From the NCBI GenBank assembly GCA_015063545.1, contig SVTX01000002.1, positions 3,672 through 67,671 of the forward strand: 64,000 nucleotides of DNA, in the 5' to 3' direction. The stretch is from Oscillospiraceae bacterium (GTDB lineage Bacteria > Bacillota > Clostridia > Oscillospirales > CAG-272). A program made the translations under genes and the position numbers. This document shows, in pieces, positions 1 to 64,000 of this stretch. Each line of letters begins with the position of its first letter. Positions within the stretch are counted from its first letter, which is position 1. The notes beneath the pieces are model-generated. The model saw only the letters and a list, made by a program, of their open reading frames with translations, was not told where the DNA came from and ran no database searches.

Positions 1-1
1 T

Positions 2-961
2 TACACTTACGTTGATATCGGCGGTTGCTCGATAGACAAGTTCGGCGTGCCGATAACAGACGAGGGTATGCAGAAATGTAAGGAAGCGGACAGCGTACTG
101 CTCGGTGCTGTCGGCGGTCCTAAGTGGGACAATTGCCCCCCTGCTATACGTCCCGAAAAGGCGCTTTTGGCAGTCAGAAAAGAGCTTGGACTCTTTGCAA
201 ATCTCCGTCCCACAAAGCTTTTTTCACAGCTTGCTGATTCTTCGCCCCTTAAAATGTCTATCGTGGGCAACGGAATTGACCTTATGATAGTTCGTGAGCT
301 TACGGGTGGCGTTTACTTCGGTGAGCGCAAGACTGAGGAGGTTGACGGCGAGCTTGTAGCTATCGACTATATGCCCTACTCCGAGCATGAGATCGAGAGA
401 ATCGGACGTGTAGCTTTTGAATCTGCTATGAAGCGCGGCAAAAAGCTTCATTCGGTTGATAAGGCAAACGTGCTGGACACCTCCCGCCTCTGGAGAAAGA
501 CCATGCACCGTCTCGCAGAAGAATATCCCGATGTCGAATATAATGATATTTTAGTTGATAATACGGCTATGCAGCTTATAAAGAATCCCACGCAGTTTGA
601 CGTGATCGTAACCGAGAATATGTTTGGAGACATTCTCTCGGACGAGGCATCAATGCTCACGGGCTCTATCGGAATGATGCCTTCTGCTTCCCTTTCTTCG
701 GGAACTCTCGGTATGTATGAGCCTATCCACGGCTCAGCCCCCGATATTGCGGGCATGAACCTCGCAAACCCCATAGGCACGATACTTTCCGCGGCTATGA
801 TGCTCCGCTATTCCTTCAATATGATGGACGAAGCGGATGCAATTGAAGCGGCAGTAAACAAGGCGCTTGACGACGGTTACCGCACGGGCGACATCATGCA
901 GGATGGCTGCACAAAGGTCGGATGTAAGGAAATGGGCGATGTTATATTGAATAATATCTGA
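2..961 (+). CDS. leuB: 3-isopropylmalate dehydrogenase (5'-truncated by window edge)
   Basis: [45 protein letters not shown] and [13 protein letters not shown] motifs. The frame is open back to position 2. Confidence 0.97.
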
Positions 962-970
962 TATAAATTT

Positions 971-1040
971 CGGGAGGAGCAAGCCTTCATTTGCAAGCAA
1001 ATCCCCTCCGCCGCGGCAAAGAGCCGCAGCCCCTCCCCTA
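971..1040. repeat. Short palindrome-rich intergenic element (possible degenerate REP-like half element)
   Basis: ATTTGC-AA-GCAAAT at 989-1002, GCGGC-aaaga-GCCGC at 1013-1027, and CCCCTCC at 1003-1009 and 1030-1036. Confidence 0.35.
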
Positions 1041-1140
1041 CGAATAATCGAACACCAATTTTGTTATTCAGACACGATTATTCTATCGTAGGATATGCGC
1101 TTAACAACGAAAAATAAAATTGACCGCAAAATATATGACA

Positions 1141-1172
1141 AAAAGGAGACACCTTTATGGATGTCTCCTTTT
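1141..1172. terminator. Bidirectional intrinsic terminator
   Basis: aaaaggagaca ... tgtctcctttt stem between convergent genes. Confidence 0.8.
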
Positions 1173-1181
1173 CCCTTTCAA

Positions 1182-3065
1182 TCACTCTGCGGCTATTGTG
1201 CCGAGTTCTTGAGAGTTTACAGATATTGTGTAGTTATCACCGCTGACAATATCAGGTGAAGAATACACGAGGGATGCCATGGACTTAGGTGTGGTAAATT
1301 CAATCATCGTGTTGCCGTTGCTATCTGCGATCTTTACTGTGCTGTCTGCGCTTATATTGCCCATTCGCACGCCGATAACTCCCTGTCCTTCTCCCTGCGC
1401 AGTTTCTGCCATACCCGACGCACCTACTGCGAGGAATATTCCACCGGAGACAGTCATGCCGTAGCTTCCGTCGCCGTAGTCTATTGCGCCGTTTCCGTCA
1501 TTTGTGGGGCCGTAGACTATTACCTTACCACCGGTCATAATAATATTTCCGTTTGAGTCAACTCCGTCGCCCGATGCATCGACCGTGACTGTACCGCCTT
1601 TGAACGCAAGTATCGGATTTTCATCGGAGCTTGTTGTATCTGTCGAGGAATTCCATCCGCCCGGACCGCCCATCATAGAAGTACCGCCGCACGCGTTAAA
1701 GCCGTCATCGCGCGAGGTTACGGAAATATTGCCTCCATTTACGGTTATCTCGACTGCTTCAATGCCCTCGTAGCTTGACAGTATTTTTATTTCTCCGTTA
1801 TCTATTGTGAGGCTGTCCTCGGCATGAATGCCGTCGTCGCCGGCGGCTATCTTTAAGCTGCCTCCCGTTATTTTCAATGCGGTATCCGAATGAATTGCAT
1901 CATCGGGTGTGCTTATTGTAAATTCGCCACCGCTGATAAGCATATCTCCCGCTGACTTTAAAGCTTTGCATGAATAATCGGGCTTTTGAGAGTTTCCTTC
2001 TTGCATGCCGCCCATGCCGCCGGGAGGCATCATTCCGCCCATACCTCCACCGGGACCACCGGGACGGCGCGCATCTGATGATGCTGAATTTTCAACATTC
2101 GATATAGCTGTAGTGTCGCAACCGCCGGCGCACAGCAGATTAAATTTGCCGCCGGAAACGGTAAGCGTTGTTTCTGCCTGCAACGCATCTGTTGCGGCAT
2201 TTATGTTTATATTTCCGTCAGATACAAGAATATATCCCTTGCCCGCTGTTTCGGAATTTGCGGATTTTACTCCGTCAGCTCCTGACGTAACCGTAATATT
2301 GCCGCCGAGTATTTCGACCGAGTCATTACCGCGTATTCCGTCGTCGACTGCGCCGACTGTAAGACTGCCCGAGGCAATTTCTATATCGTCCTTTGTGTTT
2401 ATTCCCTTGCCCGCGTTGGACTTTACGTATATCTCTCCGTCGCCGCTGAATTTAAGGTCTGCAGTAGAATAAATACAAGCGTTTGGGTATGTTTCGCCCT
2501 CAACCTGCGCTTCATCCGGAACTATATAGTCCGTGCCGTCAGTAAAGATATTTACCGAACCTGCAACTGAGTTGAATATCACCTTTTTAGGTGCGCTTAA
2601 CACATACACAGCCGAGCTATCGGATATGATGTGCACACCGTTCAGAATAAGCTTTACCTTTTCTTCATCCTGTGTATTGACAATTATTTTTCCGCACGAG
2701 AGCTTTCCACTTAAAAGATACGTGCCCTGATTTGTCACAGTCAGCACTGAACCCTCACAAGTTGCCCCCGCGCCATCTATAGTAATTCCGGAATCGGCAA
2801 GCTTTATAAGTGTTACCCCTGCTTCGGGAGTATAGTCGGATGTTATTGCTTCTGTGGGGAAATCATCCACAGACACAAAAGCAGCACCAAGCTCATCCTC
2901 TATTTTTTGTATGCTTTCGGATGTATTGGGCAATTTCTCTATATCAGGACTGATGATAGTTGGGCTTTCTGTATTATCGGAGCTTTCTTTTTTTGAGCAT
3001 GACACCAGAGTAAACATCAGTATTAGCGATAGTATTAAAATGCTGAAATTAAATAAGCTTTTCAT
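1182..3065 (-). CDS. Lipoprotein with Cthe_2159-like (DUF4353) beta-helix carbohydrate-binding domain
   Basis: Lipobox LVSC after a hydrophobic signal. Repeated ISGG/ITGG-x-DDGI/DAIH beta-helix units and Gly/Met/Pro-rich inserts. ATG 3065 has a GGAG RBS. Confidence 0.8.
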   Translation of the reverse strand: MKSLFNFSILILSLILMFTLVSCSKKESSDNTESPTIISPDIEKLPNTSESIQKIEDELGAAFVSVDDFPTEAITSDYTPEAGVTLIKLADSGITIDGAGATCEGSVLTVTNQGTYLLSGKLSCGKIIVNTQDEEKVKLILNGVHIISDSSAVYVLSAPKKVIFNSVAGSVNIFTDGTDYIVPDEAQVEGETYPNACIYSTADLKFSGDGEIYVKSNAGKGINTKDDIEIASGSLTVGAVDDGIRGNDSVEILGGNITVTSGADGVKSANSETAGKGYILVSDGNININAATDALQAETTLTVSGGKFNLLCAGGCDTTAISNVENSASSDARRPGGPGGGMGGMMPPGGMGGMQEGNSQKPDYSCKALKSAGDMLISGGEFTISTPDDAIHSDTALKITGGSLKIAAGDDGIHAEDSLTIDNGEIKILSSYEGIEAVEITVNGGNISVTSRDDGFNACGGTSMMGGPGGWNSSTDTTSSDENPILAFKGGTVTVDASGDGVDSNGNIIMTGGKVIVYGPTNDGNGAIDYGDGSYGMTVSGGIFLAVGASGMAETAQGEGQGVIGVRMGNISADSTVKIADSNGNTMIEFTTPKSMASLVYSSPDIVSGDNYTISVNSQELGTIAAE

Positions 3066-3192
3066 ATTTTTCTCCAACTTACTTCATTATCATCATTATA
3101 ACCCAAAAATATGTAGATTTGTATATACTTTATTAAAAAAGTTAATGAATGATTTGTGATTGTTTTATGAACTGCTATATAGTATTTTTCCA

Positions 3193-3221
3193 TTGACAAA
3201 CCCTATAAAATATATTATAAT
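3193..3221 (+). promoter_or_regulatory. Sigma-A promoter of the methyltransferase-rsmA-GH25 operon
   Basis: TTGACA-N17-TATAAT exact consensus. Confidence 0.8.
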
Positions 3222-3255
3222 TATCATGTATGACTATGCGAAAGGACACGTATCG

Positions 3256-4587
3256 ATGCAATTTGTGGCAACATGCCTTTTCGGGCTTGAAAAACAGCTT
3301 GGTGAGGAGATAGATGCGCTTGGGCTCAAAAGAATACAGACCATTGACGGACGTATTATTTTTGAGGGCGAGGAAAGCGATATACCGAAATTAAATATAA
3401 ACCTGAGACTTTCCGAGAGAGTATTTATTCTCATGGGCAGCTTCCGCGCGGAGAGCTTTTCGGAGCTTTTCGACGGCACAAATGCTATTGCCTGGGAGGA
3501 ATGGATCGGCAGGCTTGACGAGTTCCCCGTCACGGGACACTCAATAAAGAGTAAGCTGACCTCTATTCCCGACTGTCAAAGCATAGTTAAAAAGGCTATC
3601 GTCGACAGACTTCAAGGCGCTTACGGTATCTCATGGTTTGAGGAAACGGGCGTAAAGTACAAGGTAGAATTCTTTATTTTAAAGGACGAGGCATATCTTA
3701 TGATAGATACCTCGGGCGCGCCGCTTCACAAGCGCGGCTACCGTCCCGCATACGGCGCGGCTCCCATTCGTGAAACACTTGCGGCATCTATCGCGCTCAC
3801 CACCCGTCCGAGTGAGGATATTCTCTTTTGGGATCCCTTCTGCGGCTCGGGTACTATCGCTATCGAGGCGGCAATGATAGCAAAGAATATTGCTCCCGGA
3901 CTTAATCGCTCTTTTGCGGCGCAAAATTTTCCCCGTATTGAGCAAAGGCTTTGGGCGGAGGCAATTGACGAGGCGAAGTCTAAAATCAAAACAGACTGCC
4001 GATTTGAGGCATGGGCGTCGGATATTGACGAGGATATACTTGACACTACATACGAGAACGCACTCCGCGCGGGAGTTGAGGAAAATATCAACATATTCTG
4101 CGCAGATGCGCGTAAAATTGAGAAGCCCTCGGACAGACGCGGAAGCATAATCTGCAATCCCCCTTACGGTGAGCGTATGGGCGAGATGGCAGAGGTCGAG
4201 CAGCTTTACCGCGAGGTCGGCAGACATTTCAAGACCTTTGAGCCGTGGCATATCTATTTTATAACCTCATGCGAGCATTTTGAAAAGCTCTACGGACGTC
4301 CTGCGGACAAGACTAAAAAGCTTTATAACGGAATGATTCCCTGCTATTTCTATCAATTCTTCAAGCCATACGAGGGCAAGCCGCTGACATACAAGAGCTA
4401 TGATAAAAAGCAAAATTACAATAGCAAGTATTCACACCCCGCAGAGCATGGCAAAACTCGAGTACAGGAGCAGAAAAAAGGCTCTATGTCGAGCAACGCG
4501 CGAGACTACAAAAGCAGTGATAAAAACAGCTTCCGCAAGGACTACAAAAAAGATTACAAAAAGGATTTCAAAAAGGAAAACAAATAA
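3256..4587 (+). CDS. THUMP-domain class I SAM-dependent rRNA methyltransferase (RlmL/YpsC family)
   Basis: LHKRGYR, APIRETLAA, DPFCGSGTIAIEAA and NPPYG motifs. ATG 3256 follows AAAGGA. Lys/Asp-rich low-complexity tail. Confidence 0.9.
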   Translation: MQFVATCLFGLEKQLGEEIDALGLKRIQTIDGRIIFEGEESDIPKLNINLRLSERVFILMGSFRAESFSELFDGTNAIAWEEWIGRLDEFPVTGHSIKSKLTSIPDCQSIVKKAIVDRLQGAYGISWFEETGVKYKVEFFILKDEAYLMIDTSGAPLHKRGYRPAYGAAPIRETLAASIALTTRPSEDILFWDPFCGSGTIAIEAAMIAKNIAPGLNRSFAAQNFPRIEQRLWAEAIDEAKSKIKTDCRFEAWASDIDEDILDTTYENALRAGVEENINIFCADARKIEKPSDRRGSIICNPPYGERMGEMAEVEQLYREVGRHFKTFEPWHIYFITSCEHFEKLYGRPADKTKKLYNGMIPCYFYQFFKPYEGKPLTYKSYDKKQNYNSKYSHPAEHGKTRVQEQKKGSMSSNARDYKSSDKNSFRKDYKKDYKKDFKKENK

Positions 4588-5468
4588 TGCTTAATTTATG
4601 TGATCCCAGAACAATAAAACAGGTCATGGATATGTTTGGCTTGAATTTCAAAAAGGAATTCGGACAGAACTTTCTTACAGACCTCATGACTGTCGAGGAT
4701 ATAGCCGATGCCTGCTCGCCAGACGACAGTGACATTACCGTGCTCGAAATCGGTCCCGGCATAGGCTGTATGACGAGATGCCTTTGCGAGAGATACCGCG
4801 AGGTAGTTGCTCTTGAGATAGATACGGGGCTTATTCCCGTATTAAAATATACGCTTGACGGGTATAAAAACGTGACTGTTATAAACGAGGACGTTATGAA
4901 GGCAGATCTTTCAGAGATACTTGCTCCCTATTTTGCAAAAGGAAAGGTCGCTGTCTGCGCAAATCTTCCATACTACATAACAACGCCTATTCTGATGAAG
5001 CTTATAGAAAGTCAATTACCTTTTGAGAGCATTACAGTTATGGTACAGACCGAGGTCGCGCAGAGACTTTGCGCGGGCGCGGGCGGCAAAAACTGCGGTG
5101 CTATCACGGCGGCTATTGACTATTACGGTGATGCGGAGCTTCTCTTTACCGTTCCCGCCGAGAGATTCATGCCTCCCCCGAAGGTCACGTCCTCGGTTGC
5201 CAAAATCACACTTTGGAAGGACAAGCCTCAAAAGCCTATAAGTGAAGAAATGTTCTTCCGTACAGTCAAGGCGGCGTTTGAGCAACGAAGAAAAACGCTA
5301 CCCAACTCTCTTATGACAGGATTTTCTGAAATTTCAAAGGAAAGACTGACGGAAATTATAATTGAGTGCGGTCACAAGCCCGATATTCGCGGCGAAAAGC
5401 TTACTGTGGCAGACCTTGTTCATCTTTCCGATAAATTATATGCTGAGATTAACGGAGGTCAAGTATGA
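4587..5468 (+). CDS. rsmA: 16S rRNA (A1518/A1519) dimethyltransferase
   Basis: FGQNFL, VLEIGPGIG, ANLPYYITTPI, F.PPPKVTS and FEQRRKTL.N motifs. Confidence 0.96.
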   Translation: MLNLCDPRTIKQVMDMFGLNFKKEFGQNFLTDLMTVEDIADACSPDDSDITVLEIGPGIGCMTRCLCERYREVVALEIDTGLIPVLKYTLDGYKNVTVINEDVMKADLSEILAPYFAKGKVAVCANLPYYITTPILMKLIESQLPFESITVMVQTEVAQRLCAGAGGKNCGAITAAIDYYGDAELLFTVPAERFMPPPKVTSSVAKITLWKDKPQKPISEEMFFRTVKAAFEQRRKTLPNSLMTGFSEISKERLTEIIIECGHKPDIRGEKLTVADLVHLSDKLYAEINGGQV

Positions 5469-7489
5469 CTGCCATAAAAAAAGCATTTTTGCTGATTGGA
5501 GTATTAGTATTATTTTTCGCCCTTGTAGCATGTAAGAAGGAAAGTTCGGTAGATACCTCCACCGACAGTAGCACTCAATCACCTACCGACGCTCCAACAA
5601 CTTCTCCCGGATACACACAACCTATAGAATGTACTCACAGTTCCCTGTCCTATACAACAATTTCTCCCGATTGTGTAAATGAGGGATATACTTTAAATAA
5701 GTGCAAAGACTGCGACTACAGCTACAAGAGCAGCATTACCCCTCCGACAGGTCATAAATGCCAAAAAGAGGAGGTCGCGGCAACTTGTGTTGTGCAGGGC
5801 TATACTATTTACACCTGTGAATGCGGATATACCTACAATTCGGATATAACACCGCCCACAGGACATAAATATGACGCTGTTGATACTCCCCCGTCGTGTG
5901 TGTCTCAGGGATTTACGACCTATACGTGCGCATGTGGAGATAATTATGTTTCAAATTATGTAAAGCCACTTGGACATTCTTACGTGCAATCTGTTACGGC
6001 GCCTACGTGTGAAAATCAAGGATTTACAACCTACACGTGCGATTGTGGCGATACGTATATTTCGGATTACGTCTCTCCGATTGGACATATATATTCCAAG
6101 GAGATAATCCAACCCACGTGTACAACTCAAGGCTATACTGTCTATACGTGTAAGTGCGGTGATACATATGTTTCCGACATAGTCTCGGCGCTCGGACATA
6201 CTTATTCGCAAAACAAGGTAGAACCTACGTGTACCGAAGAGGGATACACGGAATATATTTGTACTTGCGGCGACAGTTATATTTCCGATATAACCTCAGC
6301 TCTTGGACATACTTATTCGCAAAACAAGGTAGAACCTACGTGTACCGAAAAGGGATACACGGAATATATTTGTACTTGCGGCGACAGTTATATTTCCGAT
6401 ATAACCTCAGCTCTTGGACATGCTTATTCGAAAAACAAGGTAGAACCTACGTGTACCGAAGTGGGATACACGGAATATATTTGTACTTGCGGCGACAGTT
6501 ATATTTCCGATATAACCTCAGCTCTCGGACATGCTTATTCTCAAAACAAGGTAGAACCTACGTGTACTGAAGTGGGATACACGGAATATATTTGTACTTG
6601 CGGCGACAGTTATATTTCCGACTATGTATTGGCATCCGGACACAGCTTTTATGTAGAAAAGCGTGTTTATGCGACTATCTCGCAAACAGGATATACCGAT
6701 TTTGCATGCTCGTGCGGTGAAAAATACAGAGGAGACTATGTATTTTATACAGATATAATAAACGGCGCTTATTCCGGTAACACTCAAATTCTGGCAAAAG
6801 GTATAGATGTCTCCAAATGGCAGCATGATATGGATACAAGCGGCGCATATCTTCCCCTCGATTGGAACGCAATAAAGGGTGAAGGCGTTGAGTATGCTAT
6901 TTTGAAAGCCGGATCTACCAAAGGCATCGATCCTGTTTTTGAGATGAATTATGCGGGCGCGCGCGAGGCAGGTCTTAACCTTGGAGTATATTACTATACC
7001 TATGCAACTACCGTCGAGGAAGTTGAGGCAGATGCCCGTAATCTTTTGAGCTATCTTAACGGCAAAAGCTTTGAATATCCGGTGTATTTTGACCTTGAAG
7101 ATCCCTCTCAAGTGAACTTGGATAAAGAGCTTCTGATGCAGATATGCATAAGATTTTTTGAAATTATGCAAGAGCACGGATATTATGTTGCTCTCTACAC
7201 CAATAACAATTGGCTGAACAATGTTCTTGATACCAAGTTCGTACTTGAAAATTTTGACGTGTGGTATGCAAGATATCCCAACAGTTTGGAGGGGTACTCG
7301 TTCAGCAGTGCCGAGCTTCCCGAATGGAATACGGAGCTTTACGGAGAAAATCTTGGAATGTGGCAGTTCACATCAAGCGGAGTGCTTGAGGCAATTCCAA
7401 ATCATAATGTAGATATGAACGTATCCTATAAGGACTACCCCTCTATCATCAAATCATTTGGTCTTAACGGATATGTAAAAGAAATTTAA
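5465..7489 (+). CDS. Lipoprotein: Cys/His repeat stalk plus C-terminal GH25 muramidase
   Basis: Lipobox LVAC, Ser/Thr/Pro linker, about ten 37-aa TC..GY/FT.Y.C.CG..Y...GH repeats, then GIDVSKWQ, YFDLE and VDMN GH25 motifs. Confidence 0.88.
   Translation: MTAIKKAFLLIGVLVLFFALVACKKESSVDTSTDSSTQSPTDAPTTSPGYTQPIECTHSSLSYTTISPDCVNEGYTLNKCKDCDYSYKSSITPPTGHKCQKEEVAATCVVQGYTIYTCECGYTYNSDITPPTGHKYDAVDTPPSCVSQGFTTYTCACGDNYVSNYVKPLGHSYVQSVTAPTCENQGFTTYTCDCGDTYISDYVSPIGHIYSKEIIQPTCTTQGYTVYTCKCGDTYVSDIVSALGHTYSQNKVEPTCTEEGYTEYICTCGDSYISDITSALGHTYSQNKVEPTCTEKGYTEYICTCGDSYISDITSALGHAYSKNKVEPTCTEVGYTEYICTCGDSYISDITSALGHAYSQNKVEPTCTEVGYTEYICTCGDSYISDYVLASGHSFYVEKRVYATISQTGYTDFACSCGEKYRGDYVFYTDIINGAYSGNTQILAKGIDVSKWQHDMDTSGAYLPLDWNAIKGEGVEYAILKAGSTKGIDPVFEMNYAGAREAGLNLGVYYYTYATTVEEVEADARNLLSYLNGKSFEYPVYFDLEDPSQVNLDKELLMQICIRFFEIMQEHGYYVALYTNNNWLNNVLDTKFVLENFDVWYARYPNSLEGYSFSSAELPEWNTELYGENLGMWQFTSSGVLEAIPNHNVDMNVSYKDYPSIIKSFGLNGYVKEI
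6191..6620 (+). repeat. Four near-identical 111-bp tandem repeats inside the GH25 gene
   Basis: AAACAAGGTAGAACCTACGTGTAC(C/T)GAA...TTGTACTTGCGGCGACAGTTATATTTCCGA recurs every 111 bp. Confidence 0.95.
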
Positions 7490-7491
7490 AG

Positions 7492-7516
7492 AAAAAGGCG
7501 GCTATGCCGCCTTTTT
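7492..7516. terminator. Bidirectional intrinsic terminator
   Basis: aaaaaggcggc-tat-gccgccttttt. Confidence 0.85.
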
Positions 7517-8412
7517 TAATGATGGTGATGATGAGCATGACTGTGTCCTGCATGGGATGAGTGAATATGGCACTCATATTCTTCACAATCCTCTCCTACG
7601 GATTCTGTTTCAATAGTCACGTGAAATATTCCATGCTCGGAAAGCTCTTCTCTTACCTGCTTCTTTATTCTGTGTGTATCAGCATTTGTAACTATGTGCA
7701 GAGTTGCGTAGATATGAAAGCCGTCTATCGAACGCACGTGTATATGATGAACATCAACCACTCCTTCAATTTCGCATAAGTGTTGCTTTATTTTTTCAAC
7801 CGAAATGCCGCAAGGTGTTTTTTCAAGGAACAAATCAAGTACGCTTTTTAAATTTTTCAGAGAAGCAATAAGTATGAATGCTGCTACAATAACTGAGAGA
7901 ATCGGATCTATTATGCGGATATCGGTAAGCTTCATTACAACAGCTCCGATAAGTACCGCTATCCAGCCGAGAATATCCTCTAGCATATGAAGATTTACGG
8001 CGCGCATGTTAAGTGATTCACCGTCTTTGGTAAATATTGCGGCGAGAAAATTTACACTAACGCCTACAGCGGCAAAAATTATCATGCCGTTATAGTTTAT
8101 ATCGTTGGGATTAAGCATACGCAATATTGCGTTGTAAATCACAATGCCCGAGCCGAGAAGCAGAATAAAGGTTGTAATAACGCTTCCGAGAACGGAATAT
8201 CTCAGATATCCGTACGTATATTTTTCGTTGGGTTGTTTTTTGCTGATTTTTTCTAAAATAAATGAAAGACCTATGCTTATGCTGTCGCCGATATCGTGGA
8301 TAGCATCGGACAGTATCGCCACGCTTCCCGTAAATATTCCGCCTACAAATTCAAATATTGAAAATGCAAAGTTCAGTATAAACGCCCAAAAAATATTTTT
8401 TTCACTTTTCAT
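7516..8412 (-). CDS. Cation diffusion facilitator (CzcD-like Zn/Co/Cd exporter)
   Basis: LSDAIHDIGD, HMLEDILGW, DVHHIHV and HVTIE motifs, with a His-rich C-terminus (HSSHAGHSHAHHHHH). ATG 8412 follows an AGGT RBS. Confidence 0.92.
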   Translation of the reverse strand: MKSEKNIFWAFILNFAFSIFEFVGGIFTGSVAILSDAIHDIGDSISIGLSFILEKISKKQPNEKYTYGYLRYSVLGSVITTFILLLGSGIVIYNAILRMLNPNDINYNGMIIFAAVGVSVNFLAAIFTKDGESLNMRAVNLHMLEDILGWIAVLIGAVVMKLTDIRIIDPILSVIVAAFILIASLKNLKSVLDLFLEKTPCGISVEKIKQHLCEIEGVVDVHHIHVRSIDGFHIYATLHIVTNADTHRIKKQVREELSEHGIFHVTIETESVGEDCEEYECHIHSSHAGHSHAHHHHH

Positions 8413-8423
8413 ATTTACCTCGC

Positions 8424-8452
8424 TTGACAAATAAATATTTAACACGTATAAT
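8424..8452 (+). promoter_or_regulatory. Sigma-A promoter for the TetR gene
   Basis: TTGACA(8424-29)-N17-TATAAT(8447-52). Confidence 0.75.
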
Positions 8453-8460
8453 ATATACGA

Positions 8461-8481
8461 TACCGAACAATATGTTCAGTA
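8461..8481. promoter_or_regulatory. Inverted repeat, putative TetR operator
   Basis: TACcGAACA-ATA-TGTTCaGTA, lying between two opposing promoters. Confidence 0.65.
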
Positions 8482-8483
8482 TA

Positions 8484-8512
8484 ATTATATTATGCAAACA
8501 TAAAAAATTCAA
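8484..8512 (-). promoter_or_regulatory. Sigma-A promoter for the CDF gene
   Basis: Minus strand TTGAAT(8512-07)-N17-TATAAT(8489-84). Confidence 0.6.
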
Positions 8513-8573
8513 CAATCAAATATCGGAGGATGTACGATACCGAACAAAAACGGAAATTTGTACGGAACTGTTT

Positions 8574-9107
8574 ATGGATAGAAGGCAGAAAAAAACAAGA
8601 GACGCTATTTTTGGGGCTTTTGGTGAGCTACTAATGACAAATAAATACGAAAATATAACTGTTCAGGATATTATTGATCGCGCGGATGTGGGCAGATCTA
8701 CATTTTACTCGCATTTTGAAACCAAAGATCATCTTCTGCGGGCTATGTGCGCTGATATATTCGAGCACATTTTTGAAAAAGCAACGTGCAGTTATGAAGG
8801 TTCGCATGATGATCTTGAGGGTGTTCTCTCTCACATTTTGTTTCATTTGAAGGAAAATAAAAAAAGGATATCCGGACTGCTCTGCTCCGATTCGGCAGAT
8901 CTGTTTATGAGATATCTAAGTGAATATTTCAACAAGATTTTCAGCATGTATATATCGCAATTTCATGCAAACGTTCCCAGAGACTATCTTATCAATCACC
9001 TCACAGGCGCATTCGGTCAGACACTAAAGTGGTGGATACATGAAGGCATGGCAACATCACACACCGATATGGCGCGATACTTCATGTCGGTCATAGAAAC
9101 ACATTAA
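8574..9107 (+). CDS. TetR-family regulator, SczA-like
   Basis: DRRQKKTR..I..AF.ELL and ITVQDIIDRADVGRSTFYSH HTH. From memory it resembles pneumococcal SczA, and it is divergent from a CDF gene. Confidence 0.88.
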   Translation: MDRRQKKTRDAIFGAFGELLMTNKYENITVQDIIDRADVGRSTFYSHFETKDHLLRAMCADIFEHIFEKATCSYEGSHDDLEGVLSHILFHLKENKKRISGLLCSDSADLFMRYLSEYFNKIFSMYISQFHANVPRDYLINHLTGAFGQTLKWWIHEGMATSHTDMARYFMSVIETH

Positions 9108-9108
9108 A

Positions 9109-9137
9109 AAACCGCAAGACAGAAAGTCTTGCGGTTT
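9109..9137. terminator. Bidirectional intrinsic terminator
   Basis: aaaccgcaagac-agaaa-gtcttgcggttt. Confidence 0.85.
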
Positions 9138-9143
9138 ACTGTT

Positions 9144-10988
9144 TTAGTTATTCTGCTGTGCGGCTTTTCTTGCCTTCATCATTTCCTTCATGCGAAGCTC
9201 TGTATTGAGTATCTTCTTACGAAGTCTTATAGACTTGGGCGTTACCTCGATAAGCTCGTCGTCGGTAATAAACTCAATAGCCTCCTCAAGACTGAAAATA
9301 GTGGGAGGTGTGAGCAGGAGCTTTTCGTCCGCACCCGCACTTCTTATAGCCGTGAGGTGCTTTTCCTTGCAGGGATTTACGGCAATATCGTCATTCTTGG
9401 GGTTCTCACCGACAATCATTCCCTCGTATACGGGTGTTTGAGGACCTACAAAGAGGTTTCCTCTTTCTTGAGTGTTATACAGTCCGTAACGTGTTGTCAC
9501 GCCTGCCTCAGATGCGATAAGTGCACCCGTAAATCTCATGATAATACCGCCGCGGTAAGGCTGGTAGCCATCAAAGAGTGTGTTAAGCACACCCTCGCCG
9601 TGTGTTGCGGAAAGGAATTCGGAGCGATAGCCGAAAAGACATCTTGACGGAATGAGGTACTCAACTCTCATGCGGCTTCCCATGGGATTCATTTCAATGA
9701 GGTCGCCCTTGCGTTGACCGAGCTTTTCTATTACAGAGCCAACGTATTCGGTGGGCACGTCAAGAGTTACTCTCTCCATAGGCTCGCACTTTACACCGTC
9801 AATTTCCTTTATGATTACCTTGGGGTTTGAGCAAGTAAGCTCATAGCCCTCGCGTCTCATATTCTCGATAAGGATAGAAAGGTGCATCTCTCCTCTGCCC
9901 GATACTATAAACTCGTCGGTTGTGTCACCGTCGCGCACGCGGAGAGAGACGTCCTTGAGAAGCTCGCGGTAAAGTCTCTCACGAAGCTGACGGGAGGTAA
10001 CGAATTTTCCCTCCTTGCCTGCCAAGGGGCTGTCATTTACCGAGAAAGTCATCTCAACCGTAGGCTCGCTGACCTTAACAAATTCAAGAGGCTCAGGATT
10101 TGAGACCGCAGTTATCGTATCACCGATAGAGATGTCTCCTGCTCCCGAAAAGCAAACGATATCACCCATTTTTGCGCTCTCAACGGGCAAGCGTCCAAGT
10201 CCGTCTATCTGATAAAGAGACACGACTTTGGTCTTTATAGGCTTTTCATCGGGCTTGTGGAAGTTACATATTGCTACTTCCTGACCTACTTTAAGAGATC
10301 CGCGCTCGATACGTCCGATACCGATTCTGCCGACGTATTCATTGTAGTCGATAGAGGAAACGAGAAGCTGAAGGTCACCGTCAATATCACCCTCAGGCGC
10401 GGGTATATATTCAAGAATCTTCTCAAACAAAGGAACGAGATTTTCGCCGGGAATATCAGGGTCCTCAGATGCGGTTCCTTCTCTGCCCGAGCAATAAAGC
10501 ATAGGAGAATCAAGCTGATCGTCGGATGCGCCAAGGTCGATAAGAAGCTCAAGTATCTCATCCTCGACCTCACCGAGACGCGCGTCGGGCTTGTCTATCT
10601 TATTGAAGCATACGATAACCTTGTGATTCAGCTCAAGCGCGCGCTTAAGCACGAATCTTGTCTGAGGCATAGGACCTTCTGCCGCATCAACCAGGAGAAT
10701 TACGCCGTTTACCATTTTAAGCACTCGCTCAACCTCACCGCCGAAGTCAGCGTGGCCGGGGGTATCTACGATATTTATTTTTACGTCCTTGTAGTGAACT
10801 GCCGTGTTTTTTGCAAGAATGGTAATACCTCTCTCACGTTCTATGTCTCCCGAATCCATAACGCAGGTAACAGTCTCCTGATTTTCGCGGTATATGCCGC
10901 CCTGCTTCAAGAGTCCGTCAACGAGTGTTGTTTTTCCATGGTCAACGTGCGCTATTATCGCTACGTTTCTTAAATCTTCTCTTACCAT
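9144..10988 (-). CDS. typA: Translational GTPase TypA/BipA
   Basis: [47 protein letters not shown] and GRGEMHL motifs. ATG 10988 follows AGAGG. Confidence 0.97.
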
Positions 10989-11123
10989 ACTTACCTCTGT
11001 ATCTGAAAAATTTCCACTCATTATTATATCACAATTTTTTTCAATATTAAATCACAAAAATAACGATTATTTACATTTTTCGTCACGTGCGTTTGTGCAT
11101 TTTGACATTATATGATTTTGATG

Positions 11124-11152
11124 TTGACCTTGTGAGGCAAATATGGTATAAT
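11124..11152 (+). promoter_or_regulatory. Sigma-A promoter (extended -10) for the HAD gene
   Basis: TTGACC-N17-TATAAT with TG upstream of the -10. Confidence 0.65.
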
Positions 11153-11236
11153 TTAACTGTCAACAAACGACCGTAGATGCACGTAGATCCATCCGCTTCG
11201 GTCGGGATGGCAAAACAAGAAAAGGAACAAACTTAT

Positions 11237-11905
11237 ATGATAAAGGCTTTGATATTTGATCTTGACGGCACAGTTGCCGACACTATATATGCGATAAATG
11301 AGGGTATAAACCTTATGCTTGAAGAACTCGGGTATGCCCCTATTGGTTATGACGATGTTCTCTCATTTGTAAATTTCGGCGCTCGAGGCTACGTTGAAGG
11401 CGCGATCCCCTCCGATGCACCGCACGATGACGAATATATTGACCGCGCGCTTGATATATACAATCAAAAATACGCGCAGACCTACATGCACACAAACAAG
11501 TGCTACGACGGAATTCCCGAGGCACTTGAAAGGCTTGCTCCTCATTTTCGCATGGGAATGCTCTCGAACAAGCAGGACGAGTTTGTCTTAAAGCTTGTAG
11601 ATCAGCTCTTCCGTCCGGGACTTTTCGAGATAGCACATGGCGTCCGCGACGGCATTCCCCCGAAGCCCGACACAGCTGCTCCCTTTGAGTTTGCAAAGTA
11701 CTTCGGACTTCGCCCCGATGAGATAGCCTTTGTGGGTGACAGCGATATCGACGTGCTTACAGCACTTAACGCAGGCATGGTTGCGGTTGACGTATCGTGG
11801 GGATACAGAGATGAGGAGACGCTCAGGAAGGTCGGGGCGCAGTATATAGCGCATACGCCCGATGAGCTTGTAGAGATTCTGATAAAGCTTGGCGAGAAAG
11901 AATAA
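11237..11905 (+). CDS. HAD-superfamily hydrolase (phosphoglycolate-phosphatase-like)
   Basis: FDLDGT motif I, LSNK, KPD and FVGDS..D. ATG 11237 follows AAAGGA. Confidence 0.9.
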   Translation: MIKALIFDLDGTVADTIYAINEGINLMLEELGYAPIGYDDVLSFVNFGARGYVEGAIPSDAPHDDEYIDRALDIYNQKYAQTYMHTNKCYDGIPEALERLAPHFRMGMLSNKQDEFVLKLVDQLFRPGLFEIAHGVRDGIPPKPDTAAPFEFAKYFGLRPDEIAFVGDSDIDVLTALNAGMVAVDVSWGYRDEETLRKVGAQYIAHTPDELVEILIKLGEKE

Positions 11906-12001
11906 AAAGAAAACGGCACGATAGCGTGCACATTAAGCGGTAAAATTGAATTTAGCCATCATTTTTTGAAGTGGTGGCTTTCGCGGAGGAATGACACGCA
12001 A

Positions 12002-12135
12002 GAGCCTTCCTCTGGGAGGAAGGGGGACCACGAAGTGGTGGAAGGAGCCCGCGTAACTTTTAGTTTTAACGGATTTTATTGTCACGCGCTCTCCCTTAGT
12101 CGCCTACGGCGCCAGCTCCCTCCCGGAGGGAGCCT
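12002..12135. repeat. REP/MITE-like element with two degenerate inverted arms
   Basis: Left arm: GCCTTCCTC-tgg-GAGGAAGG plus ACCAC-gaa-GTGGT. Right arm: CGCC-tac-GGCG plus GCTCCCTC-ccg-GAGGGAGC. CGCGT/ACGCG bracket an AT-rich core. Confidence 0.6.
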
Positions 12136-12158
12136 TTCATATGTTCCTGCCGATAAAA

Positions 12159-12189
12159 AACACCACCAAAGAAAATCCTTGGTGGTGTT
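12159..12189. terminator. Intrinsic terminator between the HAD gene and trxA
   Basis: aacaccaccaa ... ttggtggtgtt stem. Confidence 0.75.
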
Positions 12190-12239
12190 CGTGTTTTCTC
12201 CGCTAAAAATGCAGCGCAGATAACGTCCCGTTTTTTTAA

Positions 12240-12548
12240 TTATTTAAGCATCTCAAGCACAGCCTCAAGAGGTCTGTAGCCTACTGCCTTGTCAGCAAGC
12301 TTGCCGTCCTTGAGAAGCACGAGTGTGGGGATGCTGTGGATATCGTATGCATTTGCTATCGCGCCTTCCTCGTCAACGTCCACCTTACAAACTACGACGT
12401 CATCTCTTGTATTCGCAATTTCCTCAACTATTGGAGCCATCATCTTACAGGGACCGCACCACGTAGCGTAAAAGTCGATAAGCACGGGCTTTTGGCTGTT
12501 CAATGCTACCTCGTTGAAATTGTTAACGGTTAAATTTATAATTGCCAT
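12240..12548 (-). CDS. trxA: Thioredoxin
   Basis: DFYATWCGPCK and IHSIPTL. ATG 12548 follows AAAGGA. Confidence 0.95.
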   Translation of the reverse strand: MAIINLTVNNFNEVALNSQKPVLIDFYATWCGPCKMMAPIVEEIANTRDDVVVCKVDVDEEGAIANAYDIHSIPTLVLLKDGKLADKAVGYRPLEAVLEMLK

Positions 12549-12561
12549 AATATTTCCTTTC

Positions 12562-12759
12562 TTATTTTTTCTTGTAATAAAGCATGCAGTGACAGTATCC
12601 CTCAAAATCGGGATCCTTTATCTGCTCCTTGAATTCTTTACACATGCACTTGTATTCTTCAAGTCTTTCGCGTCTGCAGGGGCAGTATCCGCCTGTTCGT
12701 TCAAGACCTTTTCTTATAGTTTCTACTATTTCCCTGTCGGGATTTTCAATAATTTTCAT
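12562..12759 (-). CDS. Ferredoxin:thioredoxin reductase catalytic-subunit-like small Fe-S protein
   Basis: 65 aa with GYCPC, CMC and GYCHC.LY motifs, matching the CPC/CPC/CHC pattern of FTR-c. Confidence 0.8.
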   Translation of the reverse strand: MKIIENPDREIVETIRKGLERTGGYCPCRRERLEEYKCMCKEFKEQIKDPDFEGYCHCMLYYKKK

Positions 12760-12792
12760 TGTTCTCTCCTTGAGATATAATTTAGATGCATT

Positions 12793-13908
12793 TTACGGCT
12801 TGCATATACCGCAAGTGTTTGCGTCCGGATATTCTTCCATAAGCTCTTCCAAAGTTCCGTAGTAGTATATTCGGTTTTCTTCCTTCAACTTTGATGCGCT
12901 GCTGCATGTGGTCTTGTGGACCTTGAAGTTACCTTTGTTGATTATATACGTGACGTCTGCAAGACTAAACTCAAACTCACCCGTTGAGTAATCAATATCA
13001 TAATGTGATTGAACGTTGTGGATATAAACATTAAAGCAAATTCCTTCACCCTCATCCTCAACAGAATAAGCCTCAATCAAGACACCGCTGCAAAGAAGAT
13101 TATTTCCTTCAAATACAGGAGTTACTCGGTACATAACGTGATTGCCCGTCTCTTTGATATAGTCGGCTATCATGTTTTCAAATTCGAGCATAGCCCTGTT
13201 AAGTTCTTTTGTTCCGGTCACAAGATTCTGCTTGTTTGCATTCTCTCCCGCAAGTTGCCATCCTATAAGGTGACAGCGGTCATAAATCGTTCCGGACTGC
13301 CAACCGGTAGGAGTAATATGTCCTATATTTCCCCTGTCATCGGTGGGCATAAGATCTTTTCCGAGGCATGCCACAGTTATGCCGCATCTGCCGAGATCAT
13401 CAAGAGGAGAGTAATACTCATAAGACTCGGAGACTATCTGATTCTGAGTAAAGAACGGAACTCCGTCATTTACATCGACGTATGCAGAGCCGTCATGCTG
13501 CGGGGCTGTAAAGCTCGGCATAGTGAGCGCAGGGTTCTCTATGGGGATAATATCGGGAGTTTCGCTGGGCTTTTCCGAGGGTGCTTCCGTAGATTTATCT
13601 GTAGGGGCTTCTGTGGGAGTGTCTGTAGGAGATTCTGTGGGAGTGTCGGTAGGCACTTCTGTGGGAAGTTCCGTGGGATCTTCCGTGGGTTTTGATGTAG
13701 GCGCCTCTGTGGGCTTTTCTGTCGGTTTTTCCGTAGGGACTTTCGTTGGTATATCGGTAGGCGTTTCTGTAACGTGATCCGTTGAAGTTTCCGTTTCGGA
13801 TGGCGTGGCTTTAGACGCGTCACCTTCATCTGTGCATGAAATTGCGGATAATGCAATAATAAGCGCAAATATGAGGGCTAATATACGCAGCATGTTTTTA
13901 TTTTTCAT
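12793..13908 (-). CDS. Lipoprotein DNA/RNA non-specific endonuclease (DNA-entry-nuclease type)
   Basis: Lipobox AISC, PTE-repeat linker, LDDLGRC, TPTGWQ, DRCHLIG..LAG and YRVTP.F motifs, plus a C-terminal H...C...C.IC.P Ada-like metal-binding tail. Confidence 0.85.
   Translation of the reverse strand: MKNKNMLRILALIFALIIALSAISCTDEGDASKATPSETETSTDHVTETPTDIPTKVPTEKPTEKPTEAPTSKPTEDPTELPTEVPTDTPTESPTDTPTEAPTDKSTEAPSEKPSETPDIIPIENPALTMPSFTAPQHDGSAYVDVNDGVPFFTQNQIVSESYEYYSPLDDLGRCGITVACLGKDLMPTDDRGNIGHITPTGWQSGTIYDRCHLIGWQLAGENANKQNLVTGTKELNRAMLEFENMIADYIKETGNHVMYRVTPVFEGNNLLCSGVLIEAYSVEDEGEGICFNVYIHNVQSHYDIDYSTGEFEFSLADVTYIINKGNFKVHKTTCSSASKLKEENRIYYYGTLEELMEEYPDANTCGICKP
13560..13790 (-). repeat. 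Low-complexity 12-bp (PTE/PTD) repeats encoding a linker
   Basis: TETPTDIPTKVPTEKPTEKPTEAPTSKPTEDPTELPTEVPTDTPTE... Confidence 0.85.
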
Positions 13909-13924
13909 GATTTATCCCCTTTAA

Positions 13925-14857
13925 TTATTTCAAAAAGCCGTTAATGATCTCTTCTTCCGCTTGTTTTTCATCAAGACCGAGTGTCATGAGCTTTATAAGC
14001 TGTTCTCCTGCGATCTTTCCTATCGCCGCCTCGTGAATAAGCGACGCTTCAATGTGGTTTGCTTCTATTTCGGGAACAGCCTTAACGCTTGCGCTGTCCA
14101 TTATAATGGCATCGCACTCGGTATGTCCGTTGCATCTGGCATTTCCCTTTATGTTGGATATGAAGAGCTGCTTGGAGTTGTCCTTTGCGACAGAACGGGA
14201 TACAACATGCGTTCCGCATCCTTCTCCGTTGAGTTCGACCTCAAATTCCGTACGGGCATACTGCTCGCCGTGTGTCATGAGCTTTTCATATACAACAAGA
14301 GTTGAATCCTTGTCAAGCACGGCAACAGTTTTTCTATCGGTGGAATCCACTCCCTTAATCTGCGCCGTTTCCATCTCCATGTATGCGCCTTCCGCAAGAT
14401 ATATCTGCGTTGTGGGGTTCATTACGTTTCGTCCGTTACCGTCTCCCTCGCCGTAGTGCTTTTCCACGTACTTTATCTTGGCATTTTTTGCAACGTAAAA
14501 CGTGTGTATTCCGCTATGCTCGCTCATTTCCGTGCCGCAGTTGTGTATTCCGCAACCCGCAACAATGACAACGTCTGCATCCTCGCCGATATAAAAATCG
14601 TTAAATACAGTCTCGGTTATGCCGGTCTCGGAAAGAATTACGGGAATGTGCATGCTTTCATTTTTTGTGCCTGCCGCAATATGAATATCTATTCCGGGCT
14701 TTTCCTTTTTCTTTTCGATCGTGATATTCGCGCTGGACTGCTTTCCAACCAACTCACCGTTTACGCGGAGTGAATACGCGCCGTCGGGCACCTTGTGAAG
14801 CCCTGCTATGTTTTCAAGAAGATCTTTTTCCATCTTGCTGAGTGTTTTCTGTGCCAT
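13925..14857 (-). CDS. sufB: SufB/SufD-family Fe-S scaffold protein (short, SMS-type)
   Basis: GHTECDAII, HEAAIGKI and QLIKLMTLGL.E..AEE.II.GF C-terminal motifs. Confidence 0.85.
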   Translation of the reverse strand: MAQKTLSKMEKDLLENIAGLHKVPDGAYSLRVNGELVGKQSSANITIEKKKEKPGIDIHIAAGTKNESMHIPVILSETGITETVFNDFYIGEDADVVIVAGCGIHNCGTEMSEHSGIHTFYVAKNAKIKYVEKHYGEGDGNGRNVMNPTTQIYLAEGAYMEMETAQIKGVDSTDRKTVAVLDKDSTLVVYEKLMTHGEQYARTEFEVELNGEGCGTHVVSRSVAKDNSKQLFISNIKGNARCNGHTECDAIIMDSASVKAVPEIEANHIEASLIHEAAIGKIAGEQLIKLMTLGLDEKQAEEEIINGFLK

Positions 14858-15588
14858 CAGTCCTCACCTCCCGCTGTATATCTGCATCCTGCGCTTGCAC
14901 TGAGAAGTTCGGGAAGTATCTCTTCTTTCGTGCCGTAAGCAGCTACTTTGCCGTTTGCAATTACCACTATCTTATCAGCTATGTCAAGTATTCTTTCCTG
15001 GTGCGAGATTATAAGTATATTTCCCTGTGTTTTTTCATGCATCTTCTCAAACACTTTGATAAGATTATTAAAGCTCCACAGGTCAATACCCGCCTCAGGC
15101 TCGTCAAACACAGAGAACTTTGTACCGCGCGCGTTTATCATAGCTATCTCTATTCTCTTCAGCTCGCCGCCCGAAAGAGATGCGTTTACCTCACGGTTAA
15201 TGTATTCCTTAGCGCAAAGCCCCACCTCAGAGAGATAAGAACATGCCTCGGATATGGATATCTTCTTGCCCGCCGCAAGAGATATAAGATCTTTAACGGT
15301 AATTCCTTTAAATCTCACAGGTTGCTGGAACGCAAAGGAAATGCCCGCGCGAGAGCGCTCGGTTATGTTCATATTCGTTATATCTACGCCGTCAAGTATG
15401 ATCTGACCGCAGTCGGGAGTAATTATTCCCGCAATAAGCTTTGCAAGCGTTGACTTTCCGCTTCCGTTAGGGCCTGTCACGGCAACAAAACGCTCGTTTA
15501 TGGTCAAGCTTACATCGTCAAGAATACGGTTTTGCTTTCCTGTTTCGGGATCTGTTACCGTATATGACAAATTTTTAATTTCAAGCAT
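14857..15588 (-). CDS. sufC: SufC-like ABC ATPase
   Basis: GPNGSGKST, AFQQP, LSGGELKRIE, FDEPEAGIDL and ISHQ motifs. Overlaps sufB. Confidence 0.85.
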   Translation of the reverse strand: MLEIKNLSYTVTDPETGKQNRILDDVSLTINERFVAVTGPNGSGKSTLAKLIAGIITPDCGQIILDGVDITNMNITERSRAGISFAFQQPVRFKGITVKDLISLAAGKKISISEACSYLSEVGLCAKEYINREVNASLSGGELKRIEIAMINARGTKFSVFDEPEAGIDLWSFNNLIKVFEKMHEKTQGNILIISHQERILDIADKIVVIANGKVAAYGTKEEILPELLSASAGCRYTAGGED

Positions 15589-15623
15589 TTTATATAAACC
15601 TTTCTAAAATAAACTCTCTTATT

Positions 15624-15652
15624 ATTTTATCATAAAATGTAAGTTTATTCAA
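15624..15652 (-). promoter_or_regulatory. Probable sigma-A promoter for sufC-sufB-nuclease-ftr-trxA
   Basis: Minus strand TTGAAT-N17-TAAAAT. Confidence 0.5.
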
Positions 15653-15712
15653 TAGATATTTGAAAAAAATAGAGGCATTGGAGAAGAATTTGTTCTCCCG
15701 TGCCCCTATTTG

Positions 15713-16627
15713 TTATATTTTGGAATTATCAATATATCTGCAAGCGGCAAGTGCGGCCGTAGCGCCGTCTCCGCACGCCGTTGCAATTTGTCTTATGTTC
15801 TTTGTTCTGCAGTCACCTGCCACAAAAAGTCCGTCTGTTCTGGTAATGCAATTTTCATCCGAAACAACATATCCGCGCTCAGAAAGATCAACGAGATTTG
15901 CATATTGTTCGTTTTCGGGAACCTGACCGATAGCCACGAAAATTCCGTCAACGTCAAGTCTTTGCTTTTCTCCTGTGGCAACCTTCTTGATTATTATGCC
16001 GCCAAACTCATCCTCTGCATAAATGCTGTCAACGACTGTACCGGTTATGAATTCAACGTTATTCTTTTTTGCGAGTGAAGAAACAAGTCTTTCTTCACCT
16101 GTCATATAATCAAGATTCTGTACCACGTAGACCTTAGAGCATCCGTCTGACAGCATCATAGCTTCAACCAACGCTGAGTTTCCACCGCCAATTACGGCAA
16201 CTTCCTTGCCGTTGTAGAATGCGCCGTCACAGACTGCGCAAAAGGAAATTCCGTTGCCTATGAATTCTTCCTCCCTATCAAGCCCAAGGTGTCTGTGCTT
16301 GGAGCCGGTAGCAAGGATGACCGTGTGCGAAAGATACTGTCCGTCATCACAGGAAACGTAGAAAATTCCGTTCTCCTGATGGATACCCGTAACCTCTGCC
16401 ATCTCTATTTCCGCGCCCATGGAAAGCGCTTGCTCTACCATTCTTTCGGCAAGCTCATTACCGCTTATCTGTGAAAACGCGGGAAAATTCTCTATTTTGG
16501 GAGAAAAGGTCATCTGTCCGCCAAAGGTTGCTTTTTCAATAACAAGAACACTTTTATCTGCTCTGCGGGCATAGACCGCCGCGGTAAGTCCCGCGGGGCC
16601 TGCGCCTACGATTATTACGTCATACAT
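15713..16627 (-). CDS. trxB: Thioredoxin reductase
   Basis: GAGPAGLTAA, GISFCAVCDG, GGGNSA, FVAIGQ.P and FVAGDC motifs. Confidence 0.92.
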   Translation of the reverse strand: MYDVIIVGAGPAGLTAAVYARRADKSVLVIEKATFGGQMTFSPKIENFPAFSQISGNELAERMVEQALSMGAEIEMAEVTGIHQENGIFYVSCDDGQYLSHTVILATGSKHRHLGLDREEEFIGNGISFCAVCDGAFYNGKEVAVIGGGNSALVEAMMLSDGCSKVYVVQNLDYMTGEERLVSSLAKKNNVEFITGTVVDSIYAEDEFGGIIIKKVATGEKQRLDVDGIFVAIGQVPENEQYANLVDLSERGYVVSDENCITRTDGLFVAGDCRTKNIRQIATACGDGATAALAACRYIDNSKI

Positions 16628-16652
16628 TCAGATACCCTCCGATTTCAGAGTA

Positions 16653-19061
16653 TCAGTTGTTCTGAGAATCAATGAATTTCCTGATGTTGGAAAGATTTAC
16701 TGCCTTTTCGACCTCAACACCGTTTACGGTAACAACAAGCGTGGGAGCCTGCTTTATTCCATATTTAGCTACGAGAACTTCATTTTCTTCTGCATAAACC
16801 TTTTCGTATGCAATTCCCGCCTTGTCAAGGAATACGCCTGCCATCTTACAGTTGGGGCACGTCTTTGTAGCAAAGAGATAGATCTTTGTTCCTTCCTCGG
16901 AATCACACGCGCACGCTTCCTCAACAATAGGCATTGCAATAGTTCTTACTCCGCCCGAGCCGATGTTTATTTCGGGATGAAGCTCTGTGGAACGTTCAAT
17001 GTTATATGTGCGTCTTTCCTTGAATTCCTGAGACTTACCGTCATTCCAAGCCTGAACGGGTCTGTAGTAGCCTGTTATTCTGCTGTAAACCTCAGTGGTC
17101 TTTCCGCAGTGAGGACACTTGTATACCTCACCGGAAAGATAACCGTGCTCGGTACAAATGCTGTATGTAGGCGACAGCGTGTAATAAGGCAGTCTGTAGT
17201 TTTCAGCGATCTTACGGATAAGAGTTGCAGCAGCCTTCCAGTTGGGAAGCTTTTCACCGAGGAATGCATGGAATACCGTTCCTGATGTGTAGAGTGTCTG
17301 CATCTCATCCTGAATATCAAGAGCTGCGAAGATATCCTCGGTAAAGCTTACGGGAAGATGAGAAGAGTTCGTATAGTAGGGGCTGTTACCCTTCTCGGTT
17401 GCCGTAATTATATCGGGATACTTCTTAAGGTCATGCTTTGCGAATCTGAAAGAAGTGGATTCAGCAGGTGTTGCCTCAAGGTTGTAAAGGTCGCCGTAAG
17501 CCTCCTGATAGTCGGAAAGTCTCTCTCTCATGTGGTTGAGAACATTCTTGGAGAATTCCTGAGTTTCCTTCTGAGTCATGTCAGCGCGGAGCCACTTTGC
17601 GTTGAGACCTGCCTCGTTCATACCAACAAGACCGATGGTCGAGAAGTGATTATTGAACGTGCCGAGATATCTCTTTGTATAGGGATAAAGTCCCTCGTTA
17701 AGAAGCTTTGTGATAACCGTTCTCTTCATCTTGAGAGAACGCGCGGAGATGTCCATGAGCTTATCAAGTCTCTTGTAGAACTCTTCTTCTGTCTCAGAGA
17801 GATATGCGATTCTGGGCATGTTGATGGTAACTACGCCGACAGAACCCGTGGATTCTCCCGAACCGAAGTAACCGCCAGACTTCTTACGAAGCTCACGGAG
17901 GTCAAGACGGAGACGGCAGCACATAGAACGAACGTCAGAGGGCTCCATATCCGAATTGATGTAGTTGGAGAAATAAGGAGTGCCGTACTTTGCGGTCATT
18001 TCAAAGAGAAGCTTGTTATTCTCTGTCTCAGACCAGTCAAAGTCACGTGTAATGGAATACGTAGGAATAGGATACTGGAATCCACGGCCGTTTGCGTCAC
18101 CCTCGATCATGATCTCGATGAACGCCTTGTTGACCATATCCATTTCAGCCTTACAGTCCTTATACTTGAAGTCCATTTCCTTACCGCCAACTATACAGTT
18201 GAACTCTGCAAGGTCATTCGGAACTGTCCAGTCAAGAGTGATATTCGTAAAGGGAGACTGTGTTCCCCAACGAGAAGGTGTATTTACACCGTAGATAAAG
18301 GACTGAATGCACTGTTTAACTTCTTTATAAGAAAGGTTATCTACCTTAACAAAGGGAGCAAGATATGTATCAAATGAGGAGAATGCCTGAGCGCCTGCCC
18401 ACTCGTTCTGCATGATGCCGAGGAAGTTTACCATCTGGTTGCAGAGTGTGGAAAGGTGTGCCGCGGGAGCAGATGTGATCTTACCTACAACACCGCCGAG
18501 ACCTTCCTGAATGAGCTGTTTGAGGGACCAACCTGCACAGTAGCCCGTGAGCATGGAAAGGTCGTGAATATGTATGTCCGCATTTCTGTGAGCGTTTGCT
18601 ATCTCATCGTCATATACTTCGGAGAGCCAGTAGTTAGCTGTGATCGCTCCGGAGTTTGAAAGAATAAGTCCTCCGACAGAGTAAGTCACAGTAGAGTTTT
18701 CCTTTACTCTCCAGTCAAGCTCCTTGAGGTATCCGTTAACTACCTCTTTATAGTCAAGAGCTGTGCTCTTAAGATTTCTTATCTTCTCTCTCTGACGGCG
18801 ATAAAGAATATATGCCTTTGCAACATCAGCATAGCCCGCCTGAACAAGAACGGATTCTACACTGTCCTGAATATCCTCAACGGTTATAAGTGAATTCTTT
18901 ATCTTGGGCTCAAAGTCCGCGGTTACCTTGAGTGCCAAGAAATCGATAATTTCTTGATTAAACTGCTTTTCCTGCGCCTCAAATGCCATCTTGATAGCAT
19001 CGGCGATCTTACCAATGGTAAAGTCAACGACCTTACCGTCTCTCTTTTGTACCTGATACAT
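16653..19061 (-). CDS. nrdD: Class III anaerobic ribonucleotide reductase with ATP cone and C-terminal glutaredoxin/NrdH-like domain
   Basis: ATP cone VQKRDG, SMCCRL, EATPAES, CTEH..CPHC Zn site, YSRITGYYRPV glycyl-radical motif, then CPNC and IKQAPTL. ATG 19061 follows AAGGAG. Confidence 0.95.
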   Translation of the reverse strand: MYQVQKRDGKVVDFTIGKIADAIKMAFEAQEKQFNQEIIDFLALKVTADFEPKIKNSLITVEDIQDSVESVLVQAGYADVAKAYILYRRQREKIRNLKSTALDYKEVVNGYLKELDWRVKENSTVTYSVGGLILSNSGAITANYWLSEVYDDEIANAHRNADIHIHDLSMLTGYCAGWSLKQLIQEGLGGVVGKITSAPAAHLSTLCNQMVNFLGIMQNEWAGAQAFSSFDTYLAPFVKVDNLSYKEVKQCIQSFIYGVNTPSRWGTQSPFTNITLDWTVPNDLAEFNCIVGGKEMDFKYKDCKAEMDMVNKAFIEIMIEGDANGRGFQYPIPTYSITRDFDWSETENNKLLFEMTAKYGTPYFSNYINSDMEPSDVRSMCCRLRLDLRELRKKSGGYFGSGESTGSVGVVTINMPRIAYLSETEEEFYKRLDKLMDISARSLKMKRTVITKLLNEGLYPYTKRYLGTFNNHFSTIGLVGMNEAGLNAKWLRADMTQKETQEFSKNVLNHMRERLSDYQEAYGDLYNLEATPAESTSFRFAKHDLKKYPDIITATEKGNSPYYTNSSHLPVSFTEDIFAALDIQDEMQTLYTSGTVFHAFLGEKLPNWKAAATLIRKIAENYRLPYYTLSPTYSICTEHGYLSGEVYKCPHCGKTTEVYSRITGYYRPVQAWNDGKSQEFKERRTYNIERSTELHPEINIGSGGVRTIAMPIVEEACACDSEEGTKIYLFATKTCPNCKMAGVFLDKAGIAYEKVYAEENEVLVAKYGIKQAPTLVVTVNGVEVEKAVNLSNIRKFIDSQNN

Positions 19062-19147
19062 AGGTGCTCTCCTTTTCTCTGTTGATTTTATAAAATTTTT
19101 ACTTTCAAAATGTGACAAATTTCGCCGCAAAGTGTCTATAGCGGCAG

Positions 19148-19184
19148 AAATACGGCGCATAGTTACCCCATAGCGCCGTATTTT
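19148..19184 (-). other. Stem-loop at the nrdG terminator / nrdD transcript start
   Basis: aaatacggcgc ... gcgccgtattt. Confidence 0.6.
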
Positions 19185-19185
19185 G

Positions 19186-19214
19186 ATTATACTATATATT
19201 GTGTTGCTTGTCAA
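19186..19214 (-). promoter_or_regulatory. Sigma-A promoter of nrdD
   Basis: Minus strand TTGACA(19214-09)-N17-TATAAT(19191-86). Confidence 0.8.
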
Positions 19215-19237
19215 TACCCAAACACAAGATATTGTGT
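19189..19237. promoter_or_regulatory. Tandem NrdR boxes
   Basis: ATACTATATATTGTGT (19189-204) and ACACAAGATATTGTGT (19222-37), 33 bp apart, match the acaCwAtATaTwGtgt consensus. Confidence 0.8.
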
Positions 19238-19268
19238 TTTTGGTAAAAAATAGGCATATTCTACAGTT

Positions 19269-19973
19269 TTATATACCTCTTAATTGTGCATTTGGAACGA
19301 AAGACTTTAACGTGCTAAGAAATTCTCTCATTTCTTCATCCGAAAATGCATCCATACCCCTTCCGATTATGTCGGAGGAGCTGACAAATTTTTGAAGAAA
19401 ATATTTTTCATTACCCGCAAGCCACTCTCCGATGCGAACAAAATCATCCGCCTCATGCAAGGGATCTACGACCGTAGTACGAAATTCAAAATCAATTGCG
19501 CCGGACATCAGAAACGCCGCGCTTTCTTCTATATTTGATATATCGTAACCGTCATCAAGACCGCACGTCAAAGTATATTTTTCACGACTGTTTTTGATAT
19601 CCATAGCTACATAGTCTATAAGCCCCTCATCAACAAGATGCTTAAGAATTTCCGGGCGACTTCCGTTTGTATCAAGCTTTACTGCAAATCCAAGTTTTTT
19701 TACGCTGCGTATAAAGTCTTCAAGTCCCGGCATCAGAGTCGGCTCACCGCCGCTGATACACACACCCTCAAGTATTCCCTGCCTTGTTTTTAAGTATCCT
19801 AAAATTTCTTCCGTCGAATAATACTCTGCCTCATTTGGAGCAAGCACCAAGGAAGCATTATGGCAAAATGGGCATCTGAAATTGCATCCTACCGTAAAAA
19901 GCGTACATGCCACTTTCCCGGGAAAATCCAATAAGGTAAGCTTCTGGATTCCTCCTATAACAAATGTTTTCAT
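19269..19973 (-). CDS. nrdG: Anaerobic RNR-activating radical SAM protein
   Basis: LLDFPGKVACTLFT.GCNFRCPFCHN, ISGGEPTL, VKLDTNGS and EFRTTV motifs. Adjacent to nrdD. Confidence 0.88.
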   Translation of the reverse strand: MKTFVIGGIQKLTLLDFPGKVACTLFTVGCNFRCPFCHNASLVLAPNEAEYYSTEEILGYLKTRQGILEGVCISGGEPTLMPGLEDFIRSVKKLGFAVKLDTNGSRPEILKHLVDEGLIDYVAMDIKNSREKYTLTCGLDDGYDISNIEESAAFLMSGAIDFEFRTTVVDPLHEADDFVRIGEWLAGNEKYFLQKFVSSSDIIGRGMDAFSDEEMREFLSTLKSFVPNAQLRGI

Positions 19974-19985
19974 TTTATCTCCACG

Positions 19986-20579
19986 TCAAATATAATTTCT
20001 TTGTACGGCAATAACTTTTCCCAAAATAAGCAGTTCATCAAAAAACATGGGCTGCATAGAAGGGTTTTCCGGCTGAAGTCTGTAATGACCGTTTTCTCTG
20101 AAAAATCTTTTTACGGTAGCTTCGTCCTCAATGAGAGCCACGACTATTTCTCCGCTTTCGGCATAGCAAGTCTTTTCTGCGATTATTATATCTCCGTCAA
20201 GAATGCCCGCGCCGATCATGCTTTCTCCCTTGACTCGCAACGCAAATAGATTCTCGGAAGCGATATTTCCCGCATATCCTACATAACCTTCTCTATTTTC
20301 TTCTGCAAGTATAGGCTCGCCTGCGGTAATAACCCCCAAAAGAGGAACTGCACAAATCTTAGGCATTTCTCCTACAATTTTGACAGCTCGGCTTTTTCCG
20401 TCTTCTTTGGTTATATATCCAAGAAGATCCAATCTGTTGAGATACATGTGAACTGTAGAGGTGCTCTTATATCCAAGGTCGCGGCAAATATCTCTGACAG
20501 AGGGTGCATATCCGTTTTTCTGCATTGATCTTACTATGTAATCGTATATTTTCTGTTCTTTTGGTTTAAGCTTTTCCAT
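19986..20579 (-). CDS. lexA: SOS repressor LexA
   Basis: PSVRDIC..LG..STSTVH HTH, VPLLG.ITAG.P cleavage site, V.GESM and ATVK catalytic Ser/Lys. Confidence 0.96.
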   Translation of the reverse strand: MEKLKPKEQKIYDYIVRSMQKNGYAPSVRDICRDLGYKSTSTVHMYLNRLDLLGYITKEDGKSRAVKIVGEMPKICAVPLLGVITAGEPILAEENREGYVGYAGNIASENLFALRVKGESMIGAGILDGDIIIAEKTCYAESGEIVVALIEDEATVKRFFRENGHYRLQPENPSMQPMFFDELLILGKVIAVQRNYI

Positions 20580-20605
20580 GTAGATACCCCTATTTTGTAA
20601 TTTAT

Positions 20606-20619
20606 AGAACTATTGTACC
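20606..20619. promoter_or_regulatory. Probable SOS (Cheo-like) box over the lexA -10
   Basis: AGAAC-TATT-GTACC is one mismatch from GAAC-N4-GTTC and overlaps the minus-strand TG-G-TACAAT. Confidence 0.55.
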
Positions 20620-20855
20620 ATATTTTTTTAATTTTGTCTTTGGTTATTCGACAATTTTTTTGTAAATTTTATTTTACGAAGTTAAAAAAATCCTATTTTT
20701 TTACTTCAATATGTAAAATATTAACATTCTGCAACTTTTAAAAAATTTACCTTGCAAAATATGAAAAAATATAGTACAATATATAATAGCGAAGAATTTA
20801 GAAAAATCGCATGTTTTACGTTAAAAATTTCTTATCATAAAAGGAGAAAAAGACT

Positions 20856-22649
20856 ATGACACCCACAAACAACAAGTTTGTTCTTGATTGGATCAAGGAA
20901 ATGGCTGACATGACCTGCCCCGATAAGATCGTATGGATCGACGGTACAGACGAGCAGGCAGAGGCTCTCCGTGCAGAGGCTTGCTCCACGGGCGAGATGA
21001 TAAAGCTCAACGAAGAGCTTCTTCCCAACTGCTACCTTCACAGAACCGCAGTTAACGACGTTGCTCGTGTTGAGGGCAGAACCTTTATCTGCACGTCCAA
21101 GAAGGAAGACGCCGGAAACATCAACAACTGGATGGATCCCCAGGAGTGCTACGCAAAGCTTTCAAAGCTCTATGCAGGCTCTATGAAAGGCAGAACGATG
21201 TACGTTATTCCCTATTCTATGAGTATCGTTGGCTCACCCTTTGCAAAATACGGAATTGAGCTTACAGACTCCATCTACGTCGTTCTTAACATGCTTATCA
21301 TGACTCGCGTTGGAAACAACGTGCTTGAAGCCCTCGGCGATAGCGGCGACTTTATCAAGGGCCTCCACGCAAGAGCAGATATCGATGAAGAAAACCGTTA
21401 TATATGTCACTTCCCCGAAGACAATACCATTTGGTCTGTTAACTCCGGATACGGCGGAAACGTTCTTCTCGGTAAGAAGTGCTTTGCTCTCCGTATAGCT
21501 TCCTACCTCGGACGCAAGGAAGGATGGATGGCTGAACACATGCTTATCCTCGGTGTTGAATATCCCAACGGCGAGACAAAGTACGTTTGCGCGGCATTCC
21601 CCTCTGCTTGCGGTAAGACCAACCTCGCAATGCTTATTCCCCCCGAGTATTACTCAAAGCAGGGCTACAAGGTATGGTGCGTAGGTGACGATATTGCATG
21701 GCTCCGCGTAGGCGAGGACGGCAGACTTTGGGCTGTTAACCCCGAAAACGGATTCTTCGGCGTTGCTCCCGGTACAAACGAGAAGTCTAACCCCAATGCT
21801 CTCCACACATGTCTTAAGGACACTATCTTTACAAACGTAGTTCACAACACAGAAAATAATACAGTATGGTGGGAAGGTCTCGACAACAATCCTCCCACAC
21901 CCGGTAATGCTATTGACTGGAAGGGCAATCCTTGGGACTGCACCAAGTACAATAAGAAGGATAAGTCCACATGCGGTGCTCATCCCAACTCCCGTTTCAC
22001 TGCTCTTGCAAAGAACTGTCCATGCATCTCCTCAGAGTTCAACAATCCCGCAGGCGTTCCTATCTCCGCTATCGTATTTGGTGGACGTAGAGCAAAGACA
22101 GCTCCCCTTGTATATCAGTCAACATCCTGGCAGAACGGCGCATTCGTCGGCTCTATCATGGCTTCCGAAACAACTGCAGCTGCAGCAGGCGCTGTCGGTG
22201 TAGTTCGTCGTGATCCCATGGCTATGAGACCTTTCGTTGGCTACGATATGGGTGACTACTGGGCACACTGGCTCAAGATGGGTACACTTATTCCCCACGC
22301 TCCCAAGATCTTCCACGTTAACTGGTTCCGTACCGACGACGAAGGCAACTTCATCTGGCCCGGTTTCGGTGATAACATGAGAGTTCTTATGTGGATACTC
22401 GCTCGTTGCGAAGGCAAGGTTGATGCAGAGATCACTCCCATCGGTTACATTCCTAAGGCTGAGGACATTTGCATTGAAGGTCTTGAGGACGTAACTCTTG
22501 ACACCATCAAAGAGCTTCTCACAGTCGATAAAGCATCCTGGCTTGAGGACGTTGAGAACATCAAGGCATTCTACGCGCAGGTTGGCGATCGCGTTCCCCA
22601 GACTATGTACGATGAGCTTGCAGCACTTGAGGCAAGACTTAAGGCGTAA
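20856..22649 (+). CDS. pckG: Phosphoenolpyruvate carboxykinase (GTP)
   Basis: SGYGGN.LLGKKCFALR, AEHML, FPSACGKTNLAM, GDDIAW, NPENGFFGVAPG, HPNSRF and HVNWFR motifs. Confidence 0.96.
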   Translation: MTPTNNKFVLDWIKEMADMTCPDKIVWIDGTDEQAEALRAEACSTGEMIKLNEELLPNCYLHRTAVNDVARVEGRTFICTSKKEDAGNINNWMDPQECYAKLSKLYAGSMKGRTMYVIPYSMSIVGSPFAKYGIELTDSIYVVLNMLIMTRVGNNVLEALGDSGDFIKGLHARADIDEENRYICHFPEDNTIWSVNSGYGGNVLLGKKCFALRIASYLGRKEGWMAEHMLILGVEYPNGETKYVCAAFPSACGKTNLAMLIPPEYYSKQGYKVWCVGDDIAWLRVGEDGRLWAVNPENGFFGVAPGTNEKSNPNALHTCLKDTIFTNVVHNTENNTVWWEGLDNNPPTPGNAIDWKGNPWDCTKYNKKDKSTCGAHPNSRFTALAKNCPCISSEFNNPAGVPISAIVFGGRRAKTAPLVYQSTSWQNGAFVGSIMASETTAAAAGAVGVVRRDPMAMRPFVGYDMGDYWAHWLKMGTLIPHAPKIFHVNWFRTDDEGNFIWPGFGDNMRVLMWILARCEGKVDAEITPIGYIPKAEDICIEGLEDVTLDTIKELLTVDKASWLEDVENIKAFYAQVGDRVPQTMYDELAALEARLKA

Positions 22650-22670
22650 TTTGATTTGATAGAATAGAAT

Positions 22671-22714
22671 ACGGGGGAAGGAAAACTTCTTAAAAGAGTT
22701 TTTCCTTCCCCCGT
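22671..22714. terminator. Strong hairpin after pckG (part of a probable dispersed repeat)
   Basis: acgggggaaggaaaa ... ttttccttcccccgt, a 15-bp stem. Confidence 0.75.
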
Positions 22715-22750
22715 ACACCTATCCTTTCAAGAACTTTCACAAATATGAGA

Positions 22751-22782
22751 ATAACCCCACTGAATTCTTGCAGTGGGGTTAT
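22751..22782. terminator. Second hairpin, probable tadA terminator
   Basis: ataaccccactg ... cagtggggttat. Confidence 0.75.
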
Positions 22783-22787
22783 ATATT

Positions 22788-23231
22788 TTATCTTTTATTT
22801 TCAAAAAAATCTGAAAGAATATCCCTGCACTCCTCCGCCATTACACCCGAAACTATATCGGGTTTATGGTTCAAGGGGTAGCTGTTAAGGTTTATCACGC
22901 TTCCGCACGCACCTGCCTTTGCATCCTTTGCGCCAAAAACAATTCGTTTTATTCTCGAATTTATGATCGCTCCCATACACATAGGGCAAGGTTCAAGCGT
23001 TACGTAAATCTCACAGTCTTCAAGTCGCCACGTATTAAGCTTATCACATGCTTGTCTTATTGCAATAATTTCCGCATGTCCTGTCGCGTCGTGACTTTCT
23101 TCCCTGTTGTTTCTGCCTTCGGCAATTATCTCGCCGTTTTTTACTATTACCGCGCCCACGGGAACCTCCCCCGCGTCAGAAGCAGTATGCGCCAGGCAAA
23201 GCGCGCTTTTCATATATTTTTCGTAACTCAT
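22788..23231 (-). CDS. tadA: tRNA adenosine(34) deaminase
   Basis: GEVPVGAVIV, HAEI.AI, TLEPCPMC.GAI and LSDFF...R motifs. Confidence 0.92.
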   Translation of the reverse strand: MSYEKYMKSALCLAHTASDAGEVPVGAVIVKNGEIIAEGRNNREESHDATGHAEIIAIRQACDKLNTWRLEDCEIYVTLEPCPMCMGAIINSRIKRIVFGAKDAKAGACGSVINLNSYPLNHKPDIVSGVMAEECRDILSDFFENKR

Positions 23232-23235
23232 AATC

Positions 23236-24189
23236 TTATAACAGGAACAACATCACTGCGGATGCTCCGCTTACTGCAACAAAAACTATCATGGTAGGCG
23301 TAAAGAAACCTTTTACGGCATAGCCCTTTGACAGCGGCTTATCCGTTTGATACATCCATTCTCCGTCATTAAGATGCTTCATACCATACTTTGCAAAATA
23401 ATATATAGTTGCCGCAAGTCCGATGAGCAATATAGCAAGCTCAATCGCGGCAATAATGAAAGTCGCACGAGCTTCGGACTGTGTGTATTGAATTGCGCTG
23501 AATATCACGTTAGAAAGATTATTTACGAAGTGTAATATTATACATCCCCAGATAGATCCCGATTCCAATGCCATATATGCCAAGAACATTCCAAGTATAA
23601 ACGTATAGAATATCTGCGCAGGGTTCTGATGCATCAACGCAAACAACAATGCAGATATAATCATAGCTTTAAATCTTCCAAAGCGTGTAAGGCGGTCAAG
23701 TATGAGGCCTCTGAAAAGCAATTCCTCACAAAACGCCGGAACTATTGCTATTTTGATGATATCAAGTATAAAATGGTATATTTGATAACCGTTGGGATAC
23801 TCCTCTACCATAAGTCCCGACAAGTCCACTCCTGCCAATGACATCAAAATAGAATTGATGTATGCCGCAACAAAATTCAATGCCAGACCGGAAAAAATAA
23901 GCAACGGAAGCTTGCTTGAAAACTTGAGCCTACATGGCATCTGGCGAAATGAATACTTTTTGTCAAACTTTTTATACAGAAGCATGGGAACAAAAAACAT
24001 AGCAAAATATACGACACAGTAAATTATCTGGTAGGATATATCGTATGCTTTTTCGCTTTGAAACCAAGATTTTGCGGTCTCAAGAAAAACCAATATAAGT
24101 GAGAATGCCGTAGATGCGCCCAAAAAGAACAGCATCACGGTGCCTATCCTCATATTTTGTTTTTTATATTCGGCGTTGTAATTCTCCAT
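23236..24189 (-). CDS. CPBP-family intramembrane metalloprotease
   Basis: EELLFRG, FALMH and HFVNN motifs in a multi-TM protein. Confidence 0.88.
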   Translation of the reverse strand: MENYNAEYKKQNMRIGTVMLFFLGASTAFSLILVFLETAKSWFQSEKAYDISYQIIYCVVYFAMFFVPMLLYKKFDKKYSFRQMPCRLKFSSKLPLLIFSGLALNFVAAYINSILMSLAGVDLSGLMVEEYPNGYQIYHFILDIIKIAIVPAFCEELLFRGLILDRLTRFGRFKAMIISALLFALMHQNPAQIFYTFILGMFLAYMALESGSIWGCIILHFVNNLSNVIFSAIQYTQSEARATFIIAAIELAILLIGLAATIYYFAKYGMKHLNDGEWMYQTDKPLSKGYAVKGFFTPTMIVFVAVSGASAVMLFLL

Positions 24190-24303
24190 ATTTTTTTCCT
24201 TTAACGAGTTATTTTTACCTATAGTACTACTATATCAAAAATTTATGAATTTTTCAATAGTTTTCTCTTTTTTTAGGAAAAAAACATATTACTTACGGTA
24301 ATA

Positions 24304-25143
24304 TCAGATGGTTGCGTGATACTGCTCTACTTCAAGGATGGTCTCTCCGTCTACCTGCAAAGCGCGAGGCTCATCAAATATAACAGTTATATCCCTTCCC
24401 TTATGTACAGTTACCTGTTTTTCATGTTTTACATGCGCGCCCTTAAATATACCGGGGAATATCATGAGTGTCTTTAACTTTCCGCTTCCGTGGAATACCA
24501 TGAGCGAAAGCTCACCGGAGCCTCTTTTCTGTTCGGGCGCAGGGATCATTCCGCCACCGTAGTATTTTCCGTTCATACAGGGGGCTATCCACACCTTCTT
24601 ATAATTATATTCTATGCCATCGACAATAACCTTAGCATTAACAGGCTTATAATGGAAAAGCAAGCCTTTGATCGCTATGCTTGTATAATTTACAGACTTT
24701 CCTTCTGCGTGGAGCTTGTCTCCGACTTCGCAACAATATCCGTCGATCCCGTAACCTACGCCGTTGATAAATTTATACGTATTGCCTTTAACGGTCACAC
24801 TGGGAGTATTTTCAAGGTATTCGGTAATCAGTATGGGTTCTTTTGTCTCACTCTCCGGCTTTACTTCAGCATAAAAATCATTTCCTGTGCCCGAGGGATA
24901 GTAATATATGGGGCATTTTTTTGATACGTCATATGTATCGTTGACAAATCTATTCAGTGTGCCGTCGCCACCGAATATTATGATTTCATCATCTTCGTTA
25001 ATACCTTCGAAAAAATCTGCATAGCTGCTGATTTCGGTAATATCCATGATTTCGTAAGATTCGGCTTGGTCAGATAAATAACTTGCGGCCAAGGTTTTAC
25101 CCGCACCACCGCCGGAGTATGGGTTGTAAAGAACAAATTTCAT
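24304..25143 (-). CDS. Diacylglycerol-kinase-family lipid kinase
   Basis: YNPYSGGG, GGDGT, PSGTGNDF, NGKYYGGG and QVDGE motifs. Confidence 0.88.
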   Translation of the reverse strand: MKFVLYNPYSGGGAGKTLAASYLSDQAESYEIMDITEISSYADFFEGINEDDEIIIFGGDGTLNRFVNDTYDVSKKCPIYYYPSGTGNDFYAEVKPESETKEPILITEYLENTPSVTVKGNTYKFINGVGYGIDGYCCEVGDKLHAEGKSVNYTSIAIKGLLFHYKPVNAKVIVDGIEYNYKKVWIAPCMNGKYYGGGMIPAPEQKRGSGELSLMVFHGSGKLKTLMIFPGIFKGAHVKHEKQVTVHKGRDITVIFDEPRALQVDGETILEVEQYHATI

Positions 25144-25234
25144 ATAAATGTCTCCTTTTTACTTTAATGTCCGTAAAAACAAATTGCACCTTATATACGA
25201 TTATACCTAATAATGTAAACTGAATTTTAAGTAG

Positions 25235-25266
25235 AAAAAGCGCGCACAAAATTGCGCGCGCTTTTT
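25235..25266 (-). terminator. Terminator of rpsB-tsf
   Basis: aaaaagcgcg ... cgcgcttttt. Confidence 0.75.
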
Positions 25267-25281
25267 ATTATTTACTATTTA

Positions 25282-26205
25282 TTATTTACCGCTTGTGAGC
25301 TTTTCGATTTCAGCTGCGAAGTCTTCCTGCTTCTTCTCGATACCCTCGCCCTTTTCAAAACGAACAAAGGATGCGATAGCGATCTTACCGCCCATAGCCT
25401 TAGCTGTGTTAGCAACATACTTAGCAACAGTCTCGTGATCCTCAGCCTTAACGTACTCCATGTCAACAAGACAGTTGTTCTCGTAGAACTTGCCAAGCTT
25501 ACCCATAACGATACCGTCAAGAACCTTTTCGGGCTTGCCTGCCATCTTAGGATCGTTTGCGAGCTGAGCCTTGATGATGTTCTTCTCGTTCTCAACTACT
25601 TCTGCGGGAACGGAGTTTCTGTCAAGGTAAGGAGTGGGATATGCGCCAACCTGAAGAGCTATGTTCTTTGCGAACTCTGCAAAACCGTCATTGTCTGCGC
25701 AGTCGGTGTCGAACTTAACAATAACACCGATAGAGCCCATACCGTGAATATATGTGCTTGTAACGCCCTCTACAACAGCGAAACGGCGGATAGTAATCTT
25801 CTCACCGATCTGGAAAATGAGTTCCTTAAGCTTTGCATCAACAGTTGTTCCCTCATAGTCGGAAGCAAGAAGAGCCTCAACGTCTGCAGGATTTGTGTCG
25901 ATAATGCACTTAAGAAGGTTCTTTACGAACACCTTGAATGTTTCGTTCTTTGCAACGAAGTCTGTCTCTGTGTTAACCTCAACGATAGCGGTCTTTGCGC
26001 CGTTCGTAAGAACGTCAACGATACCGTCTGCCGCGATTCTTGTAGCCATCTTGGACTCTGCCTTCAGCTCACCCTTCTCACGAAGGATCGTTATTGCCTT
26101 ATCTACGTCGCCGTCTGCCTCAACAAGTGCCTTCTTGCACTCCATCATACCGATACCGGTCTTTGCTCTGAGGGCAGCTACGTCCTTTGCTGTAATCTGT
26201 GCCAT
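25282..26205 (-). CDS. tsf: Elongation factor Ts
   Basis: LRAKTGIGMMECKKAL, EVNTETDFVAKN and RFEKGEGIEKK.EDFAAE motifs. Confidence 0.97.
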   Translation of the reverse strand: MAQITAKDVAALRAKTGIGMMECKKALVEADGDVDKAITILREKGELKAESKMATRIAADGIVDVLTNGAKTAIVEVNTETDFVAKNETFKVFVKNLLKCIIDTNPADVEALLASDYEGTTVDAKLKELIFQIGEKITIRRFAVVEGVTSTYIHGMGSIGVIVKFDTDCADNDGFAEFAKNIALQVGAYPTPYLDRNSVPAEVVENEKNIIKAQLANDPKMAGKPEKVLDGIVMGKLGKFYENNCLVDMEYVKAEDHETVAKYVANTAKAMGGKIAIASFVRFEKGEGIEKKQEDFAAEIEKLTSGK

Positions 26206-26240
26206 TTTTTTATCCTCGCTTATTCAAATATTTTTTAAAA

Positions 26241-26990
26241 TTATGCGTTTTCTGCATCCTCAGCAACCTCAGCCTCGGTCTTTTCAGCCTCAGCAACTAC
26301 TGTCTGCTCGCCCTGCTTACCTTCAATAACCGCGTCAGCGATTACAGAGGAGATGAGCTTGATTGCGCGGATAGCGTCATCGTTACCGGGAATTACGTAG
26401 TCAGCGTCATCGGGATCACAGTTTGTATCAACGATAGCGATTACGGGAATACCAAGCTTCTTTGCCTCAAGAACTGCGTTTCTTTCCTTGCGGGGGTCAA
26501 CGATGAATATAGCATCGGGAAGTCTTTCCATTGTCTTGATACCGCCAAGGTTCTTCTCAAGGTCGAAGATCTCCTTCTGGAGAGCAGCTACTTCCTTCTT
26601 GGGAAGCATGTCGAATGTGCCATCCTCAGCCATCTTGTTAAGGCTGTTGAGACGAGCGATGGATCTCTTGATGGTCTTGAAGTTTGTCATCATACCGCCG
26701 GGCCAACGAACGTTTACGTAGTACATGCCGCAACGAGTAGCTTCTTCCTTGATAGCCTCTGCAGCCTGCTTCTTTGTACCAACGAAAAGAATGTTTCCGT
26801 TCTCAGCAGCGAGTTCGCGAACGAACATGTAAGCTTCTTCAAACTTCTTTGCAGTCTTCTGAAGGTCGATGATGTAGATGCCGTTTCTCTCTGTGAAGAT
26901 GTATTCCTGCATCTTAGGATTCCATCTTCTTGTGTGATGTCCGAAATGGACGCCTGCTTCAAGCAGCTGTTTGATTGAAATAATAGACAT
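26241..26990 (-). CDS. rpsB: 30S ribosomal protein S2
   Basis: [26 protein letters not shown] and [21 protein letters not shown] motifs. Confidence 0.98.
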
Positions 26991-26994
26991 TTTT

Positions 26995-27125
26995 ATGTCC
27001 TCCTTCGGTTTTTTCCACCACAGAGGCTGTGCGTCATAATCCTTATCGCCGTTGACAAGGACACCGATTCCGCTTTCTGCATCTGTGTGTGTATTGTTTT
27101 ATTAGTCTGTGCTTTGCACAGCCTT
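26995..27125 (-). promoter_or_regulatory. Probable structured rpsB leader (S2 autoregulation)
   Basis: About 130-nt leader containing ACACACAG...CUGUGGUG complementarity ahead of the GGAGGA RBS. The function is inferred from known rpsB leaders. Confidence 0.45.
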
Positions 27126-27224
27126 GTGTATTATACCATATACCCTTTTTTTATGCAATATTTTTTGTCAATGTTTACAATTTATTTACAATATTTTTGG
27201 CATTTTTTACTTAAAAAAGGCATC

Positions 27225-27509
27225 TTATCTCTTTTTTCTTGATTTTTTACTGTCACATGAGTAACATTCACTGCCTGCAAGCTTTACAAGAATAGCGTCC
27301 TCCCCTACACATTCTATCTTATCCCATTTGATAACGATATCATTACGACCTCCAAACCATGCAAATCCCTCGCATCTTGAAACCACGATAGAAAGTATCT
27401 GACCGCAATCAAGATCAATTTCGTATTCCGTAGGATAGCCTATTTTTTCACCGTTGCATATATTTACGACCTCAAGTTCACTCAAATCTCTTGTACTGAT
27501 TTTTCGCAT
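27225..27509 (-). CDS. YlmC/YmxH-family sporulation PRC-barrel protein
   Basis: EVVNICNGEKIG....EID..CGQI.SIVV and W.KIECVGEDAILV motifs. Confidence 0.85.
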   Translation of the reverse strand: MRKISTRDLSELEVVNICNGEKIGYPTEYEIDLDCGQILSIVVSRCEGFAWFGGRNDIVIKWDKIECVGEDAILVKLAGSECYSCDSKKSRKKR

Positions 27510-27512
27510 AAC

Positions 27513-27562
27513 AAAACCTCGCCTTCGCATTTTTTAGAAATTATATGCGGTGACGAGGTTTT
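27513..27562 (-). terminator. Hairpin/terminator overlapping the ylmC-like RBS
   Basis: aaaacctcg/cgaggtttt and cgcat/atgcg stems. The GAGG RBS lies in the 3' arm. Confidence 0.65.
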
Positions 27563-27565
27563 TTA

Positions 27566-30379
27566 TTATTTTTTCAAATTTACTTTTGCGCTGATCTTGT
27601 GCGAAATCTTGCTGTATATGACTTCAACCGTCAGGTTTATCAGACAGAATATCGGTACAAGTATAAGCGATATAAAATTGAACTTTCCACCGTAGAATTC
27701 GCTCAATATATTATTGGGTATCCTCAAAAGTCTGATATATTCACCCTCAAATATAATGTCTGTAAGATAAAGCAATACGCATGCCGCAAAAATCGCAAAC
27801 ACAACGGCACTGAATATGATCAACAAGAGATTGCGCGCGCGACTTTTTCGATTTTTTCGCGAGTATTCCCGGCTTACCGTAAATACTTCGAGCGCAAAAA
27901 CAATGTATGCTCCCATAAAACTCGCAAACGCGATGCCGTCTCTCTGCAATATTCCGAAAATCAAAAGCAAAACGACCGCTACGGAATATATTGCCACCGA
28001 TATAGCGCGCGCTATCATGTGCGGCAAACTTTTTGTTATAATAATGCCCGGCATGGCAACGTACGAGCGCTTGTTTTTTCTGAGCATGTCCTTGCTTGGA
28101 CAGTTATTTGAGAAAACAACTATTCCCACAACGGTTGCAAATAAATATAAGGTAAGTATCTGCGGCGAAGTGATCATAACGATTCCCGTAACCATCGAAA
28201 AAAGCACAAGAGCAAGTATTATGCTGGTTTGCATCACAAAATACTTAAGGAAATACGCGAGATTTATGTATCCTGTACACGAAGCATCAGCGGCTTCAAG
28301 CACCTGATGCAGTCCGCCGTGAACATCCTTGGTTCTGTCCACAAGAACGTCAGATGCAATCCTACCTCGCTGAGAAGCAAGGTGCGATGTATCTGTACCC
28401 TGTTCGGGAAATTTTTCATAATAAGATTCCATATACTCGCGAGATGCATAATCTATACAGTTACAAGTAACAGAGACATCTGCTTGCATCAAAATCCCAT
28501 TGAATGCATCGTCAACTCCGTATGCCAATACAGTCTTGCCGTCTTCTTTCATTTTCGTCAAAAGAGCCATGTATTGGTTATTGTCAAATCCCAGATATGC
28601 ACGGAATTTTCCGTAATTTGTCAGAATATCGGATTTGTTTTTTTCAAATTCGGAAGCAAATGCTATTTTCGGATCAGACATAGACGAGGCAAATCCCGAC
28701 TGTATAAGATATTTGACCGTTTCGGGACTTTCGTCGGTAAAAAATGCCGTAATATTTACACCTAAGCTTCGATAACTCTCAACGGTTGCATTAAGATCAT
28801 CAACTATATGCTCTTCAAAAGCTATAATGCCCTCGAGTACAGTGTTTTCTCCCCGTACCGTGCCTTTTGTTATTTCTTCCGATATAACAAATATAAGCTT
28901 GTCTCCTCTGCTCTCACGTTCGTCAACATAATCGGATATTTTTTCTTTGAGCTTTGCGTCGATGGGGCACGCAATGTCTCCGACTCTCAAAAACTCGCAA
29001 ATATCCAACGTGTGAATATCAAATACTACAGCTGTGCGGTAAAAACCGCCCTGAGCCTCGGCGCACGCAAAACCCATTTTTTCTTCTTGATTTTCCAGAT
29101 AGTAAAGCGACTTGAGCTTGAGCTCAGCTCCTGTAGTATCATATCTGGACATTTCAATAAAGGACTGTAATCCTTTGCGAAATGCGTTGAATTTGGGAAA
29201 ATCCATTCCCTGTGTAACCCTGAGATATGTATATATGTACTCGCAGATCTTAAACGTTCTGTCGGGTTTTACTTCTATTATAGATGGATCAAAACTCCTT
29301 CCCGACAAAAACATACCGGCAACATGAAGCTCTCCGTCAGTCAATCCCGCACGTCCAAGCAAAAGGACGTCCGAAAAATCTGTAAGCACATCAAAAGCTT
29401 TGTTTTTTGTAATAACCGTGCCATCGCACAAACTTTCAGTCGCAGAATACAAAATTATCCTGCTCCAAATATCTACAGCTGACGAAGACACGTATAATAC
29501 AGATGACAGCGCCATCATGAATACCGCATACATACTCATCTGACGCAGCGTAAACATTCCGATCACCGACATTGTCAGTACAGCAACCGATGTAGCTACC
29601 GATACGGTTCTTAGTTTGTGTGCCAGCCTGGAAACACCTACGGGTCTTGGCGCATCTCCTGCCATTTCACCGTTGCACAAATGCTTTGCAAGCTCAGCAT
29701 TTTGTGCTACTCCTACAGCAATAGCGGTTCCAAAGCCGCTAAGAACCACGCTTCCGGCATAGACCATGTTTTCAGCAGACGAAATGTGACACGTATTCTC
29801 AGCATACACTTTTTGTGAATTCTTTTTTACACGTCGGCGTATAAGTTTTCTGGAATTTATATCATAAACAAACTCATCAAGCAACAATTCGTTGTCCGAG
29901 AGCAATCTAGCATCACAGGTAATGACGTCACCTGCAGAAAACATAATGATATCACCCGGTACTATATTTCTGCTATCCGTGTACATCGCCGTACCGGATC
30001 TCATAACCTTAACGGTAGGATTGGAATAAAGATCTGCCTTTTCCTTGGCGCGAATCGCCCTCAGATTCATAAATCCGAGCACTGCGTCCTGCACACATAT
30101 CAGTCCTATCATCCACGCTCCGAAATATTTGTGGCCGCTGAGAAAAGCAAAAACAGCAACTGCCAAAAACAAGACATGATTTAAGGACAAAAGCATTTGT
30201 GCAACACATGCCGCCGCATTCCTTCTTTTCGGTACGTAAAGCGGTGAACGCTCCTTTATTCCGCTATCTGTAAGCTCTTCGGCTCGTTTTCTTGCCTGCT
30301 CTCGGGAAAGCCCTTCTGTAACAGACGTATTAAGTTTTTCTTCCGTATCCTTTACGGAATAGGCATACCACTTATTCAT
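27566..30379 (-). CDS. P-type (P2-like) ATPase homolog lacking catalytic motifs (pseudo-enzyme)
   Basis: The scaffold is recognisable (GLS..QA..R, IVPGDII...GD.I.CDARL, NMVYAGS.V.SG.G). DKTGT is replaced by GRAGL, TGES is absent, and GDGVND is replaced by GVDDAFN. Confidence 0.8.
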   Translation of the reverse strand: MNKWYAYSVKDTEEKLNTSVTEGLSREQARKRAEELTDSGIKERSPLYVPKRRNAAACVAQMLLSLNHVLFLAVAVFAFLSGHKYFGAWMIGLICVQDAVLGFMNLRAIRAKEKADLYSNPTVKVMRSGTAMYTDSRNIVPGDIIMFSAGDVITCDARLLSDNELLLDEFVYDINSRKLIRRRVKKNSQKVYAENTCHISSAENMVYAGSVVLSGFGTAIAVGVAQNAELAKHLCNGEMAGDAPRPVGVSRLAHKLRTVSVATSVAVLTMSVIGMFTLRQMSMYAVFMMALSSVLYVSSSAVDIWSRIILYSATESLCDGTVITKNKAFDVLTDFSDVLLLGRAGLTDGELHVAGMFLSGRSFDPSIIEVKPDRTFKICEYIYTYLRVTQGMDFPKFNAFRKGLQSFIEMSRYDTTGAELKLKSLYYLENQEEKMGFACAEAQGGFYRTAVVFDIHTLDICEFLRVGDIACPIDAKLKEKISDYVDERESRGDKLIFVISEEITKGTVRGENTVLEGIIAFEEHIVDDLNATVESYRSLGVNITAFFTDESPETVKYLIQSGFASSMSDPKIAFASEFEKNKSDILTNYGKFRAYLGFDNNQYMALLTKMKEDGKTVLAYGVDDAFNGILMQADVSVTCNCIDYASREYMESYYEKFPEQGTDTSHLASQRGRIASDVLVDRTKDVHGGLHQVLEAADASCTGYINLAYFLKYFVMQTSIILALVLFSMVTGIVMITSPQILTLYLFATVVGIVVFSNNCPSKDMLRKNKRSYVAMPGIIITKSLPHMIARAISVAIYSVAVVLLLIFGILQRDGIAFASFMGAYIVFALEVFTVSREYSRKNRKSRARNLLLIIFSAVVFAIFAACVLLYLTDIIFEGEYIRLLRIPNNILSEFYGGKFNFISLILVPIFCLINLTVEVIYSKISHKISAKVNLKK

Positions 30380-30410
30380 AGGCCTTCCCTTTCATTGTTT
30401 TTTGTTGTGC

Positions 30411-32780
30411 CTACATACACTCTATACAGAGTTCTCCATCACGCATAAATATTTTTGCGACACTTACGCTCTTTTCATAATCGGATATTATAAGCTCTGC
30501 CAATCTATCCTCTATATTCTTCTGAATATATCTGCGCATATTTCTCGCGCCGTATTTTTGAGAATAAGAATTAGCGGCCACGTATTCAAACACATCTTCC
30601 GATATATCCAGCTTTATGCCTTTATCATTCAACAGATCACGAAGCTCGCCCAACATGATCTTTGCTATCTTTATAAAATCATTCTGAGTAAGGCTGTTGA
30701 ATGTAATTATCTCGTCTACGCGATTAATAAATTCGGGACGGAGGAACGCAGACAACGCCTTTTCTGTCTTCTCGTCATTTGCCTTGCTATCGTCAGGCAA
30801 AAATCCAACTACACCCGAGCTTTTGTCTGAGCCTGCATTTGTTGTCATTACTATAACGGTGTTTTCAAAGTTGACGGTTCTTCCGTGAGCATCGGTAATC
30901 CGTCCGTCGTCGAGTATCTGCAAAAGAATATTCAAAACGTCGGGATGCGCTTTCTCTATTTCGTCAAACAAAACAACGGAATACGGCTTGCGGCGTATCT
31001 TTTCTGTAAGCTGTCCCGCATCATCATATCCAAGATATCCGGGAGGCGAGCCGATTATTCTCGATACGGCATGCTTTTCCATATACTCGGACATATCAAG
31101 TCTTATAAGATTTTCGGGAGAATCGAACAGGTCTGCAGCGAGCGTCTTCACAAGCTCTGTCTTTCCGACGCCCGTAGGTCCTGCAAAAATAAAGGAAACG
31201 GGCTTTCTCTTGTAAGAAATACCTGCTCTGTTTCTCTTAACTGCTCTTGCAACTGCTTCTACCGCATGATCCTGACCGATCACGTGTGATTTGATACGGT
31301 CTGCAAGCAGATCTATTCTCTTAAATTCATTTTCTGTAATTGAAGTTGCCGGAACCCCTGTCCAGGTCTCAACAACTCTCGCAAGGTCTTCTTCTGAGAG
31401 AGTTATCTTCTCGCACTCCGCTTCAAGCTCCTTAAGCTTATTGGAAAGCTTGATCTCCTCGGACTGAATACGGGCAATAGTTTCGTATTTTTTACGATTC
31501 TGTTCATCATCGTTTGTTATCTCGGCTTCAGCAAGCTCACGCTGCTGCTTAAGTCTGAGAAGTCGGTCATGTATATCCAAAGACTCGTTTATGGACGAGC
31601 ATGAAAGTGACAGCTGCGCCGCCGCTTCGTCAAGCAAGTCGATAGCCTTGTCGGGAAGATATCTGTCGGTTATATAACGCTCGGAGAGTATAACTGCTCT
31701 GCGCAAAATAGACTCCGGAATATGAATTCTGTGGAACTTTTCATAGTAGTGGCTGATTCCCTTGAGCATCTCTACTGCATCTGATACTGAAGGCTCGTTT
31801 ACCGTTATGGGTTGGAAACGTCTCTCAAGCGCAGAATCCTTTTCTATATACTTGCGGTATTCGTTTAGCGTAGTGGCGCCGATAACACGCACCTCTCCTC
31901 GAGAAAGCGCGGGTTTAAGTATATTAGCCGCGTTAACGCTTCCTTCTCCTCCGCCAGTACCAACAATATTGTGAAGCTCATCTATTACAAGAATAGCATT
32001 TCCGTGATCCTTCACCTCCGACAAAAGTCCGAGTATTCTTGACTCAAACTGACCTCTGAACTGAGTTCCCGCAACAAGTGCGGTAAGATCCACAAGGAAA
32101 AGCTCCTTGTTTTTGAGTATATACGGAACGTTACCCTCCGCGATCCTGATAGCAAGACCTTCCGCAATCGCCGTTTTTCCCACGCCGGGCTCACCTATGA
32201 GACACGGATTGTTCTTTTGGCGACGGCAAAGTATCTGTATAACTCTGTCTGTTTCGTTCTTTCTGCCGACTATCTTATCCAGCTTGCCCTTTTTAGCATA
32301 TTCTGTAAGATTTCGGCAATAAGATGTGAGAAATTTATACTGCTTCTTTTGAGGCGCGTTTTTGTCGCCCTTGGGATTTTTCTGCCTGTTTGGTATCTCC
32401 ACGTTGGAATGCTCCGCAGGGGTACCTTCAGGTCTTTGCGCGGGTAGGTTCCCGTTTACAAAATCTGCAAGTCCGCTTTCTTTAAAAAGCTTTTGAAAAT
32501 CTATTGCGGGCGCTACGGGATCGCTTCCATCGCCTTCTCCGTCGGTTTCATCGTCAAAATCCGCGCTCGCGAGAACTCCATCAAGCTCGTTCTCAAGACT
32601 TTCTATCTGTTCCGGGGATATTCCCATTTTTTTGTACATATCTCCCATCATATTTTCAACGGGCAAGCCAAGCTCCTTTGCGCACTGAACGCAAAGCCCC
32701 TCGGACTTCTTTTGCCCCATTTCAACCTTTGTGACAAAAATCACAGCCATTCTTTTATGGCATTTTGAACACTTAATCAT
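30411..32780 (-). CDS. Clp/Hsp100 ATP-binding subunit with N-terminal Zn finger (ClpE/ClpC-like)
   Basis: CSKC...CVQC N-terminus and two AAA modules (GEPGVGKT/IDELH and GPTGVGKT/FDEIEK). Confidence 0.92.
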   Translation of the reverse strand: MIKCSKCHKRMAVIFVTKVEMGQKKSEGLCVQCAKELGLPVENMMGDMYKKMGISPEQIESLENELDGVLASADFDDETDGEGDGSDPVAPAIDFQKLFKESGLADFVNGNLPAQRPEGTPAEHSNVEIPNRQKNPKGDKNAPQKKQYKFLTSYCRNLTEYAKKGKLDKIVGRKNETDRVIQILCRRQKNNPCLIGEPGVGKTAIAEGLAIRIAEGNVPYILKNKELFLVDLTALVAGTQFRGQFESRILGLLSEVKDHGNAILVIDELHNIVGTGGGEGSVNAANILKPALSRGEVRVIGATTLNEYRKYIEKDSALERRFQPITVNEPSVSDAVEMLKGISHYYEKFHRIHIPESILRRAVILSERYITDRYLPDKAIDLLDEAAAQLSLSCSSINESLDIHDRLLRLKQQRELAEAEITNDDEQNRKKYETIARIQSEEIKLSNKLKELEAECEKITLSEEDLARVVETWTGVPATSITENEFKRIDLLADRIKSHVIGQDHAVEAVARAVKRNRAGISYKRKPVSFIFAGPTGVGKTELVKTLAADLFDSPENLIRLDMSEYMEKHAVSRIIGSPPGYLGYDDAGQLTEKIRRKPYSVVLFDEIEKAHPDVLNILLQILDDGRITDAHGRTVNFENTVIVMTTNAGSDKSSGVVGFLPDDSKANDEKTEKALSAFLRPEFINRVDEIITFNSLTQNDFIKIAKIMLGELRDLLNDKGIKLDISEDVFEYVAANSYSQKYGARNMRRYIQKNIEDRLAELIISDYEKSVSVAKIFMRDGELCIECM

Positions 32781-32793
32781 AGCAACTTCTCTT

Positions 32794-33279
32794 TCAACTT
32801 AAAACATCTTTTATAAAGCCGAATATATTCGACCTGTTCACAAATTTAAATACGTGCGACTGCTCGTAAATCAAGATAAACCTGTTATCTTGAGATATTT
32901 GAGTTATCGCGTTCAGCAAGGAATAAAGCATGACTGATACAAGCGAGACCGTAAGCACACCCAATACGGCACCTATTAAAGTTCCCAAAAGCTTATCGAT
33001 CTTGTTTATTATCGGAATATTTATCCTTCCCACAAGGAATATAAGCACCGTCGCGCCTATATACGTTGCAACGAATACGCATATATATCCTATAACTCTC
33101 GACAGTATTGGGGTATCGCCTATCATTTCTCCAACCGTGGGACCTATAAGCCACGCAAGTAAAAATGATGCTATTATTCTCGCAACGCCAAGCAATACAC
33201 CCGAAAGTCCTTTTTTCCAACCGTAGAATATCTCAAGAGCAAAAATTGTGATCAATGAAATATCTATAACAACGCTCAT
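32794..33279 (-). CDS. CvpA (colicin V production) family membrane protein
   Basis: G.KKGL...L, and IDKLLG.LIG.V.GV; four TM segments. Confidence 0.75.
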   Translation of the reverse strand: MSVVIDISLITIFALEIFYGWKKGLSGVLLGVARIIASFLLAWLIGPTVGEMIGDTPILSRVIGYICVFVATYIGATVLIFLVGRINIPIINKIDKLLGTLIGAVLGVLTVSLVSVMLYSLLNAITQISQDNRFILIYEQSHVFKFVNRSNIFGFIKDVLS

Positions 33280-33290
33280 GCGTTTATCTC

Positions 33291-34631
33291 CTACTCAATA
33301 TCAATATATATTCCGCGGGAGTCTGTACAAAGAAGAACTCTGTTTTTATCGCATACAAGGAGCTGACCATATGAGTCCTTTATCTCCTTGAATACGGATA
33401 TTTTTGTCTTATAATTGTACTTTATTATTCCATTGTTGGTAAGTAAAAATACATTCTCTCCGTGCATCTGCATGTCGGTATATGCGCCGCTGATGCCGCC
33501 GTTATGTATCACTTTTCCCTTCTTGTTTATCACAACAAGAGTATTTTTTTCGTTTAGTAGATCGTCCTCAAACATAAGCGATACCGCGCCGTCCGTATAT
33601 GAGATATAAGAAAGCTTTGATTCGGGATACATGAACTCACTTATCATCTCACCTTTTACGCTGTATATACGCACCCTGTCAGAGCAGAAAACGGCAACTC
33701 GTCTGTCCGAGATGAACTTACACATATACGGGGTAATGCCGTTTACGGTTATCTGAGCATAGATCTCATCCTTATTTTGCTTGAGGAAGGTTATTTCGGT
33801 TATCATGCTGCCGTTATTTGCGGTCGCGGCCACAACAGCAACAAACTTTCCGTTGTCCGACATCTCCGCCGCAATAACGTATTCATTACACGAATACGTA
33901 TTTATTTCTTTGCAATCATTGTCGTAAATATGTACAACAGAATTATAATCCTGTGATTTTTCAACCACCGCAAAAGCTCCGTCATTGGACATGGAGGCAT
34001 ATGCAATACTTCCGTCGTATGTAAATGAATGAAGCTTTTTAAACGAATTATAAACAGAGAATCTGCCAGCCCCCAGATCATATACCATAACATATTTGTT
34101 TGAGGTGGCGATCACAGGAGTTGAATATATGTCTCCCGACGTCAAGGTAACTCTTCCCGTTGCATTGAAAAGCTTTATTTCACTGTTTGATGCAACCGCC
34201 AGCCCTCTTTTGTACAATGCAAAATCCGCATTGGTTTGTGTTTTGGTGTAATTAAGGGTATCGGCTCCACCTTCTGAGTAGGAATTCATATACCCTATAT
34301 CCTTTGCCATATAATATATGTCATCTACGCCAAGCCTTCCCGCGCTGAATATAAGTCCAAGAGATGCCGTTAATATCAGCATAACACATATTATGAGACA
34401 CAGCAATCTGAGCTTTATCGCATAGTTGGCATACCCCTCGTCACTTCCGCAACGCGCCTTTATGAGTGCGCGCTCTTTTGCTATTTTTGTTTTTACGGGG
34501 GATGAATTGCGTATATTTTCAGATATCCTGTCAAAAACAAATATTATGCGACCAAGAAAAGTCAACTCTTTTTTGTTGCGTTTGCGCTTTTTTGCGAGTT
34601 CCTTTGTTTCTTTTTCTCTTTTTCTTTTCAC
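33291..34631 (-). CDS. Membrane-anchored beta-propeller-like protein (DUF5711-like)
   Basis: Basic N-terminus, one TM segment, then repeating beta-strand units. The family name is from recollection and the CvpA neighbourhood. Confidence 0.6.
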   Translation of the reverse strand: MKRKREKETKELAKKRKRNKKELTFLGRIIFVFDRISENIRNSSPVKTKIAKERALIKARCGSDEGYANYAIKLRLLCLIICVMLILTASLGLIFSAGRLGVDDIYYMAKDIGYMNSYSEGGADTLNYTKTQTNADFALYKRGLAVASNSEIKLFNATGRVTLTSGDIYSTPVIATSNKYVMVYDLGAGRFSVYNSFKKLHSFTYDGSIAYASMSNDGAFAVVEKSQDYNSVVHIYDNDCKEINTYSCNEYVIAAEMSDNGKFVAVVAATANNGSMITEITFLKQNKDEIYAQITVNGITPYMCKFISDRRVAVFCSDRVRIYSVKGEMISEFMYPESKLSYISYTDGAVSLMFEDDLLNEKNTLVVINKKGKVIHNGGISGAYTDMQMHGENVFLLTNNGIIKYNYKTKISVFKEIKDSYGQLLVCDKNRVLLCTDSRGIYIDIE

Positions 34632-34669
34632 TGTCTGCCTCAGCCCCCTTTCTTATTTCAATATTTCTT

Positions 34670-35428
34670 TCAGTATTTAACTTTATTGAGGTACAATCCC
34701 CACGCAGGCGCGGTCATTCCCGCGCGGCTTCTGTCGCAGGATTCGATAATATCTTCTATTTCATTCGGTGATATCTTACCTTCGGCAACCGCTAAAAGAG
34801 TTCCTGTGAGTATTCGCACCATGTTGTATAAAAATCCGTCAGCGGCAACTCTGAATATTATCAAATCGCCCCGCCGTTCAACTTTTGCGTAGCATATATT
34901 ACGCACCGTGCTTTCAACCTTTGATCCCTGCGCCATGAACGCAGAAAAATCATGCTCTCCGACAAGCTTATCCGCCGCCTTTTGCATTAATTCCAGCGCA
35001 TCTTCGGATATTTTTTTGGGATAATGAAGGCTTCTGCCCTCCTCAAACGGATCTCTTTGCCGTCTGTTATATATCCTGTAAATATATTCCTTATACACCG
35101 CGTCATATCTCGGATGAAATTCACCGTCACACCATTCGGCATGCCAAACCGAAATGTCCTCCGGAAGGTGAGCGCACATAGCATCGGGAATCTTATTGAT
35201 TTTTATATGCGTTTGCAAGTCGTCCTCACCTTTTTTGGCAACCGTTACGCAAAACATATTGGCATGAACGCCTCTGTCAGTGCGGCTGCATCCTGTGACG
35301 TCGCATTCATATCCGAATATCTCCTGTGCGGCGCGGCAAAGCTCGCCCTGGACGGTTCTCAGTCCGACCTGCACCTGATATCCGGAAAAGTCCTTTCCTA
35401 TATAGGACAAATACAGCAGTAATTTCAT
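34670..35428 (-). CDS. truA: tRNA pseudouridine(38-40) synthase
   Basis: Y.G..FSGYQ.Q, GCSRTD.GVHA, FLYNMVRI..G and TAPA.GLYL motifs. Confidence 0.95.
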   Translation of the reverse strand: MKLLLYLSYIGKDFSGYQVQVGLRTVQGELCRAAQEIFGYECDVTGCSRTDRGVHANMFCVTVAKKGEDDLQTHIKINKIPDAMCAHLPEDISVWHAEWCDGEFHPRYDAVYKEYIYRIYNRRQRDPFEEGRSLHYPKKISEDALELMQKAADKLVGEHDFSAFMAQGSKVESTVRNICYAKVERRGDLIIFRVAADGFLYNMVRILTGTLLAVAEGKISPNEIEDIIESCDRSRAGMTAPAWGLYLNKVKY

Positions 35429-35440
35429 AAATATTCCTTA

Positions 35441-36262
35441 TCAATTCATAGTATATCCGATGTTAACAATATTTATAACCACGATGCCCGCAACAAAAGC
35501 AACCATAAGAGCAAGCGCCGCAAAATCCCTTACTTTGAGCTTTAATACCGTCATTCTCGTCCTTCCCTTGCCTCCGCGATAGCATCGGCATGTCATTGCC
35601 GTCGCAAGATCTCCTGCTCTGCGAAATGCCGACACGAACAGCGGGATTATGATTGGAATGAGCGCCTTTATGCGCTTAAACACAGATCCTTCGGAAAAAT
35701 TCGCGCCTCTTGCCTTCTGCGCCGCCATTATCTTCTCTGTCTCCTCAACTATCGTGGGAATAAATCTAAGAGCTATGGTCATCATCATGGCAAATTCATG
35801 AACGGGAACGCGAAGCACCTTAAGCGGAGAGAAAAGTCTTTCTATCGCATCGGTAAGCTGTATAGGTGTTGTGGTATAAGTCAAAAAAATGCTTGCGCCG
35901 ATTATCATAGCAAAAATTCTTATCACTATAAATCCGGCATTATACAGACCGCTTTCATATATCTTGATAAATCTCCACTCAAAAAGAGGATCTCCCTCTC
36001 CGGTGGAAAGAAATATATTTATTATCGCGGTAAATATCATAATGAATAAAATTGCTTTTATAGAGCCAAGCACCGTCTTTATCGGTATTCTGCTGATAAT
36101 GATCAAGAGCAGAGTTGAGACAAGAAGCAGGGCAAACGATAATACGTTTTTACATACGAATCCGGCCACGATATATACTATCGCGAGAATAAACTTCATT
36201 CTCGGATCCAGACGATGCATAACTGATTTTGAGGGGTAGTACTGTCCAAGAGCTATGTTCAT
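35441..36262 (-). CDS. ecfT: ECF transporter transmembrane component
   Basis: LDPRMK, IALRFIPTI..E...I..AQ.ARG and AM.CRCY motifs. Confidence 0.93.
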   Translation of the reverse strand: MNIALGQYYPSKSVMHRLDPRMKFILAIVYIVAGFVCKNVLSFALLLVSTLLLIIISRIPIKTVLGSIKAILFIMIFTAIINIFLSTGEGDPLFEWRFIKIYESGLYNAGFIVIRIFAMIIGASIFLTYTTTPIQLTDAIERLFSPLKVLRVPVHEFAMMMTIALRFIPTIVEETEKIMAAQKARGANFSEGSVFKRIKALIPIIIPLFVSAFRRAGDLATAMTCRCYRGGKGRTRMTVLKLKVRDFAALALMVAFVAGIVVINIVNIGYTMN

Positions 36263-37119
36263 ACTATATCACCTCCAAAAAGCTTCAGAAGTGCATTATA
36301 TGCCGCCTCAACCGTATAAATGTCGCGTCCAAGATAGATGCCGTACTTTTCAAGCTCAAGTACAAATTCTGTTATCTGCGGCACGTCAAGACCTATGCTC
36401 TTGAGTTCTTCTCCTTTGGAGAAAATCTCATTTTTATCTCCCGCCATAAATAGCTCGCCGTTATTCATAACTATGAGGTCATCACAGTATCTTGCCATAT
36501 CCTCCATGCTGTGACTTACGATTATGACAGATGCTCCGCGTTCCTTAGCATATCTGACGATACCCTTAAATATCGAGCTTCTGCCCGCAGGGTCAAGTCC
36601 CGCCGCGGGTTCATCCAGAACAAGTATTTCGGGCTCCATGGCCATAACCCCTGCTATTGCGGCTCTGCGCTTCTGACCGCCCGACAGATCGAATGGAGAC
36701 TTATCGAGCATGCTTTTCTCAAGTCCCACAAATTCAATAGCGCGGAGAACACGCTCCTGTATCTGCGCCTCGTCAAGCCCCATATTTGAAGGACCGTAAG
36801 CAATATCCTTGCGCACCGTCTCCTCGAAAAGCTGATATTCGGGATACTGCATCACGAGCCCTACTCTGAATCTCACCTTACCTATTTCCTTCGGCTTTTC
36901 CCATATATCCTCGCCATCAAGCAATATTCTGCCCGATGTAGGTCGAATAAGCCCGTTGAACATCTGTACCAGCGTGGACTTGCCTGAGCCTGTATGACCG
37001 ATTATACCTGTTATTCTGTTTTCGTTTATCTGTATGTTTACGTCCTTGAGAGCCGTTACCTCAAACGGTGTTTTAGGGCCGTAAACGTAGGACACATTTT
37101 CAATTTTTAAAACGGACAT
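36259..37119 (-). CDS. ecfA2: ECF transporter ATPase A2
   Basis: GHTGSGKST, QYPEYQLFEETV and SPFDLSGGQKRRAAIAGV motifs. Confidence 0.92.
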   Translation of the reverse strand: MSVLKIENVSYVYGPKTPFEVTALKDVNIQINENRITGIIGHTGSGKSTLVQMFNGLIRPTSGRILLDGEDIWEKPKEIGKVRFRVGLVMQYPEYQLFEETVRKDIAYGPSNMGLDEAQIQERVLRAIEFVGLEKSMLDKSPFDLSGGQKRRAAIAGVMAMEPEILVLDEPAAGLDPAGRSSIFKGIVRYAKERGASVIIVSHSMEDMARYCDDLIVMNNGELFMAGDKNEIFSKGEELKSIGLDVPQITEFVLELEKYGIYLGRDIYTVEAAYNALLKLFGGDIV

Positions 37120-37147
37120 TTAGCCCCGTAACCTCCTTTTGAGTATT

Positions 37148-38014
37148 TTACTTGTCTTTCAGTGCAGCGGCAACAGCCTCTGCGCACTGATACGGATTTG
37201 TAATGTCACCCTTCAGTGCAACTCCGTTTTTTTTGAGCTTTTCCGCCAAATCTATACACTGCGGCAGATCCAGCCCTGCCGCGCGCATTATTTCTGACTG
37301 TGCAAAAACTTCTTTAGGCGTGCCTTTGAGAATAACAGATCCATTGTTAAATACAATTATACGGTCTGCCCTTGCCGCCTCATCCATGTAGTGGGTTATG
37401 TTTATTGTTGTAATTCCGCTTTCTCTGTTGAGCTTTTCTACGGTTGATATGACCTCGCGTCTGCCCATAGGATCGAGCATAGCCGTAGATTCGTCAAATA
37501 TCATGCATTCGGGCATCATTGCGATAATTCCCGCAATAGCAACTCTCTGCTTCTGCCCTCCGGAAAGCCTGTGCGGCTCATGCTTTGCATACTTTGTCAT
37601 GCCAACGGTCTGCAATGCCTCGTCAACACGTCTGCGGATCTCAGAGCGTTCAATGCCGAGATTTTCCGGACCGAATGCAACGTCTTCTTCCACCACGGTA
37701 GCTACGAGCTGATTATCGGGATTCTGGAATACCATTCCGACACGCTTGCGAAGCTCAAATATCTCGTCCTCGCTTATGTCCTCTGAAAGTATATCCACAC
37801 CGTCAACGTAAATATTGCCGCTAAGATAATCATAGTCATCTATGACCATAGTCAGAAGCTTTGCAAATGTTGACTTTCCCGATCCGTTATGGCCAAGTAT
37901 TGCAACGTATTCGCCCTTCTCTATTTCAAAGCTAAGATTATTCAATGCATAGACGGGAGAATCTCCCTCTCCGCCGTATGCATAACTCAGGTTTTTAACC
38001 TCAATAAAAGCCAT
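37148..38014 (-). CDS. ecfA1: ECF transporter ATPase A1
   Basis: GHNGSGKST, FQNPDNQLVA..VEEDVAFGPEN and LSGGQKQRVAIAG motifs. Confidence 0.92.
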   Translation of the reverse strand: MAFIEVKNLSYAYGGEGDSPVYALNNLSFEIEKGEYVAILGHNGSGKSTFAKLLTMVIDDYDYLSGNIYVDGVDILSEDISEDEIFELRKRVGMVFQNPDNQLVATVVEEDVAFGPENLGIERSEIRRRVDEALQTVGMTKYAKHEPHRLSGGQKQRVAIAGIIAMMPECMIFDESTAMLDPMGRREVISTVEKLNRESGITTINITHYMDEAARADRIIVFNNGSVILKGTPKEVFAQSEIMRAAGLDLPQCIDLAEKLKKNGVALKGDITNPYQCAEAVAAALKDK

Positions 38015-38027
38015 CTTTTTACTCCAA

Positions 38028-38906
38028 TTATTTTTTAAACCATCTGGAGCTTGCGCCGCAAGGCAGATATGCTCCCGATTGAGTTACGCGAAGTCCAAGC
38101 TCGCCGGACTCTATCACGCCGCCGTATACGCTCTTTACCTTAAGCTCAAGGATATAACTCATTGTAAGCGGTGAAAGTCCCGTAGTATATGAGTTGACAA
38201 GGAAGAACAGCGGATCGGCAGAAAGAAGCTGTGCGGTAAGCGTAATAAACTCGTCAATACTGTCCTCAAGCTTCCAGACCTCACCCGAAGGACCTCTGCC
38301 GTACGAGGGTGGATCCATTATTATTCCATCGTATTTGTTGCCTCGTCTGATCTCGCGCTCAACAAATTTTTTGCAGTCGTCAACTATGTAACGTATGGGC
38401 GCGTCAGAAAGTCCCGATAGAGAGGCATTCTCTTTTGCAAGAGCGACCATTCCTTTTGATGCGTCAACATGCACGACCTGTGCTCCCGCCTCAGCCGCAG
38501 CCATTGTCGCGCCTCCGGTATAGGCAAAAAGATTGAGAACTTTTATCTGTCGGTTAGGCTCCTTGGCTTTTGCGCGCTTTATAATATCGGAAAACCAATC
38601 CCAGTTTGCCGCCTGCTCGGGAAAAAGTCCCGTGTGCTTGAATCCCATGGGTTTGAGGGCAAAACCGAGGTTCTTATAGGAAATGTTCCATTCCTGCGGC
38701 ATCTTTTGCTTTACCCAACCGCCGCCTCCGCTATTTGAACGTCGGTATATTCCGTCTGCGTTCTTCCACGCAGGGTGTCTTGCCGCGTTTTTCCAAATTA
38801 TCTGAGGATCGGGACGTATCAGTATATATTTTCCCCATCTTTCAAGACGCTCTCCGTCAGAGGCGTCAAGTAATTCATAGTCTGTCCAGCTTTGACTTGT
38901 CCACAT
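38028..38906 (-). CDS. Class I SAM-dependent methyltransferase (RlmI/RlmK-like)
   Basis: KHTGLFPEQ, VLNLFAYTGGAT and IIMDPPSYG motifs. ATG 38906 follows GGAG. Confidence 0.85.
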   Translation of the reverse strand: MWTSQSWTDYELLDASDGERLERWGKYILIRPDPQIIWKNAARHPAWKNADGIYRRSNSGGGGWVKQKMPQEWNISYKNLGFALKPMGFKHTGLFPEQAANWDWFSDIIKRAKAKEPNRQIKVLNLFAYTGGATMAAAEAGAQVVHVDASKGMVALAKENASLSGLSDAPIRYIVDDCKKFVEREIRRGNKYDGIIMDPPSYGRGPSGEVWKLEDSIDEFITLTAQLLSADPLFFLVNSYTTGLSPLTMSYILELKVKSVYGGVIESGELGLRVTQSGAYLPCGASSRWFKK

Positions 38907-38929
38907 AGTATATCTCCAAAATTCATTTT

Positions 38930-39427
38930 TTATTTGTTGTAGTACTGCCCAAGCCTTGAGCATCCCGAATGAGCATGGCAAACAGCTATCGCAAGCGCAT
39001 CCGCCGTATCATCGGGCTTCGGCGGCGCAGGAAGCGAGAGCAAAGTTGTAACCATTGTTATAACCTGTTTTTTTTCAGCGCGGCCGTAACCTACTACCGC
39101 TTGCTTAACCTGAAGCGGGGTGTATTCAGCTATATTGATACCTGCAAGCTTGGCAGATAAAACTATAACTCCTCTCGCCTCCGCAACCAAAATAGCCGTT
39201 GTTGTATTAGTATTGAAAAACAATTCTTCGACTGCCATCTGATCGGGCTTGTACTTTTCTATTATCTCGTTCATGCCGCGATAAACCATCAAAAGTCTCT
39301 CTGCGGGTTCAAGTCCTGCGGGGGTATTTATCGAACCGTATCCCAAAGTCCTGAATTTAGAACCGTTATATTCAATTACTCCCCATCCGACTATCGCATA
39401 GCCCGGATCTATGCCAAGTATGATCAT
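38930..39427 (-). CDS. ruvC: Holliday junction resolvase
   Basis: ILGIDPG, AVEELFF, EYTP.QVK.AV.GYGRA.K and PDD.ADALAIA.CH motifs. Confidence 0.96.
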
Positions 39428-39480
39428 AACCGCTTTCCTTTCGCGCAAGTTGCAATACTTTCCCATTTTCAATACTAATC

Positions 39481-39509
39481 ATTATACCACATAAATTTGC
39501 TAATGTCAA
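39481..39509 (-). promoter_or_regulatory. Sigma-A promoter of the ruvC...clp operon
   Basis: Minus strand TTGACA-N17-TATAAT with TG extension. Confidence 0.75.
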
Positions 39510-39624
39510 ATACAATTTTTATTATAATTATTAATTTATAGAAAATTTATATTAAAAACAGTTTACACGGGCGAATTTTTGTGGTATAATTTAGGATGTA
39601 TAAATTTACATTGGCGGTAAAGTT

Positions 39625-39810
39625 ATGAAAATAATCAAGTTGAACGTTGACGATATTATAGAGCTGAAAAAAGAACATCCCTGCGGCGGTAAGATATTCA
39701 AGATACTGCGGGTTGGCAGCGAAGTTCGCATAGTTTGCCAGACATGCGGCCGTGACATGACACTCGGGCGCGAAAAGCTTGAAAAAGCAATCAAAAAAAT
39801 CAATCCGTAA
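39625..39810 (+). CDS. DUF951-family small protein
   Basis: DIIELKKEHPCGG..FKILRVG...RIVC..CGR motif. Confidence 0.8.
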   Translation: MKIIKLNVDDIIELKKEHPCGGKIFKILRVGSEVRIVCQTCGRDMTLGREKLEKAIKKINP

Positions 39811-39826
39811 AGTAAAGGAATCCAAT

Positions 39827-42800
39827 ATGAGTAAGAAAAAAATTACTGATCCCTCCGTCGGAGATGGCAACATAGATGTATTGCCCTTATCAAGGAAACA
39901 GAAATTCTTCGGCTTTGTAAATGAAAAGTGGAAAAAATATGCCTATCTGGGCATTGGAGGCGCATTAGCTGCTGCTGTGGTTTTCTTGATATACATGATA
40001 GTTACCGGCGGTCTGCATCCCGCAGGAAACGGAACTACCCTTATTCTCGATTTAAACTCACAGTATATCTACTTTTTCTCGGCGCTAAGAAACGCCGTTT
40101 ACGGAGACGGTGAGCTTCTGTACTCCTTCTCGCGTTCTATGGGTGGAGAATTTATAGGAATCTACGCCTATTATCTTGCAAGTCCTCTGTCATATCTCGT
40201 TTGCCTCTTCCCGGCCGACAGAATGCAGGAATTTGCGCTTGTGCTCATGATGCTCAAGGCGGCTTTGTGCAGCGTCACTATGGGATATTTTCTGCACAAG
40301 CACTCCCAAAAGCTTAACAAGCTCACGACCGTAGCATTTTCTCTCATGTATGCCTTGTGCGCGTACTGCGTGGTATATCAAACCAATACCATGTGGATAG
40401 ATGCGGCTATATGGCTTCCCTTACTCACACTCGGAATTGAAGCTCTCGTTCAACACGGCAAATACAAGCTTTTCGTAATATCACTTGCAATGACAGTAGC
40501 AAGCAACTATTACATCGGTTACATGTGTTGCATTTACGTATTGCTCTACTACTTGTATTTCACATTTGCCCATAAAAATGACGGAATAGCCAATCCCCGT
40601 TGTGAAAGCAGACATTTTTTGAAATCCACATTCAGAATGGCAATATTCTCAATATTGGCTATCTGTATGGCGGCGCTTATAATACTTGGAGCGTATTATT
40701 CTCTCTCGTTTGGAAAGAATGATTTTTCAGATCCGCGGTACGATTTGGAAACTCGAATAACCTTCTTTGATGTTATATTCAAGCTATTCCCCGGCTCATA
40801 CGACACGGTTCGCCCCGCAAACTTTGTCTTCCCCATTAGTGAAACGGATACTTTCGAGATTGCCACGGGTGGATTTCCCTTCATATACTGCGGAATATTT
40901 ACGCTCATGCTCATGCCGGCATTCTTTTTCTCGAAAAGGTTTTCTGTTCGCGAAAAAATTGCCTCGGCTTCATTGATAGGCATATTTATACTGAGCTTTG
41001 TTCTCACTACATTGGACATCGTTTGGCACGGATTCCAGAATCCTCAATGGCTGAATAACCGCTACAGCTTTATGCTGTGCTTCTTCATGATTTTTCTGGC
41101 ATTCAAAGCCTTTGAAAACATTGACGAATACTTTATAAAGCAAGGAGTGATCATATCTTCTTTGTTCTTTGGGGCATTTGCATTGATAATACAAAAGATG
41201 GCGCCTCAGATAAATTCCGATATACAGAGTGTAAACCCCGAATTTAAACTCGGCTCATTCGAATTTGCGCTTTTTGCGGTGGGAATGATCGTGGTTTATT
41301 TGTTTATGATCGCCCTTATACGCAACATAAAAAGCAAGACCTTGGTATCTGCATTTCTGCTTGGTATAATTGTGGTAGAGCTTTTACTCAACGGTATATC
41401 GAATACCGCAGATTTTGCAGATGACGTTGCGTTCTCGACCTATTCAAAGTACGATCAGTTCCAGGAGCTTATGTATCCTATTGTGGAAACTGTACAGGAC
41501 AACGACGATTCCTTCTACAGAATGGAGAAAACCGCATACAGAAAGCCAAACGACAATATGCAGTTCGGAATCAGAGGACTTTCCAACAGTACGTCCACTC
41601 TAAATGCCGCATCTATTCAAACGCTCAATCAGATGGGTTATGCCGGCAGAGCCCAATGGACGATATATCTCGGTGGAAATGCGGTTAACGATTCCCTCCT
41701 CGGTCTCAAATATATCATAACCGACAGAGATCTGAGCGAGTTCTACGGAGAGCCCGTTTATACGGCTGAAGATTTTGCCAAGCACGAGGGAGTAAGCGTT
41801 AATAAGTTGACACAAATGACCTTGGCTGACAATTCAAAGTATGAAAACTACCATGGGAAATCCGCATCCGACTTTGTAGTTTACAAAAACCCTTACGCGC
41901 TTTCCATAGCTTTCGCCGCAGATCATGACGTTATTGATTTCAACATGAAGATGTATAACCAATACATCAACAAAAAGCTCGAACCTAAAAAATACGAGGA
42001 GCTTCAAAACAGCGGAGGATATGCAAATCCCTTTGACCGCTTGAATGCACTCTATACGGCTATACTCGGTACAGATGAAACGGTGGAGATTTTTAAGCCC
42101 GCTACTCAAACAGCCATAACTTATACGTCTGATATAACGCATACCGTTGTTAATTCCAGTCAGCCCGGCGCGCTCTCGCATCTCAAATATAGCGGTGAGG
42201 GAGGAAGCGTGACCTTTAATTATTCGGTTCCTGTTGGAAAAACACTCTACTTGTACTTCCCCGCATACTATACAAGAGAGGTTGCTCTCTCGGCAAGCAT
42301 GCCTATTGCAGACGGTACGACAAACTTCGGAAGCAACGTTTCAACAAATCCCACTTTGAGAATTGTTGAGCTCGGCGCGTCTGACAAAGAAGAATACAGC
42401 GTGACCGCCTCCCTTACAAAGGGTGACGACCTGTTCTACGTTATTAACCAGGAATCCTACGTTTACTATGTTGACACAGAGCTTTTAGCTCAAGTAACAA
42501 AGGAAATACAAAAAAATCAGCTTGTAATTGAAGAATACACGGAAAGTAGCTTTAAAGGACACATCTCCACGAGCAAGAAAAATCAGCTTATACTCACCAC
42601 TATTCCCTATGATGAGGGCTGGCAGATAACCGTTGACGGCAAAAAAGTTGATATTATCGACGCGGTAGACACAACCCCCGGCAAGGACGGCGGCGGAGCA
42701 TTTGTGGCATTTGAGATACCATCATCCGGATATCACTCTGTCAGCATCGTGTACAGACCGAAATATCTGCCGATAGGAGCATTTATTTCCGTTACTGCTA

Positions 42801-42958
42801 TTCTCGTTTTTGTTTCACTCGTTGTCTTTGAAAAGAAGCTGATGAGAATCAGCCTTTACAGAAAAATATTCTATATTGAGGACAACTCAATACTCGAAGA
42901 ACCCGTATCTAAAAAAGGCAAGGTTTATTCCAATAACAAATCTCAACGAAAGGACTAA
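39827..42958 (+). CDS. YfhO-family GT-C membrane glycosyltransferase
   Basis: DLNSQYIYF, YYLASP, NYYIGYM, WHGFQ.P.WL..RYSF and IPYDEGW...VDG motifs in a polytopic protein. Confidence 0.85.
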   Translation: MSKKKITDPSVGDGNIDVLPLSRKQKFFGFVNEKWKKYAYLGIGGALAAAVVFLIYMIVTGGLHPAGNGTTLILDLNSQYIYFFSALRNAVYGDGELLYSFSRSMGGEFIGIYAYYLASPLSYLVCLFPADRMQEFALVLMMLKAALCSVTMGYFLHKHSQKLNKLTTVAFSLMYALCAYCVVYQTNTMWIDAAIWLPLLTLGIEALVQHGKYKLFVISLAMTVASNYYIGYMCCIYVLLYYLYFTFAHKNDGIANPRCESRHFLKSTFRMAIFSILAICMAALIILGAYYSLSFGKNDFSDPRYDLETRITFFDVIFKLFPGSYDTVRPANFVFPISETDTFEIATGGFPFIYCGIFTLMLMPAFFFSKRFSVREKIASASLIGIFILSFVLTTLDIVWHGFQNPQWLNNRYSFMLCFFMIFLAFKAFENIDEYFIKQGVIISSLFFGAFALIIQKMAPQINSDIQSVNPEFKLGSFEFALFAVGMIVVYLFMIALIRNIKSKTLVSAFLLGIIVVELLLNGISNTADFADDVAFSTYSKYDQFQELMYPIVETVQDNDDSFYRMEKTAYRKPNDNMQFGIRGLSNSTSTLNAASIQTLNQMGYAGRAQWTIYLGGNAVNDSLLGLKYIITDRDLSEFYGEPVYTAEDFAKHEGVSVNKLTQMTLADNSKYENYHGKSASDFVVYKNPYALSIAFAADHDVIDFNMKMYNQYINKKLEPKKYEELQNSGGYANPFDRLNALYTAILGTDETVEIFKPATQTAITYTSDITHTVVNSSQPGALSHLKYSGEGGSVTFNYSVPVGKTLYLYFPAYYTREVALSASMPIADGTTNFGSNVSTNPTLRIVELGASDKEEYSVTASLTKGDDLFYVINQESYVYYVDTELLAQVTKEIQKNQLVIEEYTESSFKGHISTSKKNQLILTTIPYDEGWQITVDGKKVDIIDAVDTTPGKDGGGAFVAFEIPSSGYHSVSIVYRPKYLPIGAFISVTAILVFVSLVVFEKKLMRISLYRKIFYIEDNSILEEPVSKKGKVYSNNKSQRKD

Positions 42959-42963
42959 TCAAT

Positions 42964-43584
42964 ATGTTTCACTATATATCGGGTGAGCTTGCTCAATTAT
43001 CTCTCAGCTCTGCCGTAATTGATGTCGGCGGTGTGGGATATATGCTCACGATAAGCGGCAACACTTATGAAAAGCTGTGCCGTTCATCGTCTGCCAAAGT
43101 AAAGCTCTACACCTATCTGGCAGTACGCGAGGACGGCATTGAACTGTTTGGCTTTGAAAGCGAAGCTGAAATGTCAACCTTCAAGATGCTGCTTGGCGTA
43201 TCCGGAGTAGGTCCGAAGGCGGCTATATCCATTCTTTCGCTGCTTACACCCGAAAAATTCGCACTTGCCGTCTGTACAGATGACAAAAAAACCATATCCA
43301 AAGCAAGCGGTATAGGTCCCAAAACCGCAGCGCGCATTATTTTGGAGCTGAAGGATAAGCTTGCAAAAGACACAAACATCGACACGTCTCTCGCCTCTGC
43401 CGTTTCTTCCGGAGGTGGCAGCGTGGCTCCCACCGCATCCGGAAAGCTCACCGAGGCGCAGGATGCTCTTATGGTGCTCGGATACAGCAGAGCTGAAGCT
43501 CAGAAGGTTCTGGCTTCGCTTGATACACAAAATATGAACCTTGAGGACATAATCAAAGCAGCCCTCAAGCATCTTATGAGATAA
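42964..43584 (+). CDS. ruvA: Holliday junction branch migration protein A
   Basis: IDVGGVGY, VREDG..LFGF, VSGVGPK.A, GIGPKTA.RI.LEL and AL..LGY motifs. Confidence 0.96.
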   Translation: MFHYISGELAQLSLSSAVIDVGGVGYMLTISGNTYEKLCRSSSAKVKLYTYLAVREDGIELFGFESEAEMSTFKMLLGVSGVGPKAAISILSLLTPEKFALAVCTDDKKTISKASGIGPKTAARIILELKDKLAKDTNIDTSLASAVSSGGGSVAPTASGKLTEAQDALMVLGYSRAEAQKVLASLDTQNMNLEDIIKAALKHLMR

Positions 43585-43598
43585 TTTAGGAGGTATTT

Positions 43599-44657
43599 AT
43601 GGATTTTTCCGAAGATTTTGATTTTGAAAACCGAATACTCTCCACATCATATTCCGCCGAGGATTCGGATACTGACACTTCACTTCGTCCCAAAAATCTT
43701 GACGAATATATCGGTCAGGACAAGGCGAAGGAAAACCTCAAGGTCTATATGGACGCGGCAAAATTCCGCGGTGAATCACTCGATCACGTTCTTCTCTACG
43801 GTCCTCCCGGTCTCGGTAAAACAACACTTTCAAACATTGTAGCATCCGAGATGGGTGTGAATATCCGAGTAACATCCGGTCCGGCAATAGAAAAGCAAGG
43901 TGATCTCGCAGCATTACTCACTAATCTCAGCGAGGGCGACGTGCTGTTCATTGATGAAATTCACCGTCTTTCGCGTTCTGTAGAGGAAATTCTTTATCCC
44001 GCCATGGAAGATTTTGCTCTTGACATAATAATTGGAAAAGGTCCTTCCGCGAGAAGCATAAGAATCGACCTTCCCAAGTTCACGCTTATCGGTGCTACAA
44101 CAAGAGCAGGACAGCTGACTACTCCTTTGCGCGACCGATTCGGAGTGCTTTTGAAGCTTGAGCTTTACACCCCCGAACAGCTTGCAACGATAGTTACGCG
44201 AAGCGCAAATATTTTAGGCATCGGCATAAATGAAAACGGTGCTTATGAAATAGCTTCCCGTTCACGCGGAACTCCCCGTATAGCAAACAGACTTCTCAAG
44301 CGCGTGCGTGACTTTGCGCAGGTATCCGGAAAGGATATAATTGACGAAGAAATTGCATCATATGCCCTCTCTAAGCTTGAAATAGATGAGCTTGGTCTTG
44401 ATAACACAGACAGACGAATGCTTGAAACTATAATCAAATTCTATGACGGCGGTCCTGTCGGTCTTGAAACTCTCGCGGCGACTATCGGTGAAGAAGCAGT
44501 CACTATTGAGGACGTTTACGAGCCTTATCTTATGCAGATAGGATTTCTTTCAAGAACTCCTCGCGGCAGATGTGTAACGAGACTCGCGTACGAGCATCTC
44601 GGAATACCCATGAGCAGAAAGAACAGCTCTGCACAGATTGATATTTTTGAAAAGTAA
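43599..44657 (+). CDS. ruvB: Holliday junction branch migration helicase B
   Basis: [37 protein letters not shown] and RTPRGR motifs. Confidence 0.97.
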
Positions 44658-44659
44658 AA

Positions 44660-44688
44660 AAAACGGAAGGTCGATGACCTTCCGTTTT
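44660..44688. terminator. Bidirectional intrinsic terminator
   Basis: aaaacggaaggtc-gat-gaccttccgtttt. Confidence 0.85.
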
Positions 44689-44720
44689 GTTGTCTAGTAA
44701 AACCAACCGCACGGCTGTGG

Positions 44721-46490
44721 TTATGTTTCAAACTGACTGTTCCAGAGCTCACAGTAGAATCCGCCGTTTGCCAGAAGCTGCTCATGATTGCCTTTTTCTA
44801 TTATTTTACCGTTATCCATTACAAGTATGATATCGGCTTCCTTGATAGTAGAAAGTCTATGTGCAACAATAAATGACGTTCTTCCCTGCATCATAAGTGC
44901 AAAGGAGTTCTGAATCCTGATTTCTGTACGGGTATCTATTGAGGAGGTTGCTTCGTCAAGTATGAGCATTGGCGGCAGGCTCAAAATCACTCGTGTAATA
45001 CACAAAAGCTGTTTTTGTCCCTGTGATAACGAGCCCCCGTCTTCACCTATAACAGTATCATAGCCCTGCGGCAAACGGCGAATAAAGCTGTGCGCGTGCG
45101 TCTTTTTGGCGGCAGCTATAATTTCCTCATCGGTTGCGTCGGGCTTGCCCATTGTAATGTTGTCGCGTATGGTGCCGCATTTGAGCCACGTATCCTGCAA
45201 TACCATTCCGTAGGATGAGCGAAGTGAGCCTCTGGTAAGATCCTTTACATTGTGACCGCTGACAGAAATACTTCCGCTATCCACATCATAAAATCTCATC
45301 AAAAGATTAATAAGTGTGGTTTTTCCACATCCCGTAGGACCGACTATAGCAACTCTTTGCCCTTTCTCTATGTAAAGGTTAAAGTCGCGTATAAGCTCTT
45401 TGTCCGGAGTATATGAAAAGCTGACATCTTGGATATTTACCGTTCCGTCAACCTCATTTTCCGAAAGAACGTGAGCATCGGGAGCGTCTGGTATCTGTGA
45501 GGGCTGATCAATAAGTTCAAACAAGCGTGATACACATGCCATAGAATTTTGAAGCTCTGTCACCACTCCGGATATCTCGTTAAAGGGCTTTGTGTACTGG
45601 TTTGCGTAATTAAGCAAAGCAAACAGTCCGCCTACTGTAAGACCGCCTTGCGCATTTCCGTTTTTTATGCATATCATAGCACCGACAAAGGCTACCGCAG
45701 CATAAACAAGGTTATTTACAAAGCGTGTACAGGGGTTTGTAAGAGATGAATAAAAAAGCGCTTTAAGAGATGTTTTCTGTAAACGAGTGTTTATCTCGTC
45801 AAACTTTTTGAGAGCCTCATCCTCTTGTGAGAATGCGACCACCGTTTTATGCTCCCCTATCATTTCGTCAATAAACGCAGTCTGCTCGGCACGTGTTTCC
45901 GACTGCTTTTTGAACAGAGAGAACGTATTTTTTGCTATGAATGCCGCAACAAACAAAGACAGCGGAGTGATAAGTACGACCACAAGAGTTATCGGAATGC
46001 TGATAGATATCATAAATCCTATGGTGACAGCTATAGTGAGAATTCCCGTAAAGAACTGCGAGAATCCCATGAGGAGTCCGTCTCCGAACTGATCTACATC
46101 GGTTATAACACGGCTCACCGTATCTCCTATGGGCTTGGAATCAAGATACGACAGCGGTAGCGTTTGAATCTTTACAAACGCATCTTTCCTAAGCTTACGC
46201 ACTATGCCGAACGTTATTTTGTTGTTACATACGTTCATAAGCCATTGGCAAAGAGCAACGACTGCCGTAACTACAGCTATCTTTATAAGTATCTTATAGA
46301 TGCCTTTAAAATCAACATTATTGATACCAATGGCAAGGTCAATAGCCTGACCTGCAAGCACGGGAATATAGAGCATTCCTGCCACGGTAACGGCAACAAA
46401 CACTAAGGATATACCAAACAGCAATCGGTATCCTTTCATATATCGCAAAACCTTTGAAAATACTCTCTGTTTTTTGGAAGTGTCAGACAT
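44721..46490 (-). CDS. Heterodimeric ABC exporter subunit (consensus Walker B/H-switch)
   Basis: TMD plus GPTGCGKT, LSQGQ, LDEATS and AHR. Confidence 0.9.
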   Translation of the reverse strand: MSDTSKKQRVFSKVLRYMKGYRLLFGISLVFVAVTVAGMLYIPVLAGQAIDLAIGINNVDFKGIYKILIKIAVVTAVVALCQWLMNVCNNKITFGIVRKLRKDAFVKIQTLPLSYLDSKPIGDTVSRVITDVDQFGDGLLMGFSQFFTGILTIAVTIGFMISISIPITLVVVLITPLSLFVAAFIAKNTFSLFKKQSETRAEQTAFIDEMIGEHKTVVAFSQEDEALKKFDEINTRLQKTSLKALFYSSLTNPCTRFVNNLVYAAVAFVGAMICIKNGNAQGGLTVGGLFALLNYANQYTKPFNEISGVVTELQNSMACVSRLFELIDQPSQIPDAPDAHVLSENEVDGTVNIQDVSFSYTPDKELIRDFNLYIEKGQRVAIVGPTGCGKTTLINLLMRFYDVDSGSISVSGHNVKDLTRGSLRSSYGMVLQDTWLKCGTIRDNITMGKPDATDEEIIAAAKKTHAHSFIRRLPQGYDTVIGEDGGSLSQGQKQLLCITRVILSLPPMLILDEATSSIDTRTEIRIQNSFALMMQGRTSFIVAHRLSTIKEADIILVMDNGKIIEKGNHEQLLANGGFYCELWNSQFET

Positions 46491-48216
46491 TTGCATCCCC
46501 TCCTTTAAACTGAGACTGATATATTTCGCGGTACACGTCACAGCTCTCAAGAAGCTCTGAGTGCTTGCCTATACCGACCACTTCACCATCTTCAAGCACC
46601 AATGTGAGATCTGCATGTGCAATAGATGACGTTCGCTGCGATATAATGAATACACATGGATTATAGTCAAGCTCCCTGATCGCGTGGCGAAGCTTTGCTT
46701 CCGTCGCAAAATCAAGCGCTGAAGCAGAATCGTCAAGTATAAGCACGGGAGATTTTGAAACTATTGCTCTGGCTATGCAAAGTCTTTGTCTTTGCCCACC
46801 GGAGAAATTTCTTCCCTTCTGTTCGACCTTAGCATCAAGACCGCCATCCTTATCGGCTACAAAATCAGCAGCCTGGGCTATACGCAACGCATCCCACAAT
46901 TCATCATCCGTAGCATCGGGCTTACCCCAACAAAGATTGGAGCGAACAGTTCCTTTAAACAGAACCGCCTTCTGAGGCACGATGGCAATTTGTGAGCGCA
47001 AAAATTCGGTATCATATTCCGTAACACTTAGTCCTTTGAATCTTACCTCGCCCTCCGTCGCATCGTAAAAACGAGGGATCATATTGACAAGTGTAGTCTT
47101 TCCGGATCCGGTCGAGCCGATAATGCCCACCGTCATCCCCTTGTATGCGCTGAAGCTCACACCTGAAACTGAGGGTGCGGATGCCGATGTGTATGTCAAG
47201 GACGCGTTTTTGAATTCCACAACAGGGGCATTTTCATCGCCGCGAATATCAAAACTCTTTTCGGACTCATCAGCCACAGGAGTGTCAAACACACTCTGCA
47301 CGCGCCTTGCGCATGCTAATGCTTTAGTCACAAGGAATATAGTATTAGCAAGCTTTACAAGCTCCACAAGTATCTGCGTCATGTAGTTATAGACTGCCAC
47401 CACACCGCCGCGGGACATTTCTCCCGAATTAACTGCGGGAGCTGAAAAATAAATTATCGCTATTATTCCGAGGTTAACAATTACGTAAGTCAGGGGATTC
47501 ATAAGAGAGGTTATTTTCCCTGTGAAATTCTGTAGACGCGTATGCTCAACATTTGCATCTTCAAAATCACGTATCTCGTCCTGCTCTTTATTAAAAGCTC
47601 TAATAACACGAACACCACTGAGAGTTTCTCTTGTTTTGGATGTAACCGTATCAAGTTTTGACTGAACCTTTTTATAAAGCGGAATCCCTGCTAAAATAAT
47701 GCCGAACACTATTACTGAAAGCACCGGTATTACGAGCACAAATATCCAAGCAATATCGGGATCTACGAAAAATGCCATTATCATCGCGCCAAACACGATT
47801 ATAGGCGAACGCAAGAATAGACGAAGCGTCATGTTAACTCCCGATTGAAGCTGATTTACATCGCTTGTCATTCTCGTTATCATGGACGACGTTCCCATGT
47901 TATCTGTGTTTGAATACGAGAATCTGCCCAAATGCTCAAAAAGCGAATGGCGAAGTCCTGTTGCCATGCCTACGGCTGCTTTTGCCGCAAAATACTGCGC
48001 GATGATGGCACACACAAGACCAATGATACCTAACGCAACAAGTATAAGGCATCTCTGAATTATGTACGTTTTGTCTCCGTTGGCTATACCCACATCAATT
48101 ATGGAACGTACAACCAGCGGTACCATCAGATCAAAGCAAGCCTCAAGCAATTTAAACAGAGGCGCAATAATACACTCAAGCTTATATTTCTTTAAAAATC
48201 TCAGAACAAGTTTCAC
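46483..48216 (-). CDS. Heterodimeric ABC exporter subunit (degenerate Walker B/switch)
   Basis: TMD plus GSTGSGKT, FSGGQ, LDDSAS (D for E) and SQR (Q for H), the TM287/288-type pairing. GTG start. Confidence 0.9.
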   Translation of the reverse strand: MKLVLRFLKKYKLECIIAPLFKLLEACFDLMVPLVVRSIIDVGIANGDKTYIIQRCLILVALGIIGLVCAIIAQYFAAKAAVGMATGLRHSLFEHLGRFSYSNTDNMGTSSMITRMTSDVNQLQSGVNMTLRLFLRSPIIVFGAMIMAFFVDPDIAWIFVLVIPVLSVIVFGIILAGIPLYKKVQSKLDTVTSKTRETLSGVRVIRAFNKEQDEIRDFEDANVEHTRLQNFTGKITSLMNPLTYVIVNLGIIAIIYFSAPAVNSGEMSRGGVVAVYNYMTQILVELVKLANTIFLVTKALACARRVQSVFDTPVADESEKSFDIRGDENAPVVEFKNASLTYTSASAPSVSGVSFSAYKGMTVGIIGSTGSGKTTLVNMIPRFYDATEGEVRFKGLSVTEYDTEFLRSQIAIVPQKAVLFKGTVRSNLCWGKPDATDDELWDALRIAQAADFVADKDGGLDAKVEQKGRNFSGGQRQRLCIARAIVSKSPVLILDDSASALDFATEAKLRHAIRELDYNPCVFIISQRTSSIAHADLTLVLEDGEVVGIGKHSELLESCDVYREIYQSQFKGGDANV

Positions 48217-48291
48217 GCTGAGGCTCCTTTCGCAAAAATTCTCTATTCATTATAACACTATGACAAATAAAAATCAATACTTTAACAAAAA

Positions 48292-48316
48292 TTGCTCCCC
48301 GAAGATCGGGGAGCAA
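48292..48316 (-). terminator. Intrinsic terminator of the large lipoprotein gene
   Basis: ttgctccccga-aga-tcggggagcaa. Confidence 0.8.
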
Positions 48317-48328
48317 AATTTTATTTGG

Positions 48329-51325
48329 TTATTCAGCATCACCGGAACGCATTACTTCTTCAAGATAAAGCATTCCCTGTCCCATCCATTGTCCAAGCAA
48401 TGCCATGTCTTCACCGCAAAGGTGAGCATAGTCTGTACTGAGTACTCCATTAGACTCATAGTCTCCTGCAGTAGCCTTGGAACGAAGTGTATCGGAAATT
48501 ACCAATACAGAGTTAGAAAGGTTGGCTGTCTTGGGGAAGCCGGGCTCGGTCATTCCACCGGCGGGATCAAAGTAGTACTCGCAATTAGCTTCCTTACCCT
48601 TGTTGATAATGCTTGACCATATCCAATTGATGTCACCCTCCTGGGTTTCTGCGATAGAGTAATTTACAAAGGATATTCCCGTGTCGGATGTATACTGTAC
48701 AAAGTCGGAACGAACGCTATTTACAAGTCTCTGCTCAAACGCCTCATAGGATCTTGCAACTGTATCTACGCCTGCATCAGACTCACCCTGTACCCAGAAG
48801 AATGATCTGATCTGAGGAGTATAATTCTCTGCGATCATGTCAAGAGAATCCTGAATGTAATCTGCCATCTGGTTGTAGAGATAATCTCCCATATCACTTA
48901 CGAGACCGAAGGGGTCAAAGTTATTTGTGATGGTCGCAATCGCGGTATTTGCCTGATCTGTGGGGAACCACTGACCGTTGAGGTATGTTCCTGCAGCTGT
49001 AAACTTGATGATAAACAAGGGAGTTTCATCTGCATATCCGTTTGTGCAAAGGTAATCTACGATACCGAGTTCAGGACCGATATAAGCATTTCCCTGTCCT
49101 CCTACACCGAGAGCAAACTGCTCAAAGCCGTCGTTGGAGAATATGGTCTGCCATGTACCGTTCTGGTCTGCCTGCGTGTTATCCACGGGATGTGTCATTA
49201 CATTAATGTTGTTGTAGTGCATGTATACGTTGTTGTATACCTTATCCTGGTACTGAGCCCTGACAGCATCGGTAATGGGGCTTGCTCCGTATGCATTTGA
49301 CTGACCGGAAATAATGATTACGTTAGCCATGGGCTTGCTCATATCAAGATCAATAGGCTTGATGGTAACATTCCATGTGGCGAGAAGCATCATTCTGCCG
49401 TCGTCCAACTCAACCACAAAAGTGAGTGTGTGCTGACCTACAGAGAGACCGGTGGTGCTTATGTCTATAGCAAAGGTAGCTGCACGTCTGCCTGCTACGT
49501 TCTTTTGAGCGGTGCTGGCTCTTCCGGCGTCAGAGTTAACGCGGTTTTCAAAATCATTATCAAAATAGTACGCAAACTGTTCTATCTTTGCGCTGGTGTC
49601 ATCATATCCGGTAAAACCACTCATTCCGATCTGCATTCCTGCATACATATTGGAAATAACAAGCTCTCCGGTAGCAGCGTTTATGCCGTCTACTGATACA
49701 TTCTTTACAGATGTGTCGGTGAAACCTTCAAATGCATTTTCAACATATCCTATGCTGAAATTATCAAACTGAGAAGCTACAAGACCGGGATAATCTCTTG
49801 TTGTACCACATATGTTACACGTAGCATCAAAACCGTTGTCGTAAGTGTGATCACCGGCTGTTCTTGTTGCACCGCACACATTACAGTCAGCATCGCAATC
49901 TCCGTCATAAACGTGATTGACATCTCTTACTGCCCCACATGCGTCACAATCGGCATCGCAACCGTTACCATAAGTATGGTCAGCAGCATCTCTTACCTCA
50001 CCGCATACGTCACAGTCTGCATCGCAATCAGCAGTGTACTGGTGTCCGCTGGCAGCAGTTTCATCAGCGGTGTATGTATCGCCGCAAACGGAACATGTGT
50101 ATGTTGTGTAACCAGCCTCTGTGCATGTAGGAACTGTTACAACTGTTTCGTAGTTATGTCCGTTAGCAGCAGTTTCATCGCCGGTGTAGGTATCACCGCA
50201 AACGGAACATGTGTATGTTGTGTAACCAGCCTCTGTGCATGTGGGGGCTGTTACAACTGTTTCGTAGTTGTGTCCGAGAGCAACAATTTCATCAGCGGTG
50301 TATGTATCGCCACAAGCGGAACATGTGTATGTTGTGTAACCGGCCTCTGTACATGTAGGCTCTGTTATAACAGAATCATAGTTATGTCCAAGTGCTTCTA
50401 CAACGTTCTGAGCTGTGAGGATCTCGCCGCAAACGGAGCACTTAACTCCTGCTGTCAAACCTGTTTCTGTACAAGTAGGAGCTACAGCCTCAATAGTTTC
50501 TTCTACGTGTGTGCAAACTGCTTCAACGTTCAGCTCAATTGCAGTATTTGCTCCAAAATCAACGTAATCTTCGCTATACTCGTATCCTTCGGGGGCTCTA
50601 AATATCTTTGCCTGGTAATCTTCTCTTTCTTCAAGAGAGAATGTAACCACTCCGTTAGCATCGGTAGTTTTGGGTGTCAAACAAGTGCTGTTCTTGATAC
50701 AAACCTGAATCATTACATCTGCTACTGCATTTCCCTTGTCATCCTTAACTGTTACGGTGTAGTCTACCTTTTCATCAACGGGATCATCGTTCTTAGCCGA
50801 AACTGTAATTTCAACAGAAGTGCTTGTTCCGAAATCAACATAGTTTTCGTCATATTCGTAGCCTTCTGCTCTGAATATCTTAGCCTGATAGTCGTCTCTT
50901 TTTTCAATAGAGAATGTAGCAACACCATTAGCATCTGTTACCACAGGTGTCAAGCAGGTGCTGTTCTTGATACAAACCTGAATCATTACACCGGATACTA
51001 CGTTGCCTTCTTCATCTACAACGGTTACCGTATAATCAACTTTATCGTCGTCGGGCTTCTCCGTATTGTCCTCTGAGGGTTTTTCAGTATTGTCCTCTGA
51101 GGGCTTGTCTGTGTTGTCCTCCGAAGGCTTGTCTGTGTTGTCCTCCGAGGGCTTGTCTGTATTATCCTCAGTAGGATCATCTGTTTGAATCTCTGTAGGC
51201 TTTGCTGTTTCCTTATTGCTGGGCTTAACTTCCTCAGATCCATTGTCACATGATGCGATCATGGCAACGCAGGATATAAGCAAGCAAAGCGTAAGCATAA
51301 TGCCTAAGAACTTCTTGAATTGCAT
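48329..51325 (-). CDS. 998-aa modular lipoprotein with C-terminal SASA/CE6-like (SGNH) acetylesterase
   Basis: Lipobox IASC, PSEDNTDK repeats, a duplicated beta domain, two kinds of Cys/His repeat, then ISGQSNAYG, WVQGESDA and DYAH. Confidence 0.8.
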   Translation of the reverse strand: MQFKKFLGIMLTLCLLISCVAMIASCDNGSEEVKPSNKETAKPTEIQTDDPTEDNTDKPSEDNTDKPSEDNTDKPSEDNTEKPSEDNTEKPDDDKVDYTVTVVDEEGNVVSGVMIQVCIKNSTCLTPVVTDANGVATFSIEKRDDYQAKIFRAEGYEYDENYVDFGTSTSVEITVSAKNDDPVDEKVDYTVTVKDDKGNAVADVMIQVCIKNSTCLTPKTTDANGVVTFSLEEREDYQAKIFRAPEGYEYSEDYVDFGANTAIELNVEAVCTHVEETIEAVAPTCTETGLTAGVKCSVCGEILTAQNVVEALGHNYDSVITEPTCTEAGYTTYTCSACGDTYTADEIVALGHNYETVVTAPTCTEAGYTTYTCSVCGDTYTGDETAANGHNYETVVTVPTCTEAGYTTYTCSVCGDTYTADETAASGHQYTADCDADCDVCGEVRDAADHTYGNGCDADCDACGAVRDVNHVYDGDCDADCNVCGATRTAGDHTYDNGFDATCNICGTTRDYPGLVASQFDNFSIGYVENAFEGFTDTSVKNVSVDGINAATGELVISNMYAGMQIGMSGFTGYDDTSAKIEQFAYYFDNDFENRVNSDAGRASTAQKNVAGRRAATFAIDISTTGLSVGQHTLTFVVELDDGRMMLLATWNVTIKPIDLDMSKPMANVIIISGQSNAYGASPITDAVRAQYQDKVYNNVYMHYNNINVMTHPVDNTQADQNGTWQTIFSNDGFEQFALGVGGQGNAYIGPELGIVDYLCTNGYADETPLFIIKFTAAGTYLNGQWFPTDQANTAIATITNNFDPFGLVSDMGDYLYNQMADYIQDSLDMIAENYTPQIRSFFWVQGESDAGVDTVARSYEAFEQRLVNSVRSDFVQYTSDTGISFVNYSIAETQEGDINWIWSSIINKGKEANCEYYFDPAGGMTEPGFPKTANLSNSVLVISDTLRSKATAGDYESNGVLSTDYAHLCGEDMALLGQWMGQGMLYLEEVMRSGDAE
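50030..50410 (-). repeat. 114-bp (38-aa) tandem Cys/His repeats
   Basis: GHNYETVVT.PTCTEAGYTTYTCS.CGDTYT; DNA period 114 bp (CATGTG at 50094, 50208, 50322). Confidence 0.9.
51045..51175 (-). repeat. 24-bp (8-aa) PSEDNT(D/E)K tandem repeats
   Basis: About five copies visible in both DNA and protein. Confidence 0.9.
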
Positions 51326-51554
51326 AAAATACCTCCTTAAACTTTGCGCGCAAAGCGCGCATACTTTTGCATTCCTTTACATATATCATTTTATCACATT
51401 TAATCTCTTTTGTCAATACGGTGCAAAAATTTAACAGTAACATCTCCAAACATTCTAAAAATTCACTTAACCGTCAAGAAATATATCCGTATATTAACAT
51501 CCAGTTAATAATTTGATGATAAAATTGCTTTGATTTATTTTGGAGGAGAAAAAT

Positions 51555-54188
51555 ATGCTAAAGCTTGATCAAATAGTCAAGACATACTCATCGGGAGACA
51601 GTGCTGTTCACGCGCTCCAAGGTGTAAGCCTTGAATTCCGCAAAAACGAGTTTGTGTCCATTCTCGGTCCTTCGGGATGCGGAAAAACAACACTTTTGAA
51701 TATCATCGGCGGACTTGACAGATACACATCCGGCGACCTTATAATAAATGGAAAATCCACCACTACGTTTAAGGACGCTCATTGGGATACATACAGAAAC
51801 CATTCTATCGGCTTTGTTTTCCAAAGCTACAACCTTATTCCCCACCAGACAGTACTCTCTAACGTAGAGCTTGCATTAACACTGTCGGGTGTATCCAAGG
51901 CTGAGAGAAGACAAAGGGCGTTGGCAGCGCTTGAAAGCGTAGGACTTTCCGATCAGGTCAATAAAAAGCCTTCTCAAATGTCCGGCGGCCAAATGCAAAG
52001 AGTTGCCATTGCGCGAGCATTGGTAAATAACCCCGATATACTTCTTGCGGATGAGCCCACCGGCGCGCTTGATACGACCACAAGCGTTCAGATCATGGAC
52101 ATACTCAAGGAGGTTGCAAAAGACCGACTTGTTATCATGGTAACTCACAACCCCGAACTTGCAGAAGAATATTCGTCAAGAATAGTTCGTCTCAGCGACG
52201 GATTGGTAATAAGTGATACAAATCCTTATGACAGCTCCAAAGATGAGGTGGCAACGGATAATGTTCCGACAATCACCACACGCGAAGAAAAAAAGGTAGA
52301 ACGCAAGGCTGCGAAAAAACGCAGAATGTCGCTTTTCACCGCGCTCTCCCTCTCCCTGAACAACCTGCTCACAAAAAAAGGAAGAACGATTCTCACATCA
52401 TTTGCGGGCAGTATAGGTATTATAGGAATTGCGCTTATACTTTCCGTTTCGGCAGGAGTTAATGCGTATATCACAAGTATAGAACGCAGTACCATGTCAT
52501 CCTATCCTTTAAGCATACAGTCCAGCACCATGGATACGTCCTCCATGTTTTCAACTCTTACAGAGGCAATGGAAGAAAAGGAACGCCCTGACGGAGACGT
52601 GGTATATTCCAACGACATAATGATAAAAATGCTTGAATCCATATCTGCGGGTATAACGACCAACAATATGGTAAAGTTCAAGAATTTTATTGAAAATGAA
52701 AGCAACATAAGAGATTATACTACCGATATAAAATATTCGTATTCCGCTAATCTTAACACGTATCACAAAGCACCCGACGGAACATATCACAAAAACATCA
52801 ACAGCCTCACGGAAATGATGGTTGAGCTCGGTCTTGCATCCGATGGTATGGCATCGTCTTCAAGCTCTTCTTCCGGAATGGGTGGCATGATGAGTGGCAA
52901 TCCCTGGAGCGAGTTGGTCGGAAATCAAGAGTATATTGAATCTCAGTACGACATAATCGACGGTCACCTCCCGAACAACTCCAATCAAGTCGTGCTTATA
53001 GTAGACCGCGAACAGCAGATAACCGACTATGTTCTCTACACTGTTGGCTTGCGTGACATAAATGATCTTAAGGAATTTATGAAGCAAGCATCTGATGAAG
53101 ATCCCAATACTAATTTTAAGTTTGAAGAAAAAACCTACTCTTTTGACCAAATATACGGTCACAAATTCAGAGTTCTTTTGGATTCCGACACCTACAGATA
53201 TGATGAGACCACAGGCATGATCCTCGAAAGAACGGACGCAGAGCTTCAGGCAATGCTTTCGGCAGAAGATGCGATCGAGCTTGAGATAGTAGGTATCATC
53301 TGTCCTGCGGAAGATTCTGTAAGCACATCGTCAATAGGTTGTATCGGATACACTGCAGGTCTTATGCCCTCGCTCATTGAAAAGACAAACAACAGTGAGG
53401 TCGTAAAAAAGCAGACGGAGAACAAGGAAGTAAATCTTATGACGGGACTTCCCTTCAAGGAATACACAATGGAAGAGCTTCCCGCCCTTATGGAACAGAT
53501 CATTGCAATGAATCCCGATTATGCTGCATCTTTGCAATTCATGAAGCCTGCACAGATACTTGATATGTTCAGCACTTCACAGGAAAAAGCTCTTGATCAG
53601 CTTGGATACGTTGATATGTCTAATCCCGATGCTATTCATATTTATCCCAAGGATTTCGAATCAAAGGACGAGATAAACCGAATCATCTCCGACTATAATA
53701 AAAAGCAGACAGAGGAAGACAAGATAACTTATTCTGATACAGTAGCCCTTCTTATGAACTCGGTTACAACAATCGTAAACGCAATATCTTACGTTCTTAT
53801 CGCGTTCGTTGCTATCTCACTCATAGTTTCTTCCATAATGATAGGAATCATTACTTATATTTCCGTGCTTGAAAGAACCAAGGAAATCGGTATTCTCCGC
53901 GCTATCGGAGCTTCCAAGAAGGATATCTCCAGAGTATTTAATGCCGAAACACTTATCGTTGGATTCTGCGCGGGAGCTATCGGTATAGGAATGACATTGA
54001 TCTTCAATGTAATCATCAATATAATCCTCTACAGACTTACCGAAATAGAAACTCTTAAAGCAACTCTTCCCCCCTTTGCCGCTATAATTCTCATAGCGAT
54101 CAGCATGCTTTTGACATTTGTTGCAGGACTTATTCCCTCACGTTTTGCAGCTAAAAAGGATCCCGTAGAGGCCCTTAGAAGCGAATAA
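51555..54188 (+). CDS. MacB-like fused ABC ATPase-FtsX permease
   Basis: GPSGCGKT, MSGGQ, LADEPTG, VTH and ERTKEIGILRAIGA motifs. ATG 51555 follows GGAGGA. Confidence 0.9.
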   Translation: MLKLDQIVKTYSSGDSAVHALQGVSLEFRKNEFVSILGPSGCGKTTLLNIIGGLDRYTSGDLIINGKSTTTFKDAHWDTYRNHSIGFVFQSYNLIPHQTVLSNVELALTLSGVSKAERRQRALAALESVGLSDQVNKKPSQMSGGQMQRVAIARALVNNPDILLADEPTGALDTTTSVQIMDILKEVAKDRLVIMVTHNPELAEEYSSRIVRLSDGLVISDTNPYDSSKDEVATDNVPTITTREEKKVERKAAKKRRMSLFTALSLSLNNLLTKKGRTILTSFAGSIGIIGIALILSVSAGVNAYITSIERSTMSSYPLSIQSSTMDTSSMFSTLTEAMEEKERPDGDVVYSNDIMIKMLESISAGITTNNMVKFKNFIENESNIRDYTTDIKYSYSANLNTYHKAPDGTYHKNINSLTEMMVELGLASDGMASSSSSSSGMGGMMSGNPWSELVGNQEYIESQYDIIDGHLPNNSNQVVLIVDREQQITDYVLYTVGLRDINDLKEFMKQASDEDPNTNFKFEEKTYSFDQIYGHKFRVLLDSDTYRYDETTGMILERTDAELQAMLSAEDAIELEIVGIICPAEDSVSTSSIGCIGYTAGLMPSLIEKTNNSEVVKKQTENKEVNLMTGLPFKEYTMEELPALMEQIIAMNPDYAASLQFMKPAQILDMFSTSQEKALDQLGYVDMSNPDAIHIYPKDFESKDEINRIISDYNKKQTEEDKITYSDTVALLMNSVTTIVNAISYVLIAFVAISLIVSSIMIGIITYISVLERTKEIGILRAIGASKKDISRVFNAETLIVGFCAGAIGIGMTLIFNVIINIILYRLTEIETLKATLPPFAAIILIAISMLLTFVAGLIPSRFAAKKDPVEALRSE

Positions 54189-54212
54189 TTACAAAAACCA
54201 TATAAAAATCAT

Positions 54213-54248
54213 AGCCGATACACGTCATTCTGTGACAGTGTATCGGCT
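54213..54248 (+). terminator. Intrinsic terminator
   Basis: agccgatacac ... gtgtatcggct followed by a T-run. Confidence 0.75.
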
Positions 54249-54336
54249 CTTTTGTAATATAACCACAAATGCCGTATTCATAAAATTTCGTATGTAACAT
54301 ATATTAGTGTATAAGAATATGCAAGGGGATATTAAA

Positions 54337-55881
54337 ATGTCATCAAGAACGAGAAATTTTTTTCTTAATTTTATAGCTCTTACCGTTACCGCATTGGTAA
54401 TGCGTGGAGTTGGTGTAATATTCAATGTTTACGTTTCAAACAAGGCGGGAGCAGAAGCTATGGGGCTTTACTCTTTGCTCGGCGGAATATATATGTTTGC
54501 CGTAACAGTCGGATGCGCCAATATAAATTTAGGAACGACAAGAGTAATTTCCGATGCTATGGGCACAAACAATTATTCTCTTGCTAAAAAAACGGCGAAA
54601 AAAGCACTCAAGTGCGCACTTATATCTTCCACCCTTGCAACAATCATCCTTTTTTTCGCCGCTGAATTCATAGGAGAAAAAATACTGTACGACATGCGTA
54701 TAGTTAGGCCTTTGAGAATACTGGCTGTATCTCTCGTCCCCGTGGCGCTATGTTCATGTCTGTCGGGATATTTTACGGCAGTACGGCGCGTGAAAGCTAT
54801 CTCTGCCATACAGATATGCGTTCAGCTTTCAAAAATAATAATTACTTCTCTCCTTCTAAGTGTATTCATAGACAAAGGAGCAGAATACGCATGCATCGCC
54901 TTGGTGCTTGGGGCGGTTCTGTCTGAATTTTTGTCGTTATTATGTATTTATTTCCTATACAGATCAGACAGCACAAAAAATCTTGGAAAGCCCTCGCCGT
55001 CATATCCGAGCGACAAGTCCATCACAAAAAACATTCTTTCGATCACTGTTCCCGTAACGTTCAGCGCCTGCATACGCTCAGGACTTACTACCGTACAGCA
55101 CATCCTCATTCCAAAAGGAATAAAGGCAAGCGGAAAGTCTTGGTCAGCAGCACTGGCATCATACGGCATACTACACAGCATGGTCATGCCCGTCATTCTA
55201 TTTCCGTCTGCATTTATTACCTCATTTTCCGGACTTTTGATCCCTGAGGTTACAGAATGCCGCGTGCAAAATGATAACGAACGTCTTTCAAGACTGTCAT
55301 ACCGCATTATCACACTGTCATTGTTTTTTTCAATCGGAGTCTCCGGTATCATGATATTTTATTCTTATGGGCTAGGCACATCCATATACAATAGTGATCA
55401 AGCCGCATATTACATAAGACTTATGGCTCCGCTGATCCCTGTAATGTATATAGACAGCGCACTTGATGCTGTCCTCAAAGGAATGGGACACGAAATATAT
55501 TCCATGAACGTTAACATCGCCGATGCTCTGACTGCGTGTATTCTTGCCTTTGTTTTGATCCCGCGCATGGGAATTATGGGATACGTGATCTCAATATATT
55601 CCACTGAGATACTGAACACTTCTTTGAGCTTATTTAAAATGATATCTGTTACAAAAATGAAATTTAAGCTTGCCCATCAGATCGTTATGCCTATAATTTG
55701 CATTGTGGGGGCGACCAATATATCTCACTTTCTTCTTCGTCCGACCAATATTTCTTCAACTTCTCTTAACGTAACCGTTCACATACTGCTGTCCGTATTA
55801 TTGTACGTGGGACTTCTTTGCGCAACTCAAACCGTAGGAAAAGATGAAAAAGAGGTTATACACTTTGCATTAAAAAAATAA
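54337..55881 (+). CDS. SpoVB/MurJ-like (MOP superfamily) polysaccharide/lipid-II flippase
   Basis: About 14 TM segments, GAEAMGLY, LSGYF.A, YG.L.SM.MP.I.FP and L.GMG motifs. Confidence 0.8.
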   Translation: MSSRTRNFFLNFIALTVTALVMRGVGVIFNVYVSNKAGAEAMGLYSLLGGIYMFAVTVGCANINLGTTRVISDAMGTNNYSLAKKTAKKALKCALISSTLATIILFFAAEFIGEKILYDMRIVRPLRILAVSLVPVALCSCLSGYFTAVRRVKAISAIQICVQLSKIIITSLLLSVFIDKGAEYACIALVLGAVLSEFLSLLCIYFLYRSDSTKNLGKPSPSYPSDKSITKNILSITVPVTFSACIRSGLTTVQHILIPKGIKASGKSWSAALASYGILHSMVMPVILFPSAFITSFSGLLIPEVTECRVQNDNERLSRLSYRIITLSLFFSIGVSGIMIFYSYGLGTSIYNSDQAAYYIRLMAPLIPVMYIDSALDAVLKGMGHEIYSMNVNIADALTACILAFVLIPRMGIMGYVISIYSTEILNTSLSLFKMISVTKMKFKLAHQIVMPIICIVGATNISHFLLRPTNISSTSLNVTVHILLSVLLYVGLLCATQTVGKDEKEVIHFALKK

Positions 55882-55900
55882 GGCGAAACGCCTTATTTTT
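55874..55900. terminator. Hairpin spanning two convergent stop codons
   Basis: aaaaataaggcg-aaa-cgccttattttt. Confidence 0.75.
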
Positions 55901-56543
55901 CTTCTTCGTCAATATGCACTTTCGGTAAACTCCATCTGTACTTGGCGGCTAAAATTCGCAAAATCACTATAGACAGCATCGGAGCTATCATAGAAACGGT
56001 TGCATCTCCCGTGTTATATCTCAAAATATAATATAAAGCGCTTCCGAATATTGAGATAAGCGCATAAACATGCTTTCTGAGTATATACGGCGTGTCATTT
56101 ACCAATATATCTCTGATCACACCGCCTCCAACTCCCGTAAGAAGCCCAAGTGTGATGGAAAGGAATATCCTGTCACCAAGGCCGGATGTGAACGCGATCT
56201 CTGTTCCCATCACCGAAAAAGCGGCAAGGCCCACAGCATCAAACAAATTGTTAATATGCTCGATCTTTTTTCTGAACGCAGTGAATTTATGACGATTCAA
56301 GTATGACACTATAAACGCAACAACGGATACCACCACAGCGATAAGAACAATATGAAATCTTGCAAATATTGCAGGAGGAACAGCGCCTATGATTATATCC
56401 CTTAAAATTCCGCCGCCTACTGCCGTTATGCATCCCAGAAGCACAACACCGAACAAATCAAGCTTGGCCTTAATAGCCACAAGCGCTCCGGATACCGCAA
56501 ATGCAATAGTTCCGATGATTTCCAAAACAAACAAAGCAGTCAT
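55893..56543 (-). CDS. Trimeric intracellular cation channel (TRIC/UPF0126) family protein
   Basis: Duplicated AFA.SGAL.A...D.FG / TAVGGG..RD and DAVGLAAF / TGVGGG.IRD repeats. Confidence 0.9.
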   Translation of the reverse strand: MTALFVLEIIGTIAFAVSGALVAIKAKLDLFGVVLLGCITAVGGGILRDIIIGAVPPAIFARFHIVLIAVVVSVVAFIVSYLNRHKFTAFRKKIEHINNLFDAVGLAAFSVMGTEIAFTSGLGDRIFLSITLGLLTGVGGGVIRDILVNDTPYILRKHVYALISIFGSALYYILRYNTGDATVSMIAPMLSIVILRILAAKYRWSLPKVHIDEEEK

Positions 56544-56616
56544 ATATCTTCCCCCTCTCCTGAGATTTATCCTGATACGAGTTCATTATATCATGTTCAT
56601 AATCATAAGTCAAGTA

Positions 56617-56646
56617 AAAAACGAGCAGGTATATCTGCTCGTTTTT
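56617..56646 (-). terminator. Terminator after the zinc-ribbon gene
   Basis: aaaaacgagcag ... ctgctcgttttt. Confidence 0.75.
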
Positions 56647-56713
56647 ACTTTATCAACTATATGTAACTGAAGTTAAAAGCGCAACTTTGCGTTATTATAG
56701 TAGATCACAGTGT

Positions 56714-57046
56714 TCAGTTAGCTCTTCTTGCTTCGAAACACTTGCTGCAATAAACGGGTCTGTCGCTGGAAGGCTGGAATGTAAGCTTAGCCTCGCCGCC
56801 ACACTCGCTGCATACCGCCATAAAGTACTCACGCTCGGGTTTACCTGCGTTCTTTCTCTTGTCGCGACAAGCCTTGCAAGCCTTGGGCTGATTCTGGAAA
56901 CCCTTTTCTGCGTAGAACTGCTGCTCACCTGCTGTGAATACGAACTCCTGTCCGCAATCCTTGCACGTAAGAGTAATGTCCTCGTAAACGGTCTCTACAG
57001 CTTCAGTCTCGACAACTTCGCCTTCAACTTTTACTTCATCACACAT
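56714..57046 (-). CDS. Double zinc-ribbon protein (zf-trcl plus CxxC-x17-CxxC)
   Basis: CKDCG..FVFT.GEQ.FY..KGF.N.P..CK.CR and CSECG....LTFQP...RPVYCSKCF. Confidence 0.85.
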   Translation of the reverse strand: MCDEVKVEGEVVETEAVETVYEDITLTCKDCGQEFVFTAGEQQFYAEKGFQNQPKACKACRDKRKNAGKPEREYFMAVCSECGGEAKLTFQPSSDRPVYCSKCFEARRAN

Positions 57047-57144
57047 TGCTTTATTACCTCACTTGAATTGAAAATGATACCATACTACTCCGCTTTTACA
57101 GTAGCACATGTATATAAACTCTCAAAGAGAATCTATCAAAAAAT

Positions 57145-57753
57145 TCATTTGTCGCCAAGCATATCCCTGAGCTTGCGTCTGGTCCTGTATATAGCATTAT
57201 TGACTGAACGAACGTCTGAACACTTGATCTTCTTGGCAATTTGAGCAGCCGACAGCCCGGATGCATAAAGCCACCAGATCCTTGCCTCGTATGGCGAAAG
57301 ATTGCTTTGAATGGTTTGAACCAGCATGCGAATGTTTTCATCGTCAACCACGTTCTGCAACGGGTCCGCATCATCTCCGTCTGCCGGCATATAACCTTGC
57401 ATCTCGTCCAATGAACTTACTCCTCGGTTACTCTGCGCTTTATACGCTCTGAGGAAAGTTATCAAACGGTTGTTGATGCAAACCTTGGCAAAAAGTCCGA
57501 ATTCCACGCCGTCATCTCTGCAATCGTACTTACATATTGCATCACAAAAAGCACTTATAGCTTCCTGATGCATGTCTTCTTTGTCTTGATTAGACATGTA
57601 ATCGGCATAAAATTTGTTTACCTGAGACTCAATAAGAGGGCTGTATTTACTTGTCAGAAACGAAAGCGATTCATTGCTTCCTTCTCTCGCCTTTTGGATA
57701 AGGGAATTTATCTCTTCCCTCGATACCAACGTCTTATTTTTGTCTGTAGTCAT
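57145..57753 (-). CDS. SigH-like sigma-70 family sigma factor
   Basis: FAKVCINNRLI (region 2), LSPYEARI..LY.SG.S..QIA and VNNAIYR.RRKL (region 4). ATG 57753 follows AGGAG. Confidence 0.8.
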   Translation of the reverse strand: MTTDKNKTLVSREEINSLIQKAREGSNESLSFLTSKYSPLIESQVNKFYADYMSNQDKEDMHQEAISAFCDAICKYDCRDDGVEFGLFAKVCINNRLITFLRAYKAQSNRGVSSLDEMQGYMPADGDDADPLQNVVDDENIRMLVQTIQSNLSPYEARIWWLYASGLSAAQIAKKIKCSDVRSVNNAIYRTRRKLRDMLGDK

Positions 57754-58009
57754 GTCTCTCCTATACACCTGTAAATACAATTACCATTACACACAATTCA
57801 TTTTATCATTAATTCTCCCAAAAGTCAAGCGTATTTTTTCGCACATTTTGTCGTCTTTAACAAATTTTCAAAAAATGTGGTTTAGTCTGTACAAATTTAA
57901 TTCACTTAATTTGTGGAAATTGGTCAACAGTTGTTGATTTTCTTGTAACTTTTGCACATTAATAAATTTAAAAGATTGTTAACTTTTTTATAATGAATCT
58001 TCAACATTA

Positions 58010-58561
58010 TCATTCAAACAGGAAATTAATATTTCCCGCAACAAGTGAAACAATACCTCTGTAAACTATTTCGGGATGATCTCTGAAATTATCCTCCATC
58101 TTCTGGGCAAACTTCAGATTATCAACGACAAGAGTAGTTGTAAGTATCGGTTCATTCTTTTCATTTACCTTGCATATTACGTCATATCTGCCGTCTTCCC
58201 TTTTTTCTATCTTGCACGAGATAGTGATACCTCTCTTTTTGAAGTCAAGATAACGAAGCGCGCATGACAAGCTTTTCTGCAAGAGCGCCATGTGTATCTC
58301 TCCGTGAAGCTCAGTCGCTATAAGTCTACCCTTGGGGCTTACCACGTAAAGATCGTCTCCGTCTTCGTTCTGACCGTATATATGAATAAGGTCTGCATCC
58401 AGCATCTCATGAAAGCTCTCCGCAAAATCCAAATACAAAACGTAATCATTCTGCATTACTATGTCGTTTATAGTAATGTAATCCATAGGATAGTTGATAT
58501 TCTGCATCAGATAAAGCACGAATATCTTTACATTTTGCTTGCCTCCGACAAGTGATCCCAT
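58010..58561 (-). CDS. DUF4364-family protein
   Basis: KIFVLYLM..I..PM N-terminus and length fit the family as I recall it. Confidence 0.6.
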   Translation of the reverse strand: MGSLVGGKQNVKIFVLYLMQNINYPMDYITINDIVMQNDYVLYLDFAESFHEMLDADLIHIYGQNEDGDDLYVVSPKGRLIATELHGEIHMALLQKSLSCALRYLDFKKRGITISCKIEKREDGRYDVICKVNEKNEPILTTTLVVDNLKFAQKMEDNFRDHPEIVYRGIVSLVAGNINFLFE

Positions 58562-58720
58562 ATATTATTCCTCCTTATATTTTTCAATTTCTATAATATT
58601 TTAGCACAAATATTATTTTTTTTCAATAGTAAGGTTGCATTTTTCAAAAAAATGTGATATTATATATCTATATTGCTTTAATTTGATAAAATATTGCAAA
58701 AACGAAAGGAATTCGTCACC

Positions 58721-59920
58721 ATGGCAAAAATAGCAATTTTGGGATTCGGCACCGTTGGTTCGGGTGTTGCCGACGTTCTGACACATAACAAAGACATCCT
58801 TACGAAAAAATTGGGAGAAAATATTGAGATAAAGTATATTCTTGATCTGCGCGACTTCCCCGGTCACTATTGCGAAAAGCTGGTTACTCACGACTTCAAC
58901 GATATTTTGAGTGACCCTGAGGTTTCCATCGTTGCCGAGATGATGGGCGGTTCTCACCCTGCATATGATTTTTCAAAGGCTTGTCTTGAAGCCGGCAAGA
59001 GCGTAGTTACCTCCAACAAAGAGGTAGTTGCAAAATTTGGTGCAGAGCTTCTTGAGATTGCAAAGGCTAATAAGGTTTCTTACCTCTTTGAGGCCAGCGT
59101 AGGAGGCGGTATTCCGATCATTCGCCCCATGTGCAACGATCTCTCGTCAAATAATATATGTAGCGTCAGTGGTATTCTCAACGGAACAACAAACTTTATC
59201 CTCACCAAGATGGACAAGGAGGGTGCAGAGTTCTCCGACGTCCTCCGCGAAGCACAGAAGCTTGGTTATGCAGAGGCAAATCCCACAGCAGACGTTGAAG
59301 GTATTGACGCGGCGCGAAAGATTGTTATTCTTGCAGCTCTGGCATACGGCAAGCTTGCAAGTCCCGACAATATCCACACCGAAGGAATCACAAAGATCTC
59401 AAAAACCGCAGTTGACGTTGCAAAAAAGCTCGGTTATTCTGTAAAGCTTATCGGACATACAAAAACAGTAAACGGCAAGATGCTTTGCATGGTATCCCCC
59501 AGACTTATCCCCGCGTCCAACCCTCTTTCGGGTATTGACGGAGTATTCAACGGCATACTTGTTTCGGGTGATATGGTCGGTCAGGTAATGTTCTACGGCC
59601 CCGGCGCGGGAAAGCTCCCCACGGCAAGTGCTGTTTGCGCTGACATTGTTGATATTGCGGCTCACGGAGGAGACAAAATAAAGCTCCCCACATTCACGCC
59701 CGCTTCGAGCGATGACCTGGCGAACTTTGACACTTATGAATGCAAGAGACTGTTCATCGTTAAAAATTGCAGAGACATGTCCTGCTTTGGAAAAACGGAC
59801 AAGGTGGTTTACGAGAATGGCTATGCTTGCTTCATTACCGATGAAATGAGCGAGGCTAAGTGTAATGCTCTGCTTGGAGATACATCTCTCGGAATAGTTG
59901 AAACTATCAGACTTCTTTGA
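58721..59920 (+). CDS. hom: Homoserine dehydrogenase
   Basis: GFGTVG, VVTSNK, FEASVGGGIP, GILNGTTNFIL, LGYAEANP..DVEG.DAARK and GAGKLPTASAV motifs. Confidence 0.95.
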   Translation: MAKIAILGFGTVGSGVADVLTHNKDILTKKLGENIEIKYILDLRDFPGHYCEKLVTHDFNDILSDPEVSIVAEMMGGSHPAYDFSKACLEAGKSVVTSNKEVVAKFGAELLEIAKANKVSYLFEASVGGGIPIIRPMCNDLSSNNICSVSGILNGTTNFILTKMDKEGAEFSDVLREAQKLGYAEANPTADVEGIDAARKIVILAALAYGKLASPDNIHTEGITKISKTAVDVAKKLGYSVKLIGHTKTVNGKMLCMVSPRLIPASNPLSGIDGVFNGILVSGDMVGQVMFYGPGAGKLPTASAVCADIVDIAAHGGDKIKLPTFTPASSDDLANFDTYECKRLFIVKNCRDMSCFGKTDKVVYENGYACFITDEMSEAKCNALLGDTSLGIVETIRLL

Positions 59921-59928
59921 TATCATAC

Positions 59929-59956
59929 GTCTCGTCGGGGGGCTTCCCGACGAGAC
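59929..59956 (+). terminator. Intrinsic terminator
   Basis: gtctcgtcggg ... cccgacgagac followed by a T-run. Confidence 0.75.
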
Positions 59957-59990
59957 AGTTTTTAAATTTTTTTGAAGGAAGGAAGTAAAA

Positions 59991-60698
59991 GTGAAAAGAA
60001 ACGGTTTTCTTCTGACACTCGTGGGAACCTTCGGCTCTATTATACTGACGATCATATATGCTCTTGCGCTGACCGGTATAGCAAAGTTGATATTCTCATG
60101 GCGACGGAACGGAGAAAGTGTTTTGGCTTTGATGCCTAACACTACCACGTATATAATAGTAGCCTTCTTTGTGTTTGAGATAGTCTTCTTCGTATGGCTG
60201 TTCTCTACTATGGCAAAGGAAAAGGAAGATAAGTTTGACGGCAAGCTTTTAAACGACAAAAAAGCAGGCAAAAAGCTTACCAAGTCCACCAAAATTGCAG
60301 GACTTGCAGGCATAGTCGTGCTTATAGCAATGATAGCGTGCAACGCAGGTATATATACCGAGGTAAGCAAAAATTCAATAAAGAAAAAGGTGTTTTTCTC
60401 TACTCAGGAATACACTTGGGACGACGTGTACAGGTACACTCTTGCTTGCGATGACGAGAAGGTATTGACGTATTCGGTGCAAATGCAGGACGGAACGACT
60501 TTTGAATTGTTTCAGAAATCAAATTCCTGCTCTGAGGAATTTGAGACAGAATTTGAAGACATACTCTCGTACGCCGTATATCTCTCAAACATCCTTGACA
60601 CCCGTGACAACATTCTCAAAGACGTTGATGATCCCGATATCGAAGCATTTTATAAGGAACACGGCGACTGGCAAAAAATAAAACAGATTATTGAATAA
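59991..60698 (+). CDS. Hypothetical membrane protein (3 TM plus soluble C-terminal domain)
   Basis: GTG start after AAGGAAGG and three hydrophobic segments. No family recognised. Confidence 0.65.
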   Translation: MKRNGFLLTLVGTFGSIILTIIYALALTGIAKLIFSWRRNGESVLALMPNTTTYIIVAFFVFEIVFFVWLFSTMAKEKEDKFDGKLLNDKKAGKKLTKSTKIAGLAGIVVLIAMIACNAGIYTEVSKNSIKKKVFFSTQEYTWDDVYRYTLACDDEKVLTYSVQMQDGTTFELFQKSNSCSEEFETEFEDILSYAVYLSNILDTRDNILKDVDDPDIEAFYKEHGDWQKIKQIIE

Positions 60699-60702
60699 TA
60701 AA

Positions 60703-60750
60703 ATCCCGATATTACGGAAGTCTTTTGTGACACATCCGAAATATCGGGAT
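60703..60750. terminator. Hairpin between convergent genes
   Basis: atcccgatatt ... aatatcgggat. Confidence 0.65.
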
Positions 60751-60754
60751 ATTT

Positions 60755-61972
60755 TTATTCACCCTTGATCTTTTTCCAATACTCCTCAGCGGCTTTTTCG
60801 GTTTTGTTTTCACCGAAATTGTAGTACTTTCTATCCTTAAGATCATTGGGAAGATATTGTTGCTTTACATAATGATTGGGGTAATCGTGGGGATATTTAT
60901 ACCCCTTGAAAAGCGGGCTTTGCAAATGCACCGGAGGAACCAACCCCCGTCCTTGAGATATGTCCTCTGCCGCCGCCGCATAAGCCATATACGCGGAATT
61001 GGACTTAGGAGCAGTCGCAAGCATCATAGCTGCGTGCATAAGCGGCAAACGTGCCTCGGGCATTCCAAGCTCACGCGCGGAGTCGCAACACGCTTTAACT
61101 ATTGCGGGTGCCATGGGGTACGCAAGTCCTATATCTTCGGAGGCTATTACCTGCAGACGCCTACACAAAGAAATAATATCTCCTTGCTCCAGCATTTTTG
61201 CAACGTAAAATGCCGTAGCATCGGGATCTGAGCCTCTTATGGACTTTTGAAGGCAGCCAAGCATATCATAATGCGTATCATCATTGAAATTGCCTATGCC
61301 CGAAGAAAACTCCTTTGCCACATCGGGTGTAATTTCAGTATCAGATGCAAAAAACGCGTTTTCAAAAAGCCCTATAGAACGGCGCACGTCTCCCCTTGCC
61401 GCCCTTGAAACAAAGTCGTAAAGCTCATCTGTTGCTGTCTTCTCCGTTCCGTTCTCTTTGTTTAAAAAATCAAGGGCGCGAACAAGCATTTTTTTAATTT
61501 CATGCGGTTCAACAGGCTTGAATTCAAACAGAGATGAGCGCGATATAACCGCATTGTAAACGTAAAAGTGCGGATTTTCGGTAGTGGAAGCTATAAGCGT
61601 TACCCGCCCGTCCTCAATATATTCAAGCAACGCCTGTTGTTGCTTGCGGTTGAAATACTGTATCTCGTCTATGTAAAGAAGTATTCCCGATGCTCCGAAA
61701 AGCGTGGATGTTGAGTTTAATATCTCCTTTACGTCAGACAGACTTGCGCTTGTAGCGTTTATTTTATGGAACGCCATACCCGACATTTGAGCAATTACGC
61801 CCGCCGCGGTGGTCTTCCCCGTGCCGGGGGGGCCATAAAATATCATATTCGTTATTCTGCCGCCCTCAAGCATACGGCGTATTATTCCTCGATCGCCAAA
61901 CAGATGCTTCTGTCCGACTATATCATCTATTGTTTGCGGACGAATAAGGTCCGCCAGCTGTGCGTTTCTCAT
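60755..61972 (-). CDS. rarA: Replication-associated recombination protein A (MgsA/RarA)
   Basis: LAD.IRP......VGQ.HL, GPPGTGKTT, DEIQYFN..QQ, KSIRGSDPDA and YKYPHD motifs. Confidence 0.94.
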   Translation of the reverse strand: MRNAQLADLIRPQTIDDIVGQKHLFGDRGIIRRMLEGGRITNMIFYGPPGTGKTTAAGVIAQMSGMAFHKINATSASLSDVKEILNSTSTLFGASGILLYIDEIQYFNRKQQQALLEYIEDGRVTLIASTTENPHFYVYNAVISRSSLFEFKPVEPHEIKKMLVRALDFLNKENGTEKTATDELYDFVSRAARGDVRRSIGLFENAFFASDTEITPDVAKEFSSGIGNFNDDTHYDMLGCLQKSIRGSDPDATAFYVAKMLEQGDIISLCRRLQVIASEDIGLAYPMAPAIVKACCDSARELGMPEARLPLMHAAMMLATAPKSNSAYMAYAAAAEDISQGRGLVPPVHLQSPLFKGYKYPHDYPNHYVKQQYLPNDLKDRKYYNFGENKTEKAAEEYWKKIKGE

Positions 61973-61985
61973 TTATGTCTCCAGA

Positions 61986-62915
61986 TCAAATTTTGAACAT
62001 GTCGGTAGATAAATATCTATCCCCTGTATCAGGTAAAAGCACCACTATTTTCTTGGAAGCGTTTTCGGGACGCTCCGCAATCTTTTTGGCTGCAAACAAT
62101 GCCGCCCCGGATGAAATACCCACAAGTATTCCTTCAAACACCGCAAGAGCTCTTCCTTCATTGTACGCGTCTTCCTCGCAGACCGCAATAACCTCATCGT
62201 AAACTGATGTATCCAATGTTTCGGGGATAAAGCCTGCGCCGATGCCCTGCAAGCCGTGCTTGCCCGCAATTCCCTTTGACAGATAAGGAGAATTATGGGG
62301 TTCTACCGCAACCACTCGAATATCGGGATTTTTATCTTTGAGATATTTGCCTGTTCCGCTGAGCGTTCCGCCTGTTCCGACTCCCGCAACAAAAATATCT
62401 ATATTTCCGCCCATATCTCCCCATATTTCCGGGCCTGTTGTCTCGTAATGTGCCTGCGGATTGGCAGGATTTGAAAACTGTCCCGCAATAATTGAATCCG
62501 GAATACTTTGCGAGAGTTCATCAGCCTTCGCGATAGCTCCCGCCATTCCTTGTTCTCCGGGTGTAAGAACTAAAGTTGCGCCGTAAGCCTTCATAAGCAA
62601 CTTTCTCTCCTCAGACATGTCATCGGGCATAACTATAATTACCTTGTACCCTCGGCTTGCGCCTATCGCACAAAGACCTATGCCGGTGTTTCCCGACGTA
62701 GGCTCGATTATAGTGCCTCCCGGCTTAAGTCTGCCGGACTGCTCTGCATCGTTTATCATGGAAAGCGCAACTCTGTCTTTGACAGAACCTGCCGGATTCA
62801 TCCCCTCAAGCTTTACATATATTTGGGATAAAAGGTTGTTTGCTTTGCTATAATTTGTTATCTCAAGCATGGGAGTGTTTCCTACAAGCTGAGAAACGGA
62901 TGTGTATATTTTCAT
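61986..62915 (-). CDS. cysK: Cysteine synthase A
   Basis: NPAGSVKDR, EPTSGNTGIG, GVGTGGT, QGIGAGFIP and PDTGDRYLST motifs. Confidence 0.95.
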   Translation of the reverse strand: MKIYTSVSQLVGNTPMLEITNYSKANNLLSQIYVKLEGMNPAGSVKDRVALSMINDAEQSGRLKPGGTIIEPTSGNTGIGLCAIGASRGYKVIIVMPDDMSEERKLLMKAYGATLVLTPGEQGMAGAIAKADELSQSIPDSIIAGQFSNPANPQAHYETTGPEIWGDMGGNIDIFVAGVGTGGTLSGTGKYLKDKNPDIRVVAVEPHNSPYLSKGIAGKHGLQGIGAGFIPETLDTSVYDEVIAVCEEDAYNEGRALAVFEGILVGISSGAALFAAKKIAERPENASKKIVVLLPDTGDRYLSTDMFKI

Positions 62916-62941
62916 ATTTTCCTCCGCAATTTACTGTATTA

Positions 62942-62971
62942 ATTATAGCACACGCGTACCGCACCTGTCAA
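62942..62971 (-). promoter_or_regulatory. Sigma-A promoter of cysK-rarA
   Basis: Minus strand TTGACA-N18-TATAAT with TG extension. Confidence 0.65.
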
Positions 62972-62997
62972 CATAAAATTATTTATCGAAACACTTC

Positions 62998-63026
62998 TTG
63001 ACTTTGCATTGTACGTGTGATATAAT
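62998..63026 (+). promoter_or_regulatory. Sigma-A promoter of the last operon
   Basis: TTGACT-N17-TATAAT with TG extension. Confidence 0.7.
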
Positions 63027-63060
63027 ATATAATACAATATTATTGTTTGGAGAAATGGTT

Positions 63061-63882
63061 ATGACAGAACGCAAGAAAAAGTACATACACCTATTTTACA
63101 GCGTCTATCTCTCGGTATTGATAATCAATGCCGCACTGCATATTATTTTTGCTGTTTGCGCAATATATTTTGGAGCAAATTCGGAATTTTCGCGCGAGAT
63201 CGTCTCAACGCAATTTGCAAAAATAGCAATTCCCGTATATATATGCCTTGGCGGTATAATCGTGGGATTCTTGCTTTCCCTGTTCCTTCCCGTAAATGAA
63301 AGCGCAATGCCTAAGGGAAAGTCAAAAAAGGACAAATCCAAGAAGAATTATAAAATGATATACGAAAGACTCGCCAAAAAGATCGATTTGTCACAGTGCG
63401 ATGCTGAGCTTTCTGAAAAAATCAAGAAAGAACGCAAGCTTCGTATGATATACTCTTACGTATGTCTCGGACTTACAGTATTATCGGCTATTCCTTTTAT
63501 GATCATCATCTGTAATCCTAACAGATATGACAAGTATCTTATAAACGAAAGCATCATTCCCTCCGTTATTATAATGTTTATCTGGTGTGTGCTTGCATTT
63601 ATATTCGTATTGGGATCAAGCATCATACGCACCGAAAGCATGAAATCCGAAATTCTTCTTCTTAAGGAAGCCATAGAAAACAAGAGTGGTCTGATTGTCG
63701 AAAAGGCAGAGACTCCCACCGCAGAAGAACAAAAGAAAAAACTTATTACCGTTTGGAGTATTCGAGGCGCAATAGTCACTGTAGCTCTCGTGTTCATTAT
63801 AATCGGAATTTGTAACGGCGGCATGGCAGATGTTCTCGGCAAAGCTGTCAGACTTTGTACCGAATGTATAGGATTGGGTTGA
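63061..63882 (+). CDS. Polytopic membrane protein ending in a CD1871A-like CxxC module
   Basis: Five TM segments and a C-terminal GG..DVL.KAVRLCTECIGLG. The family name is from recollection. Confidence 0.7.
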   Translation: MTERKKKYIHLFYSVYLSVLIINAALHIIFAVCAIYFGANSEFSREIVSTQFAKIAIPVYICLGGIIVGFLLSLFLPVNESAMPKGKSKKDKSKKNYKMIYERLAKKIDLSQCDAELSEKIKKERKLRMIYSYVCLGLTVLSAIPFMIIICNPNRYDKYLINESIIPSVIIMFIWCVLAFIFVLGSSIIRTESMKSEILLLKEAIENKSGLIVEKAETPTAEEQKKKLITVWSIRGAIVTVALVFIIIGICNGGMADVLGKAVRLCTECIGLG

Positions 63883-63886
63883 TATT

Positions 63887-64000
63887 ATGAAGATATGGAC
63901 AAAAATAAAAAAGTGGTTTGCTGACCATAAGCCTTCAAAACGAAGGATAATTCAGCTGTATGCGGCACTGCTTTTCAATGCCAATATAAAAGGATTTGTT
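63887..64000 (+). CDS. Probable membrane 4Fe-4S binding protein (3'-truncated)
   Basis: Reads MKIWTKIKKWFADHKPSKRRIIQLYAALLFNANIKGFV, open to the window edge. The R..Q....L..N....GF start is typical of the ferredoxin-type membrane protein that follows such CxxC modules (inference). Confidence 0.55.
   Translation, partial: MKIWTKIKKWFADHKPSKRRIIQLYAALLFNANIKGFV

Follow-up and report, generated by a model that had tools for sequence, protein, structure and literature searches.

Class III ribonucleotide reductases (RNRs) of the NrdD2 type work with thioredoxin and thioredoxin reductase (TrxR), as described for the NrdD proteins of Neisseria bacilliformis and Thermotoga maritima (Wei et al. 2014, summarized in PMC4493059 and PMC9669993). 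In N. bacilliformis, NrdD is reduced by TrxA (PMC9669993). In Methanosarcina barkeri, according to Wei et al. 2015, the class III enzyme NrdD3 is fed through a ferredoxin:disulfide reductase (FDR) and NrdH. A redoxin can also be part of the RNR itself: in the Grx-ATP-cone-NrdB fusion of Facklamia ignava, the fused redoxin is the enzyme's own reductant, and the RefSeq survey in the same paper found a single fused grx::nrdD, that of Lachnospiraceae bacterium TWA4 (PMC6187632).

We analyzed a 64 kb stretch of DNA, here called the window, which carries a class III RNR locus at 12240-20579. On the minus strand, head to tail, lie lexA, nrdG, nrdD with a redoxin domain, a TrxR-like gene, a SufC/SufBD-like pair, a nuclease gene, an FTR/FDR-like gene and trxA (Table 1). 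A sequence-only reading had placed eight contiguous genes on one strand at 12240-19973, and all eight were recovered on the minus strand with the same outer coordinates. Its gene list did not include lexA, whose stop lies 12 nt ahead of the nrdG start. We consider it probable that the block comprises three adjacent transcription units rather than one system, and that the functional module is nrdG plus nrdD::redoxin-trxR.

Table 1. Genes, domains and predicted signals of the locus, with coordinates in the window.
Feature	Coordinates	Strand	Basis
lexA, SOS repressor	19986..20579	-	TIGR00498 188 bits
nrdG, radical-SAM class III RNR activase, CNFRCPFC cluster motif	19269..19973	-	TIGR02495 (NrdG2) 218.5 bits, cut-off 131
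nrdD promoter TTGACA-17-TATAAT, 12/12, with two overlapping palindromic NrdR boxes (19222-19237, 19189-19204)	19186..19237	-	consensus match
nrdD, class III RNR with fused redoxin domain	16653..19061	-	NF006126 1132.7 bits
Trx/Grx-fold redoxin domain, NrdD C-terminus; TCPNCK active site, QAPTL cis-Pro loop	16653..16916	-	Pfam Glutaredoxin and Thioredoxin matches in 20/20 homologues
TrxR-like flavoprotein disulfide reductase	15713..16627	-	TIGR01292 324.9 bits, below equivalog cut-off 343.45
Intrinsic terminator after trxR, hairpin and U7	15660..15711	-	dG -23.3 kcal/mol, z -7.7
Promoter-like site before sufC, TTGAAT-17-TG-TAAAAT	15624..15652	-	consensus match only
SufC-like ABC ATPase	14857..15588	-	TIGR01978 131.4 bits, below cut-off 212.8
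Short SufB/D-like scaffold protein, 310 aa	13925..14857	-	Pfam SUFBD_core PF01458 85 bits
Non-specific nuclease, secreted or lipid-anchored (predicted)	12793..13908	-	PF13930 83.9 bits; signal peptide with Cys, PT-repeat stalk
Minimal FTR-catalytic / FDR-like protein, 65 aa	12562..12759	-	Pfam FeThRed_B (PF02943) 22.3 bits, cut-off 22, marginal
trxA, WCGPC	12240..12548	-	TIGR01068 117.9 bits
Intrinsic terminator after trxA	12158..12190	-	15-bp stem then U run

Gene order was compared across gut Clostridia and their relatives, with 26 genus-level loci counted separately from 54 other loci. The TrxR-like gene starts less than 400 nt (median 48 nt) 3' of nrdD::redoxin in 74/79 informative loci with identities of 46-92%, and lies within 4.3 kb in three further loci. 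This adjacency is common to at least six families among 40 relatives. Wherever an nrdG match was found (48 loci: 18 genus-level and 30 others), it lies upstream of nrdD, and lexA directly precedes nrdG in 18/26 genus-level loci. Such a survey had been proposed as a check on the sequence-only reading, and its outcome was split: the nrdG/nrdD::redoxin/TrxR-like trio was retained (74/79), whereas the remaining order was not kept outside the genus. The SufC/SufBD-like pair follows trxR in 25/26 genus-level loci and in 0/54 others, the FDR-like gene and trxA are present in 15/26 and 0/54, and the nuclease in 1/26 and 0/54. Judged by synteny, just three genes of the locus, nrdG, nrdD::redoxin and the TrxR-like gene, make up a conserved unit; those for iron-sulfur, nuclease, ferredoxin-reductase-like and thioredoxin proteins adjoin this module in this genus only.

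These counts weigh against the earlier proposal of a block-wide dNTP-supply system. A single self-contained anaerobic island for dNTP supply made up of the eight genes, with TrxB and ferredoxin-FTR-TrxA routes to NrdD, dedicated Fe-S assembly and nucleotide scavenging, appears unlikely. The genes are contiguous, their nrdD-trxR-sufC-sufBD order holds in nearly all genus-level loci, and the M. barkeri and N. bacilliformis systems offer precedents, but none of the 54 loci outside the genus has SufBD, FDR-like, TrxA or nuclease genes near the module, and seven same-genus genomes without the FDR-like gene keep it. Further arguments against a single island are the near absence of the nuclease, the signals that bracket nrdD-trxR, the general role of the SufBD-like scaffold and the missing NADPH motif of TrxB, all described below.

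NrdD, an oxygen-sensitive enzyme, is the sole RNR of the genome, in which we found no class I or II enzyme. We placed its start at MYQVQKRDG and rejected a TTG at 19214. Its class III identity is given by PF13597 (635 bits), RITGYY with G664 and the C-terminal Zn-site motifs CxxH and CPHC. The protein consists of an ATP-cone (18786-19055), a barrel with C175, M380-C381-C382-R383 and E529, the glycyl radical G664, a linker and the redoxin domain. Residues were mapped by alignment to T. maritima NrdD together with PMC9669993: C175, C381/C382 and E529 align with C125, C329/C330 and E495, and E529 within YNLEATPAE with NIEQVPAE. The finger loop M380-C381-C382-R383 aligns to S328-C-C-R331, with the third Cys beside the thiyl Cys. 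The formate-type P. copri enzyme in the alignment has GC at the finger-loop site and Leu at the Glu site (also PMC9669993, PMC4493059). By these residues, NrdD is of the NrdD2 type, having the third Cys and the Glu that define it, yet it retains the Met of formate-type enzymes. The proposed adjacent-Cys loop of redoxin-using class III RNRs is thus present, along with the active-site Glu, but its assignment to the N. bacilliformis/Thermotoga type does not hold, as the loop there is SCCR and the Met of SMCCR is retained here.

An MCCR variant with the finger-loop Met is regarded as compatible with formate chemistry (PMC9669993). A true pyruvate formate-lyase (TIGR01255, 1170 bits) is also encoded in this genome, with the gene for its activase next to it. 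On these grounds, NrdD might be formate-dependent or able to use either reductant, with the redoxin and TrxR-like protein serving repair or regulation, for instance of adventitious disulfides after oxygen exposure. We regard this as improbable: formate-type enzymes lack both the third Cys and the Glu, and the conservation of the fusion (72/74) and of the reductase (74/79) fits stoichiometric catalysis better than occasional repair. In those 72 loci the redoxin domain is fused in frame to NrdD, and its CPxC and cis-Pro loop are invariant. Among 73 NrdD redoxin tails, the window included, we counted CPNC in 64 and CPKC in 9, and at least 1854 protein clusters have a C-terminal redoxin domain on NrdD. 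The NrdD-Grx fusion of the sequence-only reading was therefore confirmed: NrdD carries its own redoxin domain and is followed by a dedicated TrxR-like gene.

The TrxR-like protein retains the FAD motif GAGPAG, the CAVC active site and the pyrophosphate motif GGGNSA. In place of the NADPH 2'-phosphate motif HRRxxxR, the window protein has VQNLDYMTGE. Likewise, 75/76 members of its clade lack HRR and have VQNLxxxTGE or V[VI]QNLxFLTGE instead, with GGGN[ST]A kept. By motif, the protein is not an NADPH enzyme, which argues against the NADPH-TrxB route suggested earlier. Since one clade member (locus L072) has a canonical HRRD motif, the electron donor may vary within the clade. The closest structure is 7jyp, the Thermotogae TrxR of Thermosipho africanus with VQNLPYLT, at 247 bits; the top NTR-like structures score 219-247 bits, compared to 132.7 bits for the FFTR structure 6gna, and the 2'-phosphate motif alone is lost. 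T. maritima TR prefers NADH (PMC5627308, citing Yang and Ma 2010).

The transcription signals divide the block. The two NrdR boxes at the nrdD promoter are the sole matches with at most one mismatch in the window, NrdR is encoded on contig C11, and NrdR-like boxes precede nrdD in 36/52 related loci. At the position of the trxR terminator, relatives have hairpins of unrelated sequence. The trxR-sufC junction tolerates insertions of 1.9-2.4 kb in two loci (L009 and L022), and the 106-nt stretch folded around the trxA terminator has a dG of -34.2 kcal/mol (z -5.0). nrdD-trxR is thus predicted to have its own promoter and terminator, with sufC to trxA as a separate unit; together with the promoter-like site before sufC, this speaks against one block transcribed as a single unit. 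The boundaries between units are predicted ones, and read-through at terminators can occur.

The gene previously named sufB encodes a short SufB/D-like protein that scores below the NCBIfam cut-offs for SufB (66 vs 346), SufD (68 vs 222) and SmsB (57 vs 650). The SUFBD_core Pfam match alone passes; we did not find the SufB/C/D equivalogs with an adjacent cysteine desulfurase that mark a canonical SUF system, and contigs other than this one carry the Aminotran_5 genes. The SufC-like gene is always paired with the SufBD-like gene, which is the single SUFBD_core match in its genome, and no clear IscU was found there. As the genome's only SufBD-type scaffold, the pair would be general housekeeping rather than Fe-S assembly assigned to NrdG and FTR. 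Within the genus, the nrdD-trxR-sufC-sufBD order is nearly invariant, which could reflect weak selection beyond ancestry alone. Most relatives have the FDR-like gene ~20 nt 3' of sufBD, and by gene order the nuclease is a sporadic insertion into the sufC-trxA unit.

The FDR-like protein contains C26-P-C28, C38-M-C40 and C56-H-C58, and across 27 homologues neither these six Cys nor His57 vary; it is represented in at least 1838 clusters. A profile search against PDB sequences gave no match. The AF2 model (pLDDT 95.6) had 7pwe and 4tpu as top Foldseek matches (TMq 0.72-0.73, prob 1.00, rmsd 2.3-2.6 A). The protein is thus predicted to have the FTR/FDR catalytic core fold, in agreement with the earlier call of an FTR-like gene. 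The gene is missing from 18/41 related genomes, including the seven of the same genus noted above, and also occurs in genomes with other NrdD types. By tblastn, the genome has no canonical thioredoxin other than TrxA, and trxA invariably comes immediately after the FDR-like gene (L001-L008; 15/15 loci). Such pairs are also found in unrelated contexts. By their distribution, the two genes travel as a pair whose occurrence does not depend on the RNR module, and their adjacency in every context, with joint gain and loss, points to the FDR-like protein as the reductase of TrxA.

This pairing also bears on whether the TrxR-like protein is the cell's general thioredoxin reductase, serving TrxA as well and lying beside nrdD for the sole reason that RNR is its main client, with the FDR-like protein acting on another substrate. 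The genome has one TrxA and one simple TrxR, the only other homologue being an AhpF-type 550-aa protein, and a second TrxR is likewise missing from the five closest genomes. We nevertheless find a general role rather unlikely, given the linked FDR-like and trxA genes and the extra TrxR, 40-44% identical, in many relatives. Cross-talk between the RNR unit and the trxA unit is possible, with TrxA as the only thioredoxin and the NrdD-linked enzyme as the only simple TrxR of the genome.

Taken as three units, the locus would operate as follows. lexA-nrdG would form the first unit and nrdD::redoxin-trxR the second, which together with nrdG would be the organism's only RNR module, its expression set by the strong nrdD promoter under NrdR control. 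NrdG would install the glycyl radical at G664. NTP reduction by NrdD2 chemistry, with E529 as proton donor, would then leave a disulfide between C175 and C381 or C382, to be re-reduced by the tethered CPNC redoxin domain. The adjoining TrxR-like flavoprotein (FAD, CAVC) would in turn re-reduce this domain, with a donor that is probably not NADPH; our first guess is NADH and our second reduced ferredoxin or flavodoxin. The third unit, sufC-sufBD-(nuclease)-FDR-like-trxA, would combine a general minimal Fe-S scaffold with a separate, mobile two-gene thioredoxin system, in which a 65-aa FDR-type protein with a predicted [4Fe-4S] cluster is the probable ferredoxin-dependent reductase of TrxA. This model draws on gene content, motifs, folds, synteny statistics and the promoter, NrdR-box and terminator sequences, from which we infer all electron-transfer steps and donors.

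Compared with the NrdD2 systems, the locus shares the glycyl-radical RNR, the beta-A Cys, the two adjacent finger-loop Cys and the active-site Glu, and its reductant is expected to be a redoxin that a flavoprotein disulfide reductase recycles. It differs in the MCCR rather than SCCR loop, in a redoxin fused to the NrdD C-terminus instead of a free TrxA, and in an adjoining reductase gene predicted to lack the NADPH 2'-phosphate motif. The F. ignava fusion is class I, N-terminal on the radical subunit and recycled by glutathione, whereas the fusion described here is class III, has the redoxin at the C-terminus behind the glycyl-radical domain, and has a TrxR-like gene as its partner. As in M. 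barkeri, an FTR-catalytic-type protein, here with a predicted [4Fe-4S] cluster, is encoded close to a class III RNR, with ferredoxin proposed as the ultimate donor. However, M. barkeri NrdD3 has QCCR without the Glu and its FDR partners NrdH, whereas here MCCR is combined with Glu, and the FDR-like gene, which pairs with trxA, belongs to a different predicted transcription unit and is dispensable across relatives. We rejected membership in the NrdD3/NrdH/FDR system on the loop and Glu and on the phyletic independence of the FDR-like gene from the RNR module.

The TrxR-like protein resembles the atypical low-Mr TrxRs (FFTR of Clostridium, DvTRi, T. maritima TR and T. africanus 7jyp) in its TrxR fold, CxxC and lack of HRRxxxR, and shares VQNLxYLT with 7jyp. 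Unlike FFTR and TRi, it retains the GGGxxA pyrophosphate motif; it is closer to 7jyp (247 bits) than to FFTR (133 bits) and is positionally dedicated to NrdD. Finally, the FDR-like protein shares its predicted core fold, its CPC/CxC/CHC motifs and the CHCML motif with the Methanosarcina acetivorans FDR (4tpu), the Desulfotalea Grx-FDR fusion (7pwe) and the plant and cyanobacterial FTR catalytic subunit, but is just 65 aa long and lacks both a variable subunit and additional domains. Its middle motif, CMC, is shifted, so that the cysteine motifs are spaced by 9 and 15 residues, compared to 16 and 8 in FTR.

We found nine minus-strand genes in succession, from lexA to trxA, and ORF listing with Pfam and NCBIfam scans confirmed the gene list and coordinates of the sequence-only reading. 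The genes it had named trxB and sufB are present, but these names need qualifying, as neither gene reaches its equivalog cut-off in NCBIfam; they are called TrxR-like and SufBD-like here. An Rfam scan of window positions 9000-24000 found no riboswitch or leader.

Genes of the minus-strand block, in order of transcription (window positions)
Gene	Positions	Strand	Basis or remark
lexA	19986-20579	-	ORF listing, Pfam/NCBIfam scans
nrdG	19269-19973	-	TIGR02495, above cut-off
nrdD	16653-19061	-	true start MYQVQKRDG at 19061; upstream TTG is not the start
TrxR-like gene	15713-16627	-	below NCBIfam equivalog cut-off
SufC-like ATPase	14857-15588	-	below SufC equivalog cut-off
SufB/D-like protein, 310 aa	13925-14857	-	below NCBIfam equivalog cut-offs
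Nuclease, signal peptide and PT repeats	12793-13908	-	family PF13930
FTR-like (FDR-like) protein, 65 aa	12562-12759	-	ORF listing, Pfam/NCBIfam scans
trxA	12240-12548	-	ORF listing, Pfam/NCBIfam scans

Gene order was surveyed with the TrxR-like protein as query and one genome per species. This gave 80 loci (46-92% identity) from gut MAGs of Eubacteriales/Oscillospiraceae, Faecousia, Acutalibacteraceae and some Lachnospiraceae, as well as MAGs labelled Bacilli, Anaeroplasma and Onthousia. Neighbours were mapped by tblastn, and the 26 loci with ≥70% identity (the genus-level group) were compared to the 54 others. The TrxR-like gene lies less than 400 nt (median 48) past nrdD with its fused redoxin (nrdD::Rdx) in 74 of 79 informative loci; the distance is 1.1-4.3 kb in three and the pairing is absent in two. 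At every locus with an nrdG match, nrdG is upstream of nrdD. Gene order is conserved across the survey for nrdG, nrdD::Rdx and trxR, and their further neighbours are lineage-specific. SufBD is downstream in 25/26 genus-level loci, compared to 0/54 others, FDR-like and trxA in 15/26 (13 yes, 7 clear no) compared to 0/54, and the nuclease in only 1/26. A second, independent search of 40 relatives agreed: nrdD::Rdx-trxR is common to six families, and outside the genus SufBD and FDR-like are found on other contigs. FDR-like is missing from 18 of 41 genomes, seven of which belong to the same genus and keep the RNR module, and it also occurs in genomes whose NrdD is of another type.

The transcription signals also divide the block. 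A perfect promoter (TTGACA-17-TATAAT, 19214-19186, minus strand) lies between nrdG and nrdD. Two palindromic NrdR boxes (19222-19237 and 19189-19204) overlap it and are the sole matches with at most one mismatch in the 64 kb. The NrdR gene is on another contig, and NrdR-like boxes precede nrdD in 36 of 52 relatives. Immediately 3′ of trxR we observed a hairpin followed by U7 (dG -23.3 kcal/mol, z -7.7), and direct folding showed that relatives carry strong hairpins there too, unrelated in sequence. This trxR-sufC junction tolerates insertions, a TTGAAT-17-TG-TAAAAT site stands ahead of sufC, and a strong predicted terminator lies 3′ of trxA. Given the promoter, NrdR boxes, hairpins and insertion-tolerant junction, the block is best read as three predicted units: lexA-nrdG, nrdD-trxR and sufC-sufBD-nuc-FDR-trxA. 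An ORF of 536 aa that matches no Pfam family is inserted between trxR and sufC in the closest relative (locus L001, 1279-2889; same in L009).

Since only 12 nt separate the lexA stop from the nrdG start (19973-19988, with a GGAG RBS), nrdG, the RNR activase gene, probably shares a transcript with the SOS repressor gene lexA, which lies directly 5′ of nrdG in 18/26 genus-level loci. The window holds no exact LexA box (GAACN4GTTC); a LexA-box-like GAACTATTGTAC (20607-20618, in region 20600-20640) overlaps the lexA -10, and one-mismatch matches occur at chance level in the window. Folding of the nrdD 5′ leader (19062-19185, minus strand) gives a strong structure (dG -35 kcal/mol, z -4.1), and the leader has no Rfam match. 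Its first hairpin, right after the -10, is preserved in relatives through compensatory changes, and a U-rich run comes next; this hairpin is a possible attenuator. Further along, a long palindrome (22650-22735) weakly matches, on either strand, models of plant miRNA precursors; its likeliest explanation is a bidirectional terminator behind the gene that ends at 22649.

We mapped NrdD residues by HMMER alignment to the T. maritima enzyme (4coi), with numbering checked against S328-C-C-R331. C175 corresponds to Tm C125, M380-C381-C382-R383 aligns with the T. maritima SCCR, and E529 corresponds to Tm E495, the proton-donor column of Burnim et al. At the matching positions P. copri NrdD (8p23), which is of the formate type, carries G-C and Leu. 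By sequence, the window NrdD falls within the NrdD2 definition. Its loop is MCCR and not the SCCR found in N. bacilliformis and T. maritima. The genome has neither a class I nor a class II RNR, so nrdD is its sole RNR. A true pyruvate formate-lyase is encoded as well (TIGR01255, 1170 bits), beside an activase, so formate is available. For the commonest double-Cys (MCCR) class III enzymes, the reductant is unsettled (PMC9669993).

In the C-terminal part of NrdD, the glycyl-radical motif (G664) is followed by a linker and a Trx/Grx-fold domain of ~80 residues, with TCPNCK and a QAPTL cis-Pro loop. This redoxin domain is in frame with NrdD in 72 of 74 related loci, and the active site is CPNC in 64 and CPKC in 9 of 73 tails (window included). 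Both the Glutaredoxin and Thioredoxin models of Pfam match 20/20 sampled domains. The extension is present in at least 1854 protein clusters of ~800 aa, whose sole name is 'ribonucleoside triphosphate reductase'. In the literature searched, a grx::nrdD fusion appears a single time, within a survey of RefSeq (PMC6187632). A linker CxC (ACACD) was rejected as a feature, being unconserved among related tails.

The TrxR-like protein carries GAGPAG, CAVC and GGGNSA motifs, with VQNLDYMTGE at the site of the HRRxxxR of NADPH enzymes. V[VI]QNLxFLTGE or a near variant is found across the clade (76 members), with locus L072 as the exception. NADPH is thus an unlikely donor, and the NADPH-TrxB route of the sequence-only reading is not borne out. 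Because the pyrophosphate motif is retained, NADH is our best guess. The closest solved structure by both sequence and fold, Thermosipho africanus TrxR (7jyp), has VQNLPYLT; our literature search found no paper on it. NADH is reportedly the preferred donor of T. maritima TR (PMC5627308). Ferredoxin or flavodoxin is a possible donor; neither gene recurs beside the module in the 54 non-genus loci, where only nrdG, nrdD and trxR are conserved. FFTR identity was considered but finds no support in similarity (6gna is far more distant than 7jyp) or in the GGGxxA motif, which is kept. In L072 (10001-10894), the NrdD-linked TrxR, 54% identical and at the same place after nrdD::Rdx, has a canonical IHRRDSFRGE, which makes it a natural donor-switch comparison within the QNL clade. 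The sole further TrxR homologue in the genome (contig C5, 2562-3467) is a 550-aa AhpF homologue (TIGR03143) whose C-terminal part has a PDO-like double Trx fold; an HRRxxxR-type NADPH thioredoxin reductase appears to be absent from the entire genome.

The sequence-only reading linked the Fe-S assembly genes to the needs of NrdG and FTR. SufBD-like is the only SUFBD_core gene in the genome (92% complete) and we found no convincing IscU candidate there; the SufC/SufBD-like pair is therefore the general minimal Fe-S scaffold of the cell and no helper reserved for NrdG. Aminotran_5 genes are located elsewhere. The pair (13925-15588) reaches none of the equivalog cut-offs for SufB, SufD, SufC and SmsB. 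It is nevertheless the sole recognisable Fe-S scaffold in the genome and a candidate minimal two-gene Fe-S system of gut Clostridia. In the neighbouring nuclease, PT repeats (TEKPTE and the like) form a long stalk, and a Cys-rich C-terminal tail (HKTTC...CGIC) comes after the PF13930 domain; a copy with 54% identity occupies the same place in locus L014 only.

The FDR-like protein belongs to a family of at least 1838 clusters, and its six Cys and His57 are all invariant. It adjoins trxA in every context seen, including nadABC with a flavodiiron gene and a prophage. With a single true TrxA in the genome and no TrxR of the HRR type, FDR-like is the natural candidate TrxA reductase.

In conclusion, the gene-level observation stands, but the proposed self-contained system of eight genes fed by NADPH and by ferredoxin gives way to predicted separate units with lineage-specific neighbours and a TrxR that is non-NADPH by motif; long same-strand runs of thematically related genes call for caution. 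What the sequence supports as real and of interest is a module of three genes under predicted NrdR control, in which a class III RNR that is thiol-type by motif has a tethered redoxin and is joined by a TrxR unlikely to use NADPH. This module is widespread and barely mentioned in the literature. We tentatively propose, with somewhat less than even confidence, that nrdG, nrdD::CPNC-redoxin and QNL-type TrxR form a distinct, unstudied electron-supply chain running on NADH or ferredoxin, not NADPH or formate. If so, the trio would show how MCCR-type anaerobic reductases, which are the majority, are reduced, and in this subclade, which lacks an NADPH-type TrxR, the sole further route of thiol reduction would be a minimal ferredoxin:thioredoxin reductase of 65 aa. 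Class III RNR is the only dNTP route of this organism and likewise of many gut anaerobes. The fused redoxin and its dedicated reductase, conserved in thousands of protein clusters, offer a directly testable answer on the MCCR reductant and a compact three-protein system for reconstitution. FDR-like/TrxA, perhaps the smallest ferredoxin-linked thioredoxin system, also merits study. Single-sequence and profile searches gave no PDB match for FDR-like, and only a fold search with its AlphaFold model (pLDDT 95.6) did; its predicted fold resembles the ferredoxin:disulfide reductase of M. acetivorans and a Grx-FDR fusion from Desulfotalea.

Follow-up and report, generated by a model that had tools for sequence, protein, structure and literature searches.

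The nrdD::redoxin gene occupies positions 16653-19061 on the minus strand of the window, i.e., the whole stretch of 64,000 nucleotides that was analyzed, and encodes 802 amino acids plus the stop codon from an ATG start at 19061 (MYQVQKRDG). The minus-strand open reading frame extends over 16653-19214 if TTG is counted as a start; the ATG was taken as the start because it agrees with the homologues, and the resulting 802-residue protein is identical to the database protein P0002. All features given below lie on the minus strand. The protein scores 1133 bits against NCBIfam PRK08270 (cut-off 548) and comprises an ATP-cone (residues 3-92, 18786-19055; Pfam PF03477, 77.5 bits), the NrdD catalytic core with its glycyl-radical domain (residues 121-686, 17004-18701; Pfam PF13597, NRDD, 635.6 bits against a cut-off of 26.2 bits), a linker (residues 689-724, 16890-16997) and a thioredoxin-fold redoxin domain (residues 725-802, 16656-16889). 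The core can be aligned to the Thermotoga maritima and P. copri NrdD structures, and it carries the glycyl-radical motif R-I-T-G664-Y (residues 661-665, 17067-17081), which is invariant in alignment A2. The nrdG activase gene (radical SAM; 19269-19973) scores 218.5 bits against TIGR02495 (NrdG2; cut-off 131) and is found upstream of nrdD in most of the 80 loci examined. With an NRDD domain above its cut-off, the RxxGY motif, a Zn-ribbon-type cluster and an adjacent nrdG, the protein is a class III RNR, and it is the sole RNR found in the genome, where neither a class I nor a class II enzyme was found. The Zn-ribbon-type site, recognized in the sequence as Cys636-x2-His639...Cys649-x2-Cys652 (17106-17156), has one Cys swapped for His (His639), and all four residues are invariant in alignment A2.

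A trxB-like flavoprotein gene (15713-16627) follows 25 bases downstream of nrdD, and such a TrxR-like gene lies directly downstream of nrdD in 74 of the 80 loci. Its product contains a CAVC active site and GGGNSA, but the NADPH motif HRRxxxR (as defined in PMC10880999) is swapped for QNLDYMTGEE, as it likewise is in 60 of 67 nrdD-linked partners. The protein resembles the structures of NTR (247 bits) more than the FFTR structure 6GNA (133 bits). Lacking HRRxxxR and scoring 325 bits against TIGR01292, below the cut-off of 343, it would not be classed by its sequence among the low-Mr NADPH-thioredoxin reductases.

The fusion cannot be counted as rare, because at least 590 species genomes encode one; the 80 species, each with its locus, form the set studied in detail. 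Of about 8000 database matches, the best 120 are without exception fusions of ~800 amino acids. Seemingly stand-alone proteins, made up of a leader plus a redoxin with a CxC, seemed to indicate a motif that moves together with its redoxin, an argument then dropped; the three with long contigs are broken fusions, interrupted by a frameshift (L001), an in-frame stop (L002) or an N-gap (L003). A literature search for a C-terminal NrdD-redoxin family yielded a single Glutaredoxin:NrdD entry (PMC6187632), and Wei et al. 2014 may mention fusions of this kind. The fused enzymes are abundant in the guts of humans and ruminants, with the Faecalibacterium lineage among their carriers. Many strict anaerobes have class III RNRs as their only dNTP source, and what is at stake here is the electron supply for DNA synthesis in anaerobes of the gut and rumen.

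The tethered redoxin and the active site

The redoxin domain scores marginally against Pfam, reaching 24.5-27.2 bits against Glutaredoxin (cut-off 22.9) and 22.7-27.1 bits against Thioredoxin (cut-off 23.5). Its AlphaFold2 model, with pLDDT above 90, adopts a thioredoxin fold with the expected secondary structure, and the top Foldseek matches of this model are bacterial thioredoxins (TM ~0.67). The redox-active CPNC motif (residues 735-738, 16848-16859) contributes Cys735 and Cys738, which are invariant in alignments A1, A2 and A3; CPNC is found in 77 of the 80 species and CPKC in the remaining three. The cis-Pro motif QAPT (residues 771-774, 16740-16751) includes Pro773, and A772, P773, T774 and L775 are invariant. 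CPNC and cis-Pro are thus essentially invariant, and the domain shows the CxxC, the cis-Pro loop and the beta-alpha-beta-alpha-beta-beta-alpha fold of a dithiol redoxin. The first-pass annotation had described a fused Grx/NrdH-like redoxin. The redoxin itself is real, its CPNC and cis-Pro being kept in every relative examined, but an NrdH or a classical glutaredoxin is ruled out by family-model scores below the cut-offs: 23 bits against TIGR02194 NrdH (cut-off 85.75) and 27 bits against GlrX_YruB (cut-off 88.55). The score against the TIGR01068 thioredoxin model is likewise low (27 bits, cut-off 96.8). Judged by its sequence, the redoxin is a divergent small thioredoxin-like domain outside any named subfamily.

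The catalytic core presents the residues expected of a thiol-dependent enzyme. Specifically, Cys175 in strand beta-A (TGY-C-AGW; 18537-18539) is invariant in alignment A2, matches T. maritima Tyr124-Cys125 in the alignment and is the conserved reducing Cys and probable disulfide partner. The finger loop Met380-Cys381-Cys382-Arg383 (17913-17924; Cys codons 17916-17921) aligns with 328-SCCR-331 of T. maritima and 288-MGCR-291 of T4, so that Cys382 is aligned to the thiyl-radical Cys of the T4 MGCR motif; SMCCRL is present at the finger loop of every full-length orthologue. Glu529 (YNL-E-ATPAE; 17475-17477) takes the place of T. maritima Glu495 in the alignment and is conserved in orthologues; in class III RNRs of the thiol type, this Glu is the putative proton source. 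The formate-type P. copri enzyme has an MGCR finger loop and a Leu at the Glu529 position. The NrdD2 set of a double Cys in the finger loop (C381-C382), a Cys in beta-A (C175) and a Glu in the active site (E529) is therefore complete, but the finger loop reads S-M380-C-C-R-L and retains the initial Met that is absent from the motif of the "thioredoxin only" class III clades (Burnim et al. 2022). The S-M-C-C-R-L type belongs to the majority group with Met and a double Cys, for which PMC9669993 leaves the reductant open, and these "Met + Cys-Cys + Glu" enzymes are the numerically dominant class III RNRs. Taken by its motifs, the present NrdD, whose type is "Met-Cys-Cys finger loop + Glu", is judged to be a variant of the thioredoxin-dependent class III RNR.

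The two finger-loop cysteines had been proposed in the first-pass annotation as the active-site pair to be reduced. Their location and the thiol-type character of the core held, but by analogy with Neisseria bacilliformis they would not form the disulfide with each other: according to the description in PMC9669993, the disulfide of that NrdD joins one finger-loop Cys to the beta-A Cys, which here would correspond to Cys381-Cys175. The likeness to NrdD2 (N. bacilliformis; T. maritima 4COI/4U3E) extends to an NrdG-activated glycyl-radical enzyme with a double-Cys finger loop, a beta-A Cys and the Glu, for which the proposed reductant is a protein dithiol fed by thioredoxin reductase. Unlike in NrdD2, the redoxin is here covalently attached at the C-terminus and the reductase gene follows directly; moreover, about half of the orthologues possess an extra Cys pair in the tether, and the finger loop is MCCR and not the SCCR of T. 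maritima NrdD. The tethered redoxin and the adjacent reductase constitute natural genetic evidence for protein thiols driving these NrdD enzymes.

Formate may nevertheless serve as the reductant of this NrdD, because two PFL-like enzymes are encoded in the genome and the Met is kept in the finger loop (PMC9669993). If so, the redoxin, whether or not aided by the linker pair, could instead serve activation by keeping the Cys of the Zn-ribbon and glycyl-radical domain reduced for NrdG. Such a role would suit both of these formate-type features and the placement of the redoxin right behind the glycyl-radical domain and the Zn site, and thioredoxin is activating for the class III RNR of E. coli, as cited in PMC4390871. 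It is nonetheless improbable: the second finger-loop Cys and Glu529, which are the signature of thiol-driven turnover, are invariant in the fused family, and a co-transcribed reductase, as 74 of 80 species have it, seems more than stoichiometric upkeep would call for.

The cysteine pair of the linker

Between the core and the redoxin, the linker is acidic, hypervariable and predicted to be disordered (pLDDT 30-40 when modelled as part of the full-length protein, below 50 in the model of the tail), and its sequences cannot be aligned across species. The linker stretch IVEEACACDSEEGT includes Cys717-Ala-Cys719 in the context EEA-CAC-DSEE (16905-16913), with Cys717 encoded by TGC at 16911-16913 and Cys719 by TGT at 16905-16907. 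The linker with its CAC behind the glycyl-radical motif, the CPNC and the QAPT all lie where the first-pass annotation had placed them.

At the Cys frequency of the core, the chance of one CxC in one 36-residue linker is ~2.5%. A close Cys pair is nonetheless present in the linkers of 42 of the 80 species (25 CxC, 15 CxxC and 2 CC), about 20-fold above the ~2 expected by chance at the same frequency, and 2000 within-linker shuffles yielded a mean of 15 pairs and a maximum of 26. The number of Cys per linker is bimodal, at zero or two: 28 species have none, 10 have one, 35 have two, 5 have three and 2 have four. Conservation of the CxC, on which the first-pass annotation had made its proposal depend, was accordingly borne out in part, the pair being far more frequent than expected but absent in 35-48% of species. 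The species with no linker Cys include the F. prausnitzii clade and all five Lentisphaeria. Close tails show the pair in 46 of 99 cases; among distant fusions (50%-identity representatives), it is found in 16 of 96, and 66 of the 96 have no linker Cys.

The pairs share a context rather than a position. The residue between the paired Cys varies freely, 53 of 87 pairs have a Glu immediately behind them, and the consensus is E-C-x-C-E, usually 2-15 residues ahead of the first strand of the redoxin. Pair positions are non-homologous (83 lie close to the redoxin, 11 close to the core and 9 mid-linker), and most pairs lie within reach of CPNC, at a median of 15 residues upstream of it. Both TGC and TGT are used at each pair position, in proportions as in the Cys codons of the core, and both Cys codons of the pair show synonymous turnover. 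By parsimony on 64 sequences, the pair has undergone at least 15 changes of state, 8 of which are forced by well-supported branches. It is very improbable that these Cys are functionless, i.e., that they drifted into a low-complexity acidic linker and were inherited by descent. Drift would accommodate the many losses of the pair while the fusion stayed, as well as the hypervariability of the remaining linker, but it accounts poorly for the excess over expectation, the bimodal counts and a clustering above that in all 2000 shuffles, or for Cys that are kept through synonymous codon turnover and pairs that recur at non-homologous positions in an E-C-x-C-E context.

No residue of the core or the redoxin was found to follow the pair convincingly. 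The core and redoxin columns that covary with it show only conservative I/L, Y/F and V/I differences (p ~1e-4 before multiple-test correction), which are probably phylogenetic, and a scan of the core and redoxin alignment columns returned no compensating feature in pair-less lineages. Likewise, the pair did not correlate with the type of reductase (HRR vs. QNL..TGE), the length of the linker or extra Cys in the redoxin. Taken together, the sequence patterns indicate that the linker pair is under selection yet dispensable. It cannot be an obligatory relay station, because the linkers of 28 of the 80 species are devoid of Cys, and its non-homologous positions are easier to reconcile with a dithiol that may sit at any point of a flexible arm than with a structural site at a fixed place.

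The same selection statistics would fit equally well a pair that is functional but takes no part in electron relay. It could be a protective partner or a redox switch that, under oxidants, closes a disulfide within the pair or to CPNC and thereby parks the redoxin, or it could supply a pair of ligands for Zn or Fe, possibly shared by both subunits of the NrdD dimer. CxC, CxxC and CC are patterns typical of metal ligands or switches, most of the pairs are close to CPNC, and dispensability is expected of a regulatory add-on. Such roles are unlikely, though, for a segment that is predicted to be disordered and whose pair is tracked by no conserved His or Cys partner; for a metal site, moreover, each chain offers merely two Cys, and their spacing and position in the linker vary. 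An accessory relay is still the most natural reading, because the pair is bimodal, persists through synonymous codon turnover, is embedded in E-C-x-C-E and recurs at differing positions.

A possible electron path to the active site

The linker pair is best read as an accessory relay dithiol on a flexible arm, to which a probability of somewhat less than one half (roughly 0.45) can be assigned on the sequence evidence above. From the anatomy, conservation pattern and synteny described, we infer each electron-transfer step as follows. The TrxR-like flavoprotein, with its CAVC and without the NADPH-type HRRxxxR, would reduce the tethered CPNC, and the CPNC dithiol would re-reduce the Cys175-Cys381 disulfide formed in each turnover. 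Where present, the linker pair would most likely act as a mobile relay that is reduced by the neighboring CPNC and for which the buried disulfide of the active site, be it in the same subunit or in the partner, could be easier to reach than for the folded domain. Direct reduction of the active site by the folded redoxin is a possible alternative route, by analogy, because the N. bacilliformis NrdD runs on free thioredoxin, according to PMC4390871. The full-length AlphaFold2 model has a mean pLDDT of 56.5, which is too poor to place the tether or the docking of the redoxin.

In class I and II RNRs, the disulfide of the active site is buried and receives its electrons from thioredoxin or glutaredoxin by way of a Cys pair, as reported in PMC4390871, PMC9531940 and PMC5704485, and class III RNRs have no known tail or external shuttle cysteines (PMC4390871). 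In line with this, the literature search met no description of shuttle cysteines in class III. The linker pair resembles the class I/II shuttle in that its Cys are closely spaced and lie toward the C-terminus of the catalytic subunit, within a flexible segment that is acidic and disordered (pLDDT below 50). It differs in that the class I/II pair is essentially universal and sits at the free end of the chain, whereas the linker pair is internal, between core and redoxin, is mostly CxC and occurs in ~50% of species, i.e., it is not conserved throughout the enzyme family as a shuttle pair would be. That a full relay of the class I/II style has arisen by convergence within one operon and polypeptide in a large group of class III RNRs of gut and rumen anaerobes, running from the TrxR-like protein without the NADPH motif through CPNC and E-C-x-C-E to Cys175/Cys381, can be put forward tentatively, as possible but somewhat doubtful. 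If true, class III RNRs would have in the linker pair their first "external" redox-active disulfide, and the repeated loss and re-invention of the pair at differing places along the tether would amount to an experiment of nature on when a shuttle pays off. The pair-less orthologues provide built-in natural controls for the relay hypothesis.

Mobile-arm pairs that link a buried redox centre to a partner are also found in Erv2p, with its C-terminal CGC arm, and in the high-Mr thioredoxin reductases, with their C-terminal Cys-Cys or Cys-Sec. These are unrelated families, and their likeness to the linker pair is by analogy only.

With regard to the fusion itself, the closest parallel considered is the Grx::ATP-cone::NrdB protein of Facklamia ignava, whose fused Grx was shown to be the enzyme's own reductant (Rozman Grinberg et al. 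2018, PMC6187632). Both proteins have a redoxin covalently joined to an RNR subunit. The F. ignava Grx is N-terminal, depends on GSH and belongs to the subunit that generates the radical in a class I enzyme, whereas the present domain is a C-terminal thioredoxin-like CPNC redoxin on the catalytic subunit of a class III enzyme with a TrxR-like partner gene. The present fusion is found in hundreds of species, against one for the F. ignava type.

A fused class III reductase and its catalytic residues

The long nrdD gene (16653-19061, minus strand, counted from the ATG used by homologues) encodes an 802-aa protein with three recognised parts: an ATP-cone at residues 3-92, found as a profile match, the NRDD core at residues 121-686 (PF13597, 636 bits; PRK08270, 1133 bits) and a C-terminal stretch that marginally matches Glutaredoxin or Thioredoxin (24.5-27 bits). 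On the same strand, nrdG (19269-19973) lies upstream and a trxB-like gene (15713-16627) downstream. The acidic tether between core and redoxin contains Cys717-Ala-Cys719 (codons at 16911-16913 and 16905-16907, minus strand), and the redoxin carries the redox motif CPNC (16848-16859, minus) and the cis-Pro motif QAPT (16740-16751, minus). The first-pass annotation had described both the linker CxC and the fused redoxin; this observation is confirmed, and all its coordinates agree with the DNA.

The last 95 residues were modelled using 50 homologues; in this model residues 18-94 are confident (pLDDT >90) and fold in the order strand-helix-strand-helix-strand-strand-helix, whereas the eight residues around the CxC have pLDDT <50. 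The nearest Foldseek matches of the domain are bacterial thioredoxins (TM ~0.67, 22-29% identity), and in a family-model search it fell below the cut-off of each of the NrdH, YruB-glutaredoxin and thioredoxin equivalog models. The most fitting description is a small, divergent thioredoxin-like domain; neither CPNC nor the cis-proline loop A-P-T varies in any alignment made.

The core was aligned to solved NrdD structures and its residues were interpreted following two earlier studies (PMC4493059; PMC9669993). Tyr174-Cys175 aligns with T. maritima Tyr124-Cys125, the latter residue being the universally conserved beta-A cysteine (PMC4493059; PMC9669993), Glu529 aligns with T. maritima Glu495, and S-M-C381-C382-R-L matches T. 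maritima 328-SCCR-331 and T4 288-MGCR-291. Whereas the formate-dependent P. copri NrdD has MGCR and Leu, the window NrdD has MCCR and Glu529 at the same places. On this alignment it combines the second finger-loop Cys and the Glu tied to thioredoxin-dependent turnover with the Met of formate-type enzymes. It falls within the "Met + double Cys" group, the majority type, for which Burnim et al. (PMC9669993) call the reductant unresolved. The finger-loop Cys-Cys (17916-17921, minus), earlier proposed as the active-site pair, is indeed present, but the turnover disulfide would be formed differently: by analogy with N. bacilliformis NrdD (PMC9669993), finger-loop Cys381 would pair with beta-A Cys175, and Cys382 would correspond to the thiyl-radical cysteine. 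A Zn-ribbon-type site, C-x2-H ... C-x2-C (17106-17156, minus), is invariant in 58 aligned relatives. The classical NrdD C-terminal Zn site has its second Cys where the window protein has His.

Distribution, host genome and redox partners

Queried with the last 163 residues, a word-indexed search returned ~8000 significant matches, the best 120 of which are all ~800 aa long with the same architecture. When one genome per prokaryotic species was scanned, relatives of the tail turned up in at least 590 species. The best 80 loci among these at least 590 species derive from Oscillospiraceae, Acutalibacteraceae, Ruminococcaceae, Faecalibacterium prausnitzii and Pseudoflavonifractor, as well as from Christensenellaceae, Lachnospiraceae, Bacilli MAGs and Lentisphaeria; among these 80, nrdG lies upstream of the fused gene in most and a trxB-like gene directly 3' of it in 74. 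The searchable literature yielded a single listed Glutaredoxin:NrdD fusion (PMC6187632). Judged from sequence, the locus is a variant of thioredoxin-dependent class III RNR that, though uncharacterised, is very widespread.

The host assembly (69 contigs, 92% complete) holds one NrdD, and no large-subunit domain of a class I/II RNR was found in it; thus, the fused enzyme probably supplies all dNTPs of this organism. The assembly also encodes two PFL-like glycyl-radical enzymes (loci L084 and L085), so formate may be available. A canonical TrxA lies ~3.2 kb farther down the same strand. No TrxR above the NCBIfam cut-off (TIGR01292) was found in the assembly, which offers only the nrdD-linked reductase and a 556-aa AhpF homologue (contig C5, locus L095). 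In the nrdD-linked reductase the HRRxxxR NADPH motif, as defined previously (PMC10880999), is replaced by QNLDYMTGEE. QNLxx[LF]TGE occurs in 60 of 67 nrdD-linked partners of other species (loci L004-L083), HRR being kept in the other seven, the F. prausnitzii clade among them. Sequence comparison places the window's reductase closer to TrxR structures of the NADPH type than to FFTR, the ferredoxin-dependent enzyme of clostridia.

A recurrent cysteine pair on the tether

Counting as a close pair two Cys at most 3 residues apart, the tether holds such a pair in 42 of the 80 species-representative loci (CxC 25, CxxC 15, CC 2), one Cys in 10 and none in 28. The corresponding figures are 46, 16 and 34 for 99 distinct close tails, and 16, 12 and 66 for 96 distant fused representatives (50% clusters). 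Conservation of the CxC across such fusions, a check proposed at first pass, is therefore not universal, the pair being absent from many species and clades, yet pairs occur far more often than chance predicts. If linkers had the Cys content of the NrdD core, ~2 of 80 should carry a pair, and shuffling each of the 80 linkers with its own Cys count kept gave a mean of 15 pairs and a maximum of 26 in 2000 trials. Cysteines per linker are distributed bimodally (none in 28, one in 10, two in 35, three in five, four in two), as two cysteines working as a unit would give.

The remainder of the linker is unalignable across species, and the residue inside the pair varies freely (A, E, V, D, T, G and others), with Glu following in 53 of 87 cases to give a loose E-C-x-C-E motif. 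TGC and TGT are used at both positions in the proportions of core cysteines, which points to synonymous turnover with the amino acid retained. Pairs usually lie shortly before the redoxin, with 7.5 +/- 4 residues between them and the first strand of that domain and a median distance of 15 residues to the first CPNC cysteine. In 20 of 103 cases the location is instead mid-tether or close to the core end, and some proteins carry two pairs. That the pair has no function is a rival reading of this pattern; the sequence comparisons argue instead that it is clearly favoured by selection and retained over long periods.

Mapped on a tree built from 64 full-length cores, the trait requires at least 15 changes, 8 of them forced by strongly supported branches, only moderately fewer than with shuffled labels (mean 21.6). 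Two of the four members of the window's clade have the pair and two lack it. Whole clades are pair-less, among them all five Lentisphaeria and the group of F. prausnitzii. In sequence comparisons, lineages without the pair showed no compensating feature, nor did presence of the pair correlate with reductase type. The pair has been lost many times while the fusion persisted, and it has probably arisen anew elsewhere on the tether. It is a genuine feature, selected yet dispensable.

The first-pass annotation had proposed an electron relay from CPNC through the CxC to the active site, an interpretation that finds partial support here. Because the pair is repeatedly lost while the fusion is kept, an obligatory relay station is excluded; the pattern fits a dithiol on a flexible arm that can be dispensed with and tolerates changes of position. 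CPNC would pass electrons to the neighbouring pair, which would deliver them to the active site in the same manner as the C-terminal pairs in class I/II enzymes; where it is absent, the folded redoxin could reduce the active site directly. N. bacilliformis NrdD, which lacks such a pair, can run on free thioredoxin. The relay is the chemically most natural job for the pair, and we place its probability slightly below even, at roughly 0.45. The pair might instead be a redox switch or a metal ligand, although its repeated loss and shifting positions argue against a metal or structural site of fixed geometry. Alternatively, the whole tail might act in activation rather than turnover, in the manner of the thioredoxin effect on E. 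coli NrdD activation cited in PMC4390871. A class I/II-like shuttle role is plausible and easily testable, with pair-less orthologues as natural controls.

Neighbouring genes and further occurrences

Some distant NrdD::redoxin proteins from a representative search (P0132, P0143, P0174, P0182 and P0193) reach 1040-1600 aa, with extra N-terminal parts, and several have a C-E-[AS]-C pair just past the core. Short "stand-alone" redoxins in metagenomes were rejected as broken fusions: at L001 (frameshift), L002 (in-frame stop) and L003 (N-gap), small "glutaredoxin" genes called beside a truncated nrdD are artefacts of one fused gene, and such calls inflate the number of stand-alone redoxins of this kind counted in databases. 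The cassette may be mobile: on an unverified phage contig from human faeces (L096; MT835493.1, 44425-50895), nrdG, a fused nrdD whose linker holds a CC pair, and an atypical trxB-like gene stand ahead of a tyrosine-recombinase-like ORF.

In the window, an ABC ATPase gene and a SufB/D-like gene (14857-15588 and 13925-14857) and the canonical thioredoxin gene (~12243-12542) follow downstream on the minus strand, within 12243-15588. Directly upstream of nrdG lies lexA (19986-20579, minus), an arrangement shared with the closest relatives (L002, L004 and L005) and a hint that the anaerobic RNR operon may be co-transcribed with lexA or under SOS-linked control.

Follow-up and report, generated by a model that had tools for sequence, protein, structure and literature searches.

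Few membrane enzymes are as well understood as the P-type ATPases, whose DKTGT aspartate is, to our knowledge, treated as universal in reviews. The stretch of DNA analysed here (hereafter the window; 64,000 nucleotides of an uncultured Oscillospiraceae bacterium) contains a gene for a P2-type ATPase homologue in which this aspartate is replaced by glycine. Does such a gene decay, does it encode a pump with unorthodox chemistry, or has the protein been kept for a role that does not require catalysis? The question is also of practical relevance because annotation by homology only could label these genes as cation pumps, leading to misleading reconstructions of transport and metabolism in gut Clostridia.

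Architecture of the pump homologue

No stop codon interrupts the 937 codons of the gene (Table 1; ORF list and translation), and a ribosome-binding site of the GGGAAGG type lies 4-5 nt upstream of the ATG. The encoded protein P0001 consists of an N-terminal element, the A domain, the helices M1-M4, the P and N domains and a C-terminal bundle of transmembrane (TM) helices. Thus, the intact frame, the ribosome-binding site and the P2-type layout described in a first-pass annotation of the letters were borne out by the ORF, by profile alignment with hhalign and by a structural model. A Pfam search matched the E1-E2_ATPase family (PF00122) to residues 119-291 (3.7e-14; 53 bits versus a cut-off of 28) and Cation_ATPase_N below threshold, and returned none of the families PF00702, PF13246 and PF00689. 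Moreover, all NCBIfam P-type models scored well under their cut-offs (TIGR01494, 19.8 versus 62.3 bits). When the profile of P0001 was aligned to 20 canonical pumps using hhalign, the probability was 100 over 720 columns (E 7.7e-53). The AlphaFold (AF2) model has a pLDDT of 82.9 and a pTM of 0.81, and Foldseek matched it full-length to LMCA1, SPCA1, SERCA, the Na/K-ATPase and MgtA (~970 columns; E about 1e-31). As a fold and as a homologue, P0001 is a member of the P-type ATPase superfamily. As an enzyme of this superfamily (HAD-IC family; TIGR01494/PF00702) it does not appear to qualify, judging from the missing DKTGT, TGES, TGD and GDGxNDxP motifs and the missing matches to the hydrolase models.

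The closest known relatives are the bacterial P2A Ca2+-ATPases (Listeria LMCA1, PDB 6zhf/6zhh/9euq/9evc; PMR1/SPCA and SERCA types), which have the length, the domain order and the PF00122 A-domain match in common with P0001. LMCA1 is the best PDB sequence match (4e-10; residues 70-270), and the folds match full-length with TM-scores of 0.5-0.65. Unlike these pumps, P0001 lacks DKTGT, TGES, PEGL, KGA, DPPR, TGD and GDGVND, has none of the Glu, Asn and Asp residues that form the Ca site in helices M4, M5 and M6, carries extra inserts 3' of the TGES and GDGVND positions, and is without PF00702 or PF00689.

Table 1. Position of the pump homologue, its altered motifs and the neighbouring genes in the window
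Feature	Position	Strand	Basis or remark
YlmC/YmxH-family PRC-barrel protein P0003	27225..27530	(-)	TIGR02888, 59.4 bits vs cut-off 44.2; PF05239
Dead-pump gene P0001	27566..30379	(-)	937-aa P2-type ATPase homologue, frame intact
M5-M6 core of P0001	28133..28219	(-)	I721 = SERCA E771-equivalent; T749 = D800-equivalent
P-domain GDGVND position, G621-V-D-D-A-F626	28502..28519	(-)	Both Mg-site Asp positions replaced
P-domain TGD position, F547-T548-D549	28733..28741	(-)	hhalign
Phosphorylation-loop remnant L339-LLGRAGLTDG-349	29333..29365	(-)	hhalign columns, MAFFT alignments
PE(G/A)L position in M4, S298-S299-S300-A301	29477..29488	(-)	Pro and ion-site Glu both gone
TGES position in A-domain loop, D173-I174-N175-S176	29852..29863	(-)	hhalign and alignments
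ClpE-like Hsp100 unfoldase P0002, 789 aa	30411..32780	(-)	Pfam, NCBIfam, sequence
CvpA-family membrane protein	32794..33279	(-)	PF02674; directly upstream of clpE, 13-nt gap
DUF5711 protein	33291..34631	(-)	PF18975, 1.4e-29; heads the conserved DUF5711-CvpA-ClpE-pump block

Loss of the catalytic motifs

Alignment to the canonical pumps with hhalign places Gly342 (codon 29354-29356) in the phospho-Asp column, exactly where the first-pass annotation had located it; the other motif strings that it had listed as replaced were right within one residue of register. Around this site, L341 falls on the Ser, R343 on the Lys and A344 on the Thr of the canonical motif, and DPPR is aligned to E-H-I-V. The replacement is a property of the whole family. 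Across 151 family sequences, the phospho-Asp column is occupied by P, L, V or F and by Asp in none, and the column of the TGES Glu holds mixed residues. KTG, TGES, the Mg-site Asp residues, KGA and DPPR are jointly absent from the family alignment. Furthermore, the family has acquired inserts of its own: in P0001 the basic stretch KLIRRRVKKN directly follows the TGES position, and about 25-30 amino acids (TCNxIDYxS...) are inserted 3' of the GDGVND position. A protein with these replacements would be expected neither to form an aspartyl-phosphate nor to be dephosphorylated, and it would have no Ca-type ion site.

Purifying selection and distribution of the family

The gene evolves under purifying selection, with a dN/dS of 0.099-0.12 at unsaturated dS values of 0.7-1.0. 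The ratio ranges from 0.05 to 0.15 between domains, the P and N domains included, and it is comparable to that of ordinary neighbours (dagK, 0.11; rce1, 0.08). The first-pass annotation had proposed a selected pseudo-ATPase with a non-enzymatic role, to be abandoned if dN/dS were near 1 or if orthologues kept DKTGT. Neither is the case: dN/dS is 0.10-0.12, with values just as low for the dead P and N domains, and DKTGT is absent from 16/16 close orthologues and from about 24 ClpE-linked loci. DKTG was also found at the phospho-site in 0/150 of the best 50%-identity cluster representatives, each of which scored at least 490 bits. The full-length fold, the intact frame and the low dN/dS support the view that P0001 is a selected, non-catalytic pseudo-enzyme, and they indicate that the gene is not that of a pump in decay. 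By descent, P0001 would be a P2-type, Ca-pump-like ATPase that has kept the whole fold, that is, the N-terminal element, the A, P and N domains and presumably ten TM helices.

Clustered at 50% identity, the family falls into at least 150 groups, and its hosts are uncultured Clostridia from one gut and rumen lineage. ClpE is encoded in 61/61 sampled genomes of the order and the pump in only 6/61, its presence being scored by adjacency to clpE and by retrieved loci and not by profile score. Profile scores were rejected as a discriminator between dead and live pumps: when a profile of the family alignment was run against 400 genomes of the class and 61 of the order, canonical Ca-pumps reached 380-466 bits. 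The dependence is one-way: the pump never occurs without ClpE and ClpE often occurs without the pump. In the sources looked at, the cluster names hold no name for the family proteins.

The neighbouring unfoldase and its linkage to the pump

The first-pass annotation correctly placed the gene between a Clp unfoldase and a sporulation gene, which are the ClpE-like gene and ylmC of Table 1. The unfoldase P0002 has an N-terminal zinc ribbon (C4-x2-C7-x22-C30-x2-C33), two AAA+ modules and a VGF loop in 'SGVVGFLPD', and matches the Pfam families AAA, AAA_lid_9, AAA_2 and ClpB_D2-small. The hallmark of ClpE is a four-Cys zinc site, formed by C3, C6, C29 and C32 in E. faecalis (PMC13125188). ClpE is further defined by a coiled-coil M domain. 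The four-Cys spacing, the two AAA+ modules and the VGF ClpP loop are common to P0002 and the ClpE proteins of Bacilli (E. faecalis and B. subtilis; PMC13125188), so that by its sequence features P0002 would be classified as a ClpE. In Bacilli, clpE is described as a monocistronic gene under CtsR control whose product acts autonomously and needs no adaptor, and adaptors have not been excluded (PMC13125188). By contrast, clpE in the window belongs to a long co-directional block, is followed by the gene of a membrane protein and has no CtsR box nearby; the sole match of an operator search lies at the distant positions 63320-63336 and is at chance level.

The clpE stop lies 31 nt 5' of the start of the pump gene, and no minus-strand terminator is predicted between them. 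The same order is found wherever upstream sequence is available: clpE immediately precedes the pump at about 25 loci and in 5/5 sampled distant representatives, with a median gap of 27 nt (range -1 to 108). The pair is retained despite differing downstream genes, and at locus L010 it is present without the remaining block. The pump-linked ClpEs form essentially one clade (99% local support), which indicates one ancient acquisition. The dead pump may have arisen once, in a single gut and rumen lineage of the Clostridia and right 3' of a zinc-ribbon ClpE-type gene, and both genes would since have been inherited as a pair under purifying selection and probably been co-transcribed.

Among the roles suggested in the first-pass annotation, that of a scaffold or a regulatory subunit for the Clp unfoldase agrees best with the gene linkage. 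We assign a probability of roughly 50% to the reading that P0001 sits in the membrane as a non-catalytic partner of ClpE or ClpE-ClpP. We infer an interaction of the two proteins, be it physical or functional, and its direction, in which the pump could be an anchor, an adaptor, a regulator or a dedicated substrate. The unfoldase might dock on the large cytoplasmic headpiece of P0001, or be regulated by it, and so be positioned or controlled at the membrane. P0001 may cooperate with CvpA and DUF5711, which are membrane proteins encoded in the same block. The family would then supply a first candidate for a partner in the membrane that is dedicated to ClpE, a protease recently described as autonomous and monocistronic (PMC13125188).

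The evolutionary rates of the two proteins differ. The mean distance is 2.3 for the pump and 0.5 for ClpE, so that the pump has the faster evolution by a factor of 4-5; a tight stoichiometric partner would not usually diverge so much more quickly, and this counts against a partnership. The species-corrected distance correlation is 0.51 for pump and ClpE, 0.48 for pump and ecfT and 0.32 for pump and truA. The value for ClpE is no higher than that for ecfT, which likewise counts against ClpE as the partner; since it does not exceed the control genes, covariation in mirror trees was discarded as uninformative for the pairing. Finally, no feature distinguished the N-terminal regions of pump-linked and pump-free ClpEs when these were compared by eye, a further point against the partnership.

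The conserved gene block

The pump gene usually lies within the DUF5711-CvpA-ClpE-pump block, which is part of a larger conserved arrangement (ecfA1-ecfA2-ecfT-truA-DUF5711-cvpA-clpE-pump-ylmC-rpsB-tsf). Because the pair is embedded in this larger block, part of the linkage between clpE and the pump may be inherited synteny. The cvpA gene is kept at close and distant loci. The DUF5711 protein is basic at its N-terminus, has a single TM helix and is predicted to carry a beta-rich domain on the extracytoplasmic side, and it evolves as fast as the pump. The ylmC gene starts 35 nt 3' of the pump stop. FtsH is encoded in the genome, which rules out that ClpE and the pump replace it.

This context lends some weight to a less probable alternative, in which P0001 is a structural or signalling membrane protein of an envelope or sporulation programme, acting with DUF5711, CvpA and/or YlmC, and in which the adjacency to clpE reflects shared ancestry and transcription only. 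The position of the pump in a long conserved block, the equally fast evolution of DUF5711, the unspecific mirror-tree signal with ClpE, the presence of ylmC 3' of the pump at many loci and of Spo0A in the source genome are all compatible with such a role. However, DUF5711 and clpE also adjoin each other in pump-free genomes, several lineages have no ylmC downstream of the pump, and L010 keeps the pair of clpE and pump without the rest of the block. The link of P0001 itself to sporulation comes from the adjoining ylmC only, and other family members have different downstream genes.

The membrane core

The column equivalent to SERCA E771 in M5 holds Arg or Lys in 125/151 family members, that equivalent to D800 in M6 holds Asp or Glu in 126/151, and the M4 Glu is present in 96/151. 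In P0001 and its clade, all three have been lost and the four ion-site columns read S, T, I and T. Judged by these residues, P0001 would not possess the ion site of a P2A Ca2+-ATPase, which comprises the PEGL Glu of M4, Asn and Glu of M5 and Asp of M6. The charges of M5 and M6 changed independently five times, and the changes were coupled in 4-5 of the five contrasts (sign test, p 0.06-0.125). This suggests that M5 Arg/Lys and M6 Asp/Glu are lost together in the family, the events being too few for significance.

A TM domain that works without ATP, as a passive path for cations or protons or as a sensor of ions, pH or voltage whose signal is relayed by the headpiece, appears unlikely. It would explain the frequent M4, M5 and M6 charges and the coupled changes in M5 and M6, and the Arg-Asp pair is reminiscent of the internal counter-ion of P3A proton pumps. 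However, the pair may merely neutralise an empty site, and selection continues in P0001 and its clade with the charged core gone. With M4 Glu, M5 Arg and M6 Asp likewise gone from this clade, the leak channel and the ion sensor, which the first-pass annotation had listed beside the scaffold, are the least likely roles for P0001.

Inactive or repurposed membrane enzymes are known to aid the extraction of membrane proteins, such as the Derlins, which are inactive rhomboids acting with Cdc48/p97, and the P5A-ATPase dislocase of TM helices. By analogy, the dead pump could form a receptor in the membrane, or a lateral gate, within a DUF5711-CvpA-ClpE(-ClpP)-pump machine that passes membrane or envelope proteins to the AAA+ unfoldase for extraction or degradation, with a scaffold that in most members would be stabilised or switched by the pair of M5 Arg and M6 Asp. 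We regard this elaboration as rather doubtful; the likeness to Derlin-p97 and the P5A dislocase is purely one of concept, with no homology.

The reverse relationship, in which P0001 serves ClpE-ClpP as a dedicated substrate or as a decoy, for instance a membrane protein subject to regulated extraction or degradation, is improbable. It would draw on the same gene linkage, it is compatible with the one-way dependence, and the long, disordered acidic C-terminal tails of some members could be sites of engagement. However, the termini are variable in the alignment and no conserved terminal degron was seen in it, and a 937-aa multi-domain fold that is selected in every domain exceeds the needs of a degradation tag.

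Persistence of the fold without the catalytic motifs

A decaying pseudogene, an assembly error or an active pump with unorthodox chemistry is very improbable for this gene, as a split into two ORFs at locus L008 (Clostridium sp. CAG:448) and an Asp one column past the phospho-site in 28/151 members stand against frames without interruption in about 25 species and in 150 cluster representatives, a dN/dS of about 0.1, the joint loss of all motifs and the two canonical P-type ATPases encoded in the same genome.

Full-text literature searches retrieved no paper on a free-standing, selected and catalytically dead P-type family, and nothing relevant was found for pseudoenzymes together with P-type ATPases or for ClpE together with P-type ATPases. 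The sole precedent was the guanylyl cyclase beta of Plasmodium (PfGC-beta), whose P4-ATPase-like domain is degenerate, with most signature residues unidentifiable, and is nevertheless kept in a functional protein (PMC6592433). The two cases differ in that P0001 is a free-standing bacterial protein of the P2 type, whereas the eukaryotic P4-type domain is fused to cyclase domains. The dead-pump family could thus serve as a natural experiment on which parts of the P-type fold persist once catalysis is gone. In the A domain, the structural residues VPGD, GD.I..D.R and NM..GS have been retained.

Motifs and fold of the dead pump

By homology and fold, the dead pump is a member of the P-type ATPase superfamily with the P2A Ca-pumps as its nearest relatives, and it fell outside the enzymatic P-type ATPases by each criterion tested. 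Pfam recognised only E1-E2_ATPase (A domain and flanking helices, 3.7e-14); Cation_ATPase_N remained below the threshold and there was no match to the hydrolase PF00702, the nucleotide-binding PF13246 or the C-terminal PF00689. Scores with the NCBIfam P-type models were all far under the cut-offs. Moreover, a PDB sequence search aligned only residues 70-270, with the Listeria Ca-pump LMCA1 as the top match. The register of the motifs could be fixed by aligning the family profile with a profile of 20 canonical pumps (probability 100, E 7.7e-53, 720 columns). This alignment places Gly342 in the column of the phosphorylated Asp, and D-I-N-S, S-S-S-A, E-H-I-V, F-T-D and G-V-D-D-A-F at the positions of TGES, PE(G/A)L, DPPR, TGD and GDGVND, respectively. 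The first-pass annotation had named the same Gly codon, and its other motif replacements were right to within one residue of register. It had also described an intact frame with a ribosome-binding site, and indeed a GGGAAGG-type site lies immediately 5' of the ATG of the open frame.

AlphaFold2, run on 18 family sequences, gave a confident model (mean pLDDT 82.9, pTM 0.81). Foldseek matched it to LMCA1, SPCA1, SERCA, PMCA, the Na/K- and H/K-ATPases and MgtA (E ~1e-31, TM-scores 0.5-0.65). Because the match spans ~970 columns, the P and N domains persist as folds despite their lost sequence signatures. The cytoplasmic headpiece and stalk make up ~680 of the 937 residues. The window's clade carries an extra segment of ~20 aa between the last two TM helices, which is absent from distant family members and canonical pumps.

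Full-text searches of the literature yielded no free-standing dead P-type ATPase. What comes closest is a degenerate P4-ATPase-like domain in Plasmodium GC-beta (PMC6592433), whereas the window's protein is a free-standing P-type homologue nearest to P2A Ca-pumps.

Features of the window and of two loci from other genomes
Feature	Position	Strand	Remarks
DUF5711 gene and cvpA	32794-34631	-	precede clpE, gaps 11 and 13 nt
ClpE-like double-AAA+ Hsp100	30411-32780	-	upstream of pump; C4/C7/C30/C33 N-terminal zinc ribbon, VGF loop
Dead-pump ORF	27566-30379	-	open over 937 codons
Codon of Gly342	29354-29356		phospho-Asp column
Extra segment EGEYIRLLRIPNNILSEFYGG	~27680-27745	-	residues ~879-899
CtsR-operator-like match AGTCAAAAAAGGACAAA	63320-63336	+	1 mismatch
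Canonical Ca-pump-like gene	L026:10939-13725	-	Oscillospiraceae MAG
Split dead-pump gene	L008:5557-8462		Clostridium sp. CAG:448, FR890569.1; two overlapping ORFs, 516 and 458 aa

Linkage to clpE and origin

The Hsp100 upstream of the dead pump shares the zinc ribbon and the VGF loop with E. faecalis ClpE, whose defining features are C3, C6, C29, C32 and VGF (PMC13125188). The window's genome additionally encodes a ClpC-like gene, clpX, clpP, FtsH and Spo0A. The position of the dead pump after clpE is invariant: among 38 loci from species-representative genomes, the motif-less ATPase-like genes all lie directly 3' of clpE where upstream sequence exists. The motif-keeping matches are not clpE-linked; these are archaeal and Chitinophagaceae matches, a Patescibacteria match (DKTG, TGES, GDGxND), locus L030 and a gene in locus L026. 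The latter, with DKTG, TGES, PEGL and GDGxND intact, is convergent to a dead pump and directly follows it. Three of five distant cluster representatives lie on long contigs with DUF5711-CvpA-ClpE-pump, and in the other two, on short contigs, the upstream fragment is the ClpE C-terminus. The usual setting is ecfA1-ecfA2-ecfT-truA-DUF5711-(cvpA)-clpE-pump-(ylmC-rpsB-tsf), but the pair is retained in a different setting in locus L010 and with other downstream genes in other lineages.

A median of 27 nt (range -1 to 108) separates the stop codon of clpE from the start of the pump gene, no terminator is predicted between them on the (-) strand of the window, and the two genes are probably co-transcribed. 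A search for CtsR operators revealed none near clpE in the window; a single distant match was at chance level (expected 0.74).

All 61 genomes sampled from the window's order carry a zinc-ribbon ClpE orthologue (49-61% identity), but an ATPase-like gene follows it directly in only 6: the window's genome, two others of its family and three from two further families. Downstream of 20 clpE loci from other genomes of the order there was no match to the family profile (E below 1e-3); 18 of these loci span 6 kb downstream, and the L050 and L051 contigs end within ~540 nt after clpE. In several of these pump-free loci (L042-L045), ORFs of 437-659 aa directly follow clpE, likewise without a match to the profile. 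In the ClpE tree, 20 pump-linked sequences fall into one clade (99% local support), together with two 'free' ClpEs, of which that of L051 is uninformative and that of L053 looks like a pump loss. The tree indicates a single origin of the dead pump; most simply, a Ca-pump paralogue inserted once, long ago, behind clpE and was then inherited vertically together with it, with occasional losses. Dependence runs in one direction only: no pump was seen without ClpE, whereas ClpE mostly occurs without the pump, in agreement with its autonomy in vitro (PMC13125188).

Possible functions

The dead pump probably acts in a functional partnership with ClpE(-ClpP), a pairing for which full-text searches yielded no description, and would most likely serve as a membrane docking or regulatory platform. 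Several observations count against a partnership. The species-corrected distance correlation between pump and ClpE was no higher than that between pump and control genes, and no ClpE feature was found that separates pump-linked from free copies. Moreover, the evolutionary rates of the pump and DUF5711 are 4-5 times that of ClpE (mean distance of DUF5711 2.4, of ClpE 0.5), a weakness of the ClpE-partner reading, and some of the linkage could stem from inherited synteny. Alternatively, the dead pump could be a scaffold of the envelope or of sporulation that works independently of ClpE, or a ClpE substrate. The DUF5711 protein crosses the membrane once and has a beta-rich outer domain; its gene also adjoins clpE in genomes of the order lacking the dead pump.

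A passive ion path or sensor, among the roles proposed in the first-pass annotation, can be judged from the membrane core. Among 151 family members, 96 retain the M4 Glu of PEGL. At the M5 position equivalent to SERCA E771, 117 have Arg and 8 have Lys; at the M6 position equivalent to D800, 121 have Asp and 5 have Glu. A basic M5 residue and an acidic M6 residue are both present in 125 members and both absent in 25, with one mixed case. In the family tree each trait changes ~five times, and the two traits change jointly in 4-5 of 5 independent contrasts, which is not significant with so few events (sign test p 0.06-0.125). The sequences suggest that an intramembrane Arg-Asp pair fills the former ion site in most of the family, recalling the counter-ion that is built into P3A proton pumps. 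However, the window's protein, with S/T/I/T at the four M4-M6 ion-site positions, belongs to the minority that has lost the entire charged core and is still under selection, and therefore a channel or ion-sensor role is unlikely for it.

Decay or odd chemistry is the weakest alternative, since the same replacements recur in 16 full-length orthologues of 928-937 aa at 40-49% identity, as well as in two distant orthologues, dN/dS is 0.10-0.12 (one pair of orthologous loci, 87% protein identity, dS 0.6-0.7, unsaturated) and every domain is constrained.

Selection and extent of the family

For comparison at orthologous loci, dagK had a dN/dS of 0.11-0.13, an Rce1-like gene 0.08-0.10 and clpE 0.03. 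In four pairs, dN/dS of the dead pump lay between 0.05 and 0.15 for the A, P, N and TM parts and was highest in the N-terminal 60 residues (0.15-0.29); thus, purifying selection acts on every part. The dead pump is a non-catalytic, selected P-type scaffold, and the earlier proposal of selection rather than decay was borne out.

A profile search covered 1.84 billion cluster representatives. None of the best 150 matches (>=490 bits) has DKTG at the phosphorylation site, the sole DKTG string being off-site (P0131, residue 699), and canonical pumps reach at most ~466 bits with the same profile in a genome search. Hence, at 50% identity the family comprises no fewer than 150 clusters. The window's genome (1.83 Mb, ~92% complete) also carries two canonical P-type ATPases.

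The split dead-pump gene of L008 is explained either by an erroneous frameshift or by genuine pseudogenisation confined to that genome. In loci L014, L016 and L018 and in 28 of the 151 family representatives, the column following the phospho-site holds an Asp (e.g. DHLALT, DDTALT); shifted by one residue, it would occupy the catalytic position, but these members still lack KTG and the Mg-site residues. The subclade of locus L011 retains a GSGLND-like remnant of GDGVND. Unlike the window's protein, the representatives P0143, P0144, P0151 and P0155 (1073-1286 aa) have C-terminal extensions of 140-350 aa, which are acidic, rich in Pro, Ser and Glu, and look disordered.
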